Shown here: positions 1 through 64,000 of the stretch, one piece after another
Numbering within the stretch: position 1 is the first letter of the stretch
Layout of the letters: every line of letters starts with the position of its first letter
Origin: a virus
Lineage: Duplodnaviria; Caudoviricetes
IMG/VR virus record: IMGVR_UViG_3300006169_000009
Coordinates: 32,001-96,000 of that record
Direction: 5' to 3' (one strand)
DNA length: 64,000 nucleotides
The notes under the pieces: model-generated
Databases searched by the model: none
What the model was told of the DNA's origin: nothing
Seen by the model: only the letters and a program-made list of their open reading frames with translations
Position numbers and translations under genes: made by a program

Positions 1-1
1 G

Positions 2-1855
2 GTTGCCGTACGCGGAGTGCGATCCAGCCGTGGTCACTGTTCCAGAAGCCGCAGCCTTGACCGGCGTACCGGAGCCTACTCCGATGTCCAGACCGGTGTG
101 AGATCCAGACGACCAGCGTCCCCCAGCCTGGCCGAACTTCGCAGTGATCGGTCCACGGCATGGCCACGCCAGCCTACCTCGTGCCTTGCCCTTGCCCTTG
201 CCCCGGCCCTTGTTTCCCTGTCCGGCGTGACCACTGCTCTGCTGCTGCTGAGTCACACCGCGAGGACCACCGAAGTCGGAGTCGGTAGACGACGGCATTC
301 CGGTGTCCATGAGACCGCCGTCAATGCCGGAGGTTCCTGCGCTAGGAGACCCTGCACGCCCTCCGCTGAGATCGCTCATGGCAGTAGACAAGGACTGGGC
401 TGATCCGCTACCGTCGGATACCGGAAGAGAGGCACCACTATCCATACCCATAGCGCCCATCGAGGAGCCCGCCATGCCGTAGGACCCGGTCGTAGCCCCC
501 ATCGTCATTCGCTGGTCGTGAGTACCGCCGATGCCCAGCATGCCGCCGACGGTCTTCAGGATGCCCAGGCCGCCACCGGTAATGCCCAGCAAGGAGCCGA
601 TCTTGCTCTTCTCGTTGAAGCCCTTGCCGAACCCGAGGATGTCGGTCAGCCAGTCAGGCATCGCTCCTTCCAGCGTCTTGCGGAAGTTGGTCATGGCCTC
701 GGTGCTGAGACGCAGTCCCTGCTCGAAGTTGTCCAACTGCTTGATCGCACCCTGGCGACCGGCTGCAGCCTCTTCACGCTCCTCCTGCGACAGCGAGCCA
801 CCGACACCGGCACGCTGCTTCAGGATCCTGGCCGCAGCCTCTCCGCGCTCTCCCCCCTGGGCGCGCTGACGCATCAACTGGTCGTAGCGCTTGAAACTCA
901 TGTTGCCCTTGACCCGCGCCATGAGGATCCCTCGGATCTCACTCATCACCACGGGGTAGGCCTCAGCAGGCATGGCTCCGCTCTGGACCCACGACTGCAG
1001 CGTGAACGACAGGTTGCTGTTCTGGCTCAGTTCAGCAGTGACCTGCTCCATCGTCTTGATGTCCTGAGAGCCAGGGATGGAGGCCAGGATCTGCTGCGCG
1101 ATCTGGCGTGGGTCTCTGGCCTGTCCCTGAGGTCCCAGCGTCTGGATGCCCATCGAACGCATCGCGTTGAACGTGGAAGCACTGCTAAGCCCCTGCGCAC
1201 CCTTCAGCGACTGCATGTTGGACATGGTCGGGTTCACAAACGAGGTGCCAGTGATCCCCTGCAACTGCTGGGAGAACCCTCGGGTACCGGGGGTGTAGAT
1301 GCTGGTTCCGGCCAGGCCAGCGACTACCCCCATCATGTCCGCACTGCTGTGCGCTGTGGTGTTGCGCCCGTACAGGTCCAGCATCGTTCTCTCAGAGAAC
1401 GGACGTCCGGTGTAGTACGAAGAGGTCATCGAGGAGGCTCGCGCCATAGCCGGAGTGTCCGGGTTGGCTACGGTGCGGGCGATACTGCCCGCTGTATAGG
1501 CTGCACCGGCTGCTGCGAGCGTTCCAGCGACCATGCCGCCTGTCGGGTACCCAGCAGCCAGTCCGGCCCTGTGAGCCCCTCCAGAGCCGCCTCCGATGAC
1601 AGTAGGAGGTCCGGCAGCCCGGTGGCTGGTTACGCCGCCGTTGGGGACGCCAGGAGCCTGTCCAGAGGAGGAGGTACCGCTGCTGCCACCATACGCAGGG
1701 GCTGCGCCGACCAACTTGTCGACAGCGGCTACCAACTTCGAGACAGAGGCATCCAGGCGCGTGACGGTACGCTCAGTGGCGTCCAGCGACCGCTGGACGT
1801 TGTTGTCTCCGAATACCGACCCTCCGGTGCCGGAGAGTGCGTCTTCCTCAGCCAT
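2..1855 (-). CDS. Tape measure protein with M23 peptidase domain (runs off the left end of the window)
   Basis: Missing from the ORF track because it has no stop in the window. Manual translation from ATG 1855: MAEEDALSG..., Ala/Gly-rich helical body, ending ...AWPCRGPITAKFGQAGGRWSGSHTGLDIGVGSGTPVKAAASGTV...AYGN (M23 HxxxD motif). Follows the tail chaperone. Confidence 0.85.
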   Translation of the reverse strand, partial: MAEEDALSGTGGSVFGDNNVQRSLDATERTVTRLDASVSKLVAAVDKLVGAAPAYGGSSGTSSSGQAPGVPNGGVTSHRAAGPPTVIGGGSGGAHRAGLAAGYPTGGMVAGTLAAAGAAYTAGSIARTVANPDTPAMARASSMTSSYYTGRPFSERTMLDLYGRNTTAHSSADMMGVVAGLAGTSIYTPGTRGFSQQLQGITGTSFVNPTMSNMQSLKGAQGLSSASTFNAMRSMGIQTLGPQGQARDPRQIAQQILASIPGSQDIKTMEQVTAELSQNSNLSFTLQSWVQSGAMPAEAYPVVMSEIRGILMARVKGNMSFKRYDQLMRQRAQGGERGEAAARILKQRAGVGGSLSQEEREEAAAGRQGAIKQLDNFEQGLRLSTEAMTNFRKTLEGAMPDWLTDILGFGKGFNEKSKIGSLLGITGGGLGILKTVGGMLGIGGTHDQRMTMGATTGSYGMAGSSMGAMGMDSGASLPVSDGSGSAQSLSTAMSDLSGGRAGSPSAGTSGIDGGLMDTGMPSSTDSDFGGPRGVTQQQQSSGHAGQGNKGRGKGKGKARGRLAWPCRGPITAKFGQAGGRWSSGSHTGLDIGVGSGTPVKAAASGTVTTAGSHSAYGN

Positions 1856-2018
1856 GTGGCCCCTGGTTCCTCAGCGACTCGATCCATCTAGTCCGGGCGA
1901 GTTGGTACTTGCGCTCACGGACGGTGAACCGGCTGATGCTACTTGGGGTCCAAGCCGGATGTAGGTCGGTTAGTTGGTCGATTTCGTAGTACGTGTTGCG
2001 AATGTTACATACCTGGAA
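1848..2018 (-). CDS. Frameshifted C-terminal extension of the tail assembly chaperone (G-T type)
   Basis: The +1 frame is open from TTC CAG GTA TGT AAC to TGA at 1848 and reads YYEIDQLTDLHPAWTPSSISRFTVRERKYQLARTRW, resembling GpE-type extensions. No in-frame ATG/GTG/TTG start. Confidence 0.65.
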   Translation of the reverse strand, partial: FQVCNIRNTYYEIDQLTDLHPAWTPSSISRFTVRERKYQLARTRWIESLRNQGPHG

Positions 2019-2925
2019 ACAAGGACATCAGGTTCACGGGAACCAATGTCTTGTACCCACAGTGATGTTCGAACTCCACACCAGTGTACTGGTGGCCGGG
2101 GATCCGCTTGTTGATCTCGCGGATCAGCGTACGTCTGTCTCCCACCGACAGGCCCTTGATCAGGCTCGGGAATCCGGCGGTGTTCTGCTCGTTGCCCTTG
2201 GCGTCCACCAGGCGTACGACGACCTTGGCCAGGAGCATGGAGTTGCTCTCCGGGTTGGTCGTCATCTCGGTCTCCGCCTCCATGATCTCGACCTGATCGG
2301 CGTGGGTCGGGATGCGAGCGATGGCCTTGCCGCCCTTGCGCAGCGGCACCTCGAAGTACTCGCCCTCCCTGGCCGCGTCATGTCCGGTCTGGGTCGGCAG
2401 TTCACTGACGTTGACCATGAGGTCGTAGACCTCTGCGCACTGGTCACACTTGAAGGTCCCGTACTCGATCTCCGGGCCGAAGGTGGCTGTGCGAATCCCC
2501 ACCATGATGGTGTTTACGTCCCCGACCCCCAGTTGATCGCGGATCTCCTTGGTGGCCTTCTCGCCTCCCACCGATACCAGACCGCGCTCCACCAGCACCT
2601 CCAGGAAGCGCCCGGAGACGTTCTCAGCGCCCTGCTGGACGCGTGCCAGGGCCTCCTCGTCATCCCCGTTGAGTTCGCGCACGGTGGCCGTCTTGACCCA
2701 GCGGTCCCCGATCTTCAGGCCACCGAGGAGGTTGACGTGGTCGTCGGGAGGTAGATCACGCTGCGGAGCCTGAGGAGTCTGCTCCGCCAGCATCTGGTTG
2801 ATCTCGACGTTCTGCGCCTCTGACGTCACCGGGGTGTAGTGGGCGTCGTCTCCACCGCCACCAAAGTCGATGGGGGCGAGATCCGCGTCAGTGAGAGGGG
2901 GTCGCTCGTCCGGCGTCTCAGTCAT
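2005..2925 (-). CDS. Tail assembly chaperone / T4 gp26-like baseplate hub protein
   Basis: Lies between tube and tape measure; motifs VRELNGDDEE, IRTATFG, CDQC...HHCG. Confidence 0.7.
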   Translation of the reverse strand: MTETPDERPPLTDADLAPIDFGGGGDDAHYTPVTSEAQNVEINQMLAEQTPQAPQRDLPPDDHVNLLGGLKIGDRWVKTATVRELNGDDEEALARVQQGAENVSGRFLEVLVERGLVSVGGEKATKEIRDQLGVGDVNTIMVGIRTATFGPEIEYGTFKCDQCAEVYDLMVNVSELPTQTGHDAAREGEYFEVPLRKGGKAIARIPTHADQVEIMEAETEMTTNPESNSMLLAKVVVRLVDAKGNEQNTAGFPSLIKGLSVGDRRTLIREINKRIPGHQYTGVEFEHHCGYKTLVPVNLMSLFPGM

Positions 2926-2970
2926 GTCGTGTCCCAGGTAGTGTGCGAGTCGTGCTGTGCTGCGTCTAGG

Positions 2971-3519
2971 TTAGCCGTTGAACCCCACGGAGTCGTTCGG
3001 GCCGATGTTGTTGGCCAGCCGGTTGGCGAAGCCCTCGTGGGCCAGCGTCATCTGCTGGATGATGATCGCGTTCGCGCCCGCGTCCAGGTCGGAGAAGGCC
3101 ACGGAGGTCGGCCAGGCGTTGTACACGCGGAAGGCCGCCTTGACCGGCACCCGACCCTGGGTCACAGGGTGTGCGAGCACCTTGATGGTCATCTGCGAGC
3201 GGAAGTTCTCTCCCGCACGCCCCGTGCCGTCTCCCTGGACCACGGCGAACAACTGACGCATCCACCGCATCATGGCGTGGTCTCCGACGGCCAGGCCCTT
3301 GGTCAGGGTCACAGGCGCGAAGTCGGACTGACCCGGCATCTTCTGGGTGGTCGTGTTCATGCCACCCTCGCGGTAGGGGATGACCTCGGTCGTGATGTTG
3401 AGGCCGGACACAGACATGAAGCCCATGTTCGCGAACCCGATGCCCGGCTTGTGGACGTTCACCAGGAACTTGAAGTTCCGCAGCGGGTCCGTCTTCAGGT
3501 GGGCAATGGAGGTAGGCAT
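2971..3519 (-). CDS. Tail tube protein (T4 gp19-like)
   Basis: DPLRNFKFLV, FMSVSGL, IPYREGG, MPGQ, VTLTKG, NAWP, LAHEG motifs. True start is ATG 3519, coupled to the sheath stop; the track start at 3684 is over-extended. Confidence 0.92.
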   Translation of the reverse strand: MPTSIAHLKTDPLRNFKFLVNVHKPGIGFANMGFMSVSGLNITTEVIPYREGGMNTTTQKMPGQSDFAPVTLTKGLAVGDHAMMRWMRQLFAVVQGDGTGRAGENFRSQMTIKVLAHPVTQGRVPVKAAFRVYNAWPTSVAFSDLDAGANAIIIQQMTLAHEGFANRLANNIGPNDSVGFNG

Positions 3520-5102
3520 CAGAGGATCTCCTCGGTCGTCTCTTCCTCGACTGCGGCCTCGCCGGAGTCGAACTGCCCGATGCGGATGATGATGAACTCT
3601 GCCGGGCTGGACAGAGCCACGCCGACCTCTACCTTCACCACGCCCGCGTTCACGTTGTCGGTCGTGTTGATCTCGGAGTCGCACTTGACGAAGAAGGCCT
3701 CAGCCTCGTTCGAGCCCGCCAGGACACCCTCCTGGAACAACTCCTGGAGGTACTGGCCGACCACTGCCTCGATGTCCTCCCACAGGGCCGCGTTGTTCGG
3801 CTCGAACACGGCGAAGCGGGTGACATTGACCAGCGCCCGCTTGATGTACATCAGCGAGCGGCGGATGTTCACGTAGCGGTCGGGGGTGCGGATCGCGAGG
3901 GTGCGGGCACCCATGATGCAGAACCCGGCTCCCGGCACTGCGCGGATGACGTTGACGCCCGCTGGGTTCAGCGAGTCCAACTGTGCGTCGGTGAAGCGAG
4001 CCCGCGTCTCCAGGACACCCTTCAGGCTGGTTCCGACACCCGCAGGTGCCTTGGACACCGAACGGGTGGTGTCGGTGTAGGCGTACTGTCCCAGGACAGA
4101 GCCTCCAGGAGCCACCTCACGCATCGCCCCGGCCACGGCGGACCCAGGGTCGTTGATGTAGAGCCACGGCCCGTAGACGGCGACGTAGGAGGTCGCGGGG
4201 AGCCCGCCCGCGTGGGTGAGCAGGTCGGCGGCGATCTCAGCGGCGTCATCGGCGGCTGCGGCCTTGGGCGGGTCTACCACCACGAAGACGTTGTTGCGAG
4301 CGGCTGCCCAGTTCGCCACGTCGGTCAGGACCGTTGGGTCAGACACGCCCGGCAGGTTGACGTTGAGGTTGGCGTCGACCGTGTCCAGACGCTCGACCGC
4401 GTCCATCAGTACCGGGCTGCCGGTGCCCTCGGTACCGCCTGCCAGCGGGGTCTTGTTCTGGGCCGCCGGGACTCCGGCGTCGGTCGTGTTGTTGACGGCG
4501 GTGACAGTGCTGGAGATGGACACGTACTTGGATCCGGCGGTCGGAGAGTTGACGATGTCCAGGGCATAGCGACCGTTCGGGTCGGAGGGGTCCAGGGACA
4601 GGTCGATGAACTGCTCACGAGCCTGCATGGTCAGCCCGGAGCCGACCTCGACCATGAGGTCGAAGCGTCCGGCGTCCAGGCCGGAACCGTTCGGGGAGGT
4701 GACCGAAACGAAGATCCGGCTCTTGCTTGCGGCATCGGATGCCCAGGAGCCGGGAGACTTGGCGGTCAGCGTGAAGGCCGCTGCCGGAGTGCCCTGCTGG
4801 TCGTTGACGGTCAGCGAGGCGGGGGTCGCATCTGCGTTGACTGCACGTACGACGTACGCCGCAGATCCACCGTTGTTGAAGTAGGTGTAGACCCCGTAAG
4901 CGAGGTCTGAGCGGTTGCTGCGGATGTCACCGAAGAGGGACTGGAAGTGAGACCAGGAGCCGACCAGAGTCGGGCCAACGGGTCCACCCTTGGGAGACGC
5001 TCCCACGAACGCCGCGACGGAGTCGCTGTCACCCAGCGCAGGGTCCGTCAGCGGCTGCAAGGTCTCTTCGAGGAAGACCCCAGGACGCTGGTACGTTGCC
5101 AT
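3519..5102 (-). CDS. Tail sheath protein
   Basis: YQRPGVFLEE, AAFVG, YFNNGG, KAPAG, GARTL, YVNIRR, VFEPN, PAEFIIIRI. Confidence 0.95.
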   Translation of the reverse strand: MATYQRPGVFLEETLQPLTDPALGDSDSVAAFVGASPKGGPVGPTLVGSWSHFQSLFGDIRSNRSDLAYGVYTYFNNGGSAAYVVRAVNADATPASLTVNDQQGTPAAAFTLTAKSPGSWASDAASKSRIFVSVTSPNGSGLDAGRFDLMVEVGSGLTMQAREQFIDLSLDPSDPNGRYALDIVNSPTAGSKYVSISSTVTAVNNTTDAGVPAAQNKTPLAGGTEGTGSPVLMDAVERLDTVDANLNVNLPGVSDPTVLTDVANWAAARNNVFVVVDPPKAAAADDAAEIAADLLTHAGGLPATSYVAVYGPWLYINDPGSAVAGAMREVAPGGSVLGQYAYTDTTRSVSKAPAGVGTSLKGVLETRARFTDAQLDSLNPAGVNVIRAVPGAGFCIMGARTLAIRTPDRYVNIRRSLMYIKRALVNVTRFAVFEPNNAALWEDIEAVVGQYLQELFQEGVLAGSNEAEAFFVKCDSEINTTDNVNAGVVKVEVGVALSSPAEFIIIRIGQFDSGEAAVEEETTEEIL

Positions 5103-5156
5103 TCTGTCTCCTATGCAGGAACGTTCAATTCAGGCTACCATCGGGCGGCCTTTGCA

Positions 5157-5834
5157 TTACCCCTGCTTGGGCAGTGCATAGAGGTCGATGTCGACCGTCT
5201 CGACGTACTTGTGGATCTGGGTAGTAGCGTAGACGTCGAGTTCAGCGGCCACTCTTACAGCATATGCGGCCCGGAACAGCCGCTTCCCATCGTTGTCCCG
5301 AGAAGCCTCCAGCATGACCGGCCCTCCCAGCAGGTCCAGGGAGCGCACGGTGGCATCCTCCTCGACCTCCAGGTACCCGAACCTCTCCGGCAACCGGTTC
5401 ACGATGGCCAGTTGCCCGACCAGATCCACGAGGTGCTGCTGGTAACGCGCACGGATCTCGATCCGGTAGTCGATGTTGTACGGAATCGGGTGGTCCTGGA
5501 CATGCCAAGGACTGATCGTGGGGTCGAAGTCCACTGTCGGATCCCACTCGACCCAGTTGTGTTCGTGGTCGCGAACCATCAGCGGCTCGTCGTAGACCGC
5601 GCCCTCAGGGGTGTACGGCAGCACAGTGGGGCCACGATGCTCGCGCTCGGAGGCACGGCTCAGGCCCTGGTAGAAGATCAGGATCAGCGGGTAGGAGACA
5701 TCGGCCAGTTCGGTTTCGGGGGTGACGAAGCGTGACTCGACTACCCGGCCACCGGTCGGCTCGTTGGTGTCGTGGACCTTCATCCCCTGGACCTTCTTCT
5801 TGATGGCTCGGTCCTCGTTCAGCAAGAAGGGCAT
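5157..5834 (-). CDS. Tail terminator / tail completion protein
   Basis: Position just upstream of the sheath; PIPYNIDYRIEI motif; start coupled to the previous stop. Confidence 0.6.
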   Translation of the reverse strand: MPFLLNEDRAIKKKVQGMKVHDTNEPTGGRVVESRFVTPETELADVSYPLILIFYQGLSRASEREHRGPTVLPYTPEGAVYDEPLMVRDHEHNWVEWDPTVDFDPTISPWHVQDHPIPYNIDYRIEIRARYQQHLVDLVGQLAIVNRLPERFGYLEVEEDATVRSLDLLGGPVMLEASRDNDGKRLFRAAYAVRVAAELDVYATTQIHKYVETVDIDLYALPKQG

Positions 5835-6346
5835 CAGGCGCTCCACTGCTTGAACTGAGGATCGTTGACCATCTCGTCAGGCTTGACCTGGCTGCCCTCG
5901 ATGCTCACGACCACGTCACGTTGCTGCACCTGTCCCACGATGTGGATGTCCACCACGTGGTAGACGCGGGAGTTGTAGACCAGCCGGTCCTTCAGGTACC
6001 GGTCATGCTCGATGTCCATGCGAGTCAGGCCAGTGCGATTGACCTGCTCGAACGAGGCCGTGATGTAGATGTTGTCGTTGTAGTAGAAGCCGCCACCGGT
6101 ATCGGAGGTTCCACCCTCGTCCTGGGTGACGTGCAGTACCGGCAACTCCACCGGACCCTTGTACACCCGACCAGTACCAGAAGCCTCGTCGTAGACGTCG
6201 TGCATCCCCGAACCCTCGCGGTCGAATCGGTAGTACTCGACCTCGTCACCGGCCTCGGACTGCCAGCCACGCAGAGCCGCGTGCATCTGGTCGGTCTCAT
6301 GGTCGATGGTGAACCGGCCTCCGCCCTTCCAGTCCAGTCGGCTCAT
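5834..6346 (-). CDS. Head-tail joining (neck) protein, gp14-like
   Basis: Position in the neck cluster; DVYDEA and KDRLVYN motifs. Confidence 0.55.
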   Translation of the reverse strand: MSRLDWKGGGRFTIDHETDQMHAALRGWQSEAGDEVEYYRFDREGSGMHDVYDEASGTGRVYKGPVELPVLHVTQDEGGTSDTGGGFYYNDNIYITASFEQVNRTGLTRMDIEHDRYLKDRLVYNSRVYHVVDIHIVGQVQQRDVVVSIEGSQVKPDEMVNDPQFKQWSA

Positions 6347-7164
6347 CCGACATGTCCCTGGTACGTGGCCGGGCTAGGCGGCCCGTCCGGGTCCTCGTGG
6401 CGACCGTCGATAGGCGGAAGGATACGAGTCGGCAGGGTTGCGTCGTCGTACTCGCGGGCCTTGAACACCGGCACCAGACGGTTGGTCGTACGGCTGATCC
6501 GGCGCAGCGTGGAGACCTCGATGCGTCCCAGGCCGACGTTCAACTTGGTGCAGAGATCCTCGTACTTCTCGGTGAGCACGTCGATCTGAGCCCGCAACTG
6601 GGCGAAGCGCTGCGAGCGCGGGATGTGGGTGCCCTCAGAGGTGGTGACGTCGATGTCGGTGGAAGCGTCTGTGCTCAGCGCCCACAGTGCCTCGACCGTG
6701 GCCAGGATCGCCAGCGGGAGGTGCTCGACCTCGGGGAGGTTGTCCAGGCCGACCGGACGCTCCTCGTACTTGATGAAGCCCATGTCGTCGCGGTATCGAG
6801 TCTCGATGGTGCGCTCGTTGGTGTGCTGAGCGACTGCGTCGTGCAGGAAGTGGCCGATCTCGTAGTCGGTGAACAGGCCGTACGTCGTACCCTCCACGAT
6901 CAGCGTGGCACCATCGGGCAGCGGATCGTTCAGCCGTACGACTCCGGTGTCGGTGTCGACCGTGAAGTCGCTGTCAAGGACTAGGTCCGTAGTGGTTGCG
7001 CCATCGACGGTGAAGACCTTCAGATCCTTGGTCTCGACACGGGTGACCGGGAGGTCGAACTCGTCCTGGTTGCCGGTGCCCAGGTAGCCCTGACGAAACG
7101 GCTGCTTCTGGTCCCCCAGTTCCAGCCGGATTCGCTCGATCAGTGCTGCCTCGGTGACGGCCAT
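6343..7164 (-). CDS. Head-to-tail adaptor
   Basis: RIRLELGD N-terminus and IPRSQRFAQL; position after the capsid gene. Confidence 0.6.
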   Translation of the reverse strand: MAVTEAALIERIRLELGDQKQPFRQGYLGTGNQDEFDLPVTRVETKDLKVFTVDGATTTDLVLDSDFTVDTDTGVVRLNDPLPDGATLIVEGTTYGLFTDYEIGHFLHDAVAQHTNERTIETRYRDDMGFIKYEERPVGLDNLPEVEHLPLAILATVEALWALSTDASTDIDVTTSEGTHIPRSQRFAQLRAQIDVLTEKYEDLCTKLNVGLGRIEVSTLRRISRTTNRLVPVFKAREYDDATLPTRILPPIDGRHEDPDGPPSPATYQGHVG

Positions 7165-7175
7165 GGGGGACCTTC

Positions 7176-7571
7176 CTACTCGATCTTCAGAGCCCCCGCC
7201 GGTACGTGCCAGGGCTTGCCGCTCAGTGCGCCTACCGGCTCAGCCAGTTCCCACACATACAACAGCGTACCGCCCGTGCCCGAGGACGACGTGGTCAGGA
7301 AGGCGAACGAGGCCGGAGGCATGTCCGCTGTCACGGCTGGAGCGGTGATGGCTGCGGAGTTGACCTTCTGCACCGGCTCGGTAGTGCTGGCAGCGCTCCA
7401 GGTCACCGACTGGCGGGCGTAGCCGCCTGTGGTGATCTCCAGCGGCTGCACGGACGCCATGTTGATCTCGCCCACCTGAGGCATGCTCGTAGCCAGACCG
7501 AGGTACGTCGTACCCGTGCAGAGGTCATCGAGCAACTTGGTCTTCGCGGGGCGCGGGAGGAATCCAGCCAT
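7176..7571 (-). CDS. Small virion protein (tail-fibre-associated family)
   Basis: YLGL...EITTGGYARQSVTW...GGTLLY...PAGALKI pattern. Confidence 0.55.
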   Translation of the reverse strand: MAGFLPRPAKTKLLDDLCTGTTYLGLATSMPQVGEINMASVQPLEITTGGYARQSVTWSAASTTEPVQKVNSAAITAPAVTADMPPASFAFLTTSSSGTGGTLLYVWELAEPVGALSGKPWHVPAGALKIE

Positions 7572-7585
7572 GGTCTCAGCCTACC

Positions 7586-8080
7586 TCAGTGGTAGATGAG
7601 GCCCTTCTCTTCCAGGTGGTCGTACACCGTCTTCGGTGCCCGGTAGCGCTGGCCCTCGATGAAGTCGTAGTTGTTGCCGTAGCCGATGGTCACGCCCTCG
7701 ATGGTCTCGTTGACCCGGAAGACGACCTTGGGCTCCTCGACCTCGACGTCGACTGCTTCGACCTCGTTGGAGGCGTGTGGCGGCCAGTGCGGGGACTGAG
7801 GGAGATCCTGGTTGGCCGGGGCGTCCGACTCGTTGGCCCGCAGATCCTGGGGCGTGTCGAGGTCGACATCGGTAGGCACAGCCTCCTTGACCGGCGGAGC
7901 CTCGTCGGCCTTGGGAGCGTTCGGCTCCAGGTCGAGGACATCGTCTCGCTGGACCTTCGCCTGTGCGTCGATGAGGGCCATGCGGCGAGAGGCCGCCTCC
8001 TGCTCATCGACATGCTTGGCCGTCAGATCGGCCTTGGTGCGTGCGGTGAGATCACCGTGACGCGTACGTGCTCGTGGCAT
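7586..8080 (-). CDS. Hypothetical virion-associated protein
   Basis: Co-oriented ORF after the capsid gene; C-terminal FIEGQRYRAPK..HLEEKG. Confidence 0.6.
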   Translation of the reverse strand: MPRARTRHGDLTARTKADLTAKHVDEQEAASRRMALIDAQAKVQRDDVLDLEPNAPKADEAPPVKEAVPTDVDLDTPQDLRANESDAPANQDLPQSPHWPPHASNEVEAVDVEVEEPKVVFRVNETIEGVTIGYGNNYDFIEGQRYRAPKTVYDHLEEKGLIYH

Positions 8081-8132
8081 TGGATTCTCCGTATCTGTGT
8101 CGCGTGAGTGCTGCGGGTCTTACTCTAGCGGA

Positions 8133-8165
8133 AGAGGGGCCGACCCATGTAGAGCCGACCCCTCT
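8133..8165 (-). terminator. Hairpin after the major capsid gene (terminator or stabiliser)
   Basis: AGAGGGGTCGGCTC-TACAT-GGGTCGGCCCCTCT, about 17 nt after the capsid stop; weak U-tract. Confidence 0.55.
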
Positions 8166-8181
8166 AGCGCATCTCTGACGA

Positions 8182-9186
8182 TCAGTTGGTCTCCGCGATG
8201 ACCACGGCCTCGGAGGTGATCAGCCCCAGGCCCCAGATGGCGTACCAGGCCAGGGCGTGCTCACGACCGAAGTCGAGGATTCCGCCGTCACGCAGTTCGA
8301 CCGGCAGGGAGATCGCGTGCCCGAAGGCGTTGTCCCCCAAGAAGATCGACTGGTAGACGTCGGTCTCGGTGCCGGACCCGCCACCGCCGTTGGCGAGGCG
8401 CTTGACCTGCGTGGTCTCGATGAACACGACGTCGTTGAGGCGACCGATCTCGCCCAACATGAAGTTCCCCGGTGCCGCATACTTGGTGACCTCGATGAAC
8501 TCGGGGTCGTCACGCAGCCGACGGGACTGGTGCGGGTGGACGAAGGCGACGTAGGTCTCGCCCAGCCTCGGGACGTTCTTGGTCGCCAGCGTCTCGACCG
8601 CGTCCTTGACGAGGTGCGAGGTGAAGTTGTGCTTCTTCGTGTTCACCATGGCGGCCCGGTTGGCTGCGGCGGTGCCGGAGTCGTACGGGCTGACGTTGGT
8701 GATCGTGGTCGACGTGGTCTTGTCGTAGCCGTAGATGACGGAAGGAGCCAGGAGGAGAACGTTGCGGGCGCTCTCGTCCAGGTACTGCGCCATGTTACGA
8801 CCGAGGAGACGAGAGGCCGAGGCCATCACGTCATCGAACGAGGCGTTGAGCAGGAGTTCCGACACCGCCACCGCGTAGCCCTGTTCCGCCACCGTGATGG
8901 AGAACTGGGTTGCGGTCAGCGGGTTCGTCTCCATGCGCACACCTTCGACCAACTGCGTTGCAGAGCCGAGGTTGTTGTAGCGCATGAAGTTGATCGTCAA
9001 ACCTGGCTGCACGCCGAGTTCGGTCTTCTTGACGGCGAACTGCTCGAACCGCAGGATCGGCATCGACTGGAAGAGGATCTCCTTCGACCAGATCGTCTGG
9101 ATCGCCGGGCTCAACTGCGAGTTCGTGCCCAAGTACGCGGTCGGAGAAGCCGAGAGGAACGGCGTTCCGGTGATTGCACTGGCCAT
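8182..9186 (-). CDS. Major capsid protein (N4-gp56 family)
   Basis: LRFEQFAVKK, GLTINFMRY, YVAFVHP, GEIGRLNDVVFIET, DFGR..ALAWY..WG; strong codon bias. Confidence 0.93.
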   Translation of the reverse strand: MASAITGTPFLSASPTAYLGTNSQLSPAIQTIWSKEILFQSMPILRFEQFAVKKTELGVQPGLTINFMRYNNLGSATQLVEGVRMETNPLTATQFSITVAEQGYAVAVSELLLNASFDDVMASASRLLGRNMAQYLDESARNVLLLAPSVIYGYDKTTSTTITNVSPYDSGTAAANRAAMVNTKKHNFTSHLVKDAVETLATKNVPRLGETYVAFVHPHQSRRLRDDPEFIEVTKYAAPGNFMLGEIGRLNDVVFIETTQVKRLANGGGGSGTETDVYQSIFLGDNAFGHAISLPVELRDGGILDFGREHALAWYAIWGLGLITSEAVVIAETN

Positions 9187-9265
9187 GAGACTTCTTTCTG
9201 GTCTAGGACTACGACCAGTCTAGGACGTAGTCATCCTGATGTTTGTAATTGCGAGCCCTGACGGC

Positions 9266-10165
9266 CTAGCCGTACATCCCCTGGTTGCGCTGGGAGCCGG
9301 TCACCCCAAGCCTATCGCGGTACTTCGCGTACTCCGCCATGGACATGTTGTTGATCTGCTCCAGCGTCAACTGCTGGGTGCCGTCGTTGAGGACGTCCAT
9401 CGGTCCCGCCGGTCCTGCGCCACCGGTTCCCACGCCCCTGTTGCGCTGGGCTGCAGCGAAGGCCTTCTGGGCGTCCTCTGCGATCTGCTGGGACTTGGCG
9501 AGCACGACCGACAGCGACTGGTCGACCTCCTCGCGAGTGTTGCCGCCGATGAAGTCGAGCAGTTGCGGGGCGAGGTTGTCCTGGTTCTCGGTGACCTTGG
9601 ACTGGATGTACTGCTGGAGTTCTCCGAACTCGCGCTCGCGCTGGGCCAGAGCCTGGTCGCGCTCACGCTGAGCCTTCAACTCATCGATCTGGGCCTGCCA
9701 GGTCTTCTCGCGCTCCTCCTGCTGCGCGGACCACTCCTGCTCGCGCTGGGCCAGAAGGTCGCGGGCGGACATCTCGTCCTCCTTGCGCTTCTTCTCCGCA
9801 GCCTCGCGCTCCTTGCGCTCGGCGGCTTCGGCCTCTTCGCGCTCGCGCTGCTTGGCCAGCAGTTCATCGACCTGCGTCTTGAAGGCGTTCTGCTGCTTCT
9901 CCGCCTCCTCGCGGGCCTCGCGGTCCTTCTGCTGCTGGGCGTACAACTTGTCCTTCTCCTCCTTGCGGACACGCTCCAGCCGCTCGTTGACCTGCTCCGG
10001 GCTCAGGTAGCCCTCGGGCACAGGAGGAGCCTCGACGGCAGGCTCGGAGCCTCCGGCGATGCGGAAGATGGGACGGCCATCACGACGGTGGCCAAGGATC
10101 TCGTCGGCCAGGTGGCCGAGGGGTGTACGGGTACTACGTGCCACGACTATTCTCCGATCAGTCAT
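9266..10165 (-). CDS. Scaffolding protein
   Basis: Highly charged coiled coil between portal and capsid; C-terminal NMSMAEYAKYR. Confidence 0.8.
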   Translation of the reverse strand: MTDRRIVVARSTRTPLGHLADEILGHRRDGRPIFRIAGGSEPAVEAPPVPEGYLSPEQVNERLERVRKEEKDKLYAQQQKDREAREEAEKQQNAFKTQVDELLAKQREREEAEAAERKEREAAEKKRKEDEMSARDLLAQREQEWSAQQEEREKTWQAQIDELKAQRERDQALAQREREFGELQQYIQSKVTENQDNLAPQLLDFIGGNTREEVDQSLSVVLAKSQQIAEDAQKAFAAAQRNRGVGTGGAGPAGPMDVLNDGTQQLTLEQINNMSMAEYAKYRDRLGVTGSQRNQGMYG

Positions 10166-11879
10166 TCTGCGGGCTTCGGCGCTGCGGCAACTTGGTGCCG
10201 TAGGCCTGTGTCACGATGTCCGACATGAGTTGCCCCATCTCGGCTGACTGCTGACCTCCCATTGCCGGAACCGGCGGTCCTGGCGGTGTAGCCGGAGGGC
10301 CAGAGTCTGGGCTAGATCCCGAAGACGATCCGCTGTCTCCTCCTGCGGAGGTGACCTGCTGCGGTCCTTCTGCCGGAGCCAAGCCCGTAGCAGCGAGAAT
10401 AACAGCCGAGATCTGAGACTTCAGCATGTCCAGAGCGCCCTGCTCCTTGGCATCGGTAACCAGTTCCTCGAAGATCTCCTGCATCTTCTCGTCGGGGAAC
10501 TCCTCGCCCAACTCCTTCAGAGCACCACGCTTGGACTCCAGGCCCAACTGCATCTTCATGGTGATCTCGTTCAACTTGATCAGCGCGTCTACCGGCAGCG
10601 GAGGTGGCCAGTGGATGACGGTCTCATACGTCAGGGGGTCGGATGGGTCCAGCACAGTCGGCTGGCCCTCCTCGATCTTGCCCTGGGTGAACGGGTCGTA
10701 GATCAACTTGTCCTTCTCGAACAGGAACAGCGTTCGCAGGCAGAGTTCGTTGATCTTCTCCAGACCCAGCGAGTAGGTCATCTTCTTGGTGTTGTAGCGC
10801 TGCATCATCGGCTGGTACTGGATCGCCAGTGCCACACCGGAGGTGTTGGAGATCGGCTGCACCTGACCCAGCGCAGTCTCTGGCACGCCGGTCATCTCGT
10901 GCATGCCGCGCTTCAGGATCTCCAGGTACTCGTTGGCAGGGCCGACCGCCTCGGAGCCGCCCTCCAGGTTGTAGACGCGGGCCTCCTTGGGAGGGATCGA
11001 CCAGACCTTCTTCGGCCCCTTCTCCAGGTTGGAGGCCTTGGCTCCGGTGATGATCGTGACCGGCGCAGCGTGGTAGTTGATAATGTCGCTGATCTCCAGG
11101 GCCTTCTCGTTGTACTCCCGGTTCAGCCCGATGATGTCCTGGATGTCTCCCAAGCCCCACGGAGACGAGGAGATCCGCACATTGGGGATGTGGACGACAG
11201 GGATGTGGCCCAGCGGGTTCGGACGCTGGTCCATGATCTCGTCGTTGACGTACTCCTCGATGGTCTCGTCGGTCAGGATCTCGGTGTAGGTGAAGACCTG
11301 CCGAGTCCCTTCCTGGGAGGTACCCCAGAAGCGGTACTTCAACTTGAAGCGCAGCAGCCGCTCACGGTCGTGCGGGTGCCACTCAGGGAAGCAGAAGGCG
11401 GCGTTGAGCGGGAGGATGCGAACGCGGCCAGGGTGGAAGTTGCCAGCCGGGTCTTGGTAGGCAGGGTCGTAGGCGATCTTGACGAACACGTCCCCGGAGA
11501 CTCCGCCCTGCTGGCCCATCTCCCACAACACCGACTCCTTCTCGTTGTCGGTCTCCCAGATCCGCTTCAGCAGGGCTGGGATGATGTGCTCGGTCAGGTG
11601 CGGGCTCTTGAAGTGAACGCCTCGGGAGAACGTGAAGTTGTTGATGAAGTCAGCCAAGGCGCGCACGTAGTTGAACGTGATCTGCGGCTCGCCCGCTTCG
11701 CGACGATATGCCCAGTGATGTCCAAGATAGAAAGCCCAGTTCTGCGCATATCTATTCAATCTAGGACCGTGGACCTCGAACTCTTCGTCGGCCAGTTCCA
11801 CGAGACCAAGCGGCGAGATCGAGACTGTGAGGTCTTGACCCGCCGCACGCATGCTGGGACTCTGGAAGTTGATCGCCAT
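10158..11879 (-). CDS. Portal protein (SPP1 gp6-like)
   Basis: FYLGHH, NPLGHIPVVHIPN, WGLGDI, GVPETALG, SNTSGVAL. Confidence 0.93.
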   Translation of the reverse strand: MAINFQSPSMRAAGQDLTVSISPLGLVELADEEFEVHGPRLNRYAQNWAFYLGHHWAYRREAGEPQITFNYVRALADFINNFTFSRGVHFKSPHLTEHIIPALLKRIWETDNEKESVLWEMGQQGGVSGDVFVKIAYDPAYQDPAGNFHPGRVRILPLNAAFCFPEWHPHDRERLLRFKLKYRFWGTSQEGTRQVFTYTEILTDETIEEYVNDEIMDQRPNPLGHIPVVHIPNVRISSSPWGLGDIQDIIGLNREYNEKALEISDIINYHAAPVTIITGAKASNLEKGPKKVWSIPPKEARVYNLEGGSEAVGPANEYLEILKRGMHEMTGVPETALGQVQPISNTSGVALAIQYQPMMQRYNTKKMTYSLGLEKINELCLRTLFLFEKDKLIYDPFTQGKIEEGQPTVLDPSDPLTYETVIHWPPPLPVDALIKLNEITMKMQLGLESKRGALKELGEEFPDEKMQEIFEELVTDAKEQGALDMLKSQISAVILAATGLAPAEGPQQVTSAGGDSGSSSGSSPDSGPPATPPGPPVPAMGGQQSAEMGQLMSDIVTQAYGTKLPQRRSPQND

Positions 11880-11888
11880 AGGCTAACC

Positions 11889-12650
11889 CTACCGTCTTAC
11901 CGGCTTCAGCAGATTCTGCAACTCTCCGACACTTCGCTGACGAGGGATGTCTCCGAATAGACGATGTGCGTGGTATGCCTCTACGTCGGTGGGGTCCTCA
12001 GTCTCCTCAACATGCTGACCGACCGTACGGCCAGAGAATAGATCCATCTGGTTCTTGTGTACTTCCGGCTGGGTTACTTCCTTCTTCCCGAAGGCGGCGT
12101 CCCAACTCTGGTTGAGGTACTTCTCGTGCTCAGGAGTCCCGTACCGAGGTTCTACTGGGTCGTCGTTCCGAGGATGGTTGACGTCCTCTGCACCCGCACT
12201 GACGTGCTTGAACTGATTCCAGTTGACCGGAGGAAGCGTCCCCTGGCGACCCGGCATGACATCGATCCGTCCGGTCGCCTTGAACGCCGGAGCGACCCAC
12301 TCCCGTAGATCGTCGTGATGTTCAGGGTTATGAGACGGAGACGCTGGGTGATAGTGACCTGGCTTCATCGCAGGGTTGGGGTCTACCTGGAGCACATGAG
12401 CACGACCCGGAGGCTTATCCGCGTAGCCTGCCTTCACCGCGCTGTCCTTCATCACGTGGGCCTGCTTGGCGAACTTCCAGGCGATGTTCTCACTCTCCGA
12501 AGCGTGGGCGACCTTCATGGCGTTCTGACCTTCGGAGGGACCCCTGCCCCAGACACTATTGCCGGTCTTCTCCGCAGGCAAGACCCTGCCGCCCTCGGCC
12601 ATGATGTCGTGTGTGGTCCCGTGAAAGAAGGAGCCCCTACGTCCTTCCAT
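11889..12650 (-). CDS. ADP-ribosyltransferase (Arr-like H-x-T class)
   Basis: FFHGT...AHASES..AWKFA...HVLQVDP...EW; paralog of 61482..62144. Confidence 0.6.
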   Translation of the reverse strand: MEGRRGSFFHGTTHDIMAEGGRVLPAEKTGNSVWGRGPSEGQNAMKVAHASESENIAWKFAKQAHVMKDSAVKAGYADKPPGRAHVLQVDPNPAMKPGHYHPASPSHNPEHHDDLREWVAPAFKATGRIDVMPGRQGTLPPVNWNQFKHVSAGAEDVNHPRNDDPVEPRYGTPEHEKYLNQSWDAAFGKKEVTQPEVHKNQMDLFSGRTVGQHVEETEDPTDVEAYHAHRLFGDIPRQRSVGELQNLLKPVRR

Positions 12651-13251
12651 AGCCGCTCTGCGGATGGCGAGGCTTCAACTCACCCGCAGCCTCCGCGATG
12701 CCCTTGCCCTTGACGGCCATGACCCGCACGAGGTTCGCCTGGTAGGACTCGGCGTAGTGGTTGGCGTTCAAATGGGAGGTGTCGCCCTGGGTCCGCTGTG
12801 CGGTACGGAACTGCGCGTTGGTCCGGTTCTTGGCCAGCCGGTTCGCCTCGTTCCAGGTCGAGGTCTGCTTCTGGTTGCGGTAGAAGTCGTGGACCTCCTT
12901 GCGGGCGCTCTTGTCCGCATGGCTCATGCCTTCCCAGCGGTCAGACTCAGCGTAACCGTGGGTAGTCATGGAGAAGGTGCCTCTCGGCCCGTTGAAGTCT
13001 CCGCTGTAGTTGCTGCGATCATGCAGCAGGCCGCGACTCGCCAGCGTGTTGACCTCGCTGGTACGAGCACTGCCGAACTCAGAGCGCTCGTCCGCGAACG
13101 TCGGACCCTTGCGAGGCGTGTTGCGCGAGGCGTACGCCTGCCCGGTCTGCGCGTCTCCGGTACGGCGCACAGACGGGTTGGCGTTCTGGTCCTTGAACCT
13201 CTTCGGCGGCCCCGGTGCCGTTCCTGGCCAAGGGGCTTCTCCCCTAGCCAC
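12637..13251 (-). CDS. Hypothetical basic protein in the head operon
   Basis: Co-oriented, coupled ORF with GTG start. Confidence 0.6.
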   Translation of the reverse strand: MARGEAPWPGTAPGPPKRFKDQNANPSVRRTGDAQTGQAYASRNTPRKGPTFADERSEFGSARTSEVNTLASRGLLHDRSNYSGDFNGPRGTFSMTTHGYAESDRWEGMSHADKSARKEVHDFYRNQKQTSTWNEANRLAKNRTNAQFRTAQRTQGDTSHLNANHYAESYQANLVRVMAVKGKGIAEAAGELKPRHPQSGYGRT

Positions 13252-13254
13252 GGC

Positions 13255-13671
13255 TCAGTCCTCGACTTCTGCCGGGTTCCGACGCTCGTAGCGCGCACCG
13301 GTCGGGTTCGGACGGCCTCGGTTGACCTGCTCGTACTTCAGCGCGGCGAAGTCGTTGTTGGAGCCGTGACCGAACTCACCGAGATAGGTTGGAGCCTCGA
13401 CCCAGGCGGCGGAGCCGACGTGGGCGCGCTCGCGCATGGTCTCCTCGGGGTACTTCTCGTACACGTTGCGGTTGTGGTTGGGACGGCCCGGCGCAGGCAC
13501 GTAGCCCTGCATGACGCCCTTGGTGAACTCGTCGGGGACGTCGGTGTCGGTCGCGATCCCCTCTTCGAAGCGCAGCGGGCCACGCCGGGAGTTGTTCTGC
13601 CCGAACTTCTCCTCGTAGACGTTCCCGACCTGCTCAGGGAACTGAGGGTTCGGGGCGAGGTTGTCAGCCAT
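13255..13671 (-). CDS. Conserved head-module protein (MADNLAPNPQF...)
   Basis: RRGPLRFEEGIATDTDVP and ERAHVGSAAWVEAP; RBS GGAAGG before ATG 13671. The track start at 14049 overlaps the previous gene. Confidence 0.7.
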   Translation of the reverse strand: MADNLAPNPQFPEQVGNVYEEKFGQNNSRRGPLRFEEGIATDTDVPDEFTKGVMQGYVPAPGRPNHNRNVYEKYPEETMRERAHVGSAAWVEAPTYLGEFGHGSNNDFAALKYEQVNRGRPNPTGARYERRNPAEVED

Positions 13672-13724
13672 GCTCTTTACCTTCCTCGGCGGATGCGCAT
13701 CTCTAGCCATTGCCAGGATACTAC

Positions 13725-16700
13725 TCAGGTTACGGGATGCCACACTCCGTCCTTCAGTACCCGAAGTTGCACGACCTTGCGGCGCTTGCCGTTGATGACT
13801 ACGAACGGTCGCGCAGCGTGACGTACGCCGTCCATGAACACGGCCAGAATCTCTCCGACCGTCAGAGTGTTGACGTTCCAGCGGACGTCTAGGTTCCGGG
13901 CCAACTCCTGCTCGATGTGCCACATGAGGTCGGCATCGGCCAGGACCAGTCGTACAGCATCCCAGCCGAACTCGATCTCCCGGTTCTGGACCTGACGGGT
14001 GTTCCAGGCGGCGTTCAATACAAGCGCCACAGCCTGAAGTGTGTGCCAAGAAAGGTACAGATCGTTCTCGGCTCGCTGCTGGCTCTCCCAGCCTGCCGCA
14101 AGATCCCGTAGCAGCCGCTCACGGACGTCCCAAGACAGGTCCGTCTCCTTAGCAGCCCAGCCGATCGTGTTCCACAAGGCCTCCAGGCTCAGGCCGACCA
14201 GTTCGAGGCCCTCGGTGTTCCACAGCAGTTCGGCATCCGAAGCCTGCCGCTGCAGCGCCTGCCAGGCCGCCTCCACCTCGGTCCCGGCCAACTCGTTCGA
14301 GGACCAGACCTGATCCAGGCTCTTCCCGACCTTCTCCTGGATCTCCCAGGAAGTGATCAGTGCAGCCGCCAGTGCCGTACGGGAGTCCCACAGCAGGATG
14401 GAGTCGGCGCTGATGTTGGCCTCGATGTTCCACTCGATCACGCTCTGTGACTGGGCTACCTCCTGCGCGGCCCACAGCAGTTCAACCGCCTGCGAGGCCA
14501 GCGCGGAGACGTTCCACAGCGACTCGTAGTCCTGGCTGATGATGTCGAGCACGCCCCACTGAGCCGCAAGATCGGACAGAGTCTGGGCCAGCAGGTTCCA
14601 GACCAGGCTCACGTCCTGGTCGACAGCCTCCAGGACGTTCCAGAACAGGTCCACGCCAGCGGCCACCGATGCGATGTTCTGGACGTTCCACTCCAGGCCG
14701 ACATCGTTACCCAATCTGAGAACGACATCCCACAGTGCGCTCAGTCCGTTACCGACCGTAGCGTAGGCGTCCCAGCGCAGGTCACTGGTCTGGTTGATTG
14801 CAGCCCGTACGTCCCACGGAGTAGCCAGGGGGTTGTTGACCGCATTCAGCGCATCCCAGGATCCGGCGAAGTCCCGGCTGATCAGGCCCAGGGCGTTCCA
14901 GATAGCCGCTGAGTCTGCTGCCGCCAGAGCCTGGTCGTTCCACACCAGCGCAGAGTCTGCATTCTGCATAGCGAGCGCGTTCCAAATTGCCTGGTTGCTC
15001 AGCCCGGCCACGGCGTAGTCGTGCCAGATCGCCTGGTGGTCGGAGTTGACCGGCACGCTGACGTTCCACAGTGCCTGCACTACCTGACTTGCGGCTGCGT
15101 AGACCTCCCACAGCGCCTGGCTGCTCTGCCCGACCAAGGCCGAAACGTTCCACAACTTCTGGTTGCTCTGTCCGACCGAGACCAACGTGTCCCACACGTA
15201 CTGGCTGCTTTGGTTGACCACAGTCGAGATGTTCCACAGAGCCTGGTTACTCTGGGTCACTAGACTGTTGAGGTTCCACAGAGCCTGGTTGCTCTGGTTG
15301 ACTGCCGCGTAGACGTCCCAGACCTCCTGGACGTCAGCGTTGACCAGGCTTTGGACGTTCCACTTCGCCTGGCTGGTCTTGCCTACCGACTCCGGGATCT
15401 CAGCAGCAGTGACCACCACGTTGCGGAACTGGGTCCGGGTACCGGCTGCGCCGAACCAGACGTAGCCTCCTCGCCCCTGAGCCGTGTGCGTGGACGTGAC
15501 GTTGGTGCCCAGCGTGAGGTTGTCCAGCCGGATCGAGGAGCCGGTCACGGTGATGCGGAACGTGTACCACGTGTCCAGCGTGAGTGTGCCTACGGTCGCC
15601 CAGGCGTCCACGACAGGGTCGGTGCCGTCTCCAGCCATAGCCCGGACCTGGAGGTTTCCGTTGCGCCGGAAGACACACGAGTAGCCCTGCCAGGTCGGGT
15701 TGCCGTCCGCGCCTCCGGCGAACCCGACCGTGTCCTCGTCCGCGAACGCGACCGTGAAGTTGGCGACCGCCGAGAATGACTCGACCATCTTGGCCTCGAA
15801 GTCCAGCGTCCAGGTGTCGTGGAAGGCACTGCCTCCGATGGGAGACATCCAACCCTGAAGGATCGCGGACTCCACCGAGGCCACGCCGATCTCGTTGTCG
15901 ATCCCCCAGCCGTCCGGGGCGGTGAACTCACCGACCGTCGATCCGCCGTTGATCTGCCCACCGCTGTAGTACCCGTGGAACCACTCCTGGTCGGCGTACG
16001 GGTCAGCGGTCAGCCTGGCCTTGCCCGAGACGTAGGGAGCATCATCGGTGATGATCCCGTCCGCGCCCATCTCCCTGGCCGCGTCCGCACTGGTCTTGTC
16101 GTTGATCGTCCACATCCACACCTCGATGCCTGCGGCATGCATGGAGTCGACGTAGGACTGGTCGACGGTGCCGAACTGAACGTTCTCCTGCACTGCCCCA
16201 TCGGCAATCGGCACAGACGGGTTCGTACCCTGCGGGTCGCGATTCGCCAGCGGATACCCAGCCGTACGACAGGCGTCCTGGTAGGACTTGGTGAACGCTG
16301 GGATGATGACGTTGTCCTTGATCTGGACGTACTGGTCCAACAGATCGGGCAGCGCATCTCCTGCCGCCTGGCTCTTAGGCTCAATGGACAGCAGAACCTG
16401 ATCGGCGTAGAGAGTGAGTACTTCCTCCAACTTCGCCATCCGGTACACGCCCTGGTATCCGGGGTTGAGCAGGGCAGCAGGCTTGTACTGCAGTGCGTCC
16501 AGGGCTGCGTCCGTGGACGTGGCGATGGTCAGGTTCGATGTCATCAACGTGCCGGTCGTAGCGTTGTGGTGGCAGTACAGGGTGCCGTCGGCAGAGAGGT
16601 GGACGTCCATCTCCAGGCAGTTCGTGGTGCCGTCGGCCATGCAGGCGGCCATGGCCTCCAGCGTCTCGTCCGGGTACAGCAGGGCTCCCGAACGGTGGTT

Positions 16701-17444
16701 GCTCCACCACGTGCCGGTGTGGGTGTCCCGTAGGTTGACCGGGCCGCCTTCTGCGGTCCCCGGCTTGATCTCTACGGCCCAGGTCAACTTTCGCGAGGAC
16801 TGCGTACAGTTGGCGTTGACTACCTGCTGACCGTCAAGGCGGTACTGGGTGAAGAACTGCGAGGACGGCGTTCCGGTAGAGATGATCGCGCCAGGCATGG
16901 TGTAGCCAGAGCCCGCGCTAGGCGTGACCGAGGTCGTGTTGACCGAATGGAACCCCGCCGTGGCGTTGCCGGATCCGATGGCGTTGGTCAGCGTGACACC
17001 GAACGGGTCAACGGTCTGGTCACTGCTTTCAGCCTGGACGACAGCGCCAGAGCCGTTGGTCCCGCTAGTGTCGGCGTTCTCCCACTGCATTACCGACCAA
17101 CCACAGATCATCTGCACCGCAGAGTGCGTGAAGGTCAGCGCCCCGGCAGTCGGAGAGGCTCCCATGGCTCGGAACAGTGTTAGGCAGATGTTGCCGTTGG
17201 CCGACATCTGAGAGCCGATCTTCTCCCAGGTCAGCCCGCAGCCGGTCATGGTGTCCGTAGGTGCTGCTGTACCGGAGGTACCTCCGGTCTCCACACCGAC
17301 CAGAATCAGCGCGTTGGCCGCTGGCGTGATGCTCGCAGTGCTGTGGGAGGCCTGGTCCGCCGTAGACCAGTCCTGCGTCAGTAGTGTGGGGACGAGTGTT
17401 AGCGGCCCAGACGGCGGAGCCTTCAGCAGGGTGAGTAGCGACAT
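13725..17444 (-). CDS. Large fibre / receptor-binding protein with glycerophosphodiester phosphodiesterase domain, lectin-like domain and 15-aa Trp repeats
   Basis: GDPD motifs NHRSG..PDET, LEMDVHLSADG..CHH, IEPK, WTIND, GADGIITD; C-terminal tandem units such as QSNQALWNVSALVG. Confidence 0.75.
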   Translation of the reverse strand: MSLLTLLKAPPSGPLTLVPTLLTQDWSTADQASHSTASITPAANALILVGVETGGTSGTAAPTDTMTGCGLTWEKIGSQMSANGNICLTLFRAMGASPTAGALTFTHSAVQMICGWSVMQWENADTSGTNGSGAVVQAESSDQTVDPFGVTLTNAIGSGNATAGFHSVNTTSVTPSAGSGYTMPGAIISTGTPSSQFFTQYRLDGQQVVNANCTQSSRKLTWAVEIKPGTAEGGPVNLRDTHTGTWWSNHRSGALLYPDETLEAMAACMADGTTNCLEMDVHLSADGTLYCHHNATTGTLMTSNLTIATSTDAALDALQYKPAALLNPGYQGVYRMAKLEEVLTLYADQVLLSIEPKSQAAGDALPDLLDQYVQIKDNVIIPAFTKSYQDACRTAGYPLANRDPQGTNPSVPIADGAVQENVQFGTVDQSYVDSMHAAGIEVWMWTINDKTSADAAREMGADGIITDDAPYVSGKARLTADPYADQEWFHGYYSGGQINGGSTVGEFTAPDGWGIDNEIGVASVESAILQGWMSPIGGSAFHDTWTLDFEAKMVESFSAVANFTVAFADEDTVGFAGGADGNPTWQGYSCVFRRNGNLQVRAMAGDGTDPVVDAWATVGTLTLDTWYTFRITVTGSSIRLDNLTLGTNVTSTHTAQGRGGYVWFGAAGTRTQFRNVVVTAAEIPESVGKTSQAKWNVQSLVNADVQEVWDVYAAVNQSNQALWNLNSLVTQSNQALWNISTVVNQSSQYVWDTLVSVGQSNQKLWNVSALVGQSSQALWEVYAAASQVVQALWNVSVPVNSDHQAIWHDYAVAGLSNQAIWNALAMQNADSALVWNDQALAAADSAAIWNALGLISRDFAGSWDALNAVNNPLATPWDVRAAINQTSDLRWDAYATVGNGLSALWDVVLRLGNDVGLEWNVQNIASVAAGVDLFWNVLEAVDQDVSLVWNLLAQTLSDLAAQWGVLDIISQDYESLWNVSALASQAVELLWAAQEVAQSQSVIEWNIEANISADSILLWDSRTALAAALITSWEIQEKVGKSLDQVWSSNELAGTEVEAAWQALQRQASDAELLWNTEGLELVGLSLEALWNTIGWAAKETDLSWDVRERLLRDLAAGWESQQRAENDLYLSWHTLQAVALVLNAAWNTRQVQNREIEFGWDAVRLVLADADLMWHIEQELARNLDVRWNVNTLTVGEILAVFMDGVRHAARPFVVINGKRRKVVQLRVLKDGVWHPVT

Positions 17445-17447
17445 GGG

Positions 17448-18068
17448 CTACTCGATGCTGAATACGGCGAGCGCAGAGTAGGAGTACGACAGACCGGTGA
17501 TGTTCTTCAGCGCCATGCCTTCGCCTTCTCGCAAGACGAAGTCGGTGACACGCTCTCCATCGGTGGGGAGGATGTTGAAGTACGGCATGAGGCCGACAGC
17601 CGGGAAAGTCTCTTCGGGGTTCAGCGGGATCTCGAACCACGTGAAGGCTACCGTTCCGCCTGCGGTGTAAGAATGCGCAGCAGTGATCTGCGAGGGGACT
17701 GCTGGGTTGTTGCTGTCGTGGGCGCGGATCGTGATCGCAGTGTTTGAGGTCGTACCCACTGCCGAGGTCTTCTCCACACGCCAGGTCTGGCTGACGCCTG
17801 TGACCGTCGACTGCGAAGGCTGGATGAACAACTTGCGGACCTTCACGACCTTGCCGGACCCCGAAGCGTTGAACAGGTGCAGGTAAACCTTGTTGGACGC
17901 TGCTGTGATCGCGCCGGAGTACGCCGAGTAGGTCGGGATGTCTCCGATCAGGTTCCCGGTAGGGTTGGCCGGGATAAAGACCTGATACTCCTTGCCGTTG
18001 ATCAACTGGGTAGCGACAAGCGCCCCTGACCCAGGGGTTACGGCTACGGAGTCGTTGGCCTCAGCCAC
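17448..18068 (-). CDS. Minor tail / virion protein
   Basis: Beta-rich; LFNASGSGK motif; in the fibre cluster. Confidence 0.55.
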   Translation of the reverse strand: MAEANDSVAVTPGSGALVATQLINGKEYQVFIPANPTGNLIGDIPTYSAYSGAITAASNKVYLHLFNASGSGKVVKVRKLFIQPSQSTVTGVSQTWRVEKTSAVGTTSNTAITIRAHDSNNPAVPSQITAAHSYTAGGTVAFTWFEIPLNPEETFPAVGLMPYFNILPTDGERVTDFVLREGEGMALKNITGLSYSYSALAVFSIE

Positions 18069-18086
18069 GGTTCACCACCTTCAGGA

Positions 18087-18626
18087 TCACGCAGCGGTGT
18101 CGCCCTCGACCCGCAGGGTCACGCCATCGTTGTTGAGGGCTGCCGAGTTGGTGGCTGTACGGCGTACCCAGACCGCCCGAACCTGGCCCGCTGCGAGGTT
18201 GCCAATGGACAGGCCTGCGCCCTTAGTGGTCGGGGAGGAGAAGGTCTGCGTGGACGGAGCGGTGTTCTCGTCCGCGACCTCCTTGGCCTGCGCGGAGGCA
18301 GAGCCGACTGCCGAGGCTGCGGTGGTGTCGACCGAGATGGCCGCGTTGGCTCCGCCCGCGACCTCCGAGACCATCCACACGACCGCGTTCTGCAGCGTGA
18401 GGGTGGCGTGGGAGTTGTGGATGAAGATGCAGCGGTACTCCGCCTCGCTGGCCGCGTTCTCATCACCGGAGATGACGTCGAACAGGTTGTGGAGCGTGGC
18501 GGTGGTGATCTCAGTGGTCGAGACGTACTTGCCCAGAGAGCCTCCAGCCGTACCCGCAGTGCTGTTCCCCGCCGACCCGGAGGTCACCGAGTACTTGTAC
18601 TTGATGTCGGAAGATGCGATTGGCAC
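18087..18626 (-). CDS. Minor tail / virion protein
   Basis: SLGKYVS, LHNLFDVISG, EYRCIFIHN, AVWVRR. Confidence 0.6.
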   Translation of the reverse strand: MPIASSDIKYKYSVTSGSAGNSTAGTAGGSLGKYVSTTEITTATLHNLFDVISGDENAASEAEYRCIFIHNSHATLTLQNAVVWMVSEVAGGANAAISVDTTAASAVGSASAQAKEVADENTAPSTQTFSSPTTKGAGLSIGNLAAGQVRAVWVRRTATNSAALNNDGVTLRVEGDTAA

Positions 18627-18635
18627 GGGGGACTC

Positions 18636-18836
18636 CTATTCCTCACTCAGTCCGTACTCTACCCACAAAGATCCATCGGGCTCGTCCCCAGACGGCTCCG
18701 TGCCCACAGGAACAGTGTAGACGTGCGCGCTCGATGACTGCACTGTGTTACGACCGGGCGCAACCACTACGGGGGTCTCACCACGCAGAACCTTGTCCTG
18801 TGAGGAGGACCCGCTATAGATCACCTGATTGCTCAC
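18636..18836 (-). CDS. Small hypothetical protein
   Basis: Coupled co-oriented ORF. Confidence 0.55.
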   Translation of the reverse strand: MSNQVIYSGSSSQDKVLRGETPVVVAPGRNTVQSSSAHVYTVPVGTEPSGDEPDGSLWVEYGLSEE

Positions 18837-19579
18837 GTCGTCACCTCAGGATCCACGGTGACGAAGCCCTCCACGAAGCGGATCGCGTCTCCGTCACTGT
18901 CGGTCAACTTCAGGTCGTACCGGTACTTCCCCGGAGGCAGGGCCGAGGTGTCCTCATCCGACATGAACAGGTCCACGTTGCCCTGCTGGTCCAGCGTGAT
19001 CCCGGCACTGTCATCGAGGTCCAGGACCACCGTGGACCCGCTCTTGGCCTGCATCTTGGCGGTCCAGCCGGTCATGTCCATGCCAGTGCCGTCCCGCAGC
19101 CACTGGAAGTGCTCACGCCAGGTGGCTCCCTGGTAGATCGTCAGATCCTGGTCGAATGGGAAGTCACTGTCCGGCTCCTCATAGGGGGCACTGTTCGAGG
19201 CAACGAGCGCGGCCATGGTGGTGTCTGCGGTCAGCCCGGTGTCGAACTCCAGGATGTCGGGGCCGACCCGCTGGCGTACGTGGTACTTCCAGCCCTCGGT
19301 CTTTACCAACTTGGTCTCGAACTTGCCGTTGTTCAGCGTCTTGGTGACCGGGTACAGTGCGACCTGGGTGTCACCGACAGTGACGGTCTTGACCGAGGGC
19401 GTGAAGGACACCCGTCCCCAGGGCGCACGACTCCGATACGAAGAGTAGTCGCCGGTCACGGTGACCAACTCGATTCCCTCGGGCGGAACGAAGTCGTCGG
19501 TGTCCAGGGGCGGGTACGCCATGTTCTGCGCGGTCCAGCCAGGGGTCTCCCACGCGTCGTCGTACTGTCCTCGGGCCAT
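18833..19579 (-). CDS. Minor tail protein with BppU-like C-terminal domain
   Basis: DLTIYQGATW..DMTGWTAKMQ..GKYRYDL..RFVEGFVTV. Confidence 0.6.
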   Translation of the reverse strand: MARGQYDDAWETPGWTAQNMAYPPLDTDDFVPPEGIELVTVTGDYSSYRSRAPWGRVSFTPSVKTVTVGDTQVALYPVTKTLNNGKFETKLVKTEGWKYHVRQRVGPDILEFDTGLTADTTMAALVASNSAPYEEPDSDFPFDQDLTIYQGATWREHFQWLRDGTGMDMTGWTAKMQAKSGSTVVLDLDDSAGITLDQQGNVDLFMSDEDTSALPPGKYRYDLKLTDSDGDAIRFVEGFVTVDPEVTT

Positions 19580-19588
19580 GGGTCTAGC

Positions 19589-21166
19589 CTACCGTCCGTA
19601 GAACGGAGAGGCGGAGACCTCCACAGCAGGCGTCTGGAACTCCTGTGCGATGATGCAGGCCATCGCCAGGCTGTCGGGGTAGTCATCATGCGCGTCAGTG
19701 GCTCGTGGGGCCTGAGCGAGGAAGTACGGGCCTTGGAAGTTGGTCTCCAGGTCGCTCATCTGGGTGATGAAGCGCTTGTAGGTCTTCAGCCGCCGGGTCT
19801 TGGCGTGCGCAGGCCACCCGATCTTGGTCCGGTTGATCAGTTCGGTGAGGTGCTTCCAGCGCAGCGACTGATCGGGCAGGCCACTGCCACAGGGGACGAT
19901 CTCCACGTGGGGCATGAGCGTGCGCAGCCGGTCGATGACCACATCTCCCAGGCCTCCCTCGTCCACCGCGATGGCGAACACCCAGTAGTTGGCCAGGAAC
20001 TCCACGATCCGGTGGTACTGGTTCTCCCAGTCTTGACCCGACAGGTCCAGCCAGTTTAGGATGCGGTGATGGTAGTACCCGAACTCGTCAGGGTGGTCCC
20101 AGTCGACCCACACCACGGTCACGATGGTGGAGTCGGTCTTGCGGGCCGGGTCGATGCCGACCACGACCGGCGAGAGGTTGAACGAGTGCAGGATCTCCAT
20201 CGACACATCGCCCAGTTCTTCCAGGCGCTCGGACGTGGTGAACATCCCCTTGTCCAGCAGCCAGTGCAGCCGGTACGACATGCGGAACTCGTCCGAGTCC
20301 TCTCCAAGGCGCAGCATCTCCTTGCGTACGAACTTCAGGTAGTTCTTGTTCCACTTCGCGACTTCCTTCCAGTCGGCCTCGAAGTGGGCCTCCCGGTGTC
20401 CGCGCTTGGTCGCCTGCCGCTTGTTGAACTTGATGGTCTTGTGGAAGACCCCCTTGGTGTAGCCGGGCGTCCCGATGAAGACCATGGTCGCGTTGGTGGA
20501 GGCACCCATGGGGCCGATGGACTTGTTGACCACTGTCTCATCAGCGTCCTGACACTCATCGATGAGCATGAGGTGGTAGGTACGCCCTTCGATCTTGGCT
20601 CGTGGGTGGCATGTCTGACGGCGGACCAGGCTGTGACTGTTGACCAGCACGATGGTCTGCTTTCCACGTCCCTTGGCCGCTCGGTCATCGATGTCTGGGT
20701 CCGCGAGCAGTTCCTGAGCCCGCTCAGAGGTAAGACGCTCCACGATTCGCCCGAAGATGATGTCGGTCTGGTCGTCGGTCGGGGCGAAGCAGCCGACCCA
20801 CATGCCCTCCTTGAACTTGTCCAGCAGGTTCGGGAAGACCTTGGCCAGCACCGGGAGCATGATCATGCAGGCCGCCACTACGTTCGCCACCGTTTCGGAC
20901 TTGCCGGACTGGCGACTGAACAGGGCGGTCAAGGTGGCCCCATCACCGAGGATAAGCGACTCAATCAGCGCTCGGGCGAATGGGCGCTGGTAGGGGTACA
21001 GCGGGTGCCCCGACAGTTCGTCGGTCACGTCGAGTAGGCGGTCGCAGATGAGGTCTACGGTCTCCTTGGAGATGTCATCGTAGAGATGCTCCTCGACTTC
21101 ACGCGCATGGCGTTCCTCGTCGGTCTCGTCGGTGTATTCCTCACCAACTTCGAGCACGTCGGACAT
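19589..21166 (-). CDS. Terminase large subunit
   Basis: LYPYQ; Walker A SRQSGKS; Walker B MLIDECQ; GTP coupling motif; nuclease motifs GIDPA and HDDYPDSLA. Confidence 0.95.
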   Translation of the reverse strand: MSDVLEVGEEYTDETDEERHAREVEEHLYDDISKETVDLICDRLLDVTDELSGHPLYPYQRPFARALIESLILGDGATLTALFSRQSGKSETVANVVAACMIMLPVLAKVFPNLLDKFKEGMWVGCFAPTDDQTDIIFGRIVERLTSERAQELLADPDIDDRAAKGRGKQTIVLVNSHSLVRRQTCHPRAKIEGRTYHLMLIDECQDADETVVNKSIGPMGASTNATMVFIGTPGYTKGVFHKTIKFNKRQATKRGHREAHFEADWKEVAKWNKNYLKFVRKEMLRLGEDSDEFRMSYRLHWLLDKGMFTTSERLEELGDVSMEILHSFNLSPVVVGIDPARKTDSTIVTVVWVDWDHPDEFGYYHHRILNWLDLSGQDWENQYHRIVEFLANYWVFAIAVDEGGLGDVVIDRLRTLMPHVEIVPCGSGLPDQSLRWKHLTELINRTKIGWPAHAKTRRLKTYKRFITQMSDLETNFQGPYFLAQAPRATDAHDDYPDSLAMACIIAQEFQTPAVEVSASPFYGR

Positions 21167-21255
21167 ATGGTACCCCGGTAGTAGGTTCTGCGAGTACTAC
21201 CAGGGTAAAGGCAAACCTCAGGCGGCTCGGATCTCCCGTGCGCTGAGGATCTGTG

Positions 21256-21471
21256 TCACGCGCTGCCTAGTGATCCCGAACACGCTCGCCAGGTCGGTCT
21301 TGGTGGGCTGAGCGTGCGCGTAGACCGTCTCCAGGACACTGTCGCGTTCCTCGTTCGCGCTGATGGGGTAGTCGTCTGCGCAGAGGTCAGTGCAGAAGGC
21401 TCTAAAGTCCATCGGCCCCCGGCACAACTTCTGCCCACAGCCTCGGCAGTGGACGTCGACCAAGGCTTCAC
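21256..21471 (-). CDS. Zn-binding HTH protein
   Basis: CRGC...FCTDLC plus DLASVFGITRQRVTQI. Confidence 0.65.
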   Translation of the reverse strand: MKPWSTSTAEAVGRSCAGGRWTLEPSALTSAQTTTPSARTRNATVSWRRSTRTLSPPRPTWRACSGSLGSA

Positions 21472-21767
21472 TCTCCAGTGTCGTTGTCAACAGGCACCTC
21501 CGTAGGTCCGGGGTTTGCGGGGGTCGCCTCGGGCTGAGGCGCAGCGGAGCCGGAGATGCTGAGCATCGCGATGGTGACTTCTTCGAGCGCGGAGGCCGGG
21601 ATGAGCACACCCCGCCCGTACTTCTCGATGGAGGGCACGTAGTCGCGGATCTCGGCGTAGTCGGCCCACGGGGTGTGGAGGATGGAGACGTGCAGGTCCA
21701 GGTCCGGGGCCTTGGCGACCTCGACCAGGATCTCTCTGCGTACGTCGTCGGTGGGGGCGTCTGTCAT
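21468..21767 (-). CDS. PC4/P15-like ssDNA-binding protein
   Basis: LHVSI...YAEIRDY.....GRGVLIP resembles the PC4 fold. Confidence 0.5.
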   Translation of the reverse strand: MTDAPTDDVRREILVEVAKAPDLDLHVSILHTPWADYAEIRDYVPSIEKYGRGVLIPASALEEVTIAMLSISGSAAPQPEATPANPGPTEVPVDNDTGE

Positions 21768-21799
21768 GAGGTCAACTCTCTCATGTGGAAGGGGCACTG

Positions 21800-22634
21800 T
21801 CAAGCCGGTTGCGGGCACTGGTGGGGACATCTGTGCGTGATGGGGACGTTTCGCTGCTGCACGTTGATGCAACCTCGGCTGGTCTCGGACGGATGGCACT
21901 TTCCGGTAGCACACCAGCCGCAGTTGGTGGAACCTACGGGTACGTCGTAGCCCAGTATCTCGTTCATGGGCTTGGGGAACGTCGGCTTGGGCTTGGTACG
22001 GCGCTTGACGTGGCGGGTCATACGTCCATTCTAGCCCGCAGAGCGTCCACCACGCCAGCCATACTGGAGATTCCTTGCGAGGCTTCGAGCAAAGACTCCG
22101 GCGAACGCTCCCGGCGGTAGTCGCTGAGAGCCTTCACGATGCCGTTTCCGCACTGATCGGCCCAGTCGAGGATCATGTCCTCCGGCATGCGCTGTACGCG
22201 CTTCCTGGCCCGGGCTCTGAGCGCGTCAGACCCCTCTGAGCGCTGGAACAGAGCCCGAATCACGACTTGTCCTTGTCCAGGCCGAGATAGGAGAGCACCA
22301 TCCACTCCTTCTCGGGGTCGTTGTCGGCGGCCTTGGCCACGTTGGCGCGAACCTGATCACGGATGTGAGGGTCTTCGAGGTCTACGTCGGGGCTGAGGTC
22401 GACGGTGAAGCCTGCCACGGACGCCAGTTCGGCCTCTTCGGCGCTCAGTTGCCTGTCGAACCAGAATCCCAGCACCAGGCCGTAGTTCGTGGGCCACAGA
22501 CGGACGATGACGCTGTACGGCGAGCGCCGGAACGGCGGATCCTGCTCGGTGGTCTCCGCGAAGTGGATGATCGGGGCGTTCTCCAGCCGGATGACGTGCC
22601 AGAACAGCCGCTTCAGGTCGTGGGTGATGGCCAT
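21800..22634 (-). other. Three hypothetical CDSs (21800..22021 Cys-rich, 22018..about 22263, 22260..22634)
   Basis: Coupled co-oriented ORFs. Confidence 0.6.
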
Positions 22635-22644
22635 GAGCGCGACC

Positions 22645-23124
22645 CTACCAGAGCCGGGCGTACGGGTAGAAGTTCAGCGTACGGTTGATGGCTCGACCGG
22701 GGCTCTTGACCCTCTTGAAGTTATTCCAAACCCGAGACGGGACGTTGTAATAGGCATACACGGCTCCGTCCCGGAATCGGACGAACAGAGTCTTCTGCGG
22801 AGCATAGTAGCCATACGCCTTGGTGCGTGGCCGGGGCGGGTTGATCGACGGAGAGGGCTGGTAGGGCATCAGCAGGGAGTCATCGCCGTCACGAGCCCGC
22901 TGCAGCGCCTCCCGGAGGTCGTCTGGCATCTGCCGTTCGGCCTCGGACTGGGCCGTCTTCTGCGAGGCGTAGTCGACTGCCCGTGAGGCAGTGGCTACGG
23001 GGGTAGTACGAACGCCCTCGCCCCCAGCGGCCTCCTTGACCTGCTCAGCGGCCTCGCGAGCGCTGCGTACGCGCCTTCTACCGGCCACTGTGTGCTCCCA
23101 TTGCAAGACCCCAGCCCATAGCAC
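22645..23124 (-). CDS. KTSC domain protein
   Basis: YGY....TLFVRFRDGAVYAYYNVP..VWNNF....SPGR; the start is probably the internal GTG (VAGRRR). Confidence 0.8.
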   Translation of the reverse strand: MLWAGVLQWEHTVAGRRRVRSAREAAEQVKEAAGGEGVRTTPVATASRAVDYASQKTAQSEAERQMPDDLREALQRARDGDDSLLMPYQPSPSINPPRPRTKAYGYYAPQKTLFVRFRDGAVYAYYNVPSRVWNNFKRVKSPGRAINRTLNFYPYARLW

Positions 23125-23162
23125 AATGCTACAGGCCGGGGCCTACTTCCGACAGGGGTGGA

Positions 23163-23723
23163 TCAGGCCTGCGGAGCGGGCTCGTCCTTGTCGTCCACGA
23201 CGGCGACCGGAACCTGAGCCAGGAAGAACGCCGGGTCGGTGACCCCGCCGTCCAGCATCCCGCTCAGAGTCGGCAGTTCCTCGGGGAGGACGTACTGGCC
23301 CGGCTCGGCCTCCACGCCCACCAGGGCGGGCTGCTGAGCGGTCCAGCCGACCGTCACGTCGTCGTAGTCGGCGCTGCGGTAGCGCGGCTTCAGGAGACCC
23401 GTGTCCTCGCCGGTCTCCTCCTTGGCCTTCTCGTCGCGCTCCTTCTGGAGGCTCTCGACCAGGGCGGCCTTCTCCTCCGGGGTCTGCCCGGCGGATCCGA
23501 AGACGGTGATCTCGCGCTGACCGCCCTCGCCCTCGGCAGGAGCCTCTTCAGCCTGCTCCTTGGCCTCGGCGTCGGTGGTCGACGTGGTCACACCGGAGTT
23601 CAGCGGCTGGGTCGAGGTCGCGGAGCCGTTGGTCTTGGCTTCGTCGGTCGTCCCCTTGGCTTCACCGGCCTTGGGATCGGTGGTCGCGGCGGACGTTGCC
23701 CCGCCATTAGTGTTCTCAGCCAT
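23163..23723 (-). CDS. Acidic low-complexity hypothetical protein
   Basis: Strong codon bias and an RBS. Confidence 0.7.
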   Translation of the reverse strand: MAENTNGGATSAATTDPKAGEAKGTTDEAKTNGSATSTQPLNSGVTTSTTDAEAKEQAEEAPAEGEGGQREITVFGSAGQTPEEKAALVESLQKERDEKAKEETGEDTGLLKPRYRSADYDDVTVGWTAQQPALVGVEAEPGQYVLPEELPTLSGMLDGGVTDPAFFLAQVPVAVVDDKDEPAPQA

Positions 23724-23866
23724 GGGGACTGATCCTTTCGCTCTGTGCTGTCCAGCCTACCGGATGGACTTCGCCAGTTTCATCCTGCTCACGCCCGTGC
23801 GGGCAGTTCGGCCCGTGCATTACGTACTGACCGCCCACCATGATGCACTTGGTTACGTACACCAGC

Positions 23867-24034
23867 CTACTTCCAGTGCTGAGGAACGCACTCATCGCAG
23901 AAGCGCAGCACCTCGTGCTTCACGCCGTCTGAGACGAACGTGGCGTCCCGATCCGGGTGGTTGGCGCACTTGCCCTTGTCCTCGGACTTCTCCTCGGCCT
24001 TGGGCTCGCTCTTGGCCTGCGGCTTCTGTGTCAT
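23867..24034 (-). CDS. 55-aa Zn-binding hypothetical protein (not in the ORF track)
   Basis: MTQKPQAK...CANHPDR...FCDECVPQHWK with GGAG upstream. Confidence 0.6.
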   Translation of the reverse strand: MTQKPQAKSEPKAEEKSEDKGKCANHPDRDATFVSDGVKHEVLRFCDECVPQHWK

Positions 24035-24043
24035 GGCTCCAGG

Positions 24044-24466
24044 TTAGCCCAGAGAGGGCGTACCGTGCAGAATCGGGTCCAGATGCGGGGGCCGGTAGTT
24101 CGGTCCCTTCAGGATCTTCCCGAAGTTGTCCCGCTGGATGATCCCCCGGCTGTCCACCTTGGACATATTGGACCGGTGGACCTCCTGGAAGACCCGCTGA
24201 CCAGGGATGTCGAAGAGGTCATCGACCGCGTAGGTGACGTACTTCAGGTCTGCGGACTCCTTGGCGATCTTGGACAGGTCTCCAGATCCGTTCTGGGCGT
24301 CCAGCAGTTCGTCCATGAGTTCATTGAACTCCTGGCGGAGCAGTTCCATGCGTAGCCGGATCAGTTGCTTGCGCTCGACTTCGTCGCAGTCGACCCACCG
24401 CTTGACGTTCCCAGCGACGTGAAACTCCCGCAGCGAGCCCAACGGGGCGTACTGGGCCTCAGACAT
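24044..24466 (-). CDS. MazG-like / PRA-PH nucleotide pyrophosphohydrolase
   Basis: LREFH..., EFNEL, KESADLKYV, EVHRSNMSK, GKILKGPNY. Confidence 0.9.
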   Translation of the reverse strand: MSEAQYAPLGSLREFHVAGNVKRWVDCDEVERKQLIRLRMELLRQEFNELMDELLDAQNGSGDLSKIAKESADLKYVTYAVDDLFDIPGQRVFQEVHRSNMSKVDSRGIIQRDNFGKILKGPNYRPPHLDPILHGTPSLG

Positions 24467-24671
24467 CGATGGTCTTCCCGTACTCCAGAGACTCCGGGTC
24501 CAGGTGGGCGTACCGACTACGGATGTAGGCGTCCCCGATCTCGATCTGGTCCTTGATGTTGACCAGCCGGGTGCCGTCGGGGAACAGACCCATGAGGCGC
24601 TCGTCCTTCCGCTCCTTGGCCTCTCCGGTGACTCCGGCGTGCTCGCTCCAGTGCGGTCCGTGCATGGACAC
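24459..24671 (-). CDS. Hypothetical protein
   Basis: Coupled ORF. Confidence 0.55.
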   Translation of the reverse strand: MSMHGPHWSEHAGVTGEAKERKDERLMGLFPDGTRLVNIKDQIEIGDAYIRSRYAHLDPESLEYGKTIDV

Positions 24672-24703
24672 TGTCCCTTCTCTCGTGCGCGTATGGGGGT
24701 AGT

Positions 24704-25528
24704 CTACCTACCGAGGTAGGCGCGGAACATCTCCAGTTCGCGGGTGCCCGGCCCCAGCGGCGAGGACTCGTCCCCGAACGTCTGGATCCGGCTGTTGTAG
24801 TAGGCCACCACGGTCAGGAAGTCCTCGTTGGCCTCGAACAGGTCCAACTTCTGCTGGAAGACCTCCGGCCCCTGGTCGCGCCCGAACTCGCCCAGACCTA
24901 CACTACGTACGCCGCGAGCGCTCAGGTAGTTCAGCATCCGCTGGATCTCGTGCGGCTCTCCGTAGTGGTCAGCGCCGAAGAACGGGCACGTCCGTACCAG
25001 CGAGGCTGAGACCCAGGAGTTGACAGCGCCCTTGGAGCCGTTGTACCAGTCGGCCCAGAGGTACCCGTTGAGGATCGGGGTGAACACGGTCCTGTTGGTG
25101 AACCCCATCAGCCGGTTGATCCGCAGGAAGGCCTTGTTGAAGTCGTCTGGGCGGACATCTCCGACCGGCTCGTGGAAGAAGGTGGTCAAGACGCGCCCGT
25201 TGTACTTCGCGTAGCGCCGCCCCTTGGCCTTGATCTGGGCGTCATGCTTCCCGGCCAGGATCGCGGCCACGCCGCCGGTCGGAGGCTTGAACGAGACCCA
25301 GGGAGTCCGACCAGCGGCCAGATCCTTCTTGATCTGCGCGTCTTCCTTGGCATCGTCGGCCCACTGGAAGTAGGTCCGGTTGAGGCCGACCGGCCCGGTA
25401 AGGTCTGTTGGCCCGTGAAGGCCCACGAGTGCGGTTGTCACTGCTGCTCCCGGTGGTTGTACGAGGTTGGGCACTACGATAGCGGCTGCTGCGACTCCAG
25501 CCGCCTTGAAGAGGTCTCGGCGGTCCAT
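24704..25528 (-). CDS. Tat-signal glycoside hydrolase (GH26-like, clan A)
   Basis: MDRRDLFKAAG twin-Arg signal; TFFHEP acid/base and LGEFG nucleophile motifs. Confidence 0.65.
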   Translation of the reverse strand: MDRRDLFKAAGVAAAAIVVPNLVQPPGAAVTTALVGLHGPTDLTGPVGLNRTYFQWADDAKEDAQIKKDLAAGRTPWVSFKPPTGGVAAILAGKHDAQIKAKGRRYAKYNGRVLTTFFHEPVGDVRPDDFNKAFLRINRLMGFTNRTVFTPILNGYLWADWYNGSKGAVNSWVSASLVRTCPFFGADHYGEPHEIQRMLNYLSARGVRSVGLGEFGRDQGPEVFQQKLDLFEANEDFLTVVAYYNSRIQTFGDESSPLGPGTRELEMFRAYLGR

Positions 25529-26733
25529 CAGTCGAGCCAGATCCGCGACTCGTAGGTCACGAACCCGACTTCAGGGTCGATGAAGTGCAGGCGCTGACTC
25601 GGCAGTGAGGTGCCTGCGACGAACTCTCTGGCGTACTCGTTGTCGGACTCGGTGGACCCGGCCATGTAGACCGATCCGCCGTTGGCCATGTTCAACGTCA
25701 TGTTTTGGTGGTAGTGGCCGATGTACATGTCCCGGAAAGGCTCGGTGACCCCGCTGGCCCAGGCGTTTGCCTTGCGGACGATGCCGTAGGCCGGGGTCTG
25801 GCCGCCGAAGGACTTGATCTCGTCACCGTGGACGGCGATGGCGTTGTAGTTGCCGACCGAGAAGTGCTGGTACCAGTCGTCGGAGACCTGGAAGTTCTTG
25901 ATTCGCTTCTCGTGGCGCAGCCGGTCCTTGACGATCTGGTAGATGATGCGGTCGACGTTGTCGGAGGGCTTGTAGTTGTCCGACTTCTTGCCGATTCGCC
26001 CGTGGTTGCCCCACTCACAGACCACATCGACGGTCTCGTAGGTCTCCAAAGCCTGCTTGATGACGTATTCCTCCAGCGCCACGGTCGCGAAGACCTGCTC
26101 GAAGAGAGTTGCGTCGACCTCCCACTCCTGACCGGGGAAGATGCAGGCTCCTTCGAGCATGTCACCGGTCAAGAGCACGATCCCGTGCCGTACGGGGTGG
26201 TCGGCGCGCATGATCTCGGTGATCTGCTGAGCCTTGGAGACGTACTGCTTGACCCGGCGCTCGCAGACGGCACTGTCGTAAGTCGACGTCACCTTGCCGT
26301 TCTGCCAGTCGGTCAGGTGCCACAGCGCGACTTCGGCGGTCTTGTTCTTACGACGGTCGGCCTTCGGCTTGGGAGCGACGACAGCCGCTGTCGCCTCGGC
26401 GGCGTCGTGGGAAGCGTCGTAGACGGCCTGGATCAACTTCGCGCCGCGCTGCTTGGACTCACTCAACTGCTTGAACAGGCGGGCATTGGCCTCTCGATAC
26501 GCGACGACCTGATCTTCGGGACTCAACGTCTCCTCGACGTCCTCGACGTCGCGAATGACGGGAGCCTCGGGCGCTTCCGTCGCACCGTTGGCCGGGAACC
26601 GGCCCCGGTACCGTCGCACGGACGCCTCAGAAGTACCCAGCCGGGTCGCCGCCTCGTAGTTGTTGACGCTTGCGTCGGCCAGAAGCGCCTTGACGTCATC
26701 GTCGCTCTCGGCGCGCTGGAAGATGTTGGGCAT
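25528..26733 (-). CDS. Calcineurin-like metallophosphoesterase / nuclease with N-terminal HTH
   Basis: HLTDWQ, GDMLEG, GNHGR, HGD and GHYH motifs. Confidence 0.85.
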   Translation of the reverse strand: MPNIFQRAESDDDVKALLADASVNNYEAATRLGTSEASVRRYRGRFPANGATEAPEAPVIRDVEDVEETLSPEDQVVAYREANARLFKQLSESKQRGAKLIQAVYDASHDAAEATAAVVAPKPKADRRKNKTAEVALWHLTDWQNGKVTSTYDSAVCERRVKQYVSKAQQITEIMRADHPVRHGIVLLTGDMLEGACIFPGQEWEVDATLFEQVFATVALEEYVIKQALETYETVDVVCEWGNHGRIGKKSDNYKPSDNVDRIIYQIVKDRLRHEKRIKNFQVSDDWYQHFSVGNYNAIAVHGDEIKSFGGQTPAYGIVRKANAWASGVTEPFRDMYIGHYHQNMTLNMANGGSVYMAGSTESDNEYAREFVAGTSLPSQRLHFIDPEVGFVTYESRIWLD

Positions 26734-26764
26734 CGTCTCTCCAGTCGTAGGTGTCAGGGCGACT

Positions 26765-26896
26765 CTATCTCGATGGGCGGACAGGCGCAACCCTAGAGTG
26801 GAACTCGATCTCGTGGAGGTACAGGTCGGTATAGCCCTGCGCGTCGTCCTCGACGTCCTCGGACCAGTCCTGTTGCGGGCACTCGAAGTGCTTCAC
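26765..26896 (-). CDS. 43-aa hypothetical protein (not in the ORF track)
   Basis: GTG KHFECPQQDW... with a GGAG RBS. Confidence 0.4.
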   Translation of the reverse strand: MKHFECPQQDWSEDVEDDAQGYTDLYLHEIEFHSRVAPVRPSR

Positions 26897-26930
26897 CCTT
26901 CAACCGTACTCCTAGTCCGATATAACTAGC

Positions 26931-26963
26931 AAGACCCCGCCCGGGTGGTTCCGGGACGGGGCC
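26931..26963 (-). terminator. Intrinsic terminator-like hairpin
   Basis: GGCCCCGTCCCGG-AACCA-CCCGGGCGGGGTC followed by TTGCT. Confidence 0.5.
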
Positions 26964-27091
26964 TCACTGTTCATTCTGTCAACTCAATAATCTCTACGTC
27001 CTGTGGTGCGGTATGGCCTAGACCATGAGTCTGCCCTCCTGGTTGACGACTCGGCGTCTTGTTACCAAGATAGAACCGCCAGGCCGGGCTG

Positions 27092-27340
27092 TCAACCCTC
27101 CTGGATGTACCCGCGTGCAGCACCGTCGATACGGGCCGCCGAGAGCGCGCAGGCGGTAGGGCCAGAGCCCCAGCCACGCTCCTGGGTGGTGACCTTGGAG
27201 CCAGCGCGCATGGCGTCGGAGAGGGTGTACTTGGTCAGCACGCCCATCTCGATCTCACCCAGTTCCGCCTTCAGGGCCTGGGTCGCCTCCGGCCAGATCT
27301 CCTCCGTGGTCTTGGGAGTCTGCTTCTCCGTGGTGCTCAT
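27092..27340 (-). CDS. Hypothetical protein
   Basis: MSTTEKQ... with a GAGG RBS. Confidence 0.65.
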   Translation of the reverse strand: MSTTEKQTPKTTEEIWPEATQALKAELGEIEMGVLTKYTLSDAMRAGSKVTTQERGWGSGPTACALSAARIDGAARGYIQEG

Positions 27341-28385
27341 CTGCTTCCTCACTTTCAGGGTTCTGGAACGACAGGTCACAGTCTAGCGTCTCCAGCCAGT
27401 CTGCGATAGCCTCTCGCGTCCACTTGTGGGTGTCGTTGAGATGCACGACTAGGTTGACGACGTAGTTGGTTCTGGGCATGGAACAGAACGTCTTTCCCTT
27501 GTTCTTGCGTACCGGACACTTTGCCTTGGCGGTCTTCAGCGCAGGGATGGCCTTGACCAGTGCCCCGGTCATCGGGTGGTCCTCGTCGGTGTAAGAGGCT
27601 CCGCTATTGGCGGTGTACGGCGTCAACTTCGCCTGGTCTGGCGTGATGGTCTTCTTGGGCTTGTACTCGCCCTTGTGGACCACCAGCGGGAGCGCGTGGT
27701 CGAGGTTCGGGATCTGGTTGGATACCGTGGTGGGGGTCAGCAGACCCTCGATGAGAAGGTCGACAGCGGCCTCAGCCTGATGCTGGGCCAGACCGTGCTC
27801 CATCACGAGCCAACCGATCAGTTCCTGGGGATCGGTGGTGCCTACATGGAAGTGGAACTTCTCCGGGTCCTCATCCACCGGCTCCTCCATCTCGATGTTC
27901 GGGCTGCAGTTGTCGTAGGCAGTGAACGTGCCCATCTGTCGAAGAACGTGGACCTGTTCAAGAGTGTCCTGGACAGCCTCCCAAGGCTTGCCGTCAGTCC
28001 AGTCGCACACGAATACGATCTTCGATCCTGGTCGAAGACCGCGCAGTCCTCTCGGGTGATAGACGAACTTCGCGTCCAGATTCGTGCGAAGGTTGCGAAC
28101 CTCACACCACAACTTGAAGCAGTTGTAGTTCATAGCCACGACGTAGTAAGGCTCGGGGGTGCGGAACAACTTCAGGCCCAGCAGGTTCTCCCACGTGTCG
28201 TGCTTGTGGGTGTTGGGCTTCATGTCGATGAGGACCTTCAGGCTGGCGTGCTGCGCAGGAGTCATGACGAAATCAACCGATCCACCAGTCTGGTGATTAG
28301 AGACAACCCCGCCGTACTTGTAGTCCTTGTATCCGACGGGCTTCCATGGCGAGGAGATCTGGTACAAACCATAAGACTGGGACAC
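27255..28385 (-). CDS. Hypothetical protein with a C-terminal HLND..WTRE.IADWL phage motif
   Basis: GTG start after GAGGAAG; the longer track start runs through the tmRNA-like gene. Confidence 0.65.
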   Translation of the reverse strand: MSQSYGLYQISSPWKPVGYKDYKYGGVVSNHQTGGSVDFVMTPAQHASLKVLIDMKPNTHKHDTWENLLGLKLFRTPEPYYVVAMNYNCFKLWCEVRNLRTNLDAKFVYHPRGLRGLRPGSKIVFVCDWTDGKPWEAVQDTLEQVHVLRQMGTFTAYDNCSPNIEMEEPVDEDPEKFHFHVGTTDPQELIGWLVMEHGLAQHQAEAAVDLLIEGLLTPTTVSNQIPNLDHALPLVVHKGEYKPKKTITPDQAKLTPYTANSGASYTDEDHPMTGALVKAIPALKTAKAKCPVRKNKGKTFCSMPRTNYVVNLVVHLNDTHKWTREAIADWLETLDCDLSFQNPESEEADEHHGEADSQDHGGDLAGGDPGPEGGTG

Positions 28386-28414
28386 TGCTTCCTCTCTCGT
28401 GCGCGTGGTGGGGT

Positions 28415-28431
28415 ACTCAACAGTGGAGCCA
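28415..28431. repeat. Trailer arm of the 17-bp inverted repeat bracketing the tRNA operon
   Basis: ACTCAACAGTGGAGCCA is the exact reverse complement of 31947..31963. Confidence 0.9.
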
Positions 28432-28432
28432 G

Positions 28433-28510
28433 TGGAGATGGCGGGACTCGAACCCGCGTCCGCCGTCAGTCCGCATGCGGTCTTCCGACGTCGAACTACC
28501 ATGCATCCCC
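28433..28510 (-). ncRNA. Mini-tmRNA (tRNA-like domain only)
   Basis: GGGGATG/CATCTCC-A acceptor with G3:U70; D-loop without a stem ending TTCGAC; P2 helix; GAC-GCGGG-TTCGAGT-CCCGC T-arm; no tag ORF. Confidence 0.75.
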
Positions 28511-28694
28511 AGGTGTGGGATTAGGACCGTGGCTTCCGGCCCGACACCCACGACGGAGAAAAGGAGTGTCCGTCACACCCCCGCCCATATAGCAGGACGG
28601 ATGCCCCTGCGTTTCGTCACGCTGATGCAGGGTTCGCGGCCAGTGATTATCGCTCACAGGATTCAAGCGCCTGGGAGCCACCCAGGAGTCTGTG

Positions 28695-28877
28695 TCAGCG
28701 CCGACGGCCCTGACAGGTGTTGAGGTGACCCAGCAAGGCCGGGCCGCCGATCTTGATGAACGCCCCGCAGTGCCAGGGGCAGGCCCCGGTAGTGCGCTTG
28801 ATGCCCATCTTCTTCATGTACGCGGCCATCTCCTGGTCAGACTTGGAGCGCGTGCCACGACGGTCGTTTGCGGACAT
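28695..28877 (-). CDS. Small Zn-binding protein
   Basis: CPWHC...HLNTC; GGAAGGA RBS. Confidence 0.65.
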   Translation of the reverse strand: MSANDRRGTRSKSDQEMAAYMKKMGIKRTTGACPWHCGAFIKIGGPALLGHLNTCQGRRR

Positions 28878-28957
28878 TGGCAGTCCTTCCTATGAGTAGT
28901 TACCTACTCATGGAGACCACCAGCCTTTCCAGAGAACACTTGTCTCCTCTCGTGGGA

Positions 28958-29104
28958 CTACTTCTTGCGGCCCTTCTTGGCCTTCGCCTTCTTGGCGTCG
29001 GCGTTGCTGATGGCCGCAGCCTTGGACTTGCTCATGCCCTTGGCCTTCAACGCGTCGTACTCCGAAGGCTTCTTGATGCTCGGGCCGTGATCCTTACCTG
29101 GCAC
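28958..29104 (-). CDS. Small basic protein of an actinobacterial family (MPGKDHGPSIKKPSEYDALKAKGMSKSKAAAISNA)
   Basis: GTG start after GAGGAGAAGG; motif also seen in host-type small proteins. Confidence 0.7.
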   Translation of the reverse strand: MPGKDHGPSIKKPSEYDALKAKGMSKSKAAAISNADAKKAKAKKGRKK

Positions 29105-29138
29105 TGTCCTTCTCCTCTCAGACATGGCCAGTGTAGCG

Positions 29139-29211
29139 AGCCCCTGACAGGATTCGAACCCGCATTTCGCCTGAGTCGTATTCAGGTGCCTCTCCGTTAG
29201 ACTACAGGGGC
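29139..29211 (-). tRNA. tRNA-Arg(ACG)
   Basis: Cloverleaf; anticodon arm CCTGA-ATACGAC-TCAGG. Confidence 0.85.
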
Positions 29212-29212
29212 G

Positions 29213-29286
29213 TGGAGATGCTTCCCGGAGTCGAACCGGGGTGAACGGGTTTGCAGCCCGCCGCCTAGCCTCTCGGCCAAAGCATC
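29213..29286 (-). tRNA. tRNA-Cys(GCA)
   Basis: GCGGG-CTGCAAA-CCCGT; U73; CCA encoded. Confidence 0.92.
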
Positions 29287-29290
29287 TCGG

Positions 29291-29374
29291 TGCAGGGTGA
29301 AGGACTCGAACCTCCAAGGTCAGATGACACCTGGTTTACAGCCAGGGACGCTACCAGTTACGCTCTAACCCTGC
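29291..29374 (-). tRNA. tRNA-Tyr(GTA)
   Basis: CCTGG-CTGTAAA-CCAGG; long variable arm. Confidence 0.9.
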
Positions 29375-29376
29375 GG

Positions 29377-29451
29377 GGTGGCGGACGGCCCTCGAAGCCG
29401 CTAATCGACAGATTCACAGTCTGCCCGCTCGTCCACTTCGCGTTCCGCCAC
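29377..29451 (-). tRNA. tRNA-His(GTG), atypical
   Basis: GCAGA-CTGTGAA-TCTGT; C73; non-canonical T-arm and position 8. Confidence 0.75.
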
Positions 29452-29453
29452 AG

Positions 29454-29524
29454 TGCTCCCAGAGGGATTCGAACCCCCAGTCACGGTGTGTAAGACCGAT
29501 GGTTTGCCGTTAACCGACAGGAGC
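29454..29524 (-). tRNA. tRNA-Val(TAC)
   Basis: TCGGT-CTTACAC-ACCGT. Confidence 0.88.
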
Positions 29525-29595
29525 AAACGGGCTTGGGGTGTCGACTGGTCCCCGCTTCACGGATTCAAACCGATGGACGAGCCCCGCGCCCAACG

Positions 29596-29667
29596 CGGTG
29601 AGTACGGGGATCGAACCCGTGGCCTTCCGGCTGACAACCGGCTGCGCTGCCTCTGCGCCAACCCACC
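29596..29667 (-). tRNA. tRNA-Asp(GTC)
   Basis: GCCGG-TTGTCAG-CCGGA; G73. Confidence 0.88.
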
Positions 29668-29672
29668 TAGCG

Positions 29673-29746
29673 TGGAGAATGAGGGACTCGAACCCTCCAG
29701 GCCGCGATCTTGCAAGGATCGCCCGGGTAACCCGTGCCCATTCCCC
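29673..29746 (-). tRNA. tRNA-Ala(TGC)
   Basis: G3:U70 acceptor; CGATC-CTTGCAA-GATCG; weak D-arm. Confidence 0.8.
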
Positions 29747-29747
29747 T

Positions 29748-29823
29748 TGGCTGATCTGGTAGGACTCGAACCTACAACCCCCTGATTAACAGTCAGGTGC
29801 GCTGCCAATTGCGCCACAGACCA
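29748..29823 (-). tRNA. tRNA-Asn(GTT)
   Basis: CCTGA-CTGTTAA-TCAGG; G73 and CCA. Confidence 0.93.
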
Positions 29824-29828
29824 ATGAG

Positions 29829-29901
29829 TAGCGGTGACGGGATTCGAACCCGTAGTACCCAGATTATGAGTCTGGCGTGTTGCCGATTACACCACACCGC
29901 G
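29829..29901 (-). tRNA. tRNA-Met(CAT)
   Basis: CCAGA-CTCATAA-TCTGG; C1:U72 mismatch. Confidence 0.88.
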
Positions 29902-29906
29902 ATGCG

Positions 29907-29979
29907 TACGCCCAGTAGGACTCGAACCTACAACCCTCTGATTAAGAGTCAGATGCTCTACCAATTGAGCCATAGGCGC
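29907..29979 (-). tRNA. tRNA-Lys(CTT)
   Basis: TCTGA-CTCTTAA-TCAGA. Confidence 0.93.
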
Positions 29980-30077
29980 ATGTTGCTGACTTGCCCAACA
30001 AGGTTGTGCCACGTTGTTGGCGCTTCCGCAGGGCTAGGCACGTTAGAGCCCCCGCACCGACTGTCAGCGAGCCGTCG

Positions 30078-30151
30078 TGTCCTCGGAGGGACTTGAACCC
30101 CCAACCTGCAGGCTCTCGACCTGCCGCCTCTGCCGATTGGGCTACGAGGAC
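30078..30151 (-). tRNA. tRNA-Leu(GAG), short variable arm, C33
   Basis: GCAGG-TCGAGAG-CCTGC; A73. Confidence 0.8.
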
Positions 30152-30228
30152 AAGCCCGGACGTCTCCGGGTCGTTCTCATTACGTCGGGTGGCTCCACAC
30201 CGGCTCGTCAGCCGGGATCACCCGAGGG

Positions 30229-30302
30229 TATCCGTGGAGGGACTCGAACCCCCAACATCTTGATCCTGAATCAAGCGCCTCTGCCAGTTGGACTACACGG
30301 AC
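30229..30302 (-). tRNA. tRNA-Leu(CAG), short variable arm
   Basis: CTTGA-TTCAGGA-TCAAG. Confidence 0.88.
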
Positions 30303-30389
30303 ATGCGTGGGGATACCATTCGCCCCACCACCAGGCTCTACAATCCCATTCCACCTCGGCTCCCGTAGGCTTCGGCCCTGGCCCTTACG

Positions 30390-30473
30390 CGGAGAGAGCA
30401 GGATTCGAACCTGCGGGACGCGAGGCCCACTGAGTTAGCAACTCAGCGCAATAAACCGCTCTGCCACCTCTCC
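30390..30473 (-). tRNA. tRNA-Ser(GCT)
   Basis: CTGAG-TTGCTAA-CTCAG; long variable arm; G73. Confidence 0.9.
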
Positions 30474-30549
30474 TGGACCCCCCAGCAGGATTCGAACCCG
30501 CAACGCCCGGCTTAGAACACCGTCAGTCTATCCGTTGACCTATAGGGGG
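30474..30549 (-). tRNA. tRNA-Arg(TCT)
   Basis: ACGGT-GTTCTAA-GCCGG; CCA encoded. Confidence 0.82.
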
Positions 30550-30553
30550 ATAG

Positions 30554-30628
30554 TGCGCTGCTCAGGGCTCGAACCTGAAACATCCGGGGTTTGAATCCGG
30601 CACCTCTGCCAAATTGGGTCAGCAGCGC
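30554..30628 (-). tRNA. tRNA-Leu(CAA), short variable arm
   Basis: CCGGA-TTCAAAC-CCCGG. Confidence 0.82.
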
Positions 30629-30747
30629 GTGTGCGAGTCTGCAAGCGCACTCGGCGCGTTATCGGTGCTTCACGTACCGTCGTCAGGCCAAAGGCTTCTT
30701 TCCCTCTTCCGTCGAAGAGGATCGAGAACGGTAACTTGCAGACCCAG

Positions 30748-30831
30748 AGGAGGGTAGAGGGTTCGAACCCCTGCCCCGAAGGACACTCCAGTTTTCTAGA
30801 CTGGTCGCCAGCCACTCCAGCAGTACCCTCC
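30748..30831 (-). tRNA. tRNA-Ser(AGA)
   Basis: CCAGT-CTAGAAA-ACTGG; long variable arm GTCC-TTCG-GGGC. Confidence 0.8.
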
Positions 30832-30835
30832 GAAG

Positions 30836-30908
30836 TACCCCCAACGGGATTCGAACCCGTGTTAGCGGCTTGAAAGGCCGCCGTCCTAGTCCACTAGACG
30901 ATAAGGGT
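30836..30908 (-). tRNA. tRNA-Glu(TTC)
   Basis: GCGGC-CTTTCAA-GCCGC. Confidence 0.92.
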
Positions 30909-30909
30909 A

Positions 30910-30985
30910 TGGCAGTCCGTGCGGGAGTCGAACCCGCGTCACCTGGCTGAGAACCAGACATCCTGGGCCACTAGACGAACGGACC
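30910..30985 (-). tRNA. tRNA-Glu(CTC)
   Basis: TCTGG-TTCTCAG-CCAGG; CCA encoded. Confidence 0.92.
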
Positions 30986-31050
30986 AAGTGCTGTGGCTTG
31001 TCGGACCAGAGCATGAGTCAGCAGGCCCGAGTGGACCTCCAACACCGGAG

Positions 31051-31124
31051 TTGGGGTGGCAGGGCTTGAACCTGCGCATCCGTGCTTATCAGGCACGAGC
31101 CTTGACCGACTTGGCTACACCCCA
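31051..31124 (-). tRNA. tRNA-Ile(GAT)
   Basis: CGTGC-CTGATAA-GCACG. Confidence 0.88.
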
Positions 31125-31129
31125 TCGCG

Positions 31130-31201
31130 CTCCTCCCCAAGGACTCGAACCTCGACCGGATGAATCAGAGTCACCCGTGCTGCCAATTACACCAAGGAGG
31201 A
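31130..31201 (-). tRNA. tRNA-Gln(CTG)
   Basis: GGTGA-CTCTGAT-TCATC; U1:A72; G73. Confidence 0.9.
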
Positions 31202-31307
31202 AAGACGCGGACCCATGGCACTACATGGGCTACCCGCTCTGACCACCCCAGGTCTGCACCGTCCTCTGTGCAGTGTTCAGGCGAGGACACCTTGGGGGAG
31301 TGCGCAG

Positions 31308-31381
31308 AGCCTCGTGGAGGATTCGAACCCCCAGCGCGCTGATTACTAAACAGCCGTTCTGCCAGTTGGAACTAACGAGGC
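31308..31381 (-). tRNA. tRNA-Thr(AGT)
   Basis: GCC acceptor start; GCTGT-TTAGTAA-TCAGC. Confidence 0.82.
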
Positions 31382-31455
31382 ATGCGTACCGTGTTCGCGA
31401 AGGGCGGTACAACCCCTCCTCTAGAACGCCGCTTGTGCGACGGTGCGATCATACG

Positions 31456-31527
31456 AGCGCCGCAGGGGACTCGAACCCCCACCCTATGCTTGGAAGGCAT
31501 CGATGCTGCCATTAACACCAACGGCGC
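31456..31527 (-). tRNA. tRNA-Gly(TCC)
   Basis: GATGC-CTTCCAA-GCATA; U73. Confidence 0.88.
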
Positions 31528-31713
31528 GTGTGTCGGGGACGCAGCGCGGAAACGAGGGGCGTGATCAGTCTCTCGCATGGACCTTGCTTCGCCAGGAGGC
31601 AGCGTTGACGCCCCCGACTTTTATCACCATGACCCAACCCTTCGGTTGAGTAGTTGAAGCGCGGAGTGGAAGACATCCGCCGTGGGGGCGTAGTTTGTGG
31701 CCCCGCGCTTCTG

Positions 31714-31786
31714 TGCCGCCCCGAGGACTCGAACCTCGGCCTCCCGGTTTTCAGCCGGGCGCTCTACCTGTTGTCGCTAGAGCGGC
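31714..31786 (-). tRNA. tRNA-Phe(GAA)
   Basis: CCCGG-CTGAAAA-CCGGG. Confidence 0.88.
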
Positions 31787-31845
31787 ATGAGCGGGTCTAG
31801 GGTTGTCGACACTTAGCCCCATCGAGGGGGACTCTAGGCCCGCAG

Positions 31846-31919
31846 TCTGAGTGGGAGGATTTGAACCCCCGACCTCCTGAACCCAAATCAGGCGGCATAC
31901 CTGGCTTGCCTACACTCAG
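31846..31919 (-). tRNA. tRNA-Pro(TGG)
   Basis: CCTGA-TTTGGGT-TCAGG. Confidence 0.9.
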
Positions 31920-31946
31920 ATCGACAGGGCTTGGCAGGCCCTGTCA

Positions 31947-31976
31947 TGGCTCCACTGTTGAGTTCTCAATGTGCAA
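31947..31976 (-). promoter_or_regulatory. rrn-type boxA / conserved leader and leader arm of the 17-bp stalk
   Basis: TTGCACATTGAGAACTCAACAGTGGAGCCA matches the actinobacterial rrn leader consensus TTGAGAACTCAA(C/T)AG. Confidence 0.75.
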
Positions 31977-32022
31977 GTGGTTCGGGCTTCCACCTCCCGG
32001 CTTCTTGCCCGCCCACGAGAAG

Positions 32023-32052
32023 ACCTTAGCGCCGCCCAGTTCGGCCTGTCAA
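32023..32052 (-). promoter_or_regulatory. sigma70/SigA promoter of the tRNA operon
   Basis: TTGACA-N18-TAAGGT. Confidence 0.75.
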
Positions 32053-32064
32053 GAGGTCTTCTAG

Positions 32065-32139
32065 CCCCGGTGTGAGGAATCGAACCCCAGCAGCAAGAGT
32101 TTTGGAGGCTCTCCGTCGTACGCCACCGACTGCACCGGA
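32065..32139 (-). tRNA. tRNA-Trp(CCA), upstream of the operon promoter
   Basis: AGAGC-CTCCAAA-ACTCT (C:A mismatch); G73. Confidence 0.75.
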
Positions 32140-32209
32140 TTGAAGGATGACACTGCTTCGGTTTACCACGGGTCTTACGCGGTCTCTGTGCCTAGAGACG
32201 GCTGCCCTG

Positions 32210-32335
32210 TCAGAACTGGTTCTTGTCCCAGGAGGTCGACGCGAGCATGCCGCCGACCGGTCGGTGACCGGTGGCTTCGCGAATGCTCTCGAACGTCATG
32301 AGACCAGGCTACGCCCACTCCGGCTGTAGTGTCAA
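32210..32335 (-). promoter_or_regulatory. Promoter TTGACA-N18-TAGCCT with a leaderless 29-aa ORF (ATG 32299)
   Basis: -35 at 32330-32335, -10 at 32306-32311, ATG 6 nt downstream: MTFESIREATGHRPVGGMLASTSWDKNQF. Confidence 0.5.
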
Positions 32336-32896
32336 ATGCCAGAGGTCGATCTTCTCCGCGAACTCCTTCAGGCCGGTCACGCGGTACCTCGCAGGCCAGT
32401 CCTCGTTCTCGTTCCAGGGCCGGTTGACGAGGTAGGACGGAACCCCGAACGCACTGACAGCGGTCGTGTTGCGCACGTGGTCGTCTACGAAGGCATCCAG
32501 TCCCAGGTTGTAGGCCACGGCTCCCTTCTTCTGCGTAAAGTGCAGGGAGTCGTGAGGAATCGCCTTCTTGCGCAGCCACAGGCGCGTGTGCTCGCGGATG
32601 AGGTCACCGTCCTGGAAGTAGCCTCGGGCGGTGATCAGGTGGATCTTGTGTCCCCGGCTCTTCATGCGCCGTAGGGCGGCCACGGCTCCGGGTACCACCG
32701 GCAGGTCGAGCAGGTAGCCGCGCAGCAGCGCCTTGTGCAGAGTGTCGTACCAGACCTGGTCCTTGCAGCCGTACTCCTCGTAGGGGGTCCAGGTGCGCGG
32801 GGTGACACCGTTGGTAATACCGGCTTGGACGCAGGCGTCGTGGCTACCGTAGTACCACTCCGCCACGACGTCATCGATGTCGACGCCGATGTGCAT
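32309..32896 (-). CDS. 5'(3')-deoxyribonucleotidase (HAD)
   Basis: MHIGVDIDDVV, LITAR, TRLWL, FVDD. Confidence 0.88.
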   Translation of the reverse strand: MHIGVDIDDVVAEWYYGSHDACVQAGITNGVTPRTWTPYEEYGCKDQVWYDTLHKALLRGYLLDLPVVPGAVAALRRMKSRGHKIHLITARGYFQDGDLIREHTRLWLRKKAIPHDSLHFTQKKGAVAYNLGLDAFVDDHVRNTTAVSAFGVPSYLVNRPWNENEDWPARYRVTGLKEFAEKIDLWHLTLQPEWA

Positions 32897-32897
32897 G

Positions 32898-35757
32898 TCA
32901 GGCTCTCTTCGTCGTGCCCTTCCGGGCGGTGGTGGCAGGCTTGGCCGTGGTCTTCTTGGCGGGCCTGCGGCGCTGCCGTGTCTTGGTAGCGTCCACCAAG
33001 GTAACCACACTGAGGGTGAACTCGTCAATCTTCCACAACTTGCGCCAGCGGATCGTACCGTCAGGAGTGGTGATCTGGATGTACTCGCGCTCCAGTGCGC
33101 CGGAGAAGATCGGGTCGTACAGCGCGTGGGCCTGAGCCAGCGTCTGCACGATGTCGAACGTCTCGCTGGTCCCGTCCTCATACCCGAGATACAGTCGGGT
33201 TCCGGTCAGGGCTTCCATGGCCCCAGGATACTCCTCAGAGGGAGCCGTCGGCTACCCCGTCGATGAAGTGGTCCGGGCTCGGAGGCGACTCGCTACCCTC
33301 CGTAGCGAAGGCTACCCACCAGCGCTTGCGCACAGCGACTTCCTCGGGGTCCATCTCGGCCCCGGCGGCACCATGTGCGAAGTCAGCCAGTCGCATGCCT
33401 CTAGCGTACAGGGTCGACCAGTGAAGGCCGTGGTCTTACAGTCGGCCTGTTCAGGCCAGAGGCTTCAGCAGAGCACGTGCAGTGCCCGCCTCGGTACGGG
33501 AAGCGCTTCGGGCAGCCCTGGAGGTGGAAGGTGACTTCCATCCCCCGTTCCTGCCACGGGGTTTGCTTGGTCGTCATGTAGACCATGGTAGTCCTTTCGG
33601 TCTATGCGCTGATGAAGGTGTCATAGTCGTCAGGCGGCTTTGGTCTACGTCCGCCCTCGATGTACTGGTCAGCCTTCCAGATCCCGCACATGAGAAGCCA
33701 GAACGAAGTGAAGATCAGCGCCACTGCCACCTTACCCAGCAACTCGCTCTGCAGCAGCCCGGCGAACCAGATCACCGCGATCAGCGCGCCCATGGCTACT
33801 GCCGCGAATCCGAAGTAGGGGTTGGTGGGTGGTTCGAAGCGGGTACGGCTAGGGAGTCGGGTTCTCATGAGCCTCTCGTAGTTCCTTCTGAGCATCAACC
33901 ACGGCCTGCAGCGTGATGGCGTTGTTGGCCGCCGTACGCCAGCGCTCGTACCAGAAGTCGCGGTCGTCCTCTAGTTCACTGATGGTGGGCTGGATGGCCT
34001 CTTGGATGGACCGGGCCAGGGTACGGTCGTTGTACCCGGCCTCGAACAGCACCAGGCTCGGGAGGGTCCGAAGGATGGTTTCGGTCAACTCATCCTTGTT
34101 CACCGGCATTGGCACGGTTTACCTTCTTTCGAAGCCACTTGCGCATGAGACGCTCAGGCGTCGGTGTCAGGGCGAGGTGTGCCCACTGGATCCACGTCAT
34201 TGTGATCGTCCTCTCGCAGAAGGCGAGCCTTAACCCTACGGTACGCCTCGATCTTCTCGTCCACGTCGTGTACATCGGGGTTACCCCGCATACGCTCGAA
34301 CCAGGAGATGTCGCGGTCGATCTGCTTACGCAGAGTAGTCACGATCTGACGTACACCGCGCTCGACCTTGTCCTCGTCGTAGTCCGCGATGTCAGGCAGT
34401 TCAGTGGGCCGCCTTAACTTCCGCAGAAGTTTAGGCGACTCCCAGAACGAGCCAGCGTCGAACTCGATGCTCACAGAAGCACCATCCCCAGGACCAGGGC
34501 GATGACTAGCACCGACAGGACGGTCTGATAGACACGAGCGATACGCAGGCTGGTGCGCAGCCGGTCGACCTCACGGGTCTGCAGCGCTACCCGGCTCTGA
34601 GAGGCCAGGTACCGCTCGTTCTCCCGCTTCCAGTTGGCGTGTGCGGTACGACGCTGCCCGCGCATGAAGTTCATCTCGCGAGAGTGCTTCAGCCCAAAGA
34701 CCATCTGGTCGCGGGCGTACTCCTCGGAGAGATCACCTCGCACCTTCCCGAAGTCGTAGACGATGTCGCGGAAGGTCTTGTTGAAGTAGGCGGTCTCTTC
34801 CGGCGGTACGGACGGCAGTGGCTCAGCCATGGGTTTCCTCTCGGGTGGGTGCTACGAGCCTACTGGAGGAATGGTGCTCTGTCCAGGGACGTAGACGGTT
34901 TCAGTAGTGATCCGGCGTACCCGGAACTCCCAGCCGCTGTCGTGACGCTGGCTGAACTCGAAGCGCTGGCTGCAGACCGCAACCGCCTCTTCGTAGTAGT
35001 AGCGCGAATCGGTACCTCGCCACATACGGTGATGCTCGATGTGATCGTTGAGGTTGCGGTGCTCGACCGTGTAGTACTCCTCGCGGTCACTTCCAGCGGA
35101 TTCGGGCGGCGTTGAAGCCTGAAGCATGGTCTCCACCGTGTCCTCTCTTCCTGGTGCAGTAGCGCCACTGCTCAGCGTCGTACATGTCCTCGCAGCGGTC
35201 GTTCATGTGTGGCTGGACGGAGAATGCCATCTCCTGGTCGATCAGGAGGTTCTCGGCCTTGCGAGCCTGCTCCTCCATGTCCTTGGCCCAGGCTTCGAGC
35301 CACTCCAGGAAGGCGAACTCCGACACCAGCGGTAGGGTCTCGGGCTTATCCATACCGCAACGGTAGCGGCTCTCCTACTTGCTGTCTAGGGGTCGTACCC
35401 AGGAAGGGCACGGACATCCGTCGATCCGGCAGAACCCGTGCGGCTGCTGATGGTCGATGCGCTCATGATCGCAGTCGGAGTTCGCACACCGGATCGACCA
35501 GCGTGCGGTCATCCCGTTGGACTTCCTCGTCACTTCGCCGGGACTTCCTCGATTCGAAACACGTCGAGGGTCTTAGGTTCGACCCGGAACTGCTGGGCCA
35601 CATGGTTGATGGCCTTCTGGCCCGCGTCCTTCTCGTTGAAGGCCCACAGGTTGTACGACCCCTGCAAGCCGTCAGGCTCGCTGCTGGGCTCGTACACGAT
35701 GACGCTGTACTCTCTCATGCCACGACTCCTCATCGCCTGCTCGGTGAACGCCAGCAT
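32898..35757 (-). other. Run of small hypothetical CDSs (32898..33218, about 33235..33396, 33401..33586, 33602..33898 membrane, 33849..34115, 34154..34474, 34471..34830, 34852..35136, 35087..35353, 35530..35757)
   Basis: Tightly packed co-oriented ORFs, many with coupled start/stop overlaps. Confidence 0.6.
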
Positions 35758-35967
35758 CTACACAGCGTACCCTCTGTCCGCCTCTGAGAGCCCGCCCCAG
35801 ACGCCGTAGCGCTCCGGGCGGGACATTGCCCAGAAGGCACACTGCGAGCGCTCAGGGCAGCGCATGCAGAGCCTCTTGGCTAAATCTGACTTGCCTCCGG
35901 GCTTGGGGAAGAAGATCTCAGGGTCGGTCTGGGCGCACAGCGCTCCCGGCAGTTCCGGGACGATCAC
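35758..35967 (-). CDS. whiB: WhiB family transcription factor
   Basis: ALCAQTDPEIFFP..AKRLCMRCP....C....ERYGVWGGLSE. Confidence 0.95.
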   Translation of the reverse strand: MIVPELPGALCAQTDPEIFFPKPGGKSDLAKRLCMRCPERSQCAFWAMSRPERYGVWGGLSEADRGYAV

Positions 35968-38900
35968 TGGGCCAGGACTTCCTCGGTGATCCGGGCCAGA
36001 CGGTAGGCTCCGTTGCGGCCCACCTTGCGCTCACGGGCGTTGGCCTTGACCACCCAGGTCTTCTCGAACTCCACGTCGGAGGGAGAGACCGTCTCCACGT
36101 CGGTCCATGGGTCGGTGAGCCTTTCCCGGAACTGCAGCATGACGGGGGCTTGCACCGTCGGGATCTCGTTGTCTGGACCACCCAACGTCAGCGTGGCTCC
36201 CGCAGGCAGCGAGATCTCGCTGTGGGTGACGGTGACGTTCGACCAGGCATGTAGGCGGCCTCGTGTCGTACCTGGAGCGCGGCCCTTGTGCAGACCTTCA
36301 TGCCCCCACTGCAGGCAGCACTTGATCTCGGGCTCTTCGGGCTTGGTGGAGGGGCAGGGGTCGGGCAGCATCAGATCTCCTCGCGAAGTCGGGTCTTAAT
36401 GTCCTCGCGAAGCGCCTCGGCATGCTTGTCGGCGGAGACGTCGAGGATCTCGGAGAGGTTGTAGTTGCGCTGGGTGGTCTTGTCCACGATCAGCAGAGCC
36501 TCCTTGAAGGCCTCCCGGCGTACCCAGTCTACGTAGGCGTCCAGTTCGGCCAGGAAGCCGACCACAGTGGTTCCGGTCTTGGCCGTACCGTCACGTCCGT
36601 GTGGACGGTGTTCAAGCAGGCCCTGGGGCTTGTTCCACATGCCGGTGACCAGCAGAGGTGCGACGTGGTGGTGTGGGTGGGTCATACAGATAGGTTCCCC
36701 TTTCGGAGACTATCTGTCAAGACCCCTACCAGGAATGATGGCGGTGTCTGTGCCCGTGCGGGATCCGGTGCCACCAGCGGCGATAGAAGAAGTAGCCCGC
36801 CACTACGGCAAGCGGCAGCAGAAGCAGGGCAGCAATCAAGATGTCCACGTTCGGACTCCCTGTCAGCCCCCAAGACACTGAGCGACCGGGCAGTCAGCCC
36901 AGATCGCGATGAGACTGAGGATCGACAGCATGGCTCCGCCGATGCCGACTACGGTCCCGAAGACATACCACCAGCCGGACTTGTCCTTGTCGAAGTGCTT
37001 GCTCATGAGCCATCCCGCGACCATGGTGTTGGCAACGAGGTATGCGACCAGCAGAACGCTCGCGAAGATGTTCATCCCCACGCTGTCGAAGAATGCGCTC
37101 CAGTCCACACATCCAGCCTACTCCCAGTGGCGGGACAGGAAGTAGCCAGCGACCAGGCAGCAGATAGCGGCTCCGCCGAGGACGAGGAAGGCTACCCACC
37201 CCATCAATCCGGGTCCTGGTCGTCGTAGTCGTCCAGCGTTTCGATGTCGGTGGGGTCGACCCGAGGGACGTAGATCTTGCGGACCTCGACCTCGGGCACC
37301 GGCTCCTCATCACTGAAGGTGATGGTGTGCTGTACGCCGCGTGCCCAGCGTGTGGTGATCTGCCAGCCCTGGACGGTCATACCACTCGCTCGCTGTGCGT
37401 GCGCTCGACCAGCCGCAGGTTGCTGGGGAGGTGGATCGGGTCGTAGGCGACCTGATCCTGGTAGAACCGCTGGGCTCGTGCAAGGTTGAAGCGACGAGGC
37501 ACCGCGACGTAGTCGTACCACTCGCTATCCCCGGGATTCCGATTCTGGATCATGTAGGTGGTCCAGCCTTCGCGGGTGTGCGAGGGGACGGTGCAGATTC
37601 CCTCGGAAGTAAATTTCACGTCCCCGGACTGGACTGATCCCACGACCGGCTTGCGGACCATTCCGTTGACTACCTCTTCCAGGTAGGCTAGGCGGTCTCG
37701 CAGATCCTGCTCTCGCTGCTCCAGGCTGATGATCCGGTTGTGATACCGCTCATGTGCCTGACGGTCGTAGGCGATCATGTTGCGAGCCTTCTGGTCAATT
37801 GCCATAGTGCTGTCTCCTCAGTTCGTTGGCGACCTCGTAGAGCGCGTCCCCGCGCTCGTGGCGGTTGTAGGCGTGCTCGCGGGTGGCCTGGGCAACCAGC
37901 GCCTCGCGCACGATCCGGTAGCGCTCCTCGCTCAGCAGCAGGGTATACCGGTCCGGCATCGAGGAGTAGGTGTCTCGCAGACTTCGGAAGAACGACCTCA
38001 CGAAATACCCTCTTCACGCATGCGCTCATCCTTGGCCGCACCTCGAAGCACATCGCAGATGACAGCCTCGGCGCGAGCAATCGCGGCTTGCTGAGCCTCT
38101 CGACACTCACGAGCCGTTCCTATCGACACATCCATGAGGTCGACACCGCGAGCACGAGCCTCATCGCCGTAGAAGCGCGTGATCAGCCCGTCGTTGAATC
38201 GGAACAGGTATCGCTCATCCGAGCGATAGTAGGGCACAAGATCGATGATCTCCGGGTGCTCACGCAGGTAGCGGCGTACCGCTTGGTAAGCAGGACACTC
38301 CACGAACGCACTCAGTCCCCGCTCCCACGGATCGTCCTCGGCGTTCTGAATGTCGCAGTATCCAAGATTCATCGCAGCCAGGATTCCGCCTTCGAGACAC
38401 ACCTTGCCGGACTTGGTCTCCCACGATCCCTGGGTCAGGTTGCCCTCTATCTTGTCGGCTGAGGCCTCCAGAACCTGAGAGGTAGGGATGTCGCCGGGGT
38501 GGAACTTGGCGCGGAGTTCGTCGTCGTAGTTCATCGAGAAACCTTTCGGTAGGGGATGACGACGGCCACGTGGCCGATGTCGAAGATCAGCGCCTGCATC
38601 GGTTGCTGGGTGAACGGGCCGTAGAAGATGTGCGAGCGCTTCTCCACACCCCAGAACGAGGTGTGCGACCACCACTCAACGACTGGCAGCCGACGGCGTA
38701 CGGATCGCAGGAAGACCGAGACGGGGTGGAACGAGGGAGTCATCGTGCTCTCTCCCGAAACAGGATGCCCTCGTTCTGCATCTCGCTGACCGCGTCCTGT
38801 CTCGCCTCAGGATCTATGCCAGCGCGCTCCAGCGCTCGATAGACCTTGGTCAGGGTCTGCTCGTCGTAGTATGTCGACTCGATCATGCAGGCTCCTTTGT

Positions 38901-39203
38901 GCGGGGGTCGATGATGCCGAAGGCGCTCACCAGCCGGTCGATGGTCCAGGAGGCGGTGGCGTGGCCAGGCGAGTTCGGGTACTCGACCAGATCCTGGGCC
39001 AGCAGGGTGGCGATGTCGGCGGCAGCACGCTGGTGGCGGGCCTCGTCCATCTTCAGACGGCGACCGAGGTTGTTGGCCAGTCCGAACAGCGCGGCCTCGA
39101 TGGTCTCTCCGTAGCCGGTGACACCGTTCTTGGAGGCCTCGAACTCGGAGCGCTCGTAGATCCCGGTTCCTCGGCGGTGGTGGGTGATGGTGGTATCGGT
39201 CAT
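35964..39203 (-). other. Run of small hypothetical early CDSs (35964..36371, 36371..36685, 36863..37108 membrane, 37204..37380, 37377..37805, 37795..38001, 37998..38534, 38531..38743, 38740..38887, 38883..39203)
   Basis: Coupled co-oriented ORFs. Confidence 0.6.
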
Positions 39204-39290
39204 GGGTCCACAGTAGAGCAGCCCTCGGCGCAGCGCAAGAGGTTCTTCCACGCTCTTGACAGAAAGCCAAATGCGGGCCATCGTAGAGCC
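39204..39290. promoter_or_regulatory. Divergent pair of leaderless promoters
   Basis: Minus: TTGCGC-N17-TACTGT-6nt-ATG(39203). Plus: TTGACA(39256)-N17-CATCGT-6nt-ATG(39291). Confidence 0.65.
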
Positions 39291-41052
39291 ATGACTGACG
39301 ACCGCCACGGGACGACCGTGGACCCGCGCTGGGTGGAGAAGGGTGCACAGGCGCTACTGGCGGACGCTGGTTGGAAGTCTGCCCACGACGCTGCCCGCGC
39401 TGTCCTCGCTGCCGTGCTACCCGACGTGCGCCCGGTGGTGGACCGCGAGACGCTGGTACGCGCCATGCCATGCCATCCCGACTGTGGCTCTCATCTCCGT
39501 GATCCTCTGGACGTTCGCTACCACAAGCACTCCTGCGATACCTGGCGCAGACGTGGCGCGGACGCTCTCATCGCCTCCGGCATCTGGCAGGACGCCGCCG
39601 ACGTGCGCCGCCAGATGGCCGAGGCGCTGGCGGACGCGACGGAGTGGACGGTGCTCGGACACCCGGGTTGGCCAGGATGCGCTCCCACCTGGCGGCACCG
39701 AGAGCACGCCGAGGAATTCCTGGCGCGATACCCACATCCCGAGGCCCAACTCGCCTGGCGCTACCGGAGCGAGTTTACCCGCATCGCCCGCGAGACCGGC
39801 GAAACCAATACCCAAGGCCAAACCCAAAACCCGGGAGGTACCCCCTGATGCTGAAGATCCCCTACAACCCCTACCCCGAGCCCTCCAACGAGGGCGTCCC
39901 CGATACCGCCTACAAGACTTTCGAGGCCGCGATCCGCATCGCTCGTCGCCGGGCGTACTACAAGAACAGGCGCGTCCAGGTCTCCAAGCGAGACGTCGGT
40001 CGGGGCCGCAACTGGATCGTCCAGGTGATCCGATGAAGATCGGGCGGCGCACCTGGCTGCGCTTCCGTCGTGACCAGACCGACTCGACCCGCTCCTGGCA
40101 CATCAGCCTGGTCCACAACACCGTCAACGAGCCAGCGACGTACCGCGTCCATGACTTCGTGCTGGGGGCTCGCATCGTGGAGCCTCAGATCCCCGACCGC
40201 TGGCATCGAGTGCATGCGCGCTGTCAGCGCTGCGGAGAGCGCCGCCTGGTCTACCATGCCGTGTTCATGGACGACCTGAACATCGGCCCCTGCATCCCCG
40301 ACCGAAAGAAGGAAATCCGGTGAGCATCTTCAAGCGCAAGACCTCCGACTGGCAGCAGGCCCGGCGGGCTCAGCATCGGCCCGCGCCGGTAGAGGTACAC
40401 GGCCTGCAGCCCATCTACATCCGCAACCACTCCGACGGGATCGTACGACTGGAGTGCGAGGTCACCCCTTCTGTGATCATCCCCGAAGTCGGCGCGGTGT
40501 TCACCGCCCGAATCGCCCGCGTCATCCGCGAGGTCACCGATGAGTGAGCACCGCCGCCCCGTGCCCCTGGTACGCCTGTACGGCACCGTGTGGTGCATCA
40601 CGTGCCAGCACCCCCACATTCCCGATATTCCGGCGGTCACCTTCCGCTGTGCCTCCGAGTGCGGGTTCGGCTCCTGGTCTGTCGACCTGGCCGGTATCCA
40701 CGCCGACATGTACCCCGACCATCTCGTCTACCCGATAATCCATACCGTGGTCGCTGAGCAGGAGCAGGGAGGCATCTACTGATGGACCTGGAGAACAACG
40801 GCAACGTGTACGTGTGCGAGGAGAAGCACTTCACCTTGGCATACCGAAATCCAGGTCAGTGCCCTGTGTGCTTCTGCCCGACGTGGTTCTGGCGTAAGGC
40901 AGCATCCTGATGGACAAGGTGCTCATGTTCTGGCTGGTCGTCTACGCGCTGCTCTGGCTCTACCTGGCCGCTAAACCCTAATGGATATCGTCGTGTTCGG
41001 TGTCGTAGTCGTGGTGGCGGGCGTCGTGGGGCTCATCGCTACGTGGCGCTGA
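39291..41052 (+). other. Plus-strand operon of small hypothetical CDSs (39291..39848, 39848..40036, 40033..40323, 40320..40547, 40540..40782, 40782..40910 and two tiny membrane peptides to 41052)
   Basis: Consecutive stop/start overlaps (TGATG, ATGA, TAATG). Confidence 0.65.
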
Positions 41053-43871
41053 CACTGGTGAGTGTCGAGTCAGTCAGACACTGGGGCACTGCCTAATCGA
41101 TATGCCCCCCCAAATTCCGGGCACTGCCTTATGGGGGCATCAAAAACATATCCGAGGGACCAGGCCACCCCCTTCGGCCCCAGGAAAAGATTTAACGGTG
41201 GGGGGTCTTGACAGCCTACATGTCAACCCCTGTGTCACCAGGTGGACAGACGCCCTGCTCGCCCCGAGTTTGGCCGCCATATGGATTTGGGGTTGACAAG
41301 GAGGGGCCTAGTTGCTCCATATGCGGGAAGTAGGGGGCTGGCTGACAGGAGGCACTGTGGAGTGGGGGCGCTGGGAGAGCGTGGTTGAGTGGCCTGGACA
41401 CGGGTGGGGTGTTGGGGATATGCAGTTACTCATGGCCGCTGCTCCGCAGCAATATCGTATTGCTCATCAGGCTCAGCACACACAGTCGGGCAGTCAGTCT
41501 GAGAGTGACCGGTGCCACGCAGATGCACACCTGCCTGCTCGCATAGTGTCTGGTCGGTGTCTCTCATTGGGTACTCTCGCCTTCCCCCAAATTGCGTCCC
41601 AGGCTGTCATCGAGCGGGGCTGCCATGGAGAGCGAGAAGTCGTGCGCCCAGTCTTGGGTGTAGTTGCACAGCCCGCTTCCACAGAACCAGCCCGCACGAG
41701 TAGGCACCAGCAGGGCCTCACCGATATGCTGCGGCTCCGGGCATGTGTATGGGTGGAACTGGTCCTCGTTCTGCCAGCGCAACAGGCTCTCGACCTGCTC
41801 ACGTGTCCACGGTGCCTTGACCTTCATGGTGTACTCTCGCCTTCCCCGGTTTCGGTTTCGGTCCAGCGCTTGCGTGTGCAGGGGACATGGTCACGCTCAC
41901 AGTCAGGCGGGCACGGCGGTGGCCCTTCACGCAGCAGGTACTCCACAGCGCTGTCCGGGTACATGTCCCATGAGCCTGTCATGTCTTCTTCACCTTCTGC
42001 TCTCCCACGATCTTGTGTGCGGCTGCCCAGTGGGCTCGCTCAACGCGCAAAGCGTAATAGCGCTCCTGGCAGTCGCATGGAAATGTGCCCGGACACCAGC
42101 CCAACTTGTGGGTGACCAGCAGATGCTCGACACGTACCCACAGCGGTCCTGGTGGGGCTGTGTTGATGATCTCTTCCAGGCGTAGCCGGTAGTCAACATC
42201 AGAGGTGTTGGTTATGGACACGGTCATGATGGATGCTCTCGCCTTCCCCGGTTTCGGTTTGCGGGCTCTCAGGTAGCAGCGTGCGCTGGTATGCATCCCA
42301 GACGAGGATGGTCATGCTCTTGCCGCCTCTCTTAGCCCGGCTCATGGTGGTAGGAGCGCCAGGCCGGTATTGCCATCTGCGCAGCACCTCAGCCTGCCAG
42401 GGGAGCAGATCGATGCCTAGATGGTCTCGTGCCCATTCCACGATGTCGGGCGTGGTGGTCACAGGATGCCTCCGGCGAAGATGACCACCAGCGCACCGAG
42501 GAGACAGAACAGGATGGTCGCACCGCTGGTGATCATGGTGGCCTCGAACGATGTCCTGCGCCGGTATGCGTGTGGGCCTGCCAGTAGCCTTCGGCTCGTC
42601 TCGTCCCCGAACTTGGAGATGCTGTCGAGCAGCAGACGGCACATCTCGCAATATCCGTTTGCGGCCAGAGTGAGACCATGGGCTGCCAGCCCGTCAGCGT
42701 CCAGGTAGCATCCGACGCATGAGGTGTGTGTAGGCGTGGCCGATCCCCACGCTTGGGTCACGATGTCGGTCAGGATGCTCTCACTCTCCTGGATCTGCCG
42801 CACGTACCCGCCCATGGAGTAGGTGTGACCGCTCATGATCATCGCTGCCACCTCCAGGGAGCGAACTGCTCGGCCCAGTACTGGCGCTCCTTGTTGAGCA
42901 GCGCGTCGTGGTACTCCTGGCTCATGATCACGGTGGTGCCGCCACCATGCGCAGGGTCGGTGGAGAGGTATGCGTGTGTGGGCACACCAGGCTCAGGGCC
43001 TACCTCCTGGCCCAGCCATTCGAGCACGTCAGCCAGCCCATGGCGCACGATGCGACGTGCGTCCGTACCAGGGCTCGGGTAGATGGGGAGCATAGGCGAG
43101 ATGACCACGGGGATGGCCGCTGGCTCATACACGCTGAGGCGGCCTGTGATCGTGCCTTGGATGTGTGGTGGTGTATGGATCATGGTCGTGGGTAATCCTG
43201 TCTGACCTTGGAGGCGGCATCCAGCATCTGGCCGGATCTGTGGTTCTCACTCACGATGCGGCGAGCCTCAGCCTGCTTGTGGATCAGGCCACGGTGGAAC
43301 GCTTGGTTGCGGGGCTCCTCGAACCATGGACCGGTGTCGGGTGCGTTGGTGAGGCGGTCACGTGCCTGTGCCAGTGCTGCCTTGCCTGCTCCCTGTGGCC
43401 CCTTGTGCTGCCCGCTTCCTACGCCAGCCTCCTGGCGCATCTCCTCACGGGTCAGTGGGCTCTGGTACCTGCTCATGCTCTGCTCCTACTCGCATTACTC
43501 GTGTTGCCGGGTAGTTCGTAGTTGGTGGGGTTGGGCTCGTGCGGTCCCTTGACGTCCCCGAACTGGGACCTGTTCACAGGCGGGTCGGTGTGCTCACGGT
43601 CATGGTCGATGGTCTGGTCAGCGGTGAGCCAGCGTGTGGTCCCACACCCAGGGCGAGCACACTGGAAGCGTGCCTTGCCGTACCCCTGGCGAGGCTCCAT
43701 CTTGCGGTAGTCGCTCACTTCTGTGTCTCCCCATAGTTCGGGTTCGGGTCAGGCTGCATCTTGGCGTGGTAGGTGTTGTTGCACCTCGGGTCATAGACCC
43801 TGATCACGCGCACCAGCCTGCCGTCCTCGCCCTCGGCGGTGCTGTAGATGCAGGTACAGGTGGCCATGGCC

Positions 43872-44264
43872 CTAGTCTCTCACGCGTGCGTTGACTCTGT
43901 CGATAACGACCTGGGCACGCCGAGACGGCTGAGAGGTCATGAACCCCTTGCCCTTGCCGTGCCAGTGTGGCACCGGGTTGCGGAACTGGGCCTCTGTGGG
44001 GTCCAGGAATGTCCCGTCGGGGCCTCGCAGGTACCAATGGCTCTCACCCTCATGCTGGATATGCATGGGCGTCCAGCCTGCGTCAGCGCCTCCCAGGAGG
44101 TGGTACAGCGCCTCGCTCGCCACGTAGCAGTGACCGGTCAGCGGGTGCGCTCCTGCGGCCTGCCTCTCCTGGTACAGGGTGCGCAGCAGGTCCAGGCTCA
44201 GCGCCTCCTGCACCACGCGCACCAGGCTGTCGAGCAGCATCTGCCTTCCTGCTTCGGTCAACAT
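43872..44264 (-). CDS. YunG-like / papain-fold protein
   Basis: GHCYVASEALYHLLGG...SHWYL....LDPTEAQF (C-H-D triad). Confidence 0.55.
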   Translation of the reverse strand: MLTEAGRQMLLDSLVRVVQEALSLDLLRTLYQERQAAGAHPLTGHCYVASEALYHLLGGADAGWTPMHIQHEGESHWYLRGPDGTFLDPTEAQFRNPVPHWHGKGKGFMTSQPSRRAQVVIDRVNARVRD

Positions 44265-45092
44265 CAGGAGTACGCTCCTGACGCTTCGATGAGCCACATG
44301 ATCGGCGTACCCAGCGTCAGGGCCATCGCAGGGAACATCACCAGCATGGCGGGGACGAACTGGTGCGCCATCGCCAGCAGCCAGAAGATCCCCCACACGA
44401 TGCAGAGCACCACGAGGTAGCCGGTCATGACACAGCCAGCCTGACTGCACCGACCACGGTGGCGATTATCATCCACAGGACGAACGAGAAGGCGATCCCA
44501 TAGAACCAGGCGCGGGGGCTCATGATGCGTCCTTACGTGCCACGACCTTGCCGTCCCGGATGCAGACATCCCCCTCGACCTGCCCATGCAGGTAGTTGCA
44601 GACGCCATCGAACTGGTCGTCACGAGTGCGCTGGTCGTGGGCGGCGAAGACCAGCATCGCTACCAGCGCCAGGAACAGACCCAGCACCATCCAGCCGATG
44701 ACCTTGCCCCAGGTGCCTCGATCCACCTTGACGCTGCTCATGACCACACCGCCACACCGGTCTGCCACGGAGCCTTGTGGCCTGCCAGCACGTGGTCACC
44801 CGTGCGCAGCAGGACCATGCGCCTGGTGGGCGAGGCCGACGGGTGCCTGGCCATGTCACCCAGGTAGAAGGCGGTCTCAGCCTTCATCTGCTCGTAGATG
44901 GTCTCGGTCATCCCAGGTCTCCGTTCTTGATCATCTGCTCTGCGTCGGCCATGCAGATCCGCACGCTCTGCGGGAACTGCCTCTTGATCTTCTCCCAGCG
45001 CTCGTCGGTCATCTCACGTGGAGACTGCGAGCGCTGCTGGTAGATCTCTCGTGCGACCGCCTCGACGGTCAGGTCGCTGCCCTGAATCTCCA

Positions 45093-45500
45093 TCAGACAC
45101 CGGTCCCGCTGCTGTTGATCCAGTCGTTCAGGGCGGGCTTGTGCTCGGGGCAGAAGCCCAGCACGCTCATGGCGATGATGGTGCCAGCCGCACGAGGACT
45201 CACACCGGCTTTCATAGCGATGCCGAAGATCTCGTCCACCGTGTACTGGCTGCTGCTGACGTCGAGCATGTCGCAGTTGGACTCGGCCAGGCTGCGCAGG
45301 TCGGACTCGGGCACCGCTGCCAGGCTCGGAGCCTGCTGGTAAGCGAGATCGATGGCTGCCTGCTCACGGTCGAATGTGGGCTGGGGCTCGGGGTCGGAGT
45401 AGAACTCACGAGGTGCCGGAGCACCCGGCTCGCTGTCGCTGGAGCAGCCTCCGACGACCAGGGCCAGCCCTACGGCCAGTGTTGCGATGATGCTCTTCAC
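45093..45500 (-). CDS. Lipoprotein (DUF732-like)
   Basis: Signal peptide with lipobox VGGC; NCDML...GFCP. Confidence 0.65.
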   Translation of the reverse strand: MKSIIATLAVGLALVVGGCSSDSEPGAPAPREFYSDPEPQPTFDREQAAIDLAYQQAPSLAAVPESDLRSLAESNCDMLDVSSSQYTVDEIFGIAMKAGVSPRAAGTIIAMSVLGFCPEHKPALNDWINSSGTGV

Positions 45501-47093
45501 GGTGGTGGTTCCTTTCAATGGTGGTTGACGTCTCATTGTCTCATGCGCAAGGGCTATCTGTCAGCCCTTACGAGGTGATCCTCTCCAGTGCCTCGACCAG
45601 CAGGCGCACCTCGATGGGCTCGGCCCTGTGTCCCTTGTTGAGCGCGACCCTGACGTTGATCAGGGCCTCGGCCTCACGGTCGCTCAGACGATTCCTGGCG
45701 ATCCCGTACTCCTCGGTGACCCGGTTGCCGACGTACTCGGGCAGGACGTAGATCTTCTGTCCTCCCCGCTTGTCGGCCAGCCGGGAGATCTGGCCATCCT
45801 GGTGGAGCACGCTCAGTTGGCCGCTGGCGACCCCGTGGTGGCAGTCGAACAGCACACTGGTCTCGCTCCAGGTGAGGCCTTCGCTGGTGAGCGCTCTGAG
45901 CGCTTCCAGGATGCCGTCCTGGACGCTCTGCTCGGTGCCGGGTGTCCTACCCCTACGGCGTGCGTCCTCGCCTCCTGTGGCCCTGGTGGCGCTGCGCAGG
46001 GCAGCCTTCACGGCCTTGGCTACAGCCTCCGGGAAGTAGGCCTTGGGTAGGCCGGTGATCGTGGACCAGACGTCGTCTTGTGCCTCTAGCCCGTGGTGGC
46101 TGGCTGCCCATGCCAGGGCGTCCTCCAGGTGCTGGGCACGCAGACCGTTGTCCATGATGACGAAGGTCTTCTGGGCATCCCGCTTGGCCCAGGATGGCTC
46201 GGAGCGGCCACGGACGACCAGCCAGGCCGGATCGACCCCACGGCTGCGCTTGCGGTAGGTGACGTATACCAGCGGGCCGACACCACGACGGCGAGCGAAC
46301 GCCATCACGTCATCTGGGCTGGTGATGCCCAGGTGGGCCTTCAGGCTGTCTGCTGCGTTGGTCACGATGCCTGCGCTCCTGACCCGATCCCCCATGCGCG
46401 GTGCAGGAGGTCGGCGTAGTAGTTGCGGAAGTCGGACTCCCGGACGACCATGTAGATGACGTCCGGGAACGCCTGAGCCTGGTCGGCGGCGATGGCGTCC
46501 TGCACGTCCTTTACCGGCCTGCGTCCCTGCTCGTCGTGGACCTGGGTCAACGCCATGGCCGGGTGAACGTGAGACCGGTGGTAGGCCACGATCCAGCGGT
46601 TGCGCGGGTCGTGCTCGGGGCAGTAGAAGTAGCCTAGGAACTCGTTGGGCTCACCACCGAGGTCATACTGGTGGCAGGGCGTGAACCTGTCATCGCTCTT
46701 GACGCAGCGCCAGCGGATGCTCATGCCTCAACCCCCAGACGCGCCATCTCCTTGTCGTAGGCCGCACGCACCGTGTCCTGGACGTGCTCGGGAACCTCGG
46801 AGAGGCCGAGGCCGACCAGCGTGCGCTCGCTGCGGCCCATGCTGCCGTCCTTCTTGGCCGCGAACGAGTGGCCCTCACCGCGCCAGCGCTCGCCGTTGTG
46901 GGAGAAGGTGAGGCTGTAGATGAACACCGGCCCGGAGACCCGGTCATCGATGAACACCGGCTCATCGAAGTCGATCTCGACGGTGATGCGGTGGTGGGTG
47001 GCTACGCGCACGGTGTGTGCTCCTTCGTGTGGTGGAGGTTCCAGTGTCTCATGGGGAAGGGGCTCGCGTCCACCCCTTCCCTGAAACCGGGGC

Positions 47094-48038
47094 TCAGAAC
47101 TTGCTGGCGCACACCGGCCCGATCCCGGCCTCGATGCTCTCCTCGTTGGTGAGGCGGCGACCGCAGGCCACGCAGGTCCCGTACAAAGCGCCGAATTCCT
47201 TGGCCTGCTCCAGGGTCATCTTGTGCTCGGGGGTCAGGCCGACCTTGCGCACGCCGCCCGCGTACTCCCAGGAGCCGTTGCCCTCCTCGTCCAGCACCAG
47301 CCGCTTGGCGTAGAGGTTGGTCCCGGCCAGGTTGTACTGGACCTTGTAGACCACGTCGTCCTTGCGGTAGATGCCGTCCTCGACCTCGCTCTTGGCGACC
47401 ATCTTTCCGCTGCGGTGCTGGACCATCTCGACCGGCTTCTTGCCGACCCGCTTCAGCGCGTCGATCAAGTCGCTGGTGTCCTTGGCGGTGGGGTGCGCGC
47501 CGTTGCGGACGTGCTCGACCTTGGCCTGGTCCGCCTCGCTCAGCGCGGCCACGTTCTGGCTCTCGACCAGGCTGCGCAGGAAGCCCAGGGCCTTCTCGGA
47601 GGCGAGGCGGGGCTGGTCGGCCTTCTCGTTCTTCGGGAGGAGCAGCAGCCACTCGATCAGGTCGGACGCGTGACGCAGGTTCAGCGTACCCTGGCGGAAG
47701 GCGGCCAGCGCGACCTGCTCGCCACCGGTCGCGGGGATCACGCGGGTGTCGATCAGGTTCTGGATGAAGCGAGCCTGCTTGTCGGAGACGGTGCGCACCC
47801 GGCATACGCCGTACTGGTTGCGGTGGATCTTGCCACCCTCGGGGCGCTTGCGGTTGGGGTCGTGCTCAGCGGCCACGTTCTTGGTGTCCTCGATCACCAC
47901 GCCGCCGAGGTACTTCTCCAGCAGCGCCTGCGCACGCTCCAGGTCGGCCTGCGCGCCCGGCTCGCCGTTCTCGACAGCGGCGGCGCACTCCTCGACCGCC
48001 TCGCGGGCGATCTCTACCTGGAAGGTGGTGGCAGTCAT
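47094..48038 (-). CDS. DUF6011 Zn-finger protein
   Basis: C-terminal CVACGRRLTNEESIEAGIGPVCA; repeated ASEKQ/ASDLI helices. Confidence 0.75.
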   Translation of the reverse strand: MTATTFQVEIAREAVEECAAAVENGEPGAQADLERAQALLEKYLGGVVIEDTKNVAAEHDPNRKRPEGGKIHRNQYGVCRVRTVSDKQARFIQNLIDTRVIPATGGEQVALAAFRQGTLNLRHASDLIEWLLLLPKNEKADQPRLASEKALGFLRSLVESQNVAALSEADQAKVEHVRNGAHPTAKDTSDLIDALKRVGKKPVEMVQHRSGKMVAKSEVEDGIYRKDDVVYKVQYNLAGTNLYAKRLVLDEEGNGSWEYAGGVRKVGLTPEHKMTLEQAKEFGALYGTCVACGRRLTNEESIEAGIGPVCASKF

Positions 48039-48537
48039 CTGGGTAGTCCTCTCTGTGGTGTCCCACCATTGTCGCATGAGGAGAGGACAGCGCGCAAGCA
48101 ATCCACCACAGAAACTTACGCGCTGTCCTCCCGGTTCACTGAGCGAGGCGGGCTCGCTCGCGCTCGGCTCCCACCCCCTTCCCGAGACGCTGGTCCAGGA
48201 GAGCGACCTGCTGCTCAGCAGTACGACCCTCACGGGCCTCCTGCCGCTCAGCGGCCTCCTCCCGACGGCGAGCCTTGCGGATGCGGTCACCGGGGTTACG
48301 CACCACGGTCTCTCGCATCTCGCCGTAGGTCTCGACCTGGATCATCAGAACATCCTCCGACCGGCTGGACGTGTGGGGGCTGAACGGCGTCCCCTCCCGT
48401 TGCTGTAGCCGCGTCCTCGCCCTAGCGGCGTGGAGCGTCCGCGACCGTTGGCCATGGTGGTGGCCTCCTCTCTGGTTCCGGCTGAGTGCCGGTGGGAGGA
48501 GCACCTCCAGGCATCGGAGATGCTCCCCCACAGGCCG

Positions 48538-49644
48538 TCAGGCGTGGCTCTTGCGGTACCTGCGAACCGAGGCCTCGCTGGTGCGGTAGCCCAGTTCCTG
48601 GATGCGGCGAGCAGCGGGCTTGTGGCCCTCCTCGCTGCGCAGGATGCGGCGTACCCTCGGGTCGTTGTCCGCGATGTCGAGCAAGGTCACCTTGGCCTGC
48701 TCGTAGCCAGCCTCAGCGTCCGAAGGCTGCACGTCCTGGACCCCGTTGTCGGCGTCGAGCGAGTCCTGGACCTCGTTGAGCGTGGCCAGCGCCTCGCCGT
48801 CCTGGCGAGCGTAGACCTCGGCCAGCGCAGCGTCACGGTCGGTGGAGTCGAACGTGCGGACGCTGTACTTGTCCGAGGTGGCGTGCAGGACCCGGTACCG
48901 GCAGGTGCGGAACTTGTCACCGGCTCCGCCCCCGACCACGTCGCGAGGGTTGACCTCGACCACGAGCAGCAGTTGGGTCGAGCCGGTGTGGAACGTGGAG
49001 GCGTACGACCAGGTGCCGACGTGCAGCCCGTAGGAGCAGTCGTTGGTCTTGGACGAGTCGACCTCGGAGCGAGGGACGGTCACGACCGCACCCAGCGGGT
49101 TGGGGATGCGACCCGACTGGGGCTCACCGTCCACGAACACCTGGGTGGTGCCGGTCGACCAGGACAGGTTCAGCCCGTCGGTGCTGTCGACGCTCTTGTA
49201 CCCGATGATCTTGCCGTCCCGGGTGAGCGTGACGTCCTCGGACTCGACCCACTCCCAGAGGCTCTCGCGCACCTCGGGATCGGGGTTGGACGAGAGGTTC
49301 TCCAGGAAGTTGACGAGGCTGTCGACGTCAGCGTCCTGGTCGGCCCGGACCAGTTCGACCACACGGTCGGACAGAGCGGAGCGAACCGGGTCACCGTCGA
49401 AGAACAGGCGGCCACCGGAGTAGGAGACGCGCTCGCTCAGCGACTGGAGGTGCAGGCCGATGGTGGTCTCAGCGTCGAGCAGGCGGGAGACGTAGGCCTC
49501 GTCGTGGTCGGCCTCGGGCGTGCGCTCGAAGTAGTCCTGGACCGCCCCGAACTTGGGGTGGGTCTCGGAGATGGTCGCCTGGACCGAGGACCCGATGACC
49601 ACGAGTGTGGTGGAGTCGCCGTAGGCGAGGGACTGATACAGCAT
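48538..49644 (-). CDS. rIIB: RIIB-like protein with C-terminal HTH
   Basis: NFLENL..NP, LTRDG..IGYKSV, CSYGLHVG, VEVNPRDVV, KFRTCRY. Confidence 0.88.
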   Translation of the reverse strand: MLYQSLAYGDSTTLVVIGSSVQATISETHPKFGAVQDYFERTPEADHDEAYVSRLLDAETTIGLHLQSLSERVSYSGGRLFFDGDPVRSALSDRVVELVRADQDADVDSLVNFLENLSSNPDPEVRESLWEWVESEDVTLTRDGKIIGYKSVDSTDGLNLSWSTGTTQVFVDGEPQSGRIPNPLGAVVTVPRSEVDSSKTNDCSYGLHVGTWSYASTFHTGSTQLLLVVEVNPRDVVGGGAGDKFRTCRYRVLHATSDKYSVRTFDSTDRDAALAEVYARQDGEALATLNEVQDSLDADNGVQDVQPSDAEAGYEQAKVTLLDIADNDPRVRRILRSEEGHKPAARRIQELGYRTSEASVRRYRKSHA

Positions 49645-49816
49645 GTGGGTTGAGCCTTTCGTGTGGTGGATCGGATGGATGGTGCTGTGGTGCGGGGGTG
49701 CTCCCGTCTCTGCCAGGGACATCGGGAGCCTTGCGTGCCTGGCCAACCCCTTGAACTACCAGGATGAGGGGTGGCAAGTCTCGGTGTCAAGAGGCTTGCC
49801 ACCTCCCGTTCGTTCT

Positions 49817-51964
49817 TTACTCCTCCTCTCCGCACTCGCAGTCGTCCTCGGTGACCTCGCACGTGGGGCACACGGCGATGGGCGAGGTGCTGTTGATGTA
49901 GGTCACGGCGTGACCGTGAGCCTTCGGCATGCGCCGGGCGTAGTAGGAGTCAATGGCCTTCAGCAGTGGCCAGTGCTCCTCGATGTTGACGTACAGCGAC
50001 TCACCCGAGACCACGTCCTTGGAGACCACGTTCCACCGGCTCAGCGATTCGATCTCGGCCAGCCGGTCCTCGTAGAGGTCCACGATCTCCTCGGCATCCG
50101 CCAGCGCCCGGAAGGGAGCCAGGAACGTCTCGTTGGTGATGTCATCCCAGACCTCGGCCAACCGGTTGCGCCAGTTACGCAGCGCGTTGTTCTCGTAGTT
50201 GCTCATGGTGGCCTTGGCCTTCAGGATCTCCATGTCGTCCTCGGACAGGCTCTGGGCCTGCGAGGCTGCGTACTCCTGGAGCACCTTGGGACCGTAGACA
50301 GCCTCGGGCACCCGCTTCAGCAGCGCGTTCTCCGACTGGGTCGGGTACAGCGTGATGACCGTGTAGCCCTTGGTGGCAGCCTTGACCAGCGCGTCGTTGG
50401 ACAGCCAGCGCCTGTGCTCGGTCCAGCCGTCCTCGAAGTAGAGGATCGGGTCGCCGTACTCCAGGATCTCGCTCAGCGGGGTACGGTCCTCGACCTCGCG
50501 CTCCGCGCCGAAACCCTCGGTGTAGTGGGCCTCCGAGACCCGAGGCTTGCCGTCGGGGGTCACCCGCAGGCTACGCAGTTGGGCCTTGAACTCGTCCACG
50601 GTCCAGGTCTTGACCGGAGCCGTCTTGCCGAACGAGAACCAGTCGACCTTGCCCCGGCTCTTGCTCGTCTGGAGGACGTACTTGGGGACCTCGGGGTGCT
50701 CTTCGAGCATCTTCTTCAGGCCACGCAGAGGCTTCTCCGGCTTCTCCACGCCCGTGACGACCAGGACCCGGTCGGCGTCGTACGCGTTACCGATGACGAA
50801 GTCCTTCTGCGGGTCACCCACGACCATGGTCGCCCGGTTGTAGTAGCGCTTGACCATGCCGTACCCGAACAGGTCGGTCTTGACCTCGCCCAGGCTCTTG
50901 CCCTGGTAGGTGAGGTCATCGCCCTCGAACCCGAACATCTCCAGCAGCCCGGCCTGGTCCTTGCGGACGCGGCTGGCCTCGAAGTAGGAGCCAGCGGTGT
51001 CGACGGCGATCTGAGCGTTGCGGGTCAGAGTCGCAGCAGCCTTGGTGACAGCCTCGCGGATCGCCTTCAGCGTGCGGCTGGTGTCGCTCAGCGCCTCACG
51101 GCTGGGGGCGATGTTGACCGCACCGATGGGGACCTCGAAGAGGACTCCGACCTTGCGGCTGTACCCGTTGGAGAGCACGTTGGCGAGCCGGTGGGCATCA
51201 CCCTGGAGACCGCCAGCGACCTTCTCCATGATGTCCTCGGAGACCGGGTACGCGACCGTGCCCATGAGCACCCGGACCCGGTTGTTGGCCGTGGTGTACC
51301 ACGTGGTGTCGTCCAGCGTGGTGGTCTCGGGGTGCTCGAAAAACGACTCGGGAGCCTGGCCGTCAACCAGGACGGTACCCGGCTTCCAGGTGGCAAAGAA
51401 CTTGTAGGCCTCGGAGTGGGTCTCGCGCACGCTCTTGACCGGCAGGTTGACCTCGACCCCGTTGGGCTCGTCGGTCAGCCCCTCGCTCAGGACCGTCATC
51501 TGGCCCACGTGGTCATCGTTGAGCGCAAACAGAACCTTGGCCTCGAAGCCGTCCTTGCGCCCGGTGACGATGAACTGGCTGCCCATGGTGAACGCAGCCT
51601 TGGAACCGATGCCCAGCGCGCCGACCTGCTCGTCGCTGTCGCGCTTGGTGCTCGCACCGTAGGTACCGAAGACCTTGATGATCTCGTCCTTGGTCAGCCC
51701 GGTGCCGAAGTCGCGGATGATGAGGTTGCTGCCCCAGTCGCCCGGCAGCGTGACCTCGATGGGCCGGTGCGTCATGAACGCCTCGATGTGGGAGTCCCAC
51801 GCGTTGCAGGCGTACTCCCGGATGACCGCGAGGGTCCGGTTGGAGTACTGGTTGCTCAGCACGGACATGATGTGCCCGATGCCGTCTCCGTCGATGCCCA
51901 TGGACGTGGCACCGAGGGAGGAGATGTTGCCGGTCGTCTCGACCTGGCCGGTGATGTTCTTCAC
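49817..51964 (-). CDS. rIIA: RIIA-like protein (GHKL ATPase)
   Basis: YSN..AVIREYACNAWDSH, IRDFGTG, YGASTK, GALGIGSK; adjacent to rIIB. Confidence 0.9.
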   Translation of the reverse strand: MKNITGQVETTGNISSLGATSMGIDGDGIGHIMSVLSNQYSNRTLAVIREYACNAWDSHIEAFMTHRPIEVTLPGDWGSNLIIRDFGTGLTKDEIIKVFGTYGASTKRDSDEQVGALGIGSKAAFTMGSQFIVTGRKDGFEAKVLFALNDDHVGQMTVLSEGLTDEPNGVEVNLPVKSVRETHSEAYKFFATWKPGTVLVDGQAPESFFEHPETTTLDDTTWYTTANNRVRVLMGTVAYPVSEDIMEKVAGGLQGDAHRLANVLSNGYSRKVGVLFEVPIGAVNIAPSREALSDTSRTLKAIREAVTKAAATLTRNAQIAVDTAGSYFEASRVRKDQAGLLEMFGFEGDDLTYQGKSLGEVKTDLFGYGMVKRYYNRATMVVGDPQKDFVIGNAYDADRVLVVTGVEKPEKPLRGLKKMLEEHPEVPKYVLQTSKSRGKVDWFSFGKTAPVKTWTVDEFKAQLRSLRVTPDGKPRVSEAHYTEGFGAEREVEDRTPLSEILEYGDPILYFEDGWTEHRRWLSNDALVKAATKGYTVITLYPTQSENALLKRVPEAVYGPKVLQEYAASQAQSLSEDDMEILKAKATMSNYENNALRNWRNRLAEVWDDITNETFLAPFRALADAEEIVDLYEDRLAEIESLSRWNVVSKDVVSGESLYVNIEEHWPLLKAIDSYYARRMPKAHGHAVTYINSTSPIAVCPTCEVTEDDCECGEEE

Positions 51965-52035
51965 GCGCCCTCCTGAGGCTCTGTGGTGGTGTGACTCTTC
52001 GAGTATGGGGCCTAGCGCCGACAAGCGCAACCCCT

Positions 52036-52631
52036 TTACCGATATTGGTTACGTGCCCTTGCTCGGGCCAGCCAGGTCAAGTTGCGAGCAGCGGCTCGAC
52101 GCTCCGGGTGAAAATAAGGTGACCCGTCACATGTCCAGCCAGGCTCGGCTCCGCACGCAGTACACGCGATCTGGAGAGGAGAGACCGGAGGCGGGTCGGT
52201 GACCTTGTGTCTCGCCCAGCCTGCCAGCCCTCGGGCGACCACGATCACGCCCCACAGGCCGACGAGCGCGATGATGAAGAGGATCACGATGATCCCGGTG
52301 CCTGCGGCTTCCATCACTCACTCTCCAGGTGACAGGTGCAGTAGTCGACGCAGAACCTGCGCTGGTTGCGGCAGCCTCGCTTGACCCGGTACTCGTCCCG
52401 GATCTCGCGAGCCTCAGCCATCTGCGCGCCTACCCCGTACGTGTAGTGGTGGGCCGCACGTGCATCCCGTTCCGCCTGGGCCTCACGAGCACCCGCCATG
52501 AGAGCGAACACAGCACCGATAGCCAGCATCTCCGGCAGAGGAGAGTCGTACGAGGCCTGCGCAGGCTGCATCGGCGGCGGACTGCCGGTCATGTACGCCA
52601 TCGCAGTGTCCTGCGCGTACTGGTTGTTCAT
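52036..52631 (-). other. Two small membrane / Cys-rich CDSs (52036..52317, 52314..52631)
   Basis: Transmembrane segments and Cys/His clusters. Confidence 0.6.
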
Positions 52632-52703
52632 CGTGGCACTCTCCTCGGTTGGGAGCGAGGAGCGGGGGATGCGTGATCACCCCGCCCCTCACTGATCATG
52701 GTG

Positions 52704-53615
52704 TCAGTACTGGGCCTTGAAGTTCGGGTCACCGAAGTGCCCGCTGCGTACCTGCTTCTCGACCCGCTTGCGCGCCGTGGCGAGCGCCTTGTCGTAGTCA
52801 TACTCGACGCCCTTGGCCTTCAGCGCTGCCCGGCAGGCCACGATGTTGGCGAGCCAGGATGCGCCGTCCGGGTGGCTCACGCCGTAGAGGCAGAGCGAGG
52901 AGAGGTCGCTGGCGATGGCGTTGGTGACAGCGCGAACGCTCTTGAAGACCTTGATCTTCGCCCGCGAGCCGTACTCGGAGTAGCCCTCAACCTCGACCTT
53001 GGCCTCGTCGGCAGCCTGACGCTTGGCCTCACGCTCGGCGCGAGCGGCCTGCTGGTCGCGCTCGACGTCCGAGAAGATCTGCGTGGGCCGCGAGAGCACC
53101 TCGACCGGAGCAGACGGGTAGCAGACGGTACAGGCGCGCTCCCCGGCCTTGGCCACGATCTCGTCCTCGTCGGCACCGGACAGGTCGGTGACCCAGTAGT
53201 ACTGGGTGCCCGCGAAGCAGGTCGAGCAGAAGCGGTCCTTGTGGACGTGGCCGTTGGACTGGGCGACCAGGAAGGCACGGGTCCAGCCACCACGGCGAGC
53301 GAACTCGTTGTCGAGCACGCCTGCCTCGCGAAGCCGGTCCTGGAGAGCCGTGCGCGCAGTGGCCAGGTCATCGATCACGTCATCGGCCCGGCTGCTGCCC
53401 TGTGCAGCGCTCCGCCATAGGTTGCGCATGACCTCCTCGTGGTCCTGCTCCCAGCCCCCGAACCGGTTCTTGGTGTCGCCCACGGTGCGGTGCGCCCGGT
53501 CGACTGCCCGGCTGATGGCGTCCTCGGCCTTGGCGATCTCGCCGTTGAGGCGGGCCAACTCGGTGTCGATCTCGACGGGCGTCTGCTCGGCCAGCGGTGT
53601 GGTGGTCTGCGTCAT
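52704..53615 (-). CDS. Conserved actinophage Zn-binding hypothetical protein (leaderless)
   Basis: WTRAFLV..NGHVH...CSTC...ACTVCYPSAP; promoter immediately upstream. Confidence 0.75.
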   Translation of the reverse strand: MTQTTTPLAEQTPVEIDTELARLNGEIAKAEDAISRAVDRAHRTVGDTKNRFGGWEQDHEEVMRNLWRSAAQGSSRADDVIDDLATARTALQDRLREAGVLDNEFARRGGWTRAFLVAQSNGHVHKDRFCSTCFAGTQYYWVTDLSGADEDEIVAKAGERACTVCYPSAPVEVLSRPTQIFSDVERDQQAARAEREAKRQAADEAKVEVEGYSEYGSRAKIKVFKSVRAVTNAIASDLSSLCLYGVSHPDGASWLANIVACRAALKAKGVEYDYDKALATARKRVEKQVRSGHFGDPNFKAQY

Positions 53616-53656
53616 GCCTCCAGTATGAGGCATGGGCACCTGGCCGCGCAAGGGGT

Positions 53657-54085
53657 TTAGCGGAACTGCTGTCCATTCAGCATGGCGGACCCGGAGTCCA
53701 TCTGCTGCTGGAGGCCAGCCATGCCGGGTCGCTGCTTAGGCTCGCGAGGCCGAGACATCCATGCCCACTGGGCCTGGTTGGCAGCGAACGATCCGACCCT
53801 GGTGCGTGACATCTTGTCGATGCCCTGGTAGGCGGACATGCCTCGGTCGGCCCAGCGGCCAGCAGCCTGCTGGACGGCTCCGGGGGCTCGGTGTGCAGGC
53901 GCAGCATCCTGCATCATGTGGCGACCGGCTCCCAGCGCGCTGCGGGCCATGCCGGTGCCCTCGCTGGCTCCCAGCCCGGCTGCTGCCCGGCCTCCCTGGA
54001 ACGATGCGGCTCGACCAGCGGTGCCTGCGACACGGGCGATCATCGGCGCGGCCCGCGCTACTCCAGCGATGATGGCAGGGATCAT
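53657..54085 (-). CDS. Ala/Gly-rich protein ending in LNGQQFR
   Basis: GGAGG RBS before ATG 54085. Confidence 0.65.
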   Translation of the reverse strand: MIPAIIAGVARAAPMIARVAGTAGRAASFQGGRAAAGLGASEGTGMARSALGAGRHMMQDAAPAHRAPGAVQQAAGRWADRGMSAYQGIDKMSRTRVGSFAANQAQWAWMSRPREPKQRPGMAGLQQQMDSGSAMLNGQQFR

Positions 54086-54116
54086 GTCACACCTCCAGCC
54101 TCCATGGTAGCCGGGA

Positions 54117-56343
54117 TCAGACCTCCAGGTGAGGCCGAGGAAGGTCGGCCACCGGCTCACGGATGCAGATGCAGACCTCCCGGACAGCCCGGTACTCGGC
54201 CTTGCCCGACTCCTCGGCGTTGTGCAGACGCACGTTGTCCTCCGCGATCTGCTGGACCGGCTCTCGGTACAGGTCGTACCAGTCCCGCAGCGTGGCGGGC
54301 ACAGAGCGCTCCTCGCCGCCGTCCAGCACCCGGCGCTGGACGACGAAGTTCACGACGGTGGTCTGCTCCATGGCCTCAGCCTACGCTCCTCAGTCCGGGA
54401 TGACTACGGCTCGCCGGTCGGCGGGCGCGTCTGTTGCGATGTACTTGTGCCACGAGGCCAGGTTCGCCTTGCTTGCCTTGATCCTGGCCCGCAGCGCGTT
54501 GCGCTCGGCGCGGGTGTGCCCACCTCGGGCGAGCAGCGACTCCAGCGCGGCGATCTCGTCCAGCCTCTTGGCGATCATGTCGCCCGCGCTGTCCATGCTG
54601 GTCTCCTCACGCCGGAACGGCGAGAGGTAGGCCGGGCCGGGCCGGTCCGCTGTTGGCGAGAACCGGCTCCGGGTATAGGCGCGAGCCATCAGACGCCCCG
54701 CGCCTTGCGACAGCGCTCGCACGCCTTGTGGCTACGCTGCCCGCTGGGGAGGTCCGAGGGGCTGAACCGGGCCATGCGGCGGGCATCGCGCCCACACATG
54801 GTGCGCGGGTAGGCTGCGCCTCGGTTGAGGTCGTGCCAGACGGTGCTGCCTCCGAACGAGCGAGCAACGGTGGGGGTGGTGGTCATCGTCATGGCTCCAG
54901 TATGGAGGATGGAAGGGGTCTCGCGCCAGCCCTTTCGCAGAGATGGCGCGAGACTTTACCTCAGTCCTCGTCCTCCTCCTGGTCGCCCTCGAAGTCGATG
55001 AAGGCGTCCAGGTGCAGGGCGGTGATCACTTCCCTGGCCGAGATCCAGGTCTGGCCACGGAACTCCACGCCCTCGGGCAGGTCGATCCGCTCGTCCAGGA
55101 TGTCCTCGAAGAGGAAGCCCTCGGGGAACGGATGGGCGCTGGCAGCGATCTCCAGCGCCTCCTCGGCCACGCTGAGCATGCTCGGCGGCGGGGGCGGGAA
55201 GAGGTTGGTGGCGAGGTGGGCGCGAAGCCCGGCAGTGCCGAACTCTGCGAGTCCAGCGGCAACGGTGTGTCCCATCAGGAGGCCTCCCGGTCCTGTCGGA
55301 GATCTTCACGGGTCTGCTTGGCCTGACGCTGCGCCAGCGCCTTGGTCTTGTGCTCGGAGTCCTCCATGCCGTCCACCAGGACGACCCAGGCTCCTCCGAT
55401 CTTCTGCACGGACACGCGGTGCGGAGGCACCTCGATGCCGGAACGTAGTCTCACGGTCAGTCCTCCTGTCGGACGGGTTCGGGGGTGGGGAGGCCGACAG
55501 CGGCCACGAGGACCGCCATCAGCACGGCGAAGACGAGCACGGTGATCATCAGACCTCCCTTGCCAGGACGTCAACGTAACGCAGTTGGTCGACCGCGCCG
55601 TTGATGACGTAAGTACGGACGTCCTCACGGATGGCTGCCCTATCCGGGCCGACTCCGTAATTCTCCTCCCACGCCTGGGGGTCGATGTCGACGGTGAACG
55701 AGACCTTGACCTTCATCAGGCCTCACCCCTTCCAGAGGGGACGCGGCGAACGCTCGCTGCCCTGCGCCGGGCCACGAACGCGGCCTGCGCCGCTTCAATG
55801 CGGGCGCGCTTCTGAGCCTGCGTCTCCGGGCCACGGGGGCGGAGCGCCTTGGTCACCTGCTGCTGGATCATGCGGTGGTCCTCTCTGTGGTGTCCCACCC
55901 ATTGTCTCATGGGCAAGGGCTGCGGCGCAACCCCTTTCACAGATTCCTTCGAGCGCGCCTGATGCTGTTGAGCGTGAGCCCGTGCTTGCCTACAGCCTCG
56001 TGCAGACGTCCCTCGACCCAGGAGGTGTCCAGGTCACCAGCCGCCTTGTCGGTGTTGTGCCGCCAGACCTCCAGCAGCGCCTCCGAGACCAAGGCGCTGG
56101 CATCCTTCAGCCTCTCCTCGGCCTGCTCCAGGTCGGCTCGAAGTGCCTGCATCCTGGCTCCCTCCACGCTCATCGGAACGCTCCGGGTCGGATGTCGAGC
56201 GGCAGCCCGTGCTCGGCGGCGACCTGCTCGGCCACCTCGCGGTGCCGGATCGTGTCGACCAAGGCGACCCGGCCAGCGCGCACCAGCAGCAGTTCAGTGA
56301 CCTGACGGTCGCCGTGCCACTGAGCCACGAGACGGGCGGCCAT
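54117..56343 (-). other. Run of small hypothetical CDSs (54117..54371, 54390..about 54689, 54689..54892, 54961..55275, 55716..55872, 55937..56173, 56170..56343)
   Basis: Coupled ORFs behind repeated promoters. Confidence 0.55.
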
Positions 56344-56867
56344 CAGTCGAGCCTGCTCTGGCTGTAGGCCTTGACCCCGGCCTCACGCAGGACGCCCGCG
56401 AAGGCTGCGGCGTGAGCGGACTTTCGCTCGATGGACTGGCGGTGCTCGGAGACCCAGACCTGGATGCCACCGTTGTAGGCTGCCCTGCCGTGTCCGGCCT
56501 TGACCAGCCAGCGAGCGAACGAAGAGTTGCCGGGCCGAACGAGCACCCATGCGAACCCGCACGGACCGGCAGGCTCGACCCAGCGCTCGACCACGGGGCT
56601 GTTGTCGTCCAGCGGATTGGCGTGGCGCTCGACCACCATCGTGGTCGGGGTGACCGCCTCGGCAGCCTCCATCCCCGCCTTGTGGGCGCGGGCGAAGAGG
56701 TCGGCGTGGGCAGCGGTGCGGCTCTCGCGAGCAGCGTCCTGGCTCGCGATCATGCGCTTCCAGCGCTCGCGGGCCTCGGCCTTGTGGGTGACGCAGTACT
56801 TCGACTTGCCGCTACGCGGCTGCCTGCAGGGAGCCATGTCCCAGGCGCATGTGGTGGAGTCGGTCAT
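56343..56867 (-). CDS. Conserved phage hypothetical protein (leaderless)
   Basis: GPCGFAWV..., QSIERK..AAAFA..L...G..AY..SRLD. Confidence 0.75.
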   Translation of the reverse strand: MTDSTTCAWDMAPCRQPRSGKSKYCVTHKAEARERWKRMIASQDAARESRTAAHADLFARAHKAGMEAAEAVTPTTMVVERHANPLDDNSPVVERWVEPAGPCGFAWVLVRPGNSSFARWLVKAGHGRAAYNGGIQVWVSEHRQSIERKSAHAAAFAGVLREAGVKAYSQSRLD

Positions 56868-56943
56868 GAGACCAGTGTGGGGCATGGATCGGATCTGCGC
56901 AAGGGGTTTGACAGATTGCCTCGCGATGCCTCACCATGGACTC
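56868..56943. promoter_or_regulatory. Divergent pair of leaderless promoters
   Basis: Minus: TTGCGC-N17-CACACT-6nt-ATG. Plus: TTGACA(56908)-N18-CACCAT-6nt-ATG(56944). Confidence 0.65.
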
Positions 56944-57216
56944 ATGACCACCACACCTGTCACCCGCACCGTCGAGATGGTCTTCTCGACCCTCCAGGGA
57001 CCGCGCTTCAACGAGCACCGACACGACGCGGTCGCTCTCTTCCGGGCCGACCTCGACCGAGACGCCATCGTGGAGTCCCAGTCACAGGCCTCGGTCGTGA
57101 GCGCGGCCTTCCGCGTTCGCTTCGCCAGCGAGGCCGAGGTCGACAGCCTCGTGGCCCGCGCTGCCCAGGCCGCAGGCGGCTGGGTCAACTTCGACACCGT
57201 GGTCTGGGGGAGGTGA
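56944..57216 (+). CDS. Hypothetical protein
   Basis: Leaderless ATG after the plus-strand promoter; good codon usage. Confidence 0.6.
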   Translation: MTTTPVTRTVEMVFSTLQGPRFNEHRHDAVALFRADLDRDAIVESQSQASVVSAAFRVRFASEAEVDSLVARAAQAAGGWVNFDTVVWGR

Positions 57217-57604
57217 CCCCGGAACGGCTGAGCGAGGACGTCGCCCACGAGAGGAGAGACCGCCCGGCGTACTCGCTCAGCCGTTCGAACCCGCCTCTGG
57301 CTCCCAGCAGGACCCAGCCGTCGTGCCGGAGCAGCGGGACCGCTGCGGTGTCGCAAGGCAGGATCCAGCCGTCCTGCGCGGCCAGGTCTTCGTGGGCGTG
57401 GATCCAGCGGTGGCACTTGACACAGACCAGCACGAGGTTGTACAGCCGGTTGCGCCCGCCCTGGTCCTGACGGTGCCGGTGGTGGCGGCTGCCGTCTTCG
57501 AGCGCCGGACCCAATTGATGGATGATTCGTCCGCATCTCTCGCATTGCCCGTCGGCCCGAAACCATAGAGCCTTGCGCTGCGAGATCTTGTTGGTGTTAC
57601 GCAT
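57185..57604 (-). CDS. HNH endonuclease
   Basis: RADGQCERCG...HHRH..QGG.N..YNLVLVCVKCHRWIH. Confidence 0.88.
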   Translation of the reverse strand: MRNTNKISQRKALWFRADGQCERCGRIIHQLGPALEDGSRHHRHRQDQGGRNRLYNLVLVCVKCHRWIHAHEDLAAQDGWILPCDTAAVPLLRHDGWVLLGARGGFERLSEYAGRSLLSWATSSLSRSGVTSPRPRCRS

Positions 57605-57605
57605 C

Positions 57606-57727
57606 GATTCGTCCGAGATTCGTCGTGCAGCCGGGGCCGGATTCGTTGAAGATTCGTCGGCAGATTCGAGCCCGGATTCGTTGAAGATTCGTCGTGCAAT
57701 CCAGGGCCGGATTCATACAAGATTCGT
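57606..57727. repeat. Helically phased GATTC(G) array
   Basis: GATTC at 57606, 57617, 57640, 57651, 57663, 57675, 57686, 57710 and 57721. Confidence 0.85.
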
Positions 57728-57898
57728 CCCGTAACCCTGGCAGTGGAGGCAGTCCGCACCGTCATCGTCCTGCCCGGATCCGTAGCACCGCTTGCAGTCG
57801 ACTTCACGCCGGACGAACTCACCCTTCTCGGGGGCTCCATCGTCCGAACCGTTGTGAACGTCGTTCCAGGCCTCTTCGTGGCTGTACGAGTTACTCAC
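57713..57898 (-). CDS. Small DnaJ-type Zn-finger protein
   Basis: CKRCYGSG...CLHCQGYG. Confidence 0.65.
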   Translation of the reverse strand: MSNSYSHEEAWNDVHNGSDDGAPEKGEFVRREVDCKRCYGSGQDDDGADCLHCQGYGTNLV

Positions 57899-59363
57899 CG
57901 ACTACATGCCCTTCTACGATGTCCTCGGCCATGGGGTCGGCCTCTACTGGTCCCGGCAGGGCCTGGGCTCGCTCGGAGGCTCCGGCACCGAACATGCGCG
58001 AGAGCATGCCGGGCTCACCTCCTCCGCCTGCAGGGCCACTGCCACGCCCTGTGATCGAGATCGACCATCCCTCCTGCTCCATCTCGTGCTTGGCCTTCAT
58101 CATCTTGTTCAGCCGGTCGATCTCGGTGGAGAGGTTCGGGTCGGCGTATCCGCCCTCCAGTTCTTCCGCAAACCGCATGAAGTAGACACGCTGGGTCTGC
58201 ATCTCGATGAGCCCGTTGTGCATGTCGATGAAGTCCTGCTTGGTCCGAAGCGTGACCGGGATGTTGTACGCACAGTTAGCATCTTCCTGGAACTCGGGGC
58301 ACTTCGAGGACAGGAAGCAGGAGTTGCACATGCGCTGGGAGTCGCTGCGGATGTTGACCTTGTTGGTCTCGACAGTCTCTCCGTCGACCTCTTCCTCTGT
58401 CCTGGTGACCCCCAGGATCGGCAGCGTCTTGCTCGGCTCACGGGTATTTCGAGTTGCCAGGCTCTTCCGCGTTTCGTCCGAAGGGTTATCAACTGCCTCC
58501 CCCTCGGATTCCGCGTTCTCCGCTGTCAGCGAAACCTGGGGGTTAGCAACTCGACCCTGTCGCTTTTCGATGTCTTCGACCAACTTGCCCCAACTCCACG
58601 CTGAGAGCCTCAGCACCTCGGTCGGGTCGTCGTTCTCGATCTTGACGTGGTCGAACCCGTTGCGCTCGAACAGCGTGCGGTGCTGCTTACGGGCACGCTC
58701 CTTGTAGTCCTTGGGGTAGCGCTTCAACTCCCGGCCAGTCCAGATGATGGTGTCCCCATATCGCTGCGGAGAAAGCCACGAGGTGCTGCTCACGGAGTTC
58801 CACTTGATGGCCGACATCTCATCGACCTTAGTCATCGCTACGCCGTGCAGATGACAATCGAGCGAATTGAGATGGGGTGCCAGATTACGCCCTCCGATAG
58901 CCGTAGCGAGAACACCGACGTTGAGATACTTCTCGGACAGTTCCCGAAGTGCATCGAGTCCCCACTCGGGATGCCACAGTGGCATGAACTTGTCTCGTGG
59001 CAGGTCATCGTAGAAGTCCTCTCGCTGGTTTTCGATCCACTCCCGGCCCAGGCTGAGGGCATCGAACTCAGTGACCATCTCGACAGTGTCGATGTTGGCG
59101 GCCACAAAGGTCTGGTAGGCGTCCGAGATCGCCAGCAGGTCGGCTTGGCTGTACTTGTCGTCCTCGTCCTTGTTCACGGTGTAGGCACCAGAGTCGATGA
59201 GGATGTTGGTTCCGTCAGGGAACTTCTCAGCGACCTTCCACCCAGCCGTGTTCTTGACACGCCGCTGCAGCCCGATGAACGACAGCGCCACATTGGTGAC
59301 ATCGATCTCGCGCAGCACCTTGCGATGGCTGGGGACCTCAGCCCCGGCGTAGTACAGCCTCAC
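57891..59363 (-). CDS. TGT (queuine tRNA-ribosyltransferase / DpdA)-like barrel fused to a Cys4 and helical domain
   Basis: LYYAG, ILIDSGAYT, EFD, PLWH, HLHG, SVSSTSW..YG; then CNSC....C.......C. Confidence 0.65.
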   Translation of the reverse strand: MRLYYAGAEVPSHRKVLREIDVTNVALSFIGLQRRVKNTAGWKVAEKFPDGTNILIDSGAYTVNKDEDDKYSQADLLAISDAYQTFVAANIDTVEMVTEFDALSLGREWIENQREDFYDDLPRDKFMPLWHPEWGLDALRELSEKYLNVGVLATAIGGRNLAPHLNSLDCHLHGVAMTKVDEMSAIKWNSVSSTSWLSPQRYGDTIIWTGRELKRYPKDYKERARKQHRTLFERNGFDHVKIENDDPTEVLRLSAWSWGKLVEDIEKRQGRVANPQVSLTAENAESEGEAVDNPSDETRKSLATRNTREPSKTLPILGVTRTEEEVDGETVETNKVNIRSDSQRMCNSCFLSSKCPEFQEDANCAYNIPVTLRTKQDFIDMHNGLIEMQTQRVYFMRFAEELEGGYADPNLSTEIDRLNKMMKAKHEMEQEGWSISITGRGSGPAGGGGEPGMLSRMFGAGASERAQALPGPVEADPMAEDIVEGHVVGE

Positions 59364-59851
59364 TCTGGCTCCTCGCTCAGGCGGTTGTCCCCGACCCGCA
59401 AGGCGGTCTGGTAGTCCACGGTGGCCCGCAACTGGTCCCAGGGCTTGGCTTCTCGCTCAGCGTCAGGGCGGAAGTCGGGGTGGCTGTACTGAGGGCTCAG
59501 GAACAGCAGCACCGGCACGCCCTGGTCCATGAGGTGTGCGGCGATCTCGGGGTCCGGCTCGACCACGAACTCTACGTTGGCTCCGATGGCTCGTACGCGT
59601 GCGATCTGAGCCAGCCTGCGCTCTGCCAGCGTGGCTCCCTCAGTGACCCGCAGTGGGTAGATGTCGGGGTCGGGGATGAGGTTGTTGGCCTTCAGGAACC
59701 ACTCGTCGCGCTCCTTGTCTGTGGTACCCAGGATGGCCGTGCGAATGCCTGGGGACACTGCGCGGAAGAGGGAGATCCCCTGACGGATGATCGTTTCGGT
59801 GTTCGGCTTGCGGATGACCCCGTCGAGCACGAACACACCGGTTGGACTCAT
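59360..59851 (-). CDS. HAD-like protein (degenerate motif I)
   Basis: VFVLDGVI; WFLKAN; FVVEPDP. Confidence 0.5.
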   Translation of the reverse strand: MSPTGVFVLDGVIRKPNTETIIRQGISLFRAVSPGIRTAILGTTDKERDEWFLKANNLIPDPDIYPLRVTEGATLAERRLAQIARVRAIGANVEFVVEPDPEIAAHLMDQGVPVLLFLSPQYSHPDFRPDAEREAKPWDQLRATVDYQTALRVGDNRLSEEPE

Positions 59852-59892
59852 GGCCCTATCCTAGAGCAGGGGCATGAAAGGTGTCTACGCCC

Positions 59893-60399
59893 ATGTTCGG
59901 TGACTTGTTCGGAGGCCTCCCCCTCCACCCGCTCGTTGTCCACGCTGTGGTGATCTTCCTCATCGCCGCAAGCCTGGGCGTGGTCGTGCTGGCTGTGCGT
60001 CCCTCTCTGCGCCATCGCTACGACTTCCTGCTCGGCCTGGTAGCCGTGGCCGGTGTGCTGTTCACCTGGCTGGCCGTGGAGAGCGGCAACGTGCTGACGC
60101 AAGTACCAGGACTGGGGCGTACGGCGCATGCCGAGGGTGGCACGCTGCTGTTCATCATCACGATTCCGTGGGCTGTGCTGGTGCTGGCGATGGTCATCCT
60201 GGACCACTGGTGGATGGTCGACAAGAACAAGCACGGGACGCTCTACCGTAAGGCTCACCTGTCCCAGCCGTGGTGGCTCACTGCCATCTGTGTGCTGGCT
60301 GTGCTCGCCTCGGTGCTCGTGATGGTGCAGACCGGAATCGTGGGTCACAGCGGAGCCGTAGCATCGTGGGGAGATGTCAACGTAGCCCCGTACGAGTGA
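59893..60399 (+). CDS. DUF2231-type membrane protein
   Basis: GLPLHPLVVH...AVESG...HAEGG...GHSGA..W; four transmembrane segments. Confidence 0.75.
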   Translation: MFGDLFGGLPLHPLVVHAVVIFLIAASLGVVVLAVRPSLRHRYDFLLGLVAVAGVLFTWLAVESGNVLTQVPGLGRTAHAEGGTLLFIITIPWAVLVLAMVILDHWWMVDKNKHGTLYRKAHLSQPWWLTAICVLAVLASVLVMVQTGIVGHSGAVASWGDVNVAPYE

Positions 60400-60433
60400 T
60401 CATCAGTACCTCAACCCCACCCGAGGTTGCGGT

Positions 60434-60778
60434 TCACTCGTTTCCCCACCAGTTCACGTCGAAGTGTGTGTCTCCTCGCTGCTTGGCCGCTGCCAGCCGG
60501 TGATGTCCCTCACCGATGTAGACCTTGCCTTCGTGTTCTACCAACTCAGGCCGCTCATCACCGTACATCGGCACACCCCCAGGAGCCTTGTAGCCTCCCG
60601 AAGCGTAGTCGTCCACCCGGTTCTTGAAGATGTTGCCTTGGCCGGTGTGCAGTTCAATGTCAGCAGAGACACTGCGCCGGGTTGGGGTGCCTCGGCGTGC
60701 GGCGTTGGCCTGTGAGTGTGCCTCGCTGGTAGTCAACTTCCAGCCGAACTGCAGCGGGCTCAGCAGGTTGCGGTTCAC
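60434..60778 (-). CDS. ParB/Srx-like domain protein
   Basis: LHTGQ...YIGEGHHRLAAA..RG; GTG start MNRNLLSPLQF. Confidence 0.75.
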   Translation of the reverse strand: MNRNLLSPLQFGWKLTTSEAHSQANAARRGTPTRRSVSADIELHTGQGNIFKNRVDDYASGGYKAPGGVPMYGDERPELVEHEGKVYIGEGHHRLAAAKQRGDTHFDVNWWGNE

Positions 60779-60788
60779 GCCCCTCGCC

Positions 60789-61331
60789 TCATGGCAGTTG
60801 GATGTGGTCACCGATATGGATCGTGTACGGCGGGTGCAAGCCGTTGATGCGGGCCAGGTTCTCCCAGGTCGTGTCGTTGAGCGCCGCGATCTTGCTCAGC
60901 GTGTCCCCCGAGACCACGACATGGGTCTTCGGAGGCGGAGGGAACAGTTCAGGCAGGTACGCCTTGAACGCCCCGTTGTTGAACGTCGACCAGGCGGTGA
61001 AGCCGTTGCCGAAGACCTCCTGGCGGTGCAGGAAGATCTCTCGGGCCGACTTGGCGGCGAAGTCGGGGTCGAGCAATCGGAAGGCGTCTCGGGTCTGACC
61101 GGTTCGGAAGTGCTCACGCAGCGAGCGGATCTGCCAGAAGCCGTAGGAGTAGCCCCACTTGTCGTTGGCCAGCGCCTGGTCGCCCACCATGTCGGCGTCT
61201 GCGAAGGTCTGGCCGTCCACCTCCACGGGGGCCTCGCAGAGCGCGAGCGCGCCCATGATCTTGGCCTGGCGGGGTCCGAAACCGTTGACCCTGGCCAGCC
61301 GCTGTACCTGGAACTGGGTAAAGAGGTTCAT
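60789..61331 (-). CDS. Lysozyme-like transglycosylase with LysM domain
   Basis: ALALCE, SYGFWQI, LLDP..AA, GFTAWSTF; C-terminal HVVVSGDTLSKIA....WENLARIN...IHIGDHIQLP. Confidence 0.85.
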   Translation of the reverse strand: MNLFTQFQVQRLARVNGFGPRQAKIMGALALCEAPVEVDGQTFADADMVGDQALANDKWGYSYGFWQIRSLREHFRTGQTRDAFRLLDPDFAAKSAREIFLHRQEVFGNGFTAWSTFNNGAFKAYLPELFPPPPKTHVVVSGDTLSKIAALNDTTWENLARINGLHPPYTIHIGDHIQLP

Positions 61332-61357
61332 GTGCCCAGTGTAGTGGCCCTGACACC

Positions 61358-61390
61358 AAGAAGCCCCAGCCCCGGGAACTGGAGGCTGGG
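61358..61390 (-). terminator. Intrinsic terminator-like hairpin
   Basis: CCCAGCCTC-CAGTTCCC-GGGGCTGGG followed by GCTTCTT. Confidence 0.5.
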
Positions 61391-61481
61391 ACTGCTCGGA
61401 GATGGCGGATCACCCCCTCAGGTCAGGCTCGGAGCGGATATCTCGAATCCCCATCTTCACCTCCCCTGCGGGCGTGTGTCT

Positions 61482-62144
61482 CTAGGTTATCCTCCCGAAG
61501 CGGTTCTTCATGTGCTCCATGCCAGGCAGCATCGGGTCCTTGGTGCGCAAGGCTGCCAGCGGAGCACCTACCGCGTCTCCGCGCTCCATGGATCTAGCGA
61601 GATCCTCCTTGGCGGCCTGCCTGCGCATCTGCCCGTTCCAGTGGTCACCCTCGTGTGAGTACTTGTGCCCGAACTGCACGCTCAGGTTGGTCGGGTGGTT
61701 GGCGTCCTCGTTCTCCCGGAACAACCCTGTGTGCTGGACGTGGTTGTTCCAGTTGACCTCGGGGAAGGTCCCCTGCCTTCCCGGCATGATGTCGTGGCGC
61801 TGGGCTACGTCGAAGTGAGGGGCCTTGACCTCGCCGGGGATGGACTTGTCGTGTCCCGGTGACTGCGCCTCGTTCTGGTGTACGGCGTACACACGGGCTC
61901 GCGGGTTCCAGTCGTGCTCGTTGGAGGTGTGAACCACTCTGTCGTGTGCGAAGTTCCATGCCCGCTCCTCGTCAGGCACTGCCCAGGCGTGCTTGTTCGC
62001 GGCCTCCCCACGACTCTGACCAGTGCTTCCCCAGTACGATCCCTTGCCGTGCTCCGAGGCAGGCAGCACCTTTCCTCCCTCCACATCCATGGCGGTGCCG
62101 TGGTAGAGGAACTGCTGGGAGTTCAGGTGGTCACTAGCGCTCAT
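61482..62144 (-). CDS. ADP-ribosyltransferase (Arr-like), paralog of 11889..12650
   Basis: LYHGT, AWAV...AWNFA, RVYAV, GEV; shared D(I/V)MPGRQGT.P.VNWN and ED.NHP. Confidence 0.6.
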   Translation of the reverse strand: MSASDHLNSQQFLYHGTAMDVEGGKVLPASEHGKGSYWGSTGQSRGEAANKHAWAVPDEERAWNFAHDRVVHTSNEHDWNPRARVYAVHQNEAQSPGHDKSIPGEVKAPHFDVAQRHDIMPGRQGTFPEVNWNNHVQHTGLFRENEDANHPTNLSVQFGHKYSHEGDHWNGQMRRQAAKEDLARSMERGDAVGAPLAALRTKDPMLPGMEHMKNRFGRIT

Positions 62145-62562
62145 GTCCCCAGCCTCCTTCCACCACGTTGGCCTGGAACTGACGGCCCTGCAGCATCGCC
62201 GCAGCAGCGCGATGATGGCCGCTTAGAAGCAGGTTTGTTCCATCATCCCTACGGTAAACCACAGGATGTTCGTTACCTGCGAGATGTTGGTCGGCATAGA
62301 CCTTGCCCGGGTTCTCCATGTAGTGCTTGACCCCGGCTCGGGTGATCTGGCCCTGGGTGGCCTTCAGGTCCCGAGGATCCACGTCCTGCATGGATGGGCT
62401 CTTGATCGCGTCCAGCACCTTCTGCTTCTCGTAGTCGTGGCGCTTGGTGCTGCGCGTGGCCTGTCCCCAGGGGGTGCTCGTGGTTGGTGCCTCGTCCGGG
62501 AAGAGGATGTTGAGGTCGTGCTTCCCGTGCAGGTACTTGAACTGCGGGCCGAACCTATCCAT
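62134..62562 (-). CDS. ParB/Srx-like domain protein
   Basis: DLKATQ...GVKHY...PVVY...LLSGHHRAAAAMLQG. Confidence 0.75.
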   Translation of the reverse strand: MDRFGPQFKYLHGKHDLNILFPDEAPTTSTPWGQATRSTKRHDYEKQKVLDAIKSPSMQDVDPRDLKATQGQITRAGVKHYMENPGKVYADQHLAGNEHPVVYRRDDGTNLLLSGHHRAAAAMLQGRQFQANVVEGGWGHER

Positions 62563-62861
62563 CAGTCCTCCCGCAGATCGAACACAGGCTGCTGACCCTC
62601 GTGGACGGCGACGATGTTCTCTGGGGGAACGTGACCCATAACAAAGATCCCCTTGCCGGGGTGATTTCCGTGGACCTGATGCTGGATGTGCTCCTGGCCG
62701 ACCTTCATCTCCAGCACGTGTGAACCGAAGCCCTCGGCGTCTTGGAAGCGCGAAGATGTCATCCCTCGGGTGAGACCCTTCTCCTGGATCCCCGCGAGGT
62801 TTCGCTTCTGGGTGCCGTGGTACAGCGTGAACTGCGGTCCCAGGTGCTCAGTAGCGCTCAC
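62562..62861 (-). CDS. Minimal ART / Tpt1-like NAD-dependent protein
   Basis: LYHGT....GIQEKGL..MTS....A..FG..VLE...GHVPPENI. Confidence 0.65.
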   Translation of the reverse strand: MSATEHLGPQFTLYHGTQKRNLAGIQEKGLTRGMTSSRFQDAEGFGSHVLEMKVGQEHIQHQVHGNHPGKGIFVMGHVPPENIVAVHEGQQPVFDLRED

Positions 62862-63247
62862 GTCATCCTCCTGATCTCCTTATGCGCCCGCAGGGTGGCG
62901 TCAGCATTCTCCTGGTACCGAACCGGAACCGGATCGATACCCAGTTCATGAGCCACAATGGCACGGTGATGGCCGTCTTCAATGTAGAAGTGCGATCCTC
63001 TCTTACTCAGAAGCACTGACCCAGGAAACCCTTCAGACTTGACCTTGTTCTTCAAGTTGTCCAAGTACTGCGAGGCTCCTCCCGCATCACGATGTCGCTG
63101 ATCGAACCCCGCTTCTCCCGACACCAATGACTTACGCAACCTTGGAACGCTGGCCTCATGCTCTCCACCACTGTGAAGACGCCGAAACTGTTCAAGAGGC
63201 ATGCTCTCGTGCTTCCACTGTGCTCCCAGGTGCTCAGGTGCGCTCAC
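62858..63247 (-). CDS. ParB/Srx-like domain protein
   Basis: LKNKVKSEGF..SVLL....IEDGHHRAIVAHELGIDPVPV. Confidence 0.8.
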   Translation of the reverse strand: MSAPEHLGAQWKHESMPLEQFRRLHSGGEHEASVPRLRKSLVSGEAGFDQRHRDAGGASQYLDNLKNKVKSEGFPGSVLLSKRGSHFYIEDGHHRAIVAHELGIDPVPVRYQENADATLRAHKEIRRMT

Positions 63248-63395
63248 GTCGACTCCTGATCTCCTCTAGCCCCGGTCGATACAAGGGCATCTTTACCTCA
63301 GGATGCGGCTCGGCCTCTTCTTCGTCAAGACGAGCAGCAGTTCCCATCATGTTCGTGCGTACGTCCCAGTGCGGACGACCAATCTCAGTAGCCAT
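63234..63395 (-). CDS. 53-aa hypothetical protein (not in the ORF track)
   Basis: MATEIGRPHW...; overlaps both neighbouring genes. Confidence 0.45.
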   Translation of the reverse strand: MATEIGRPHWDVRTNMMGTAARLDEEEAEPHPEVKMPLYRPGLEEIRSRRERT

Positions 63396-64000
63396 ACGGG
63401 CCTCCACGATGGACCAGGGCGGCCTGTCTCAGGGCCTCCGGGGCTCCCAGCAGGGGATGACCGTACAAGGCCGTCTCCGCCTGCTCACGGGCCGCTCCCT
63501 TGGCCTTGGCGATGCCTGCCAGGGCCTGGATAGTGCCGAAGCGCTTGTGCGCCTGCCACCTAAAGTTGTAGAAATCGCCATAACCCTGCCCAGAGGGTGC
63601 GAAGGCCTGCTTGCGGCCCAGGTGAATGTCATCGAACATGGTCTTGGCCTGGGTCGACAGCGCGTTGACCTTCGTCACAGCATTCAGCCAGCCCGGCGTA
63701 CCCTCATTCGCCACGGAAAGGGCGTTGGCCGCAGAGTTGTATTCGTCCAAGATTCGCTGCGCACTCTGGCGCTCATTCGCCACGTAATCCCAGTACTCAG
63801 CCGGGTGAGATTCCTCTGGGTTCTCCCCGAGGATTGGTGGCCGAACCGTCCAGCCGTCGTGGGTGAGATCGTAGGCGGCGTAGGGCTTGATGTCGCGGAT
63901 GTCGGTGCTGTGGGGGTTGACGTAGAACGTCACCTCGAAGGCTCCCGGCACCGGCTCAGCGTTGCTGGGGAACTTCACCGCTGCGGTCTGGGGCCACAGT
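63385..64000 (-). CDS. Nucleotidyltransferase-like protein, C-terminal part (start lies outside the window)
   Basis: EVTFYV, AAYDL...W, DIH..RKQAF...G.G..D..NF..Q..KRFG pattern of phage PolB-type NTases; catalytic N-terminus not visible. Confidence 0.5.
   Translation of the reverse strand, partial: LWPQTAAVKFPSNAEPVPGAFEVTFYVNPHSTDIRDIKPYAAYDLTHDGWTVRPPILGENPEESHPAEYWDYVANERQSAQRILDEYNSAANALSVANEGTPGWLNAVTKVNALSTQAKTMFDDIHLGRKQAFAPSGQGYGDFYNFRWQAHKRFGTIQALAGIAKAKGAAREQAETALYGHPLLGAPEALRQAALVHRGGPYGY

What the first reader, a model, noticed from the sequence alone, without database searches (positions are those of the whole stretch)
28415..32052. tRNA operon built like an rRNA operon: promoter, rrn boxA and a perfect 17-bp long-range stalk
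Seen: TTGACA-N18-TAAGGT, then TTGAGAACTCAACAG in the leader. The leader 17-mer ACTCAACAGTGGAGCCA (31963-31947) has its exact complement at 28431-28415, starting 2 nt after the 3' end of the last RNA gene. The pair encloses 24 tRNAs, a mini-tmRNA, several structured spacers and two ORFs (about 3.5 kb). Known: actinobacterial rrn leaders carry this boxA/CL2 motif, which recruits Nus antitermination factors and pairs with a downstream spacer to form an RNase III stalk. Inference: the phage uses the host rRNA antitermination and processing machinery to mass-produce a noncoding polycistron protected from Rho.
Basis: partly seen in the sequence, partly recalled or inferred. Interest (0 to 1): 0.88.

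Follow-up and report, generated by a model that had tools for sequence, protein, structure and literature searches.

The report
Phage tRNA operon framed like rRNA
A 106-kb phage of actinobacteria starts its block of 24 tRNA genes with a copy of its hosts' ribosomal-RNA leader signal, and the bases right after that signal pair perfectly with the bases right after the block, so the whole 3.5-kb RNA is probably made and cut out the way cells handle ribosomal RNA.

Summary
Observation confirmed. On the minus strand a TTGACA-N18-TAAGGT promoter-like site is followed by TTGAGAACTCAACAG. A perfect 17-bp leader/trailer pair (31963-31947 / 28431-28415) encloses 24 tRNAs, two small ORFs and a tRNA-like-domain-only tmRNA.

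The 15-mer is a real rrn element. It is exact in 323 of 401 Actinomycetes genomes (reversed control 0). It lay upstream of 16S in all 26 of 30 sampled loci whose stored DNA reached the 16S start. In three full host operons it pairs with the 16S-23S spacer in the register the phage uses. About 40 nt upstream are also homologous to a host rrn leader (82% over 55 nt).

Five further phage lineages with this motif ahead of a tRNA array have a trailer complement directly after the last gene of the block. The distal arm sequences all differ, and each leader pairs best with its own trailer. This points to a selected RNA helix, not chance or a DNA repeat.

Nus-factor loading, RNase III cleavage and Rho protection remain inference, and the 5' half of boxA is diverged. 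Relatives were found through the 15-mer, so its conservation among them is circular.

This scan has noted the same design in at least 10 other phage genomes. I found no paper describing it.

The parts
32306..32335 (-). Promoter-like site TTGACA-N18-TAGCCT at the end of the NT5C-like gene, ahead of tRNA-Trp
   Evidence: One of only four TTGAC[AGT]-N16-19-TANNNT sites in the genome, all on the minus strand. Not tested further.
32064..32139 (-). tRNA-Trp(CCA), just upstream of the leader and outside the loop
   Evidence: ARAGORN. A tRNA-Trp sits in the same place in G407, G406, G002 and G003/G004; G005 has a tRNA-Asn there.
32023..32052 (-). Promoter-like site TTGACA-N18-TAAGGT
   Evidence: Sequence and genome-wide rarity. 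The identical TTGACA-N18-TAAGGT stands about 70 nt before the motif in G408, and TTGACA at a similar distance in G407. Not called by the E. coli-type scan.
31977..32016 (-). Leader hairpin between the promoter-like site and boxA, homologous to a host rrn leader
   Evidence: Predicted fold. It lies within the 55 nt that are 82% identical to the rrn leader of host genome G068, E 1.2e-6.
31964..31974 (-). boxA-like 11-mer GCACATTGAGA
   Evidence: Aligned by eye to GYTCTTTAANA (PMC5725501): 8 of 11. Aligned to the host leader GTTCCTTGAGA: 8 of 11. The 3' six bases are identical to the host's. It stays single-stranded in the cofold.
31947..31963 (-). Leader (5') strand of the long-range helix, ACTCAACAGTGGAGCCA
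   Evidence: Same register as the leader strand of the host pre-16S helix.
31923..31945 (-). 8-bp hairpin between the leader strand and tRNA-Pro
   Evidence: Predicted folds. No U tract follows, so it is not terminator-like.
29138..31919 (-). 24 tRNA genes (Pro ... Arg) with spacers
   Evidence: ARAGORN and Rfam.
28958..29125 (-). Small ORF, DUF7218; the start is probably the GTG at 29104 behind GAGGAGAAGG
   Evidence: Pfam PF23855, E 9.2e-15; sequence.
28695..28877 (-). 60-aa ORF of unknown function
   Evidence: ORF list. No Pfam match.
28433..28510 (-). Mini-tmRNA: tRNA-like domain only, with a G3.U70 pair and no tag-coding part
   Evidence: Rfam RF00023, 54.5 bits, model positions 1-374 within 81 nt. 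ARAGORN calls no tmRNA. The acceptor stem was read.
28415..28431 (-). Trailer (3') strand of the long-range helix, TGGCTCCACTGTTGAGT
   Evidence: Its CTGTTGAGT.CCC resembles the host spacer strand CTGTTGAGTTCCC.
27255..28385 (-). Next gene (376 aa, no Pfam family). It starts 29 nt after the trailer, behind GAGAGAGGAAG, with no terminator-like site between
   Evidence: Translation, Pfam, terminator scan. A homologue follows the tmRNA and trailer in G407.

Best explanation
This is a phage tRNA operon that copies the leader and trailer signals of its hosts' rRNA operons.

Proposed sequence of events:
1. Host RNA polymerase starts at a sigma-A-type promoter (TTGACA-N18-TAAGGT), or reads in from the tRNA-Trp gene upstream.
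2. The first 45 nt form a hairpin homologous to a host rrn leader.
3. A single-stranded boxA-like element (GCACAUUGAGA) follows. It is proposed to load the host NusB/NusE-based antitermination complex onto the polymerase. That would let the polymerase cross 3.5 kb of mostly untranslated RNA without Rho-dependent termination.
4. The 17 nt directly after boxA are the leader strand of a helix. The trailer strand emerges 2 nt after the last stable RNA gene.
5. By the E. coli model, boxA held on the polymerase keeps the leader strand near the RNA exit. The helix would then close the whole block as a loop as soon as the trailer is made.
6. The helix would be cut by host RNase III, freeing the tRNA block from the downstream mRNA. 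RNase P and the 3' processing enzymes would then release the tRNAs.

Shown here: the sequence identity and homology to host rrn leaders, the complementarity, its position, its conservation and its compensatory changes.

Inferred: the promoter, Nus-factor loading, resistance to Rho, and RNase III cleavage.
For: 1. The 15-mer is exact in 323 of 401 sampled Actinomycetes genomes; the reversed-pattern control gave 0 everywhere.
2. Of 30 sampled loci, the stored DNA of 26 reached the 16S start, and in all 26 the motif lies 130-265 nt upstream of a conserved word at the 5' end of 16S.
3. In three complete host operons (Rfam), the leader ..ACTCAACAGCGTGCC pairs with the spacer GGCACGCTGTTG(A/G)GT. 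A second copy in the spacer pairs with the 23S-5S spacer.
4. The phage helix uses the same register.
5. The phage leader is 82% identical over 55 nt to the rrn leader of host genome G068, E 1.2e-6.
6. The helix is 17 of 17 pairs. It is the top complement in 12 kb, and 0 of 200 shuffled arms reached it.
7. The cofold keeps the helix, the tRNA-like domain and a single-stranded boxA. It is 20.6 kcal/mol more stable than the two pieces folded apart.
8. Five other phage lineages carry the motif ahead of a tRNA array, and each has a trailer complement directly after the last gene of the block. The trailer comes 3 and 5 nt after the last tRNA in G003/G004 and G406. It comes 25 nt after a full tmRNA in G407. 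It follows the stop of a small ORF in G002 and of an HNH ORF in G005.
9. The distal arms differ in every lineage (GGAGCCA, GGTAGATAGC, GGTGAGCA, GGAACACG, GGGAAACACCG, GGATGAGTGTGC) with matching partners. G.U pairs occur in G406 and in hosts.
10. All 6 leaders pair best with their own trailer: mean -36.8 against -22.4 kcal/mol for mismatched pairs.
11. The phage has no RNase III or NusB gene of its own, so it would depend on the host's.
12. The E. coli model for the boxA tether and the leader-trailer helix is in PMC10250234. CL2 as the putative BoxA of mycobacterial rrn leaders is in PMC10218544.
Against: - No experimental data exist for this phage; it is an uncultured virus record.
- The 5' half of boxA (GCACA) differs from the host's GTTCC at 3 of 5 positions, and it varies among the phage lineages. 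NusB/NusE binding is therefore not assured.
- A 17-bp helix is at the short end for RNase III. PMC10250234 reports that more than 17 bp is needed for the E. coli pre-16S helix to work.
- The promoter-like site is missing in G002 and G406, where the motif follows tRNA-Trp by about 24 nt, and in G003.
- The relatives were found by searching for the exact 15-mer, so its conservation among them says nothing.
- The tRNA regions of three named actinophages lack the motif: pSt2308, DSL-LC01 and Magritte. The design is not general.
- The loop holds two protein-coding ORFs.
Confidence: 0.75

Rival explanations
1. The helix is real and selected, but its job is not RNase III processing or antitermination. 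It ties the 5' and 3' ends of the precursor together to protect it from exonucleases or 5'-end-dependent RNases. Alternatively, it insulates folding of the tRNA block from the flanking mRNA. On this reading the boxA-like bases are kept only because they came with the copied leader.
For: The helix and its covariation are shown, but nothing tested here bears on cleavage. The 5' half of boxA is diverged. In E. coli the helix matters more than boxA or RNase III for making active 30S subunits (PMC10250234).
Against: The six bases TTGAGA lie outside the helix yet are identical to the host's. About 40 nt of leader upstream are also host-like. The second point fits a working leader better than a pairing strand alone; the first carries little weight, because the relatives were found by searching for these bases.
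Confidence: 0.13
2. It is a fossil. An ancestor captured a piece of a host rrn operon (leader plus spacer), the tRNA genes replaced the 16S gene, and the complementary ends have no present function.
For: There is homology to a host rrn leader, and the trailer resembles the host spacer strand.
Against: The distal halves of both arms have diverged from the host and from each other in six lineages while staying complementary. The trailer also tracks the end of the block despite insertions of a tmRNA, an HNH gene and small ORFs. A fossil would decay.
Confidence: 0.05
3. It is a DNA-level inverted repeat: the ends of a mobile or invertible tRNA cassette, or a recombination site.
For: There is a perfect 17-bp inverted repeat flanking a discrete 3.5-kb block. 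tRNA arrays are often mobile.
Against: Neither ORF in the loop is a recognisable transposase or recombinase: one is DUF7218 and the other has no Pfam match. One arm is an rrn leader element used for RNA pairing in hosts. G.U pairs and bulges appear in relatives. The arm sequences are not conserved between related elements, unlike transposase-binding ends. No target-site duplication was looked for.
Confidence: 0.04
4. It is a chance complementarity next to a chance match to the rrn motif.
For: The bare 17-mer occurs 24 times in 596 Gb of genomes, roughly as chance predicts, and never in an rrn leader. The 15-mer occurs at about chance frequency in low-GC viral contigs.
Against. In four lineages the best complement in the whole locus falls within 133 nt after the end of the block. 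In all six, the lineage's own trailer is the best partner.
Confidence: 0.01

Closest known systems
Actinobacterial rrn operon leader (CL2 / putative BoxA) with the pre-16S leader-trailer helix
   Same: - The exact 15-mer TTGAGAACTCAACAG.
- The same pairing register, starting at ACTCAACAG.
- A trailer strand CTGTTGAGT.CCC like the host spacer.
- A leader hairpin homologous to a host leader.
- A promoter of the same type about 70 nt upstream.
(PMC10218544)
   Different: - It encloses 24 tRNAs, two ORFs and a mini-tmRNA instead of 16S rRNA.
- The loop is 3.5 kb instead of 1.5 kb.
- The 5' half of boxA and the distal half of the helix are the phage's own.
- There is only one boxA and one helix, with no second set as before 23S.
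- It lies in a phage and runs on into protein genes.
E. coli rrn antitermination complex (boxB-boxA-boxC, NusA/B/E/G, SuhB, S4) and the boxA-tether model of helix formation (PMC10250234, PMC4807359)
   Same: The order is hairpin, then single-stranded boxA, then the leader strand of a long-range helix closed by a trailer after the structural RNA.
   Different: The boxA sequence matches the gamma-proteobacterial consensus at only 8 of 11 positions. The leader strand abuts boxA, whereas E. coli has an 18-19 nt gap. No factor binding was tested.
Phage lambda nut sites (boxA-boxB with N protein)
   Same: A phage uses a boxA RNA element to recruit host Nus factors for processive antitermination.
   Different: Here the element copies the host rrn leader. 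No N-like protein or N-binding boxB is evident. It heads stable RNA genes and is joined to a leader-trailer helix, which nut sites lack.
tRNA gene clusters co-transcribed with rRNA operons (for example B. subtilis rrnD/rrnE-linked clusters, cited as reference B28 in PMC5966550; the rest is from my own knowledge)
   Same: Large tRNA blocks are transcribed under rrn signals.
   Different: There the tRNAs are appended to real rRNA genes. Here the rRNA genes are absent and the tRNAs themselves sit inside the helix.
tRNA array units of Mycobacterium genomes, plasmids and phages (PMC5966550)
   Same: A dense array of 20-40 tRNA genes on a mobile actinobacterial element.
   Different: That paper has no mention of promoter, leader, termination or inverted repeats. 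The boxA and helix framing is not part of the described kind.

Membership tests
rrn-type leader/trailer module (actinobacterial rrn operon signals) | Carries the conserved leader element (CL2 core) of host rrn operons | tested here: met
   The exact 15-mer is present. It is found in 323 of 401 Actinomycetes genomes, with a reversed control of 0. It lies upstream of 16S in all 26 sampled loci whose stored DNA reached the 16S start, of 30 sampled.
rrn-type leader/trailer module (actinobacterial rrn operon signals) | boxA 11-mer matching the host boxA / the NusB-NusE binding consensus | tested here: inconclusive
   GCACATTGAGA against the host GTTCCTTGAGA: 8 of 11, with the 3' six bases identical. 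Against GYTCTTTAANA (PMC5725501): 8 of 11. Which bases actinobacterial NusB/NusE need is not known to me.
rrn-type leader/trailer module (actinobacterial rrn operon signals) | The leader strand next to boxA pairs with a trailer strand just after the enclosed stable RNA | tested here: met
   17 of 17 pairs, with the trailer 2 nt after the last RNA gene. Same register as hosts.
rrn-type leader/trailer module (actinobacterial rrn operon signals) | The helix is kept by compensatory change across relatives | tested here: met
   Six phage lineages have different distal arms and matching partners. All 6 leaders pair best with their own trailer.
rrn-type leader/trailer module (actinobacterial rrn operon signals) | Leader homology to host rrn leaders beyond the motif | tested here: met
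   82% identity over 55 nt to the leader of G068, E 1.2e-6, with the conserved 16S word 182 nt after the motif.
rrn-type leader/trailer module (actinobacterial rrn operon signals) | Encloses an rRNA gene | tested here: not met
   Rfam finds only tRNAs and a tmRNA fragment in the window. This is a mimic of the rrn signals, not an rrn operon.
rrn-type leader/trailer module (actinobacterial rrn operon signals) | Nus-factor-dependent antitermination and RNase III cleavage of the helix | not testable with these tools
   This needs RNA end mapping, reporter assays and binding assays.
Lambda-type nut site | A boxB hairpin bound by a phage N-like protein | not tested
   The leader hairpin is homologous to a host rrn leader. 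No search for an N-like protein was made.
Transposon or invertible cassette bounded by terminal inverted repeats | A transposase or recombinase gene within or beside the repeats | tested here: not met
   The two ORFs inside are DUF7218 and one without a Pfam match. The flanking genes are NT5C-like and one without a family.

The most novel reading that the evidence does not exclude
Actinophages carry a portable 'rRNA disguise'. It is a copied rrn promoter, leader and boxA, with or without a trailer strand, and it can be placed in front of any gene block: tRNA arrays here, protein-coding genes in about 50-kb phages. Host polymerase would then transcribe that block as if it were rRNA: fast, Rho-resistant and closed into a loop by the boxA tether. 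Because the module competes for the same limited Nus factors, it could also drain them from host rrn operons and so contribute to host shut-off. The tRNA operon would be the first natural case where the rrn chaperone-and-looping machine acts on a non-ribosomal RNA of several kb.
Probability: 0.3. Interest if true: 0.85.

Novelty: new variant of a known kind. Interest (0 to 1): 0.72.

Why it matters
Phage tRNA arrays are usually discussed in terms of codon usage or escape from tRNA-cleaving defences. How a phage gets several kb of untranslated RNA transcribed and processed is rarely asked.

This locus and its relatives suggest a concrete answer: borrow the host's rRNA leader, boxA and leader-trailer helix.

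It also gives a natural test of the boxA-tether model of long-range helix formation on a cargo that is not a ribosome. In such a cargo, effects on RNA processing can be separated from effects on ribosome assembly.

It gives annotators a simple signature for phage tRNA operons: host-type boxA plus a complementary trailer. That signature may also help assign uncultured phages to host groups.

Tried and rejected
- The exact 17-mer in 596 Gb of genomes gave 24 hits in unrelated contexts and none in an rrn leader. The arm as a whole is therefore not a copy of any representative host leader.
- Megablast and blastn of the region against named phages gave only tRNA-level matches. The nearest named phage is distant: DSL-LC01, 48% amino-acid identity.
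- The tRNA regions of three named actinophages have no boxA-like motif within 3 mismatches. These are pSt2308 and DSL-LC01 and Magritte.
- A relative found through the downstream protein (L187, GC 50%) has no motif.
- The E. coli-type promoter scan finds nothing in 28000-33300. Its terminator-like hits are at chance level.
- The ungapped complement scan missed the G407 trailer, because that helix has a 1-nt bulge. It was found after the end of the block was placed at the tmRNA.
- The phage genome has no RNase III or NusB gene.
- Five literature searches and one paper check found no description of boxA or leader-trailer helices on phage tRNA clusters. This covers only the open-access library.
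- The DNA-level repeat and chance readings were rejected for the reasons given under the rival explanations.

Full report
**What is there**

The window is bases 32001-96000 of a 106,055-bp virus record with 63% GC, rated complete by CheckV. All features below are on the minus strand.

- tRNA-Trp lies at 32139-32064.
- TTGACA (32052-32047), an 18-nt spacer and TAAGGT (32028-32023) follow it.
- A leader of about 45 nt folds into a hairpin.
- The sequence GCACA-TTGAGAACTCAACAG comes next; the 15-mer is at 31969-31955.
- A short 8-bp hairpin precedes the first tRNA.
- 24 tRNA genes run from Pro (31919) to Arg (29138).
- Two small ORFs follow. The first is DUF7218 (E 9e-15); the second has no family.
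- An approximately 80-nt tmRNA remnant follows. It has only the tRNA-like domain: the Rfam match is 54.5 bits, with model positions 1-374 in 81 nt.
- Two nt after its discriminator base comes TGGCTCCACTGTTGAGT (28431-28415). This is the exact complement of ACTCAACAGTGGAGCCA (31963-31947).
- The next gene starts 29 nt later behind a ribosome-binding site, with no terminator-like site between.

**Is it more than chance?**

Yes. The 17-bp pair is the best complement of the leader arm anywhere in a 12-kb region. The next best scores 20 against 34. No shuffled arm (0 of 200) reached the observed score, and the hit lies 1 nt after the end of the block. A cofold of the leader with the tmRNA remnant and trailer keeps the 17-bp helix. 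The tRNA-like domain stays folded and boxA stays single-stranded. The dimer is 20.6 kcal/mol more stable than the two pieces folded apart.

**Is the 15-mer an rrn element?**

Yes.
- It is exact in 323 of 401 genomes sampled from the class Actinomycetes, in numbers that look like rrn copy numbers. The same letters read backwards occur in none.
- In 26 of 30 sampled loci the stored DNA reached the 16S start. In all 26 the motif lies 130-265 nt upstream of a conserved word at the 5' end of 16S, in the context gcgtccgNtccTTGAGAACTCAACAGcgtgc. The other four loci end before the 16S gene.
- In three complete host operons (rRNAs placed by Rfam), the leader ..ACTCAACAGCGTGCC pairs with GGCACGCTGTTG(A/G)GT in the 16S-23S spacer.
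- A second copy, TTGAGAACTGCACAGTGGACGCGAGC, stands before 23S and pairs with the 23S-5S spacer.
- The phage core is of the 16S-leader type, and its helix starts at the same bases as the host helix.

PMC10218544 describes the CL2 motif of mycobacterial rrn leaders as the putative BoxA antitermination element. Aligned with the published gamma-proteobacterial consensus GYTCTTTAANA (PMC5725501), the host boxA is GTTCCTTGAGA. On that reading boxA ends at base 6 of the 15-mer, and the rest of the 15-mer is the start of the leader strand. The phage has GCACATTGAGA: 8 of 11 to the host and 8 of 11 to the consensus.

**Homology beyond the motif**

A search of 401 Actinomycetes genomes with the 141-nt phage leader gave one clear hit. 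It is 82% identical over 55 nt, E 1.2e-6, in genome G068. That hit is G068's rrn leader, with the conserved 16S word 182 nt after the motif. The alignment covers the phage leader hairpin and boxA. The phage leader is therefore derived from, or shaped like, a host rrn leader.

**Relatives**

Scans of IMG/VR for the motif returned many high-GC contigs. Six further lineages have the motif ahead of a tRNA array. I fetched longer stretches of each.

| Lineage | Array | Where the trailer strand lies |
|---|---|---|
| G002 | 30 tRNAs | Right after the stop of an approximately 30-aa ORF that follows the last tRNA |
| G003/G004 (162 kb, complete) | 38 tRNAs | 3 nt after the last tRNA |
| G406 (106.9 kb) | 28 tRNAs | 5 nt after the last tRNA; two G.U pairs and one A.C |
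| G005 | 37 tRNAs plus a full tmRNA | Right after an HNH endonuclease ORF that follows the tmRNA |
| G407 (100 kb, complete; nearest to this phage by proteins) | tRNAs plus a full tmRNA | 25 nt after the tmRNA; 11+7 bp with a 1-nt bulge |
| G408 | contig ends after 4 tRNAs | not assessable |

The distal halves of the arms differ in every lineage, and the partner changes with them. In an all-against-all duplex matrix, each of the six leaders pairs best with its own trailer. The matched mean is -36.8 kcal/mol and the mismatched mean is -22.4. G.U pairs, a bulge and lineage-specific arms fit selection on an RNA helix. They do not fit protein-binding DNA repeats.

Caveat: these relatives were found through the exact 15-mer, so its conservation among them is circular. 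The position and complementarity of the trailers are independent observations.

**Promoter**

TTGACA-N18-TAAGGT is not called by an E. coli-type scan, because the -10 matches TATAAT at only 3 of 6 positions. It does fit the TANNNT form that I know as typical of actinobacteria. Only four TTGAC[AGT]-N16-19-TANNNT sites exist in the genome. All are on this strand, and three have a perfect TTGACA: before tRNA-Trp, before boxA, and at 27095-27067. G408 has the identical TTGACA-N18-TAAGGT about 70 nt before its motif. G407 has TTGACA at a similar distance. In G002 and G406 the motif follows tRNA-Trp by about 24 nt, so transcription there must start further upstream. The promoter is plausible here but is not a fixed part of the design.

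**Mechanism**

The best-supported reading is that the operon is transcribed and processed like a pre-rRNA. This rests on the E. coli model (PMC10250234, PMC4807359). BoxA would load the host Nus complex. The complex would resist Rho on untranslated RNA and hold the leader strand near the RNA exit. The trailer would close the loop, and RNase III would cut the helix.

The phage has no NusB or RNase III gene, so it would depend on the host's. None of these functional steps could be tested here. The diverged 5' half of boxA and the modest 17-bp length are the main reasons for caution.

**How general, and is it known?**

The design is not universal. The tRNA regions of Streptomyces phage pSt2308, Actinomycetia phage DSL-LC01 and Microbacterium phage Magritte lack the motif.

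Five full-text searches found no paper describing boxA or a leader-trailer helix on a phage tRNA cluster. The paper on Mycobacterium tRNA array units does not mention promoters, leaders or terminators.

This scan's own notes record the same design in at least 10 other phage genomes, including large phages of other hosts. The scan has therefore found this before on other DNA. I tested only the present locus and the lineages listed above.

**Unpublished genomes**

The tallies include genomes flagged unpublished: G267, G011, G040, G034, G047, G028, G019, G308, G036 and G377. One of the 30 leader examples (L154, from G267) is among them. The host operons shown (G341, G035, G175, G068) are not on that list.

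Noticed in passing
L204 (G410:40000-50165, reverse strand, motif at 690 of the reversed locus); also L026, L035, L075, L078, L188, L190, L196, L199, L200: About ten viral contigs of roughly 50 kb (GC 65%; G410 is 99% complete) carry, about 700 nt from one end, a 140-nt near-copy of a host rrn promoter (-35 TTGACA, -10 TAGAGT), leader and boxA. Protein-coding genes follow, not tRNAs. This looks like a second use of the rrn disguise, on what may be an early operon.
   Followed up: partly
window 28433-28510 (-): The tmRNA gene is reduced to its tRNA-like domain. It keeps the G3.U70 pair, the UUCGAC motif and the T arm, but has no pseudoknots and no tag reading frame. Relatives G407 and G005 have full-length tmRNAs at the same place. 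It may be chargeable with alanine but cannot tag proteins.
   Followed up: partly
window 32064-32139 (-); L178, L181, L201, L202: A tRNA-Trp gene sits immediately upstream of boxA, outside the loop, in five of the six lineages with a complete block. G005 has tRNA-Asn there. In two lineages it is only about 24 nt from the motif. Why one tRNA is kept outside the helix is unexplained. Its processing may set the 5' end of the leader.
   Followed up: no
window 32054-32061 and 32019-32026 (-): An 8-bp inverted repeat (GAAGACCT / AGGTCTTC) brackets the promoter-like site and overlaps its -10 hexamer. It could be an operator, or a hairpin in read-through RNA.
   Followed up: no
window 28958-29125 and 28695-28877 (-): Two small protein genes lie inside the tRNA loop. 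One is a DUF7218 protein. The other is a 60-aa protein with a C-x3-C ... H ... C pattern that may bind zinc. Relatives carry other cargo in the same place: an HNH endonuclease in G005 and an approximately 30-aa hydrophobic peptide in G002.
   Followed up: partly
L183 (Streptomyces phage pSt2308), about 1270-1290, minus strand: TTGAAAACTACACAGCGTGCC is a 3-mismatch relative of the host leader motif with the host-type continuation. It lies in an intergenic gap ahead of minus-strand genes, far from and opposite to the tRNA array.
   Followed up: no
window 27067-27095 (-): A third perfect TTGACA promoter-like site (TTGACA-N17-TATCTT) lies just downstream of the 376-aa gene.
   Followed up: no

What the first reader, a model, noticed from the sequence alone, without database searches (positions are those of the whole stretch)
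28433..28510. 78-nt mini-tmRNA lacking the mRNA-like domain
Seen: GGGGAUG-CAUGGUAGUU-CGACGUCGG-AAGACCGCAUGCGGA-CUGACGGCG-GAC-GCGGG-UUCGAGU-CCCGC-CAUCUCC-A. It has the hallmarks of the tmRNA tRNA-like domain (G3:U70, A73, D-loop without a stem, UUCGAC, P2 helix, GAC linker, T-arm), but P2 is capped by a tiny hairpin instead of pseudoknots and a tag ORF. It has no 7-nt anticodon loop, so it is not a tRNA. Known: some actinophages encode full tmRNAs, and tag-less tmRNAs are described from jakobid mitochondria. Inference: an SmpB sink that blocks tagging and degradation of phage proteins, or a tag-less ribosome-rescue RNA.
Basis: partly seen in the sequence, partly recalled or inferred. Interest (0 to 1): 0.88.

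Follow-up and report, generated by a model that had tools for sequence, protein, structure and literature searches.

The report
Phage tag-less mini-tmRNA gene
This uncultured 106-kb phage carries a real 78-base gene for only the alanine-accepting, tRNA-like end of the bacterial ribosome-rescue RNA (tmRNA); the type is already published for mycobacteriophage DS6A and is common in phages, so this is a further example, not a new kind.

Summary
Window 28433-28510 (minus strand) scores 54.5 bits against Rfam tmRNA (cut-off 47). The 5' and 3' halves of the tRNA-like domain (TLD) align fully, while 308 model positions (pseudoknots and tag ORF) are replaced by 14 nt. ARAGORN calls neither a tRNA nor a tmRNA there.

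It is not a one-off deletion or an assembly error. Pattern scans of IMG/VR gave 46 distinct RNAs of 67-86 nt with the same design. Their stems are 99.3% paired, with many compensatory changes. U70 and A73 are invariant although the search did not force them.

The element is 79% identical to the published "TLD only" tmRNA of mycobacteriophage DS6A (Hudson 2014; Mao 2009 as cited there). This scan has also reported the class many times on other DNA.

The gene lies at the 3' end of a 25-tRNA array in a myovirus-type genome. That genome has no full-length tmRNA, SmpB, Pth, ArfB-like protein, CCA enzyme or tyrosine integrase.

The most likely function is competition with host tmRNA for SmpB and stalled ribosomes, which blocks SsrA tagging. 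Productive tag-less rescue is the main rival. No expression or biochemical data could be obtained.

Verdict: a real gene, a new member of a known kind, of modest interest.

The parts
28433..28510 (-). TLD-only (tag-less) mini-tmRNA gene, 78 nt from G1 to the discriminator A. CCA is not encoded.
   Evidence: Rfam RF00023 at 54.5 bits against a cut-off of 47. Family model R1 scores 74.4 bits. 79% identical to the DS6A TLD-only tmRNA.
28504..28510 (-). Acceptor stem 5' strand, GGGGAUG (RNA positions 1-7). G3 forms the G:U wobble that is the alanine identity element.
   Evidence: Sequence. In the family, pairs 5 and 6 covary and G3:U is kept in 46/46.
28491..28503 (-). D-loop analogue without a stem, CAUGGUAGUUCGA (RNA 8-20). 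It includes the GG and the UUCGA(C) motif of tmRNA.
   Evidence: cmscan alignment to the tmRNA consensus. GG is present in 45/46 family members.
28461..28490 (-). P2 stub and its cap (RNA 21-50). CGUCG/CGGCG is 5 bp; then a GA/GA internal loop; AG/CU is 2 bp; an A/A mismatch; then CCG-CAUG-CGG as the apical hairpin. This replaces the pseudoknots and the tag ORF.
   Evidence: Constrained fold. The first four P2 pairs are 97% paired, with compensatory changes across 46 sequences. L014 has GA/UC where the window has AG/CU.
28441..28457 (-). T arm: GCGGG, loop UUCGAGU, CCCGC (RNA 54-70). It is preceded by the GGAC junction at 28458-28460 plus C.
   Evidence: T-stem pairs 2 and 4 covary in the family.
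28433..28440 (-). Acceptor stem 3' strand CAUCUCC plus discriminator A (RNA 71-78).
   Evidence: The ending ...CUCCA is invariant in 46/46 although it lies outside the search pattern.
29138..32139 (-). Array of 25 tRNA genes on the same strand. The mini-tmRNA lies 627 nt downstream of its last member.
   Evidence: ARAGORN and Rfam tRNA hits.
27255..28385 (-). Downstream ORF of about 376 aa. Its GTG start lies 47 nt after the RNA's 3' end, behind a GGAAG ribosome-binding site. No family could be assigned. It is context only and is not shown to be functionally linked.
   Evidence: Translation. No Pfam or PHROG hit.

Best explanation
This is a functional phage gene for a tag-less, TLD-only tmRNA of the same family as the DS6A RNA.

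Inferred maturation: it is transcribed with or just after the tRNA array, cut by host RNase P and 3' processing enzymes, given CCA by the host enzyme, and charged with alanine by host AlaRS through G3:U70 and A73.

Inferred action: it binds host SmpB through the D-loop analogue and the UUCGAC...GGAC platform. With EF-Tu it can enter ribosomes stalled with an empty A site. Because it has no resume codon, tag ORF or stop codon, it cannot complete trans-translation.

Net effect: it competes with the host's full-length tmRNA for SmpB and for stalled ribosomes. SsrA tagging, and the ClpXP-type degradation of proteins made during infection, would therefore be suppressed.

Shown here: the gene, its fold, its family and its conservation. 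Not shown here: processing, charging, SmpB binding and the inhibitory effect. These rest on published tmRNA biology and on the Mao et al. 2009 result as cited in PMC4131195 and PMC11915505.
For: 1. Identity. RF00023 scores above its gathering cut-off, with both TLD halves aligned.

2. Family. There are 46 distinct minis in IMG/VR, from loci with GC 0.33-0.70. 99.3% of stem cells are paired and 160 cells show changes on both sides; 0 of 500 shuffles reach this, and sliding the partner columns drops pairing to 44-60%.

3. Homology to DS6A. Model R1, built without DS6A, hits NC_023744 28478-28557 at 58.8 bits. The two RNAs are 79% identical and share the inner hairpin CCGCAYGCGG.

4. Literature. 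DS6A is listed as 'TLD only'. [quoted passage not shown] A laboratory TLD fragment of 5' 25 nt plus 3' 34 nt joined by a UUCG loop binds SmpB in crystals (PMC3985003). That is the same design as this natural RNA.

5. Dependence on the host. The phage genome has no full-length tmRNA, SmpB, Pth, RF-1/ArfB-type protein or CCA enzyme.

6. The acceptor stem and T stem are identical to those of a Streptomyces chromosomal tmRNA. This is consistent with mimicry of an actinobacterial host's TLD.
Against: A pure SmpB sink would not need alanine identity. [quoted passage not shown] Yet G3:U70 and A73 are kept in 46/46 family members, while G1, G2, G4 and G7 always pair with C. This points to selection for charging, and so to action on the ribosome rather than simple titration.

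The gene sits in a tRNA array, which is a translation-supporting module. An earlier scan note reports a mini in the slot where sister phages carry a full tmRNA. Both facts fit a rescue role at least as well as an inhibitory one.

The published inhibition test was done in E. coli, and I know it only through citing papers.
Confidence: 0.5

Rival explanations
1. Productive tag-less ribosome rescue. The charged mini-tmRNA with SmpB and EF-Tu enters stalled ribosomes and accepts the nascent chain on its alanine. The chain is then released without a degron by a host factor that recognises an empty mRNA channel (ArfB or ArfA/RF2 type), or by drop-off followed by peptidyl-tRNA hydrolase. The phage thereby raises rescue capacity during infection without marking its proteins for degradation. 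A variant is repeated entry, which would add several alanines.
For: Alanine identity (G3:U70, A73) and the EF-Tu/T-loop features are invariant in 46/46 members although the search pattern did not force them. About half the family encode CCA. Here the gene lies at the end of a 25-tRNA array, and tRNAs lie close by in 22 of 60 loci. No mini-carrying genome checked also has a full-length tmRNA, so the two forms may substitute for each other. Tag-less mitochondrial tmRNAs co-occur with SmpB and are thought still to help with incomplete mRNAs (PMC11915505).
Against: The phage encodes no release factor, ArfB-like protein or Pth that would complete the cycle, so the release step is wholly hypothetical. 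The only experimental report on a similar molecule describes inhibition, not rescue (PMC4131195, PMC11915505).
Confidence: 0.3
2. A tRNA-like decoy or cofactor for something other than trans-translation. Examples: bait for a host defence nuclease or toxin that attacks tRNA or tmRNA, or a handle for a phage protein.
For: Phage tRNA arrays are often discussed as counter-measures to tRNA-targeting defences (general knowledge, not tested here). The purine-rich 5' side of the apical internal loop recurs in many members (28 of 46 by a loose RARR(N)C test), and the SmpB or AlaRS models do not explain it.
Against: The conserved positions are exactly those that define the SmpB/AlaRS/EF-Tu-binding TLD. 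No protein gene is consistently linked to the RNA across 60 loci.
Confidence: 0.1
3. A non-functional remnant: either a decaying deletion derivative of a once full-length phage tmRNA, or an attP-type fragment of ssrA used for integration.
For: Full-length tmRNAs exist in other actinophages (Bongo, Streptomyces phage Angela), so deletion is a plausible origin. Many prophages integrate into ssrA and carry its 3' end.
Against: The 5' acceptor strand and the D-loop analogue are present and pair perfectly with the 3' end, which an attP does not need. No tyrosine integrase is found in a genome rated 100% complete. The phage carries rIIA/rIIB and looks lytic. Compensatory changes across 46 diverse sequences show purifying selection on the fold. 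A relative in another metagenome (L012, 83% identical) keeps the same design.
Confidence: 0.04

Closest known systems
'TLD only' (CDS-less) tmRNA of Mycobacterium phage DS6A (tmRNA Website tmID 11587 / Phage__Mycobacterium.9; Hudson, Lau and Williams 2014, PMC4131195; PMC11915505; Mao et al. 2009, RNA Biol 6:355, known to me only through these citations)
   Same: Length is about 80 nt against 78 nt. Both have a complete TLD with G3:U70 and A73, no encoded CCA, and a P2 stub capped by a purine-rich internal loop plus the hairpin CCGCAYGCGG. Both come from actinophage-type, high-GC genomes. The two are 79% identical, and a model built without DS6A hits it at 58.8 bits.
   Different: DS6A has GUCGAC and GGCAC where the window has the consensus UUCGAC and GGAC. 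In DS6A (a 60.6-kb phage) the RNA lies between the lysis genes and the DNA polymerase clamp, with no tRNA nearby. Here it ends a 25-tRNA array in a 106-kb myovirus-type genome.
Standard one-piece tmRNA (Rfam RF00023), including the full-length phage copies of Mycobacterium phage Bongo and Streptomyces phage Angela
   Same: Acceptor stem, G3:U70, A73, D-loop analogue, UUCGAC...GGAC junction and T arm. The acceptor and T stems are identical to a Streptomyces chromosomal tmRNA. Phage copies also sit next to tRNA genes.
   Different: No pseudoknots, no resume codon, no tag ORF and no stop-terminated template: 14 nt stand in place of 308 model positions. It cannot carry out the mRNA half of trans-translation.
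Tag-less organellar tmRNAs (jakobid and oomycete mitochondria, Rfam RF02544; ~65-bp plastid forms of Mallomonadaceae, PMC11915505)
   Same: Reduced to little more than the TLD, with no tag reading frame. They are presumed still to work with SmpB.
   Different: They are organellar and of independent origin. The mitochondrial form comes from a permuted, two-piece gene. The window RNA's best match within the tRNA/tmRNA clan is bacterial RF00023, not RF02544.
Laboratory TLD fragments used for SmpB co-crystals (for example PDB 2CZJ, described in PMC3985003)
   Same: The 5' and 3' TLD halves are joined through a shortened P2 closed by a tetraloop. Such fragments are known to bind SmpB.
   Different: They are artificial constructs. 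The natural RNA has a longer P2 stub with a conserved purine-rich internal loop.

Membership tests
tmRNA (Rfam RF00023), as a sequence and structure family | Score at or above the curated gathering cut-off, with both TLD halves aligned | tested here: met
   54.5 bits against 47; model positions 1-374 are spanned with an internal deletion.
tmRNA, as a functional class (trans-translation RNA) | Acceptor stem with G3:U70 and discriminator A73 (alanine identity) | tested here: met
   GGGGAUG/CAUCUCC followed by A. Invariant in 46/46 relatives.
tmRNA, as a functional class (trans-translation RNA) | D-loop analogue without a stem, the UUCGAC...GGAC junction and the T arm (the SmpB/EF-Tu platform) | tested here: met
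   cmscan alignment.
tmRNA, as a functional class (trans-translation RNA) | mRNA-like domain: a resume codon and a tag ORF ending in a stop codon | tested here: not met
   ARAGORN finds no tag peptide. Only 30 nt lie between the P2 base pairs. The window RNA has a single UGA, in one frame. Six of 46 relatives have no stop codon in any frame, so an ORF is not a family feature.
tmRNA, as a functional class (trans-translation RNA) | Pseudoknots PK1-PK4 | tested here: not met
   308 model positions are replaced by 14 nt.
tmRNA, as a functional class (trans-translation RNA) | Alanylation by AlaRS and binding of SmpB | not testable with these tools
   Needs biochemistry.
TLD-only (CDS-less) phage tmRNA, DS6A type | An RNA gene of 65-90 nt made of a complete TLD whose P2 is closed by a short hairpin, encoded by a phage | tested here: met
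   The genome is an IMG/VR virus record with sheath, portal, capsid and terminase genes.
TLD-only (CDS-less) phage tmRNA, DS6A type | Homology to the DS6A RNA | tested here: met
   R1 (built without DS6A) hits DS6A at 58.8 bits, E 3.9e-11. 79% identity and a shared inner hairpin.
TLD-only (CDS-less) phage tmRNA, DS6A type | Inhibits host tmRNA function when expressed | not testable with these tools
   Reported for a similar molecule in E. coli, according to PMC4131195 and PMC11915505. Not tested for this RNA.
tRNA (RF00005) | Anticodon arm with a 7-nt loop, and a D stem | tested here: not met
   ARAGORN makes no call. The tmRNA model outscores tRNA within the clan. The fold shows no anticodon arm.
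Mitochondrial tag-less tmRNA (RF02544) | Best match within the tRNA/tmRNA clan | tested here: inconclusive
   cmscan keeps only the best clan member, which is RF00023. The scores of the two suppressed overlapping hits were not shown.
attP fragment of ssrA | Only the 3' part of ssrA, next to an integrase gene | tested here: not met
   The 5' acceptor strand and the D-analogue are present. No PF00589 integrase in the genome. Serine recombinases were not searched.

The most novel reading that the evidence does not exclude
The invariant alanine identity (G3:U70 and A73 in 46/46, while every other G of the stem pairs with C), and the fact that minis and full-length tmRNAs were never found together in the six large genomes checked, may mean the RNA must be charged and act on the ribosome. 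On this reading phage mini-tmRNAs are not mere SmpB sponges. They would be a distinct, template-free rescue device that transfers one alanine (or, by repeated entry, several) to stalled chains and hands the ribosome to a host release pathway, uncoupling rescue from SsrA-directed proteolysis. The recurrent purine-rich internal loop in the P2 stub would then be a functional contact, for example with SmpB or the decoding region, rather than filler.
Probability: 0.25. Interest if true: 0.65.

Novelty: new member of a known kind. Interest (0 to 1): 0.3.

Why it matters
On its own this gene is one more example of a published type. Three things make it worth recording.

1. The type is missed by ARAGORN, the tRNA/tmRNA finder tested here, and it carries no tmRNA annotation in the DS6A RefSeq record.

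2. It is far commoner in phages than the single published case suggests: 46 distinct sequences came from two simple pattern scans.

3. Its strict retention of alanine identity poses a clear and cheap experiment, a chargeable against a non-chargeable mutant. That experiment would tell whether phages switch off, or rewire, the host's main ribosome-rescue and protein-tagging pathway.

Cultured carriers such as DS6A make the question testable.

Tried and rejected
- **Close relatives.** Megablast of the 2-kb neighbourhood against 50,697 phage records found nothing.
- **Short-query BLAST.** It mostly found T arms of full-length tmRNAs and tRNAs.
- **Streptomyces phage Xkcd426.** This hit is a different tRNA-like gene with a D arm and a long insert, not a mini-tmRNA.
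- **Neighbouring ORF as a probe.** The search for related loci with P0001 gave one weak relative only. tblastn of the window's ORFs showed that L012 shares only an NT5C-like gene and the mini-tmRNA. I therefore could not test whether sister phages hold a full tmRNA in the same slot.
- **Bacterial genomes.** The matches examined were tRNA-Ser(CGA) genes of Desulfobacterota or 3' ends of ordinary 350-400-nt tmRNAs. That sample contained no cell-encoded mini, but the scan was incomplete.
- **Partner genes.** Clustering 2,420 ORFs from 60 mini-carrying loci gave only lineage-specific clusters (GP88, a C5 methylase, DUF3310), none related to translation.
- **A very short tag ORF.** Rejected as a family feature.
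- **Purine-rich loop as a relic of the UAGUC-type element upstream of resume codons** (PMC2481249; compare UAAGC|GCC in Bongo and UAAAU|GCC in Angela). The resemblance is loose and could not be tested, so it stays a lead only.
- **Alternative P2 register.** The family alignment supports the canonical register that starts at the C of GAC. The window, L012, L014 and L007 can form both.
- **Promoters and terminators.** The scan gave nothing above shuffled expectation near the gene.

Full report
**What is in the sequence**

Rfam's tmRNA model (RF00023) matches 28430-28510 on the minus strand. The score is 54.5 bits against a gathering score of 47, with E 1.2e-18 for the 64-kb window. The alignment covers model positions 1-374 but skips 308 internal positions, which are replaced by 14 nt. 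Both halves of the tRNA-like domain (TLD) are therefore present, and the pseudoknots and tag template are absent.

ARAGORN finds 25 tRNA genes at 29138-32139 on the same strand. It calls no tRNA and no tmRNA at this place. The single-sequence fold energy is not unusual (z = -1.6), so the case does not rest on thermodynamics.

**Anatomy**

| Part | RNA positions | Sequence or pairing |
|---|---|---|
| Acceptor stem | 1-7 with 71-77 | seven pairs, with G3 opposite U |
| Discriminator | 78 | A, followed in the DNA by CUG, so CCA is not encoded |
| D-loop analogue | 8-20 | CAUGGUAGUUCGA, unpaired |
| Junction | 19, 20 opposite 52, 51 | the tandem G·A position of the tmRNA consensus |
| P2 | 21-25 with 46-50 | CGUCG/CGGCG |
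| Internal loop | 26-27 and 44-45 | GA/GA |
| Short helix | 28-29 with 42-43 | AG/CU |
| Mismatch | 30 and 41 | A/A |
| Apical hairpin | 31-40 | CCG-CAUG-CGG |
| T arm | 54-70 | GCGGG-UUCGAGU-CCCGC |

The phage's tRNA genes mostly lack an encoded CCA as well.

The family alignment favours the register given in the table.

**Genome context**

The window is bases 32001-96000 of a 106,055-bp IMG/VR virus record that CheckV rates 100% complete. It encodes a tail sheath, portal, major head protein, large terminase, rIIA- and rIIB-like proteins and a queuine tRNA-ribosyltransferase homologue. It is therefore a myovirus-type phage and probably lytic.

Its GC content is about 63%. The nearest isolated phage by protein similarity is Actinomycetia phage DSL-LC01, at 48% identity.

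The mini-tmRNA lies 627 nt downstream of the last tRNA of the array. It lies 47 nt upstream of an unassigned ORF of about 376 aa on the same strand.

The genome contains none of the following:
- another tmRNA
- SmpB
- peptidyl-tRNA hydrolase
- an RF-1/ArfB-type domain
- a CCA-adding enzyme
- a tyrosine integrase

**Not a one-off**

A pattern describing only the TLD halves with a short spacer found 21 viral contigs. A looser version found 60. Dereplication leaves 46 distinct RNAs of 67-86 nt, with a median of 78 nt. They come from loci with GC 0.33-0.70.

A covariance model (R1) built from the first 18 sequences aligns all 46. On that alignment:
- 99.3% of stem cells are standard pairs.
- 160 cells carry changes on both sides.
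- 0 of 500 shuffles reach these values.
- Sliding the 3' partners by one to three columns drops pairing to 44-60%.

Some columns were fixed by the search pattern. The covarying ones were not: acceptor pairs 5 and 6, T-stem pairs 2 and 4, and P2 pairs 2-4. The whole 3' acceptor strand also lies outside the pattern. Even so, U opposite G3 and the discriminator A are kept in 46/46, while G1, G2, G4 and G7 always face C. A GG in the D-loop analogue is present in 45/46.

The nearest relative of the window's RNA is L012, which is 83% identical and comes from a different metagenome. It keeps the same design.

**Relation to what is published**

Hudson, Lau and Williams (PMC4131195) list "Mycobacterium phage DS6A (TLD only)". 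[quoted passage not shown] The 2025 tmRNA database paper (PMC11915505) repeats this. It adds ~65-bp CDS-less plastid forms and tag-less mitochondrial forms. I could not read Mao et al. 2009 itself.

Model R1, built without DS6A, finds the DS6A gene at NC_023744 28478-28557 with 58.8 bits. That RNA is 79% identical to the window's. It shares the inner hairpin CCGCAYGCGG, preceded by a purine-rich loop. The window element is therefore a homologue of a published RNA.

Earlier work in this scan has reported the same class on many other genomes. I found the DS6A precedent independently before consulting those notes.

**Family-level observations**

In six large or complete mini-carrying genomes, the only hit to the tmRNA model that is not a weak tRNA-level match is the ~80-nt mini. 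These are the window's genome and five others of 94-133 kb. None has a full-length tmRNA.

tRNA genes lie within the fetched locus in 22 of 60 cases, and often within 10-50 nt. Many carriers, DS6A among them, have none nearby.

No protein family is consistently linked to the RNA.

The P2 stub typically consists of 5-8 bp, then an internal loop whose 5' side is purine-rich (AAGA, AAAG, GAAAA, UAAAG), then a 3-4-bp hairpin. What the loop does is unknown.

The acceptor and T stems of the window's RNA are identical to those of a Streptomyces chromosomal tmRNA recovered. This fits an actinobacterial host but does not prove one.

**Mechanism**

The conserved parts are the ones that tmRNA uses for RNase P processing, AlaRS recognition, SmpB binding and EF-Tu binding. 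This rests on established tmRNA biology (PMC3985003). A laboratory TLD fragment of the same design binds SmpB in crystals (PMC3985003).

Without a resume codon or a stop codon, the RNA cannot finish trans-translation. The best-supported outcome is competition with host tmRNA for SmpB and for stalled ribosomes, which would suppress SsrA tagging. I give this about 0.5.

The strict retention of alanine identity argues that charging matters. A pure sponge does not require that. It keeps open a productive, tag-less rescue role that would depend on host ArfB-type release or Pth; I give this about 0.3.

I rate a decoy role for something else at about 0.1. A non-functional remnant or attP role is contradicted by the covariation, by the presence of the 5' half and by the lack of an integrase; I rate it at about 0.04.

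**Limits**

- No expression data could be obtained.
The matches examined were all tRNA-Ser genes or ordinary tmRNAs.
- Counts from pattern scans are lower bounds and are biased towards the consensus that I specified.

**Verdict**

The function is plausible but untested. In terms of novelty this is a new member of a known kind.

Noticed in passing
window 28416-28440 (minus strand): The last 8 nt of the RNA plus its trailer form a tandem repeat, CUCCACUG-G-CUCCACUG, so the 3' acceptor end is duplicated immediately downstream. It may be a processing signal, a duplication scar or chance.
   Followed up: no
window 28511-29137: A 627-nt stretch lies between the tRNA array and the mini-tmRNA with no Rfam hit at E <= 1. 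It holds only two weak ORFs of about 60 aa (28496-28681 and 28695-28877, minus strand). The first overlaps the RNA's 5' end and has no Pfam match.
   Followed up: partly
window 28461-28490; also L012, L014 and L007: In these four high-GC members the P2 strands can pair in two registers 3 nt apart: the canonical one (CGUCG/CGGCG) and a shifted one (CGUCGG/CUGACG). The family as a whole supports the canonical register. Whether the second register matters is unknown.
   Followed up: partly
alignment A2 (46 mini-tmRNAs), 5' side of the apical internal loop: A recurrent purine-rich motif (AAGAC, AAAGC, GAAAAC, UAAAGC) sits just before the apical hairpin. It loosely resembles the U-A-R-N-C element upstream of tmRNA resume codons (UAGUC in E. 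coli, UAAGC in phage Bongo).
   Followed up: partly
L025 (Streptomyces phage Xkcd426, KU530220.1), about 1952-2058: An unannotated tRNA-like gene lies in an intergenic gap. It has an acceptor stem, a normal D arm and a T arm, but an insert of about 40 nt where the anticodon and variable region should be. It may be an intron-bearing or long-arm tRNA.
   Followed up: no
window 57891-59363 (minus) and 48538-52030 (minus): A queuine tRNA-ribosyltransferase homologue (phrog_887, 228 bits) and rIIA/rIIB-like genes sit in a 63%-GC, actinophage-like myovirus. Together with 25 tRNAs they point to a large investment in translation and nucleic-acid modification.
   Followed up: no
L076-L153 (genome contigs pattern hits): The TLD pattern also matches the 3' two-thirds of tRNA-Ser(CGA) genes of Desulfobacterota and Syntrophobacteria (68-nt matches), because of their long variable arm. 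This is a caution for anyone who uses such patterns to count mini-tmRNAs.
   Followed up: yes
window 29213-29286 (minus): The phage tRNA-Cys ends in ...CAUCUCCA, the same 3' acceptor strand as the mini-tmRNA. This is probably coincidence.
   Followed up: no

Follow-up and report, generated by a model that had tools for sequence, protein, structure and literature searches.

Why would six neighbouring genes of one phage, encoding small proteins of unrelated folds, begin with a similar short peptide? In the window, a 64,000-nt stretch (positions 32,001 to 96,000 of IMG/VR record IMGVR_UViG_3300006169_000009) of a 106-kb Streptomyces-type myophage genome, six adjacent genes on the minus strand start with a peptide of 8-12 residues ending in L-x(2-3)-Q-F/W. 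The full form of this tag is MSAx(D/E)HL(G/S/N)x(x)Q(F/W) and its core is L-(G/S/N)-x(1-2)-Q-(F/W); this short motif has loosely defined edges, as in ParB2 and the SLT protein. The genes are arranged as a coupled ParB1-ART1-ParB2-ART2 operon, a gene for an SLT/LysM lysozyme, and ParB3:

62858..63247, minus strand: ParB1, 129 aa, predicted ParB/Srx fold; tag residues 1-11, MSAPEHLGAQW (nt 63215-63247)
62562..62861, minus strand: ART1, 99 aa, weakly ART-like; tag residues 1-11, MSATEHLGPQF (nt 62829-62861), then TLYHGT
62134..62562, minus strand: ParB2, 142 aa, ParB/Srx-like (SGHHR); short tag MDRFGPQF (nt 62539-62562)
61482..62144, minus strand: ART2, 220 aa, predicted ART fold; tag residues 1-12, MSASDHLNSQQF (nt 62109-62144), then directly LYHGT
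61364..61384, minus strand: terminator-like hairpin after ART2, putative end of the four-gene operon by consensus match only
60789..61331, minus strand: SLT_3 lysozyme with a LysM domain; N-terminus MNLFTQF, a loose tag match and the looser sixth member
60434..60778, minus strand: ParB3, 114 aa, ParB/Srx-like (GEGHHR); tag MNRNLLSPLQF (nt 60746-60778)

The five reading frames of alternating ParB and ART proteins described in the earlier note were all present on the minus strand, with the N-termini it gave. The first four genes, in which ParB and ART alternate, overlap by 4 nt (ParB1/ART1), 1 nt (ART1/ParB2), and 11 nt (ParB2/ART2) and are therefore translationally coupled. The array genes encode single-domain proteins of 99-220 aa with stop codons between them. 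The ParB3 tag requires a GTG start at 60778, which is accompanied by a GAGG-type ribosome site; the longest ORF begins at 60811 and has no such site.

AlphaFold modelled ParB1 with a pLDDT of 80.5, and residues 1-11 scored below 50. Foldseek matched the model to sulfiredoxin 6ky4 (E 2.1e-4), followed by ParB 7bnk and Spo0J 1vz0, all with a probability of 1.00, and the protein matched the PHROG ParB-like family (E 1.3e-4). ParB1 is thus predicted to have the ParB N-terminal/Srx alpha-beta fold. ParB2 and ParB3 are assigned to the ParB/Srx superfamily by sequence; all three proteins carry the GxxR (GHHR) nucleotide-pocket motif, as DGHHRA in ParB1, SGHHRA in ParB2, and EGHHRL in ParB3, and the C-terminal core of ParB3 resembles ParB1 and ParB2. 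The GHHR motif is invariant across the ParB2 family (21 proteins including the query, E down to 9e-39), the majority of which begin with MSR(A/S)E(Q/E)F(Y/W)G rather than with the tag.

The ART2 model was of moderate quality (pLDDT 66.6, residues 1-6 below 50). Its top Foldseek match was the Arr rifampin ART 2hw2 (E 1.5e-3, probability 1.00), and the remaining matches were mostly cholera, pertussis, and Tpt1 entries, whereas a profile search of ART2 against PDB sequences gave no match. An ART fold is predicted from this model for ART2 only. In the ART2 family (n = 28, relatives 44-74% identical to ART2), Q11, F12, H15, G16, T17, and E105 are invariant; H15 belongs to the strand-1 xYHGT motif with the catalytic His of H-Y-E-type (Arr/Tpt1-like) ARTs, and E105 is the putative catalytic Glu, assigned by position only. 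ART1 gave E values of about 0.09 for Pfam PARP and Tpt1 and of 0.003 for a PHROG 2'-phosphotransferase over residues 6-32, and hhalign aligned it with the ART2 family over 13 columns only. Its relatives read YHVT and YHRT, and PARP was found in 16% of the members of one nearby atlas cluster; ART1 is accordingly described here as weakly ART-like. The SLT/LysM protein matched Pfam LysM (1.3e-13) and SLT_3 (1.5e-10), the latter from residue 11.

A motif scan of the genome and its relatives revealed an excess of the tag at N-termini. In the 106-kb genome the loose pattern was matched 7 times against 0.8 expected, with six of the seven matches within the array, and in six related records the core pattern was matched 10 times against 0.61 expected and the reversed pattern not at all; the P values of these enrichments are only indicative because the pattern was defined after the fact. 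The tag heads stand-alone ARTs, three kinds of ParB/Srx protein, and GNAT acetyltransferases (Pfam E 4e-7 to 3e-4), as well as several small proteins without a name, and tagged proteins were found in G000, G001 together with G004, G002, G003, G005, L007, L199, L219, and L223. The spacing between the tag F and the ART catalytic His is variable (1 to 7 residues). The tag is missing from distantly related ARTs of Saccharibacteria MAGs, in which the sequence ahead of FHGT is unrelated. Fused multi-domain relatives contain a single core match in 17,736 residues, which indicates that the label is tied to the unfused state. The tag is a portable N-terminal label that does not belong to the folds themselves, is predicted to be disordered, and is conserved at the protein level. 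The term modular tag used in the earlier note is therefore apt, as the peptide occurs on at least three unrelated named folds in several genomes, and at the extreme N-termini of stand-alone forms only.

It might be supposed that the first beta-strand of each family merely happens to begin with Q-F. Indeed, Q11-F12 of ART2 lies immediately before strand 13-17, and in ParB1-like proteins QF aligns with EY, HV, and EF at the start of the first strand of untagged relatives. Such a structural coincidence is hardly credible and is largely refuted by the occurrence of one and the same 11-mer, MSAx(D/E)HL..QF, on unrelated folds, the predicted disorder of ParB1 residues 1-11, the variable spacing between the tag and the ART core, the tagless MAG-encoded and fused relatives, and the N-terminal enrichment.

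A similar start could also be produced at the DNA level, if the 5' ends were recombination or gene-conversion handles by which effector cassettes are swapped or duplicated behind a ribosome site and the peptide itself had little function. ParB1 and ART1 have about 45 nt in common including the ribosome site GGAGATCAGGAG, and ParB3 is bracketed, at gene start and stop, by an exact 14-nt direct repeat GTGAACCGCAACCT (repeat family D18) that takes in its start codon. Tag variants also tend to be alike by genome or lineage, with LG in G000, G003, and G004 and LSP in G002 and L007; an ART1-like protein of L199 and a ParB protein of L219, two separate contigs, both carry MSHRALG, and the positions of tagged genes are variable, like those of mobile cassettes. 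However, the upstream DNA of tagged genes across the records is unrelated outside the ParB1/ART1 pair. The Ala, Ser, Leu, Gly, and Asp codons of the tag show synonymous variation and the x positions differ, while the residues L, Q, and F are fixed; this is a signature of selection on the peptide. In addition, Q-F is retained in 28 of 28 ART2-family proteins despite their divergence, a handle of about 33 nt would be very short, and a matching 3' handle exists only at ParB3. The earlier note had named a DNA repeat lacking synonymous variation as the finding that would speak against its idea; the lone case of this kind is the ParB1/ART1 pair, a recent local duplication. An origin mainly in DNA-level processes is thus rather improbable.

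The tag looks like an address label because the enzymes bearing it are of types that enter the host together with the DNA of other phages. From this analogy and from the genomic context we tentatively infer that it labels effector enzymes for capsid loading and co-injection, a possibility that we put ahead of the others while granting it limited confidence. The reading comprises a common binding partner, the location of this partner in the procapsid, and the injection of the tagged proteins, and all three we infer. The array would provide stand-alone ParB/Srx and ART effector enzymes plus a lysozyme. The tag would act as a short linear motif and bind, through its L, Q, and aromatic residues, a receptor common to all these proteins. 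This receptor would most likely be part of the assembling head, namely scaffold, capsid interior, or portal. A few copies of each enzyme would be enclosed in the head and would enter the next host with the DNA. The role of the tag would be equivalent to that of the T4 capsid targeting sequence (CTS), the P1 DarB N-terminal signal, or the MuF fusion of other actinophages.

Short disordered termini of this kind are known from encapsulins, whose cargo-loading peptides use a few hydrophobic anchors to dock unrelated enzymes inside an HK97-fold shell. They differ from the tag in that they are usually C-terminal, have another consensus, and serve a cellular compartment rather than a virus. The T4 CTS (PMC3012670; Mullaney and Black 1996, as cited in PMC9024508) consists of about 10 residues at the extreme N-terminus of internal proteins and of Alt, which is a packaged ART (PMC5512222), and it is portable to foreign cargo. 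It is the sole shared element of diverse small anti-host proteins, one of them an ADP-ribosyltransferase; the tag is likewise a short N-terminal peptide common to otherwise unrelated small proteins. The two have no sequence likeness, however, and the present system differs from T4 in its actinobacterial host, its capsid of the N4-gp56 family, and the putative nature of the packaging. In P1, a reporter carrying the first 30 residues of DarB is loaded into heads (PMC9024508), and DdrB, a ParB-superfamily protein, is also packaged (PMC5512222). DarB is an anti-restriction enzyme that enters the head by way of an N-terminal signal, the arrangement proposed for the tagged proteins. This signal has no sequence likeness to the tag; it is known from one giant protein, the loading of which needs other Dar proteins, whereas the tag marks a family of small proteins.

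In other actinophages (PMC7302621) and in polyvalent proteins (PMC5512222), ARTs reach the virion by means of a MuF anchor. The polyvalent proteins of phages and conjugative elements (Iyer et al. 2017, PMC5512222), which join at least two effector domains in one polypeptide, have the same repertoire of ParB/Srx, ART, GNAT, and peptidoglycan hydrolase domains and are predicted to be delivered with DNA. That the cargo domains here are those of polyvalent, virion-borne proteins is an observation in favour of head loading. ParB1 and ParB2 have their nearest relatives among the domains of 800-2800-aa proteins that also carry GNAT and FHGT motifs; these fused relatives combine GNAT with several ParB domains, some with an FHGT motif as well. 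One protein of 1974 aa contains a relative of ParB1 (E 5.6e-13), and the ParB2 domain forms the C-terminus of proteins of 1391, 1774, and 1974 aa (E 1e-43 to 3e-63), two of which have a Pfam GNAT match. In contrast to these fused forms, which do not have the peptide, each domain in the array is encoded by a gene of its own and preceded by its own N-terminal peptide, and neither a MuF nor a peptidase domain was found here. Phage_Mu_F gave no match at E<=1 in G000 or G003, where controls were matched; the lack of a MuF domain in these two records also favours head loading.

The T4 CTS directs cargo to the scaffolding core and is then removed by the prohead protease. No Peptidase_S77, S78, or Prp match was obtained at E<=1 in G000 and G003, and no S78 or Prp match in G001, although a divergent protease could escape these profile searches; this result counts against head loading, and a T4-like cleavage step is therefore unlikely. 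The same searches bear on the idea that the tag is a stability or timing signal, either a degron or protease-recognition site by which harmful enzymes are kept short-lived or a propeptide removed for their activation. The tag is terminal, predicted to be disordered, and common to enzymes that could damage the producer, and it has a superficial likeness to L-N-L-Q-F-F. This motif, found in the capsid and scaffold proteins of the staphylococcal phage 80alpha and in ribosomal protein L27, is cut by Prp. Actinobacteria are not known to have the L27 extension or Prp. No residue after the tag F is conserved, and the ART2 peptide abuts the catalytic strand so that a cut behind F would leave the domain almost without an N-terminal margin. 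With these points and the negative protease searches, a signal for turnover or activation is decidedly improbable.

Loading into the head directs attention to the structural genes of the window, three of which encode candidate receptors:

11889..12650, minus strand: ART3, a paralog of ART2, 253 aa, directly upstream of the portal gene; begins with MEGRRGSFFHGT and has no full tag
10158..11879, minus strand: portal protein (SPP1 gp6-like; Pfam 9.6e-26, PHROG 5.9e-40), candidate receptor
9266..10165, minus strand: scaffolding-like charged helical protein between the portal and capsid genes, candidate receptor
8182..9186, minus strand: major capsid protein, named N4-gp56 family by the sources (PHROG 2.2e-71), candidate receptor

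The major capsid protein has more than 5000 homologs and is 76% identical to that of Streptomyces phage BRock, and in the Streptomyces phage LuckySocke the gene at the equivalent portal-capsid position is annotated as a scaffolding protein. The ART paralog that the earlier note placed beside the portal is real (ART3 and ART2 are 48% identical, E 1.6e-16), but its start, MEGRRGSFFHGT, lacks the full tag, which counts against head loading, as do the shortness and loose edges of the motif. Two further tag-like strings to which that note had pointed were not borne out. The protein ending in LNGQQFR has no relative in five related genomes; the N-terminus DNLAPNPQF of a head-operon gene reads APNPGF in one relative, and this gene is also present in relatives for which head-module scans flagged no tagged gene.

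An ART gene precedes the portal gene in the relatives L004 and L005 as well, and in G001 it follows the portal and starts with MRNLQRKQFHGT. The gene order in G001 is portal, tagged ART, scaffold, capsid, and tagged ParB. A tagged protein follows the portal in G002, two tagged genes lie between a fibre-like gene and the sheath in G003 (a complete record), and a tagged ART1-like gene lies two genes past the capsid gene in L199. The presence of tagged genes inside the head or tail module of some relatives, like the position of ART3 next to the portal here, speaks for head loading. In most of about 37 related head modules, the portal, scaffold, and capsid genes follow one another in this order without insertions, and tagged genes are a minority; late operons also often gain accessory genes for other reasons, and both points speak against it. 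The tag was absent from the cultured phages checked, LuckySocke and a BRock-sized record (G006), a further observation against head loading, and tblastn found no match to ART2 or ParB2 among 50,697 phage records.

The array of this window, like that of G004, adjoins DpdA and further genes of DNA metabolism and is remote from the structural genes, in a region that looks early or middle. Packaged proteins are usually made late, so that this location counts against head loading. It would be expected if the tagged proteins were host-takeover enzymes acting after entry, like T4 ModA and ModB, and the tag docked to a common partner outside the capsid, either a host hub protein to which all these enzymes need access or a phage chaperone or inhibitor that restrains potentially toxic enzymes in the producing cell. 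A portable, disordered, conserved terminal motif fits such a partner equally well, and the translational coupling of four genes suggests joint action. The consensus of the bacterial sliding-clamp motif is not matched, since residues +3/+4 after Q are not consistently hydrophobic, and no candidate partner gene visibly co-occurs. Moreover, docking outside the capsid leaves unexplained why fused relatives have no peptide and why relatives carry tagged genes in their head and tail modules. We regard a partner of this type as unlikely, but as a contender.

In its broadest form, the proposal of head loading holds that soil actinophages of a widespread group, which have N4-gp56-type capsids and genomes of about 100 kb, swapped the covalent polyvalent/MuF fusion for an N-terminal loading peptide of 11 residues that can be transferred between proteins. 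Whichever small enzyme bears it (ART, ParB/Srx, GNAT, nuclease, or lysozyme) would be enclosed without proteolytic processing and co-injected. Taken as a whole this is doubtful, though a real possibility. Counter-defence by injected phage proteins is under-explored, and such proteins are hard to recognise in sequence unless they are fused to a known head domain. If the tag is a loading signal, it provides a sequence rule for cataloguing the proteins injected by soil actinophages of a large, uncultivated group, and polyvalent proteins have an unfused, tag-based equivalent. The 11 residues would then also be a natural, minimal handle for protein delivery by phage particles into Streptomyces and its relatives. 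Even with another receptor, a motif common to ART, ParB/Srx, and GNAT proteins points to a single hub for effector action or control.

The five ParB (ParB/Srx fold) and ADP-ribosyltransferase (ART) open reading frames were present in the window, and their N-termini were as written in the earlier note. They form an array of six neighbouring genes together with a lysozyme gene. The features of the array and its surroundings are as follows, with ParB3, the last gene, placed in the text below.

62858-63247, minus strand, ParB1
62562-62861, minus strand, ART1
62134-62562, minus strand, ParB2
61482-62144, minus strand, ART2
61364-61384, terminator-like hairpin after ART2
60789-61331, minus strand, SLT_3/LysM lysozyme, with the N-terminus MNLFTQF, a looser sixth match to the tag
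57891-59363, minus strand, DpdA-like protein of queuine tRNA-ribosyltransferase type (490 aa; PHROG 887, E 6.5e-67), just downstream of the array

From ParB1 to ART2, successive genes overlap at stop and start by 4, 1, and 11 nt. The start of ParB3 was taken as the GTG at 60778 because a GAGG ribosome site accompanies it, whereas the longer ORF starting at 60811 has none. A k-mer search of 44 intergenic regions revealed no shared promoter motif dating the array early or late. A sigma-70 scan detected nothing promoter-like upstream of the array and one weak site downstream (~59860-59887).

The shared N-terminal peptide (the tag; core L-(G/S/N)-x(1-2)-Q-(F/W), full form MSAx(D/E)HL(G/S/N)x(x)Q(F/W)) was then sought beyond the array. 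In the whole genome, a loose pattern matched seven N-termini where 0.8 were expected, and all but one of these matches belong to adjacent array genes. The core L-[GSN]-x(1,2)-Q-[FW] was counted within the first 11 start positions of proteins from six related records: it occurred 10 times against 0.61 expected, and the reversed motif was absent. Since the pattern was chosen post hoc, the clustering and the recurrence across genomes outweigh the P values. A DNA search for MSAx(D/E)HL added four true gene starts in related contigs, and scans of whole records added others. Among the related phage records, G001 carries MSLRVLGEQF (ParB), MRNLQRKQF (ART), and MSALGRQF; in G002, a 100-aa ART1-like protein starts with MSASDHLSPQQF, an 86-aa protein with MSASDNLSPVQF, and a 131-aa protein encoded after the portal with MSAMSPKQW; G003 carries MSADEHLGEQF and MSASDNLGRQW; G004 carries MSALDHLGQQF, MSASEALGQQF, and MTLSPQQF (ART); and G005 carries MSAVDHLSDLQF. 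On related contigs we found MSNLSPHQF (ART) and MSAQDHLSPFQF (both on L007), MSHRALGEQF (ART1-like, L199), and MSHRALGPQF (ParB, L219). Stand-alone ParB1 relatives in a 1.8-billion-protein library start with MSASEHLSPQQF, MTAADHLSDVQF, or MSNLSTQQF. Four tagged proteins of no assigned function were GNAT acetyltransferases by Pfam (E 4e-7 to 3e-4). Because ART, ParB, and GNAT proteins all carry the tag, the label spans at least three named folds that are unrelated to one another. Such tagged effectors are accessory: none was present in phage LuckySocke, G006, or G007, and G008 has only a ParB2-type gene starting with MSRTAQFWG.

A frame-free DNA pattern for (D/E)HLxxQF matched at least 119 contigs but missed known bearers, and serves only as a loose control. 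Among the matches listed, those in frame were internal and chance-like, except for one low-GC3 ORF that was likewise taken for chance. In G003, paralogs of 270 and 304 aa (65648-66562 and 67526-68338, L057) just after the large terminase gene have tag-like starts, MTLNGQQFRMQTNMK and ..LTGAQFRMHTNMK. They have no homolog in the window's genome, and the 270-aa protein has no Pfam match.

The similarity could reside in the DNA or in the peptide. ParB1 and ART1 share ~45 nt including the ribosome site GGAGATCAGGAG (63215-63265 and 62829-62879), and their first nine codons are near-identical (88% over 34 nt). This shared ribosome site and codon run indicates that a 5' end was recently duplicated onto the body of an unrelated gene. 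We compared codons at the tagged starts of 22 genes from the window's genome, G001-G005, and L007. The 22 nt before the start codon were unrelated among them, and within the tag synonymous differences were found at Ala, Ser, Leu, Gly, and Asp codons. The x positions vary and L, Q, and F/W are fixed; Q and F are encoded only by CAG and TTC, as expected from the GC content. Likewise, the 27 relatives of ART2 are 44-74% identical to it and Q11 and F12 are invariant, while the residues between L and Q vary (LNPDQF, LNKDQF, LGPQF, LSKSQF). Synonymous variation around fixed L, Q, and F and variable x residues indicates, at the level of codons, that selection acts on the peptide. A purely DNA-level repeat, which the earlier note named as refuting its proposal, was thus not found; only the ParB1/ART1 pair is of that kind. 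That the tag is a recombination or gene-conversion handle is therefore an improbable reading: it accommodates the 5' duplication and the lineage-typical tag variants (LG, LSP, MSHRALG), but leaves the codon pattern unexplained. It would also fit an exact 14-nt direct repeat bracketing ParB3 (minus strand GTGAACCGCAACCT; 60424-60437 and 60765-60778), one copy of which covers the start codon and the other overlaps the stop. The second copy would code only for MNRNLGWG, and the repeat looks like a scar left when a cassette was inserted or duplicated. A structural coincidence is very improbable and largely excluded.

The tag is placed outside the folds by the structure models. In the AlphaFold model of ParB1, pLDDT is below 50 at exactly residues 1-11, and the fold begins at residue 14. 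In ART2, it is below 50 at residues 1-6, the first ten-residue block averages 47, and strand 1 spans residues 13-17. The distance from F to the catalytic His is 1 residue in G001, 3 in ART2, 4 in ART1, and 7 in G004. The ParB1 model (pLDDT 80.5) matched sulfiredoxin, ParB, and Spo0J (E 2e-4 to 1e-3, probability 1.00), and ParB2 and ParB3 have a GHHR core in common. Among the 28 proteins of the ART2 family, H15-G16-T17 and E105 are invariant. The ART2 model (pLDDT 66.6) matched ARTs for the most part, headed by the Arr rifampin ART (E 1.5e-3) and followed by cholera and pertussis toxins and Tpt1; the family profile had no match to PDB sequences. The ART assignment of ART1 is weakly supported and serves as a provisional label. 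Nucleotide and tblastn searches of 50,697 phage records with the array, ART2, and ParB2 gave no match, and ART2 profile scans of metagenomes and genomes returned only distant relatives, none tagged. Some of these (25-32% identity) lie on contigs of 200-386 kb from Candidatus Saccharibacteria MAGs (L273-L275, L009), with unrelated N-terminal extensions of ~50 residues, unlike the tag, before FHGT.

ParB1 has its best relatives among domains of proteins of 815-2823 residues, and the ParB2 domain stands at the C-terminal end of proteins of 1391, 1774, and 1974 residues. The latter contain 2-4 GHHR/GNHR motifs each and several have an FHGT motif; GNAT was detected by Pfam in two multi-domain relatives, the giant P0051 and the 815-residue P0054. 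These relatives match the 'polyvalent proteins' of Iyer et al. (PMC5512222). Across 17,736 residues of such multi-domain proteins, the core motif occurs just once. The tag is thus neither an inter-domain linker nor a cleavage site, both of which we rejected, and it is tied to the unfused state. Fused ParB proteins of 500-900 aa (P0064, P0069, P0075; also P0073 and P0068) share another N-terminal peptide, R(R)ILTAREQxEMLSPW(K/R), the EMLSPW end of which resembles (D/E)HLSPQQF; P0064 and P0073 have an ART-like FH(T/G)(S/T) motif. On fused forms, this peptide may be the counterpart of the tag.

The conservation at the protein level, on several folds in several genomes and outside the folds, supports the part of the earlier proposal that the tag is modular. 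The observation holds and is stronger than a first reading could have shown. The tag would belong to an already known kind, that of address peptides at the N-terminus of phage effector proteins; the papers searched contained no description of the motif.

The earlier note further proposed that the tag loads enzymes into the head. The window (bases 32001-96000 of a 106,055-bp record rated complete by CheckV; GC 63%, nearly all genes on the minus strand) has the following structural features.

19589-21166, large terminase
11889-12650, minus strand, ART3, the ART2 paralog directly upstream of the portal gene
10158-11879, minus strand, SPP1-type portal
9266-10165, minus strand, scaffold-like protein
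8182-9186, minus strand, major capsid protein, named "N4-gp56 family" by sources
3519-5102, tail sheath

The T4 capsid targeting sequence is one short terminal peptide common to unrelated small anti-host proteins (PMC3012670), and the N-terminal signal of P1 DarB suffices for reporter loading (PMC9024508). T4 Alt, an ART, and P1 DdrB, a ParB-superfamily protein, are packaged (PMC5512222), and in Microbacterium phages an ART is fused to a MuF head protein (PMC7302621). The tag resembles the T4 sequence in being short, disordered, terminal, and present on unrelated small enzymes. No MuF domain was found in the window's record or G003. In relatives, tagged genes stand in structural modules: the order in G001 is portal, tagged ART, scaffold, capsid, tagged ParB; G002 has a tagged gene after the portal; in G003, which is complete and has terminal repeats, a fibre-like gene and the sheath flank two tagged genes; and in L199 a tagged ART1-like gene lies two genes past the capsid gene. 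By analogy with T4 and P1, and given the lack of MuF and these positions, head loading is the best single reading and the packaged effectors are plausible, but our confidence is tentative and short of even. The arrays of the window and G004 adjoin the DpdA-like gene among DNA-metabolism genes, away from late genes, and related head modules mostly have no inserted genes. ART3 was found beside the portal as the earlier note stated, but without the full tag. No prohead protease was detected (S77, S78, and Prp in the window's record and G003; S78 and Prp in G001), and the tagged genes are accessory. Docking to another common partner, be it a host hub or a chaperone or inhibitor from the phage, is somewhat unlikely; it is equally consistent with every sequence fact and suits the position of the window's array better than head loading does. 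A sliding-clamp motif was rejected, as the residues after Q do not match the consensus. A role as degron or propeptide is quite unlikely, since no protease to act on the tag was found; Prp/L27-type cleavage was rejected for want of Prp.

Two further strings listed in the earlier note did not hold as tags. The LNGQQF at the C-terminus of protein 53657-54160 (ending LNGQQFR) is most likely a chance match, because five related genomes lack any relative of the protein and the motif is C-terminal. The gene at 13255-13671 in the head operon is a member of a near-universal family found in most related head modules. Its N-terminal string is probably a family feature (APxP(Q/G)FPE), since G003 has APNPGFPE and the family also occurs in relatives without a flagged tagged gene in the examined stretch.

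The DpdA-like gene is also present in G003 and G004 and suggests 7-deazaguanine DNA modification. Since ParB-like proteins are partners of DpdA in bacterial Dpd systems, a link of the small ParB proteins to DpdA is conceivable by analogy.

The nearest cultured relatives of the capsid protein are in Streptomyces phages BRock, LuckySocke, Alone3, and GiJojo (~76% identity). IMG/VR contains at least 586 related contigs. More than 5000 homologs of the capsid protein occur in metagenomes, one of them on a 1.13-Mb Terracoccus contig, and G008 (100.6 kb) is classified as a provirus in IMG/VR; part of this lytic-looking group may thus be integrated or cell-carried. Pfam identifies a glycerophosphodiester phosphodiesterase domain (E 1.3e-16) in a 1239-aa protein (13725-17444, minus strand) encoded between the terminase and portal regions. 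The long C-terminal half of this protein is filled with W(N/D)-x-type repeats, and the protein may be a teichoic-acid-degrading fibre.
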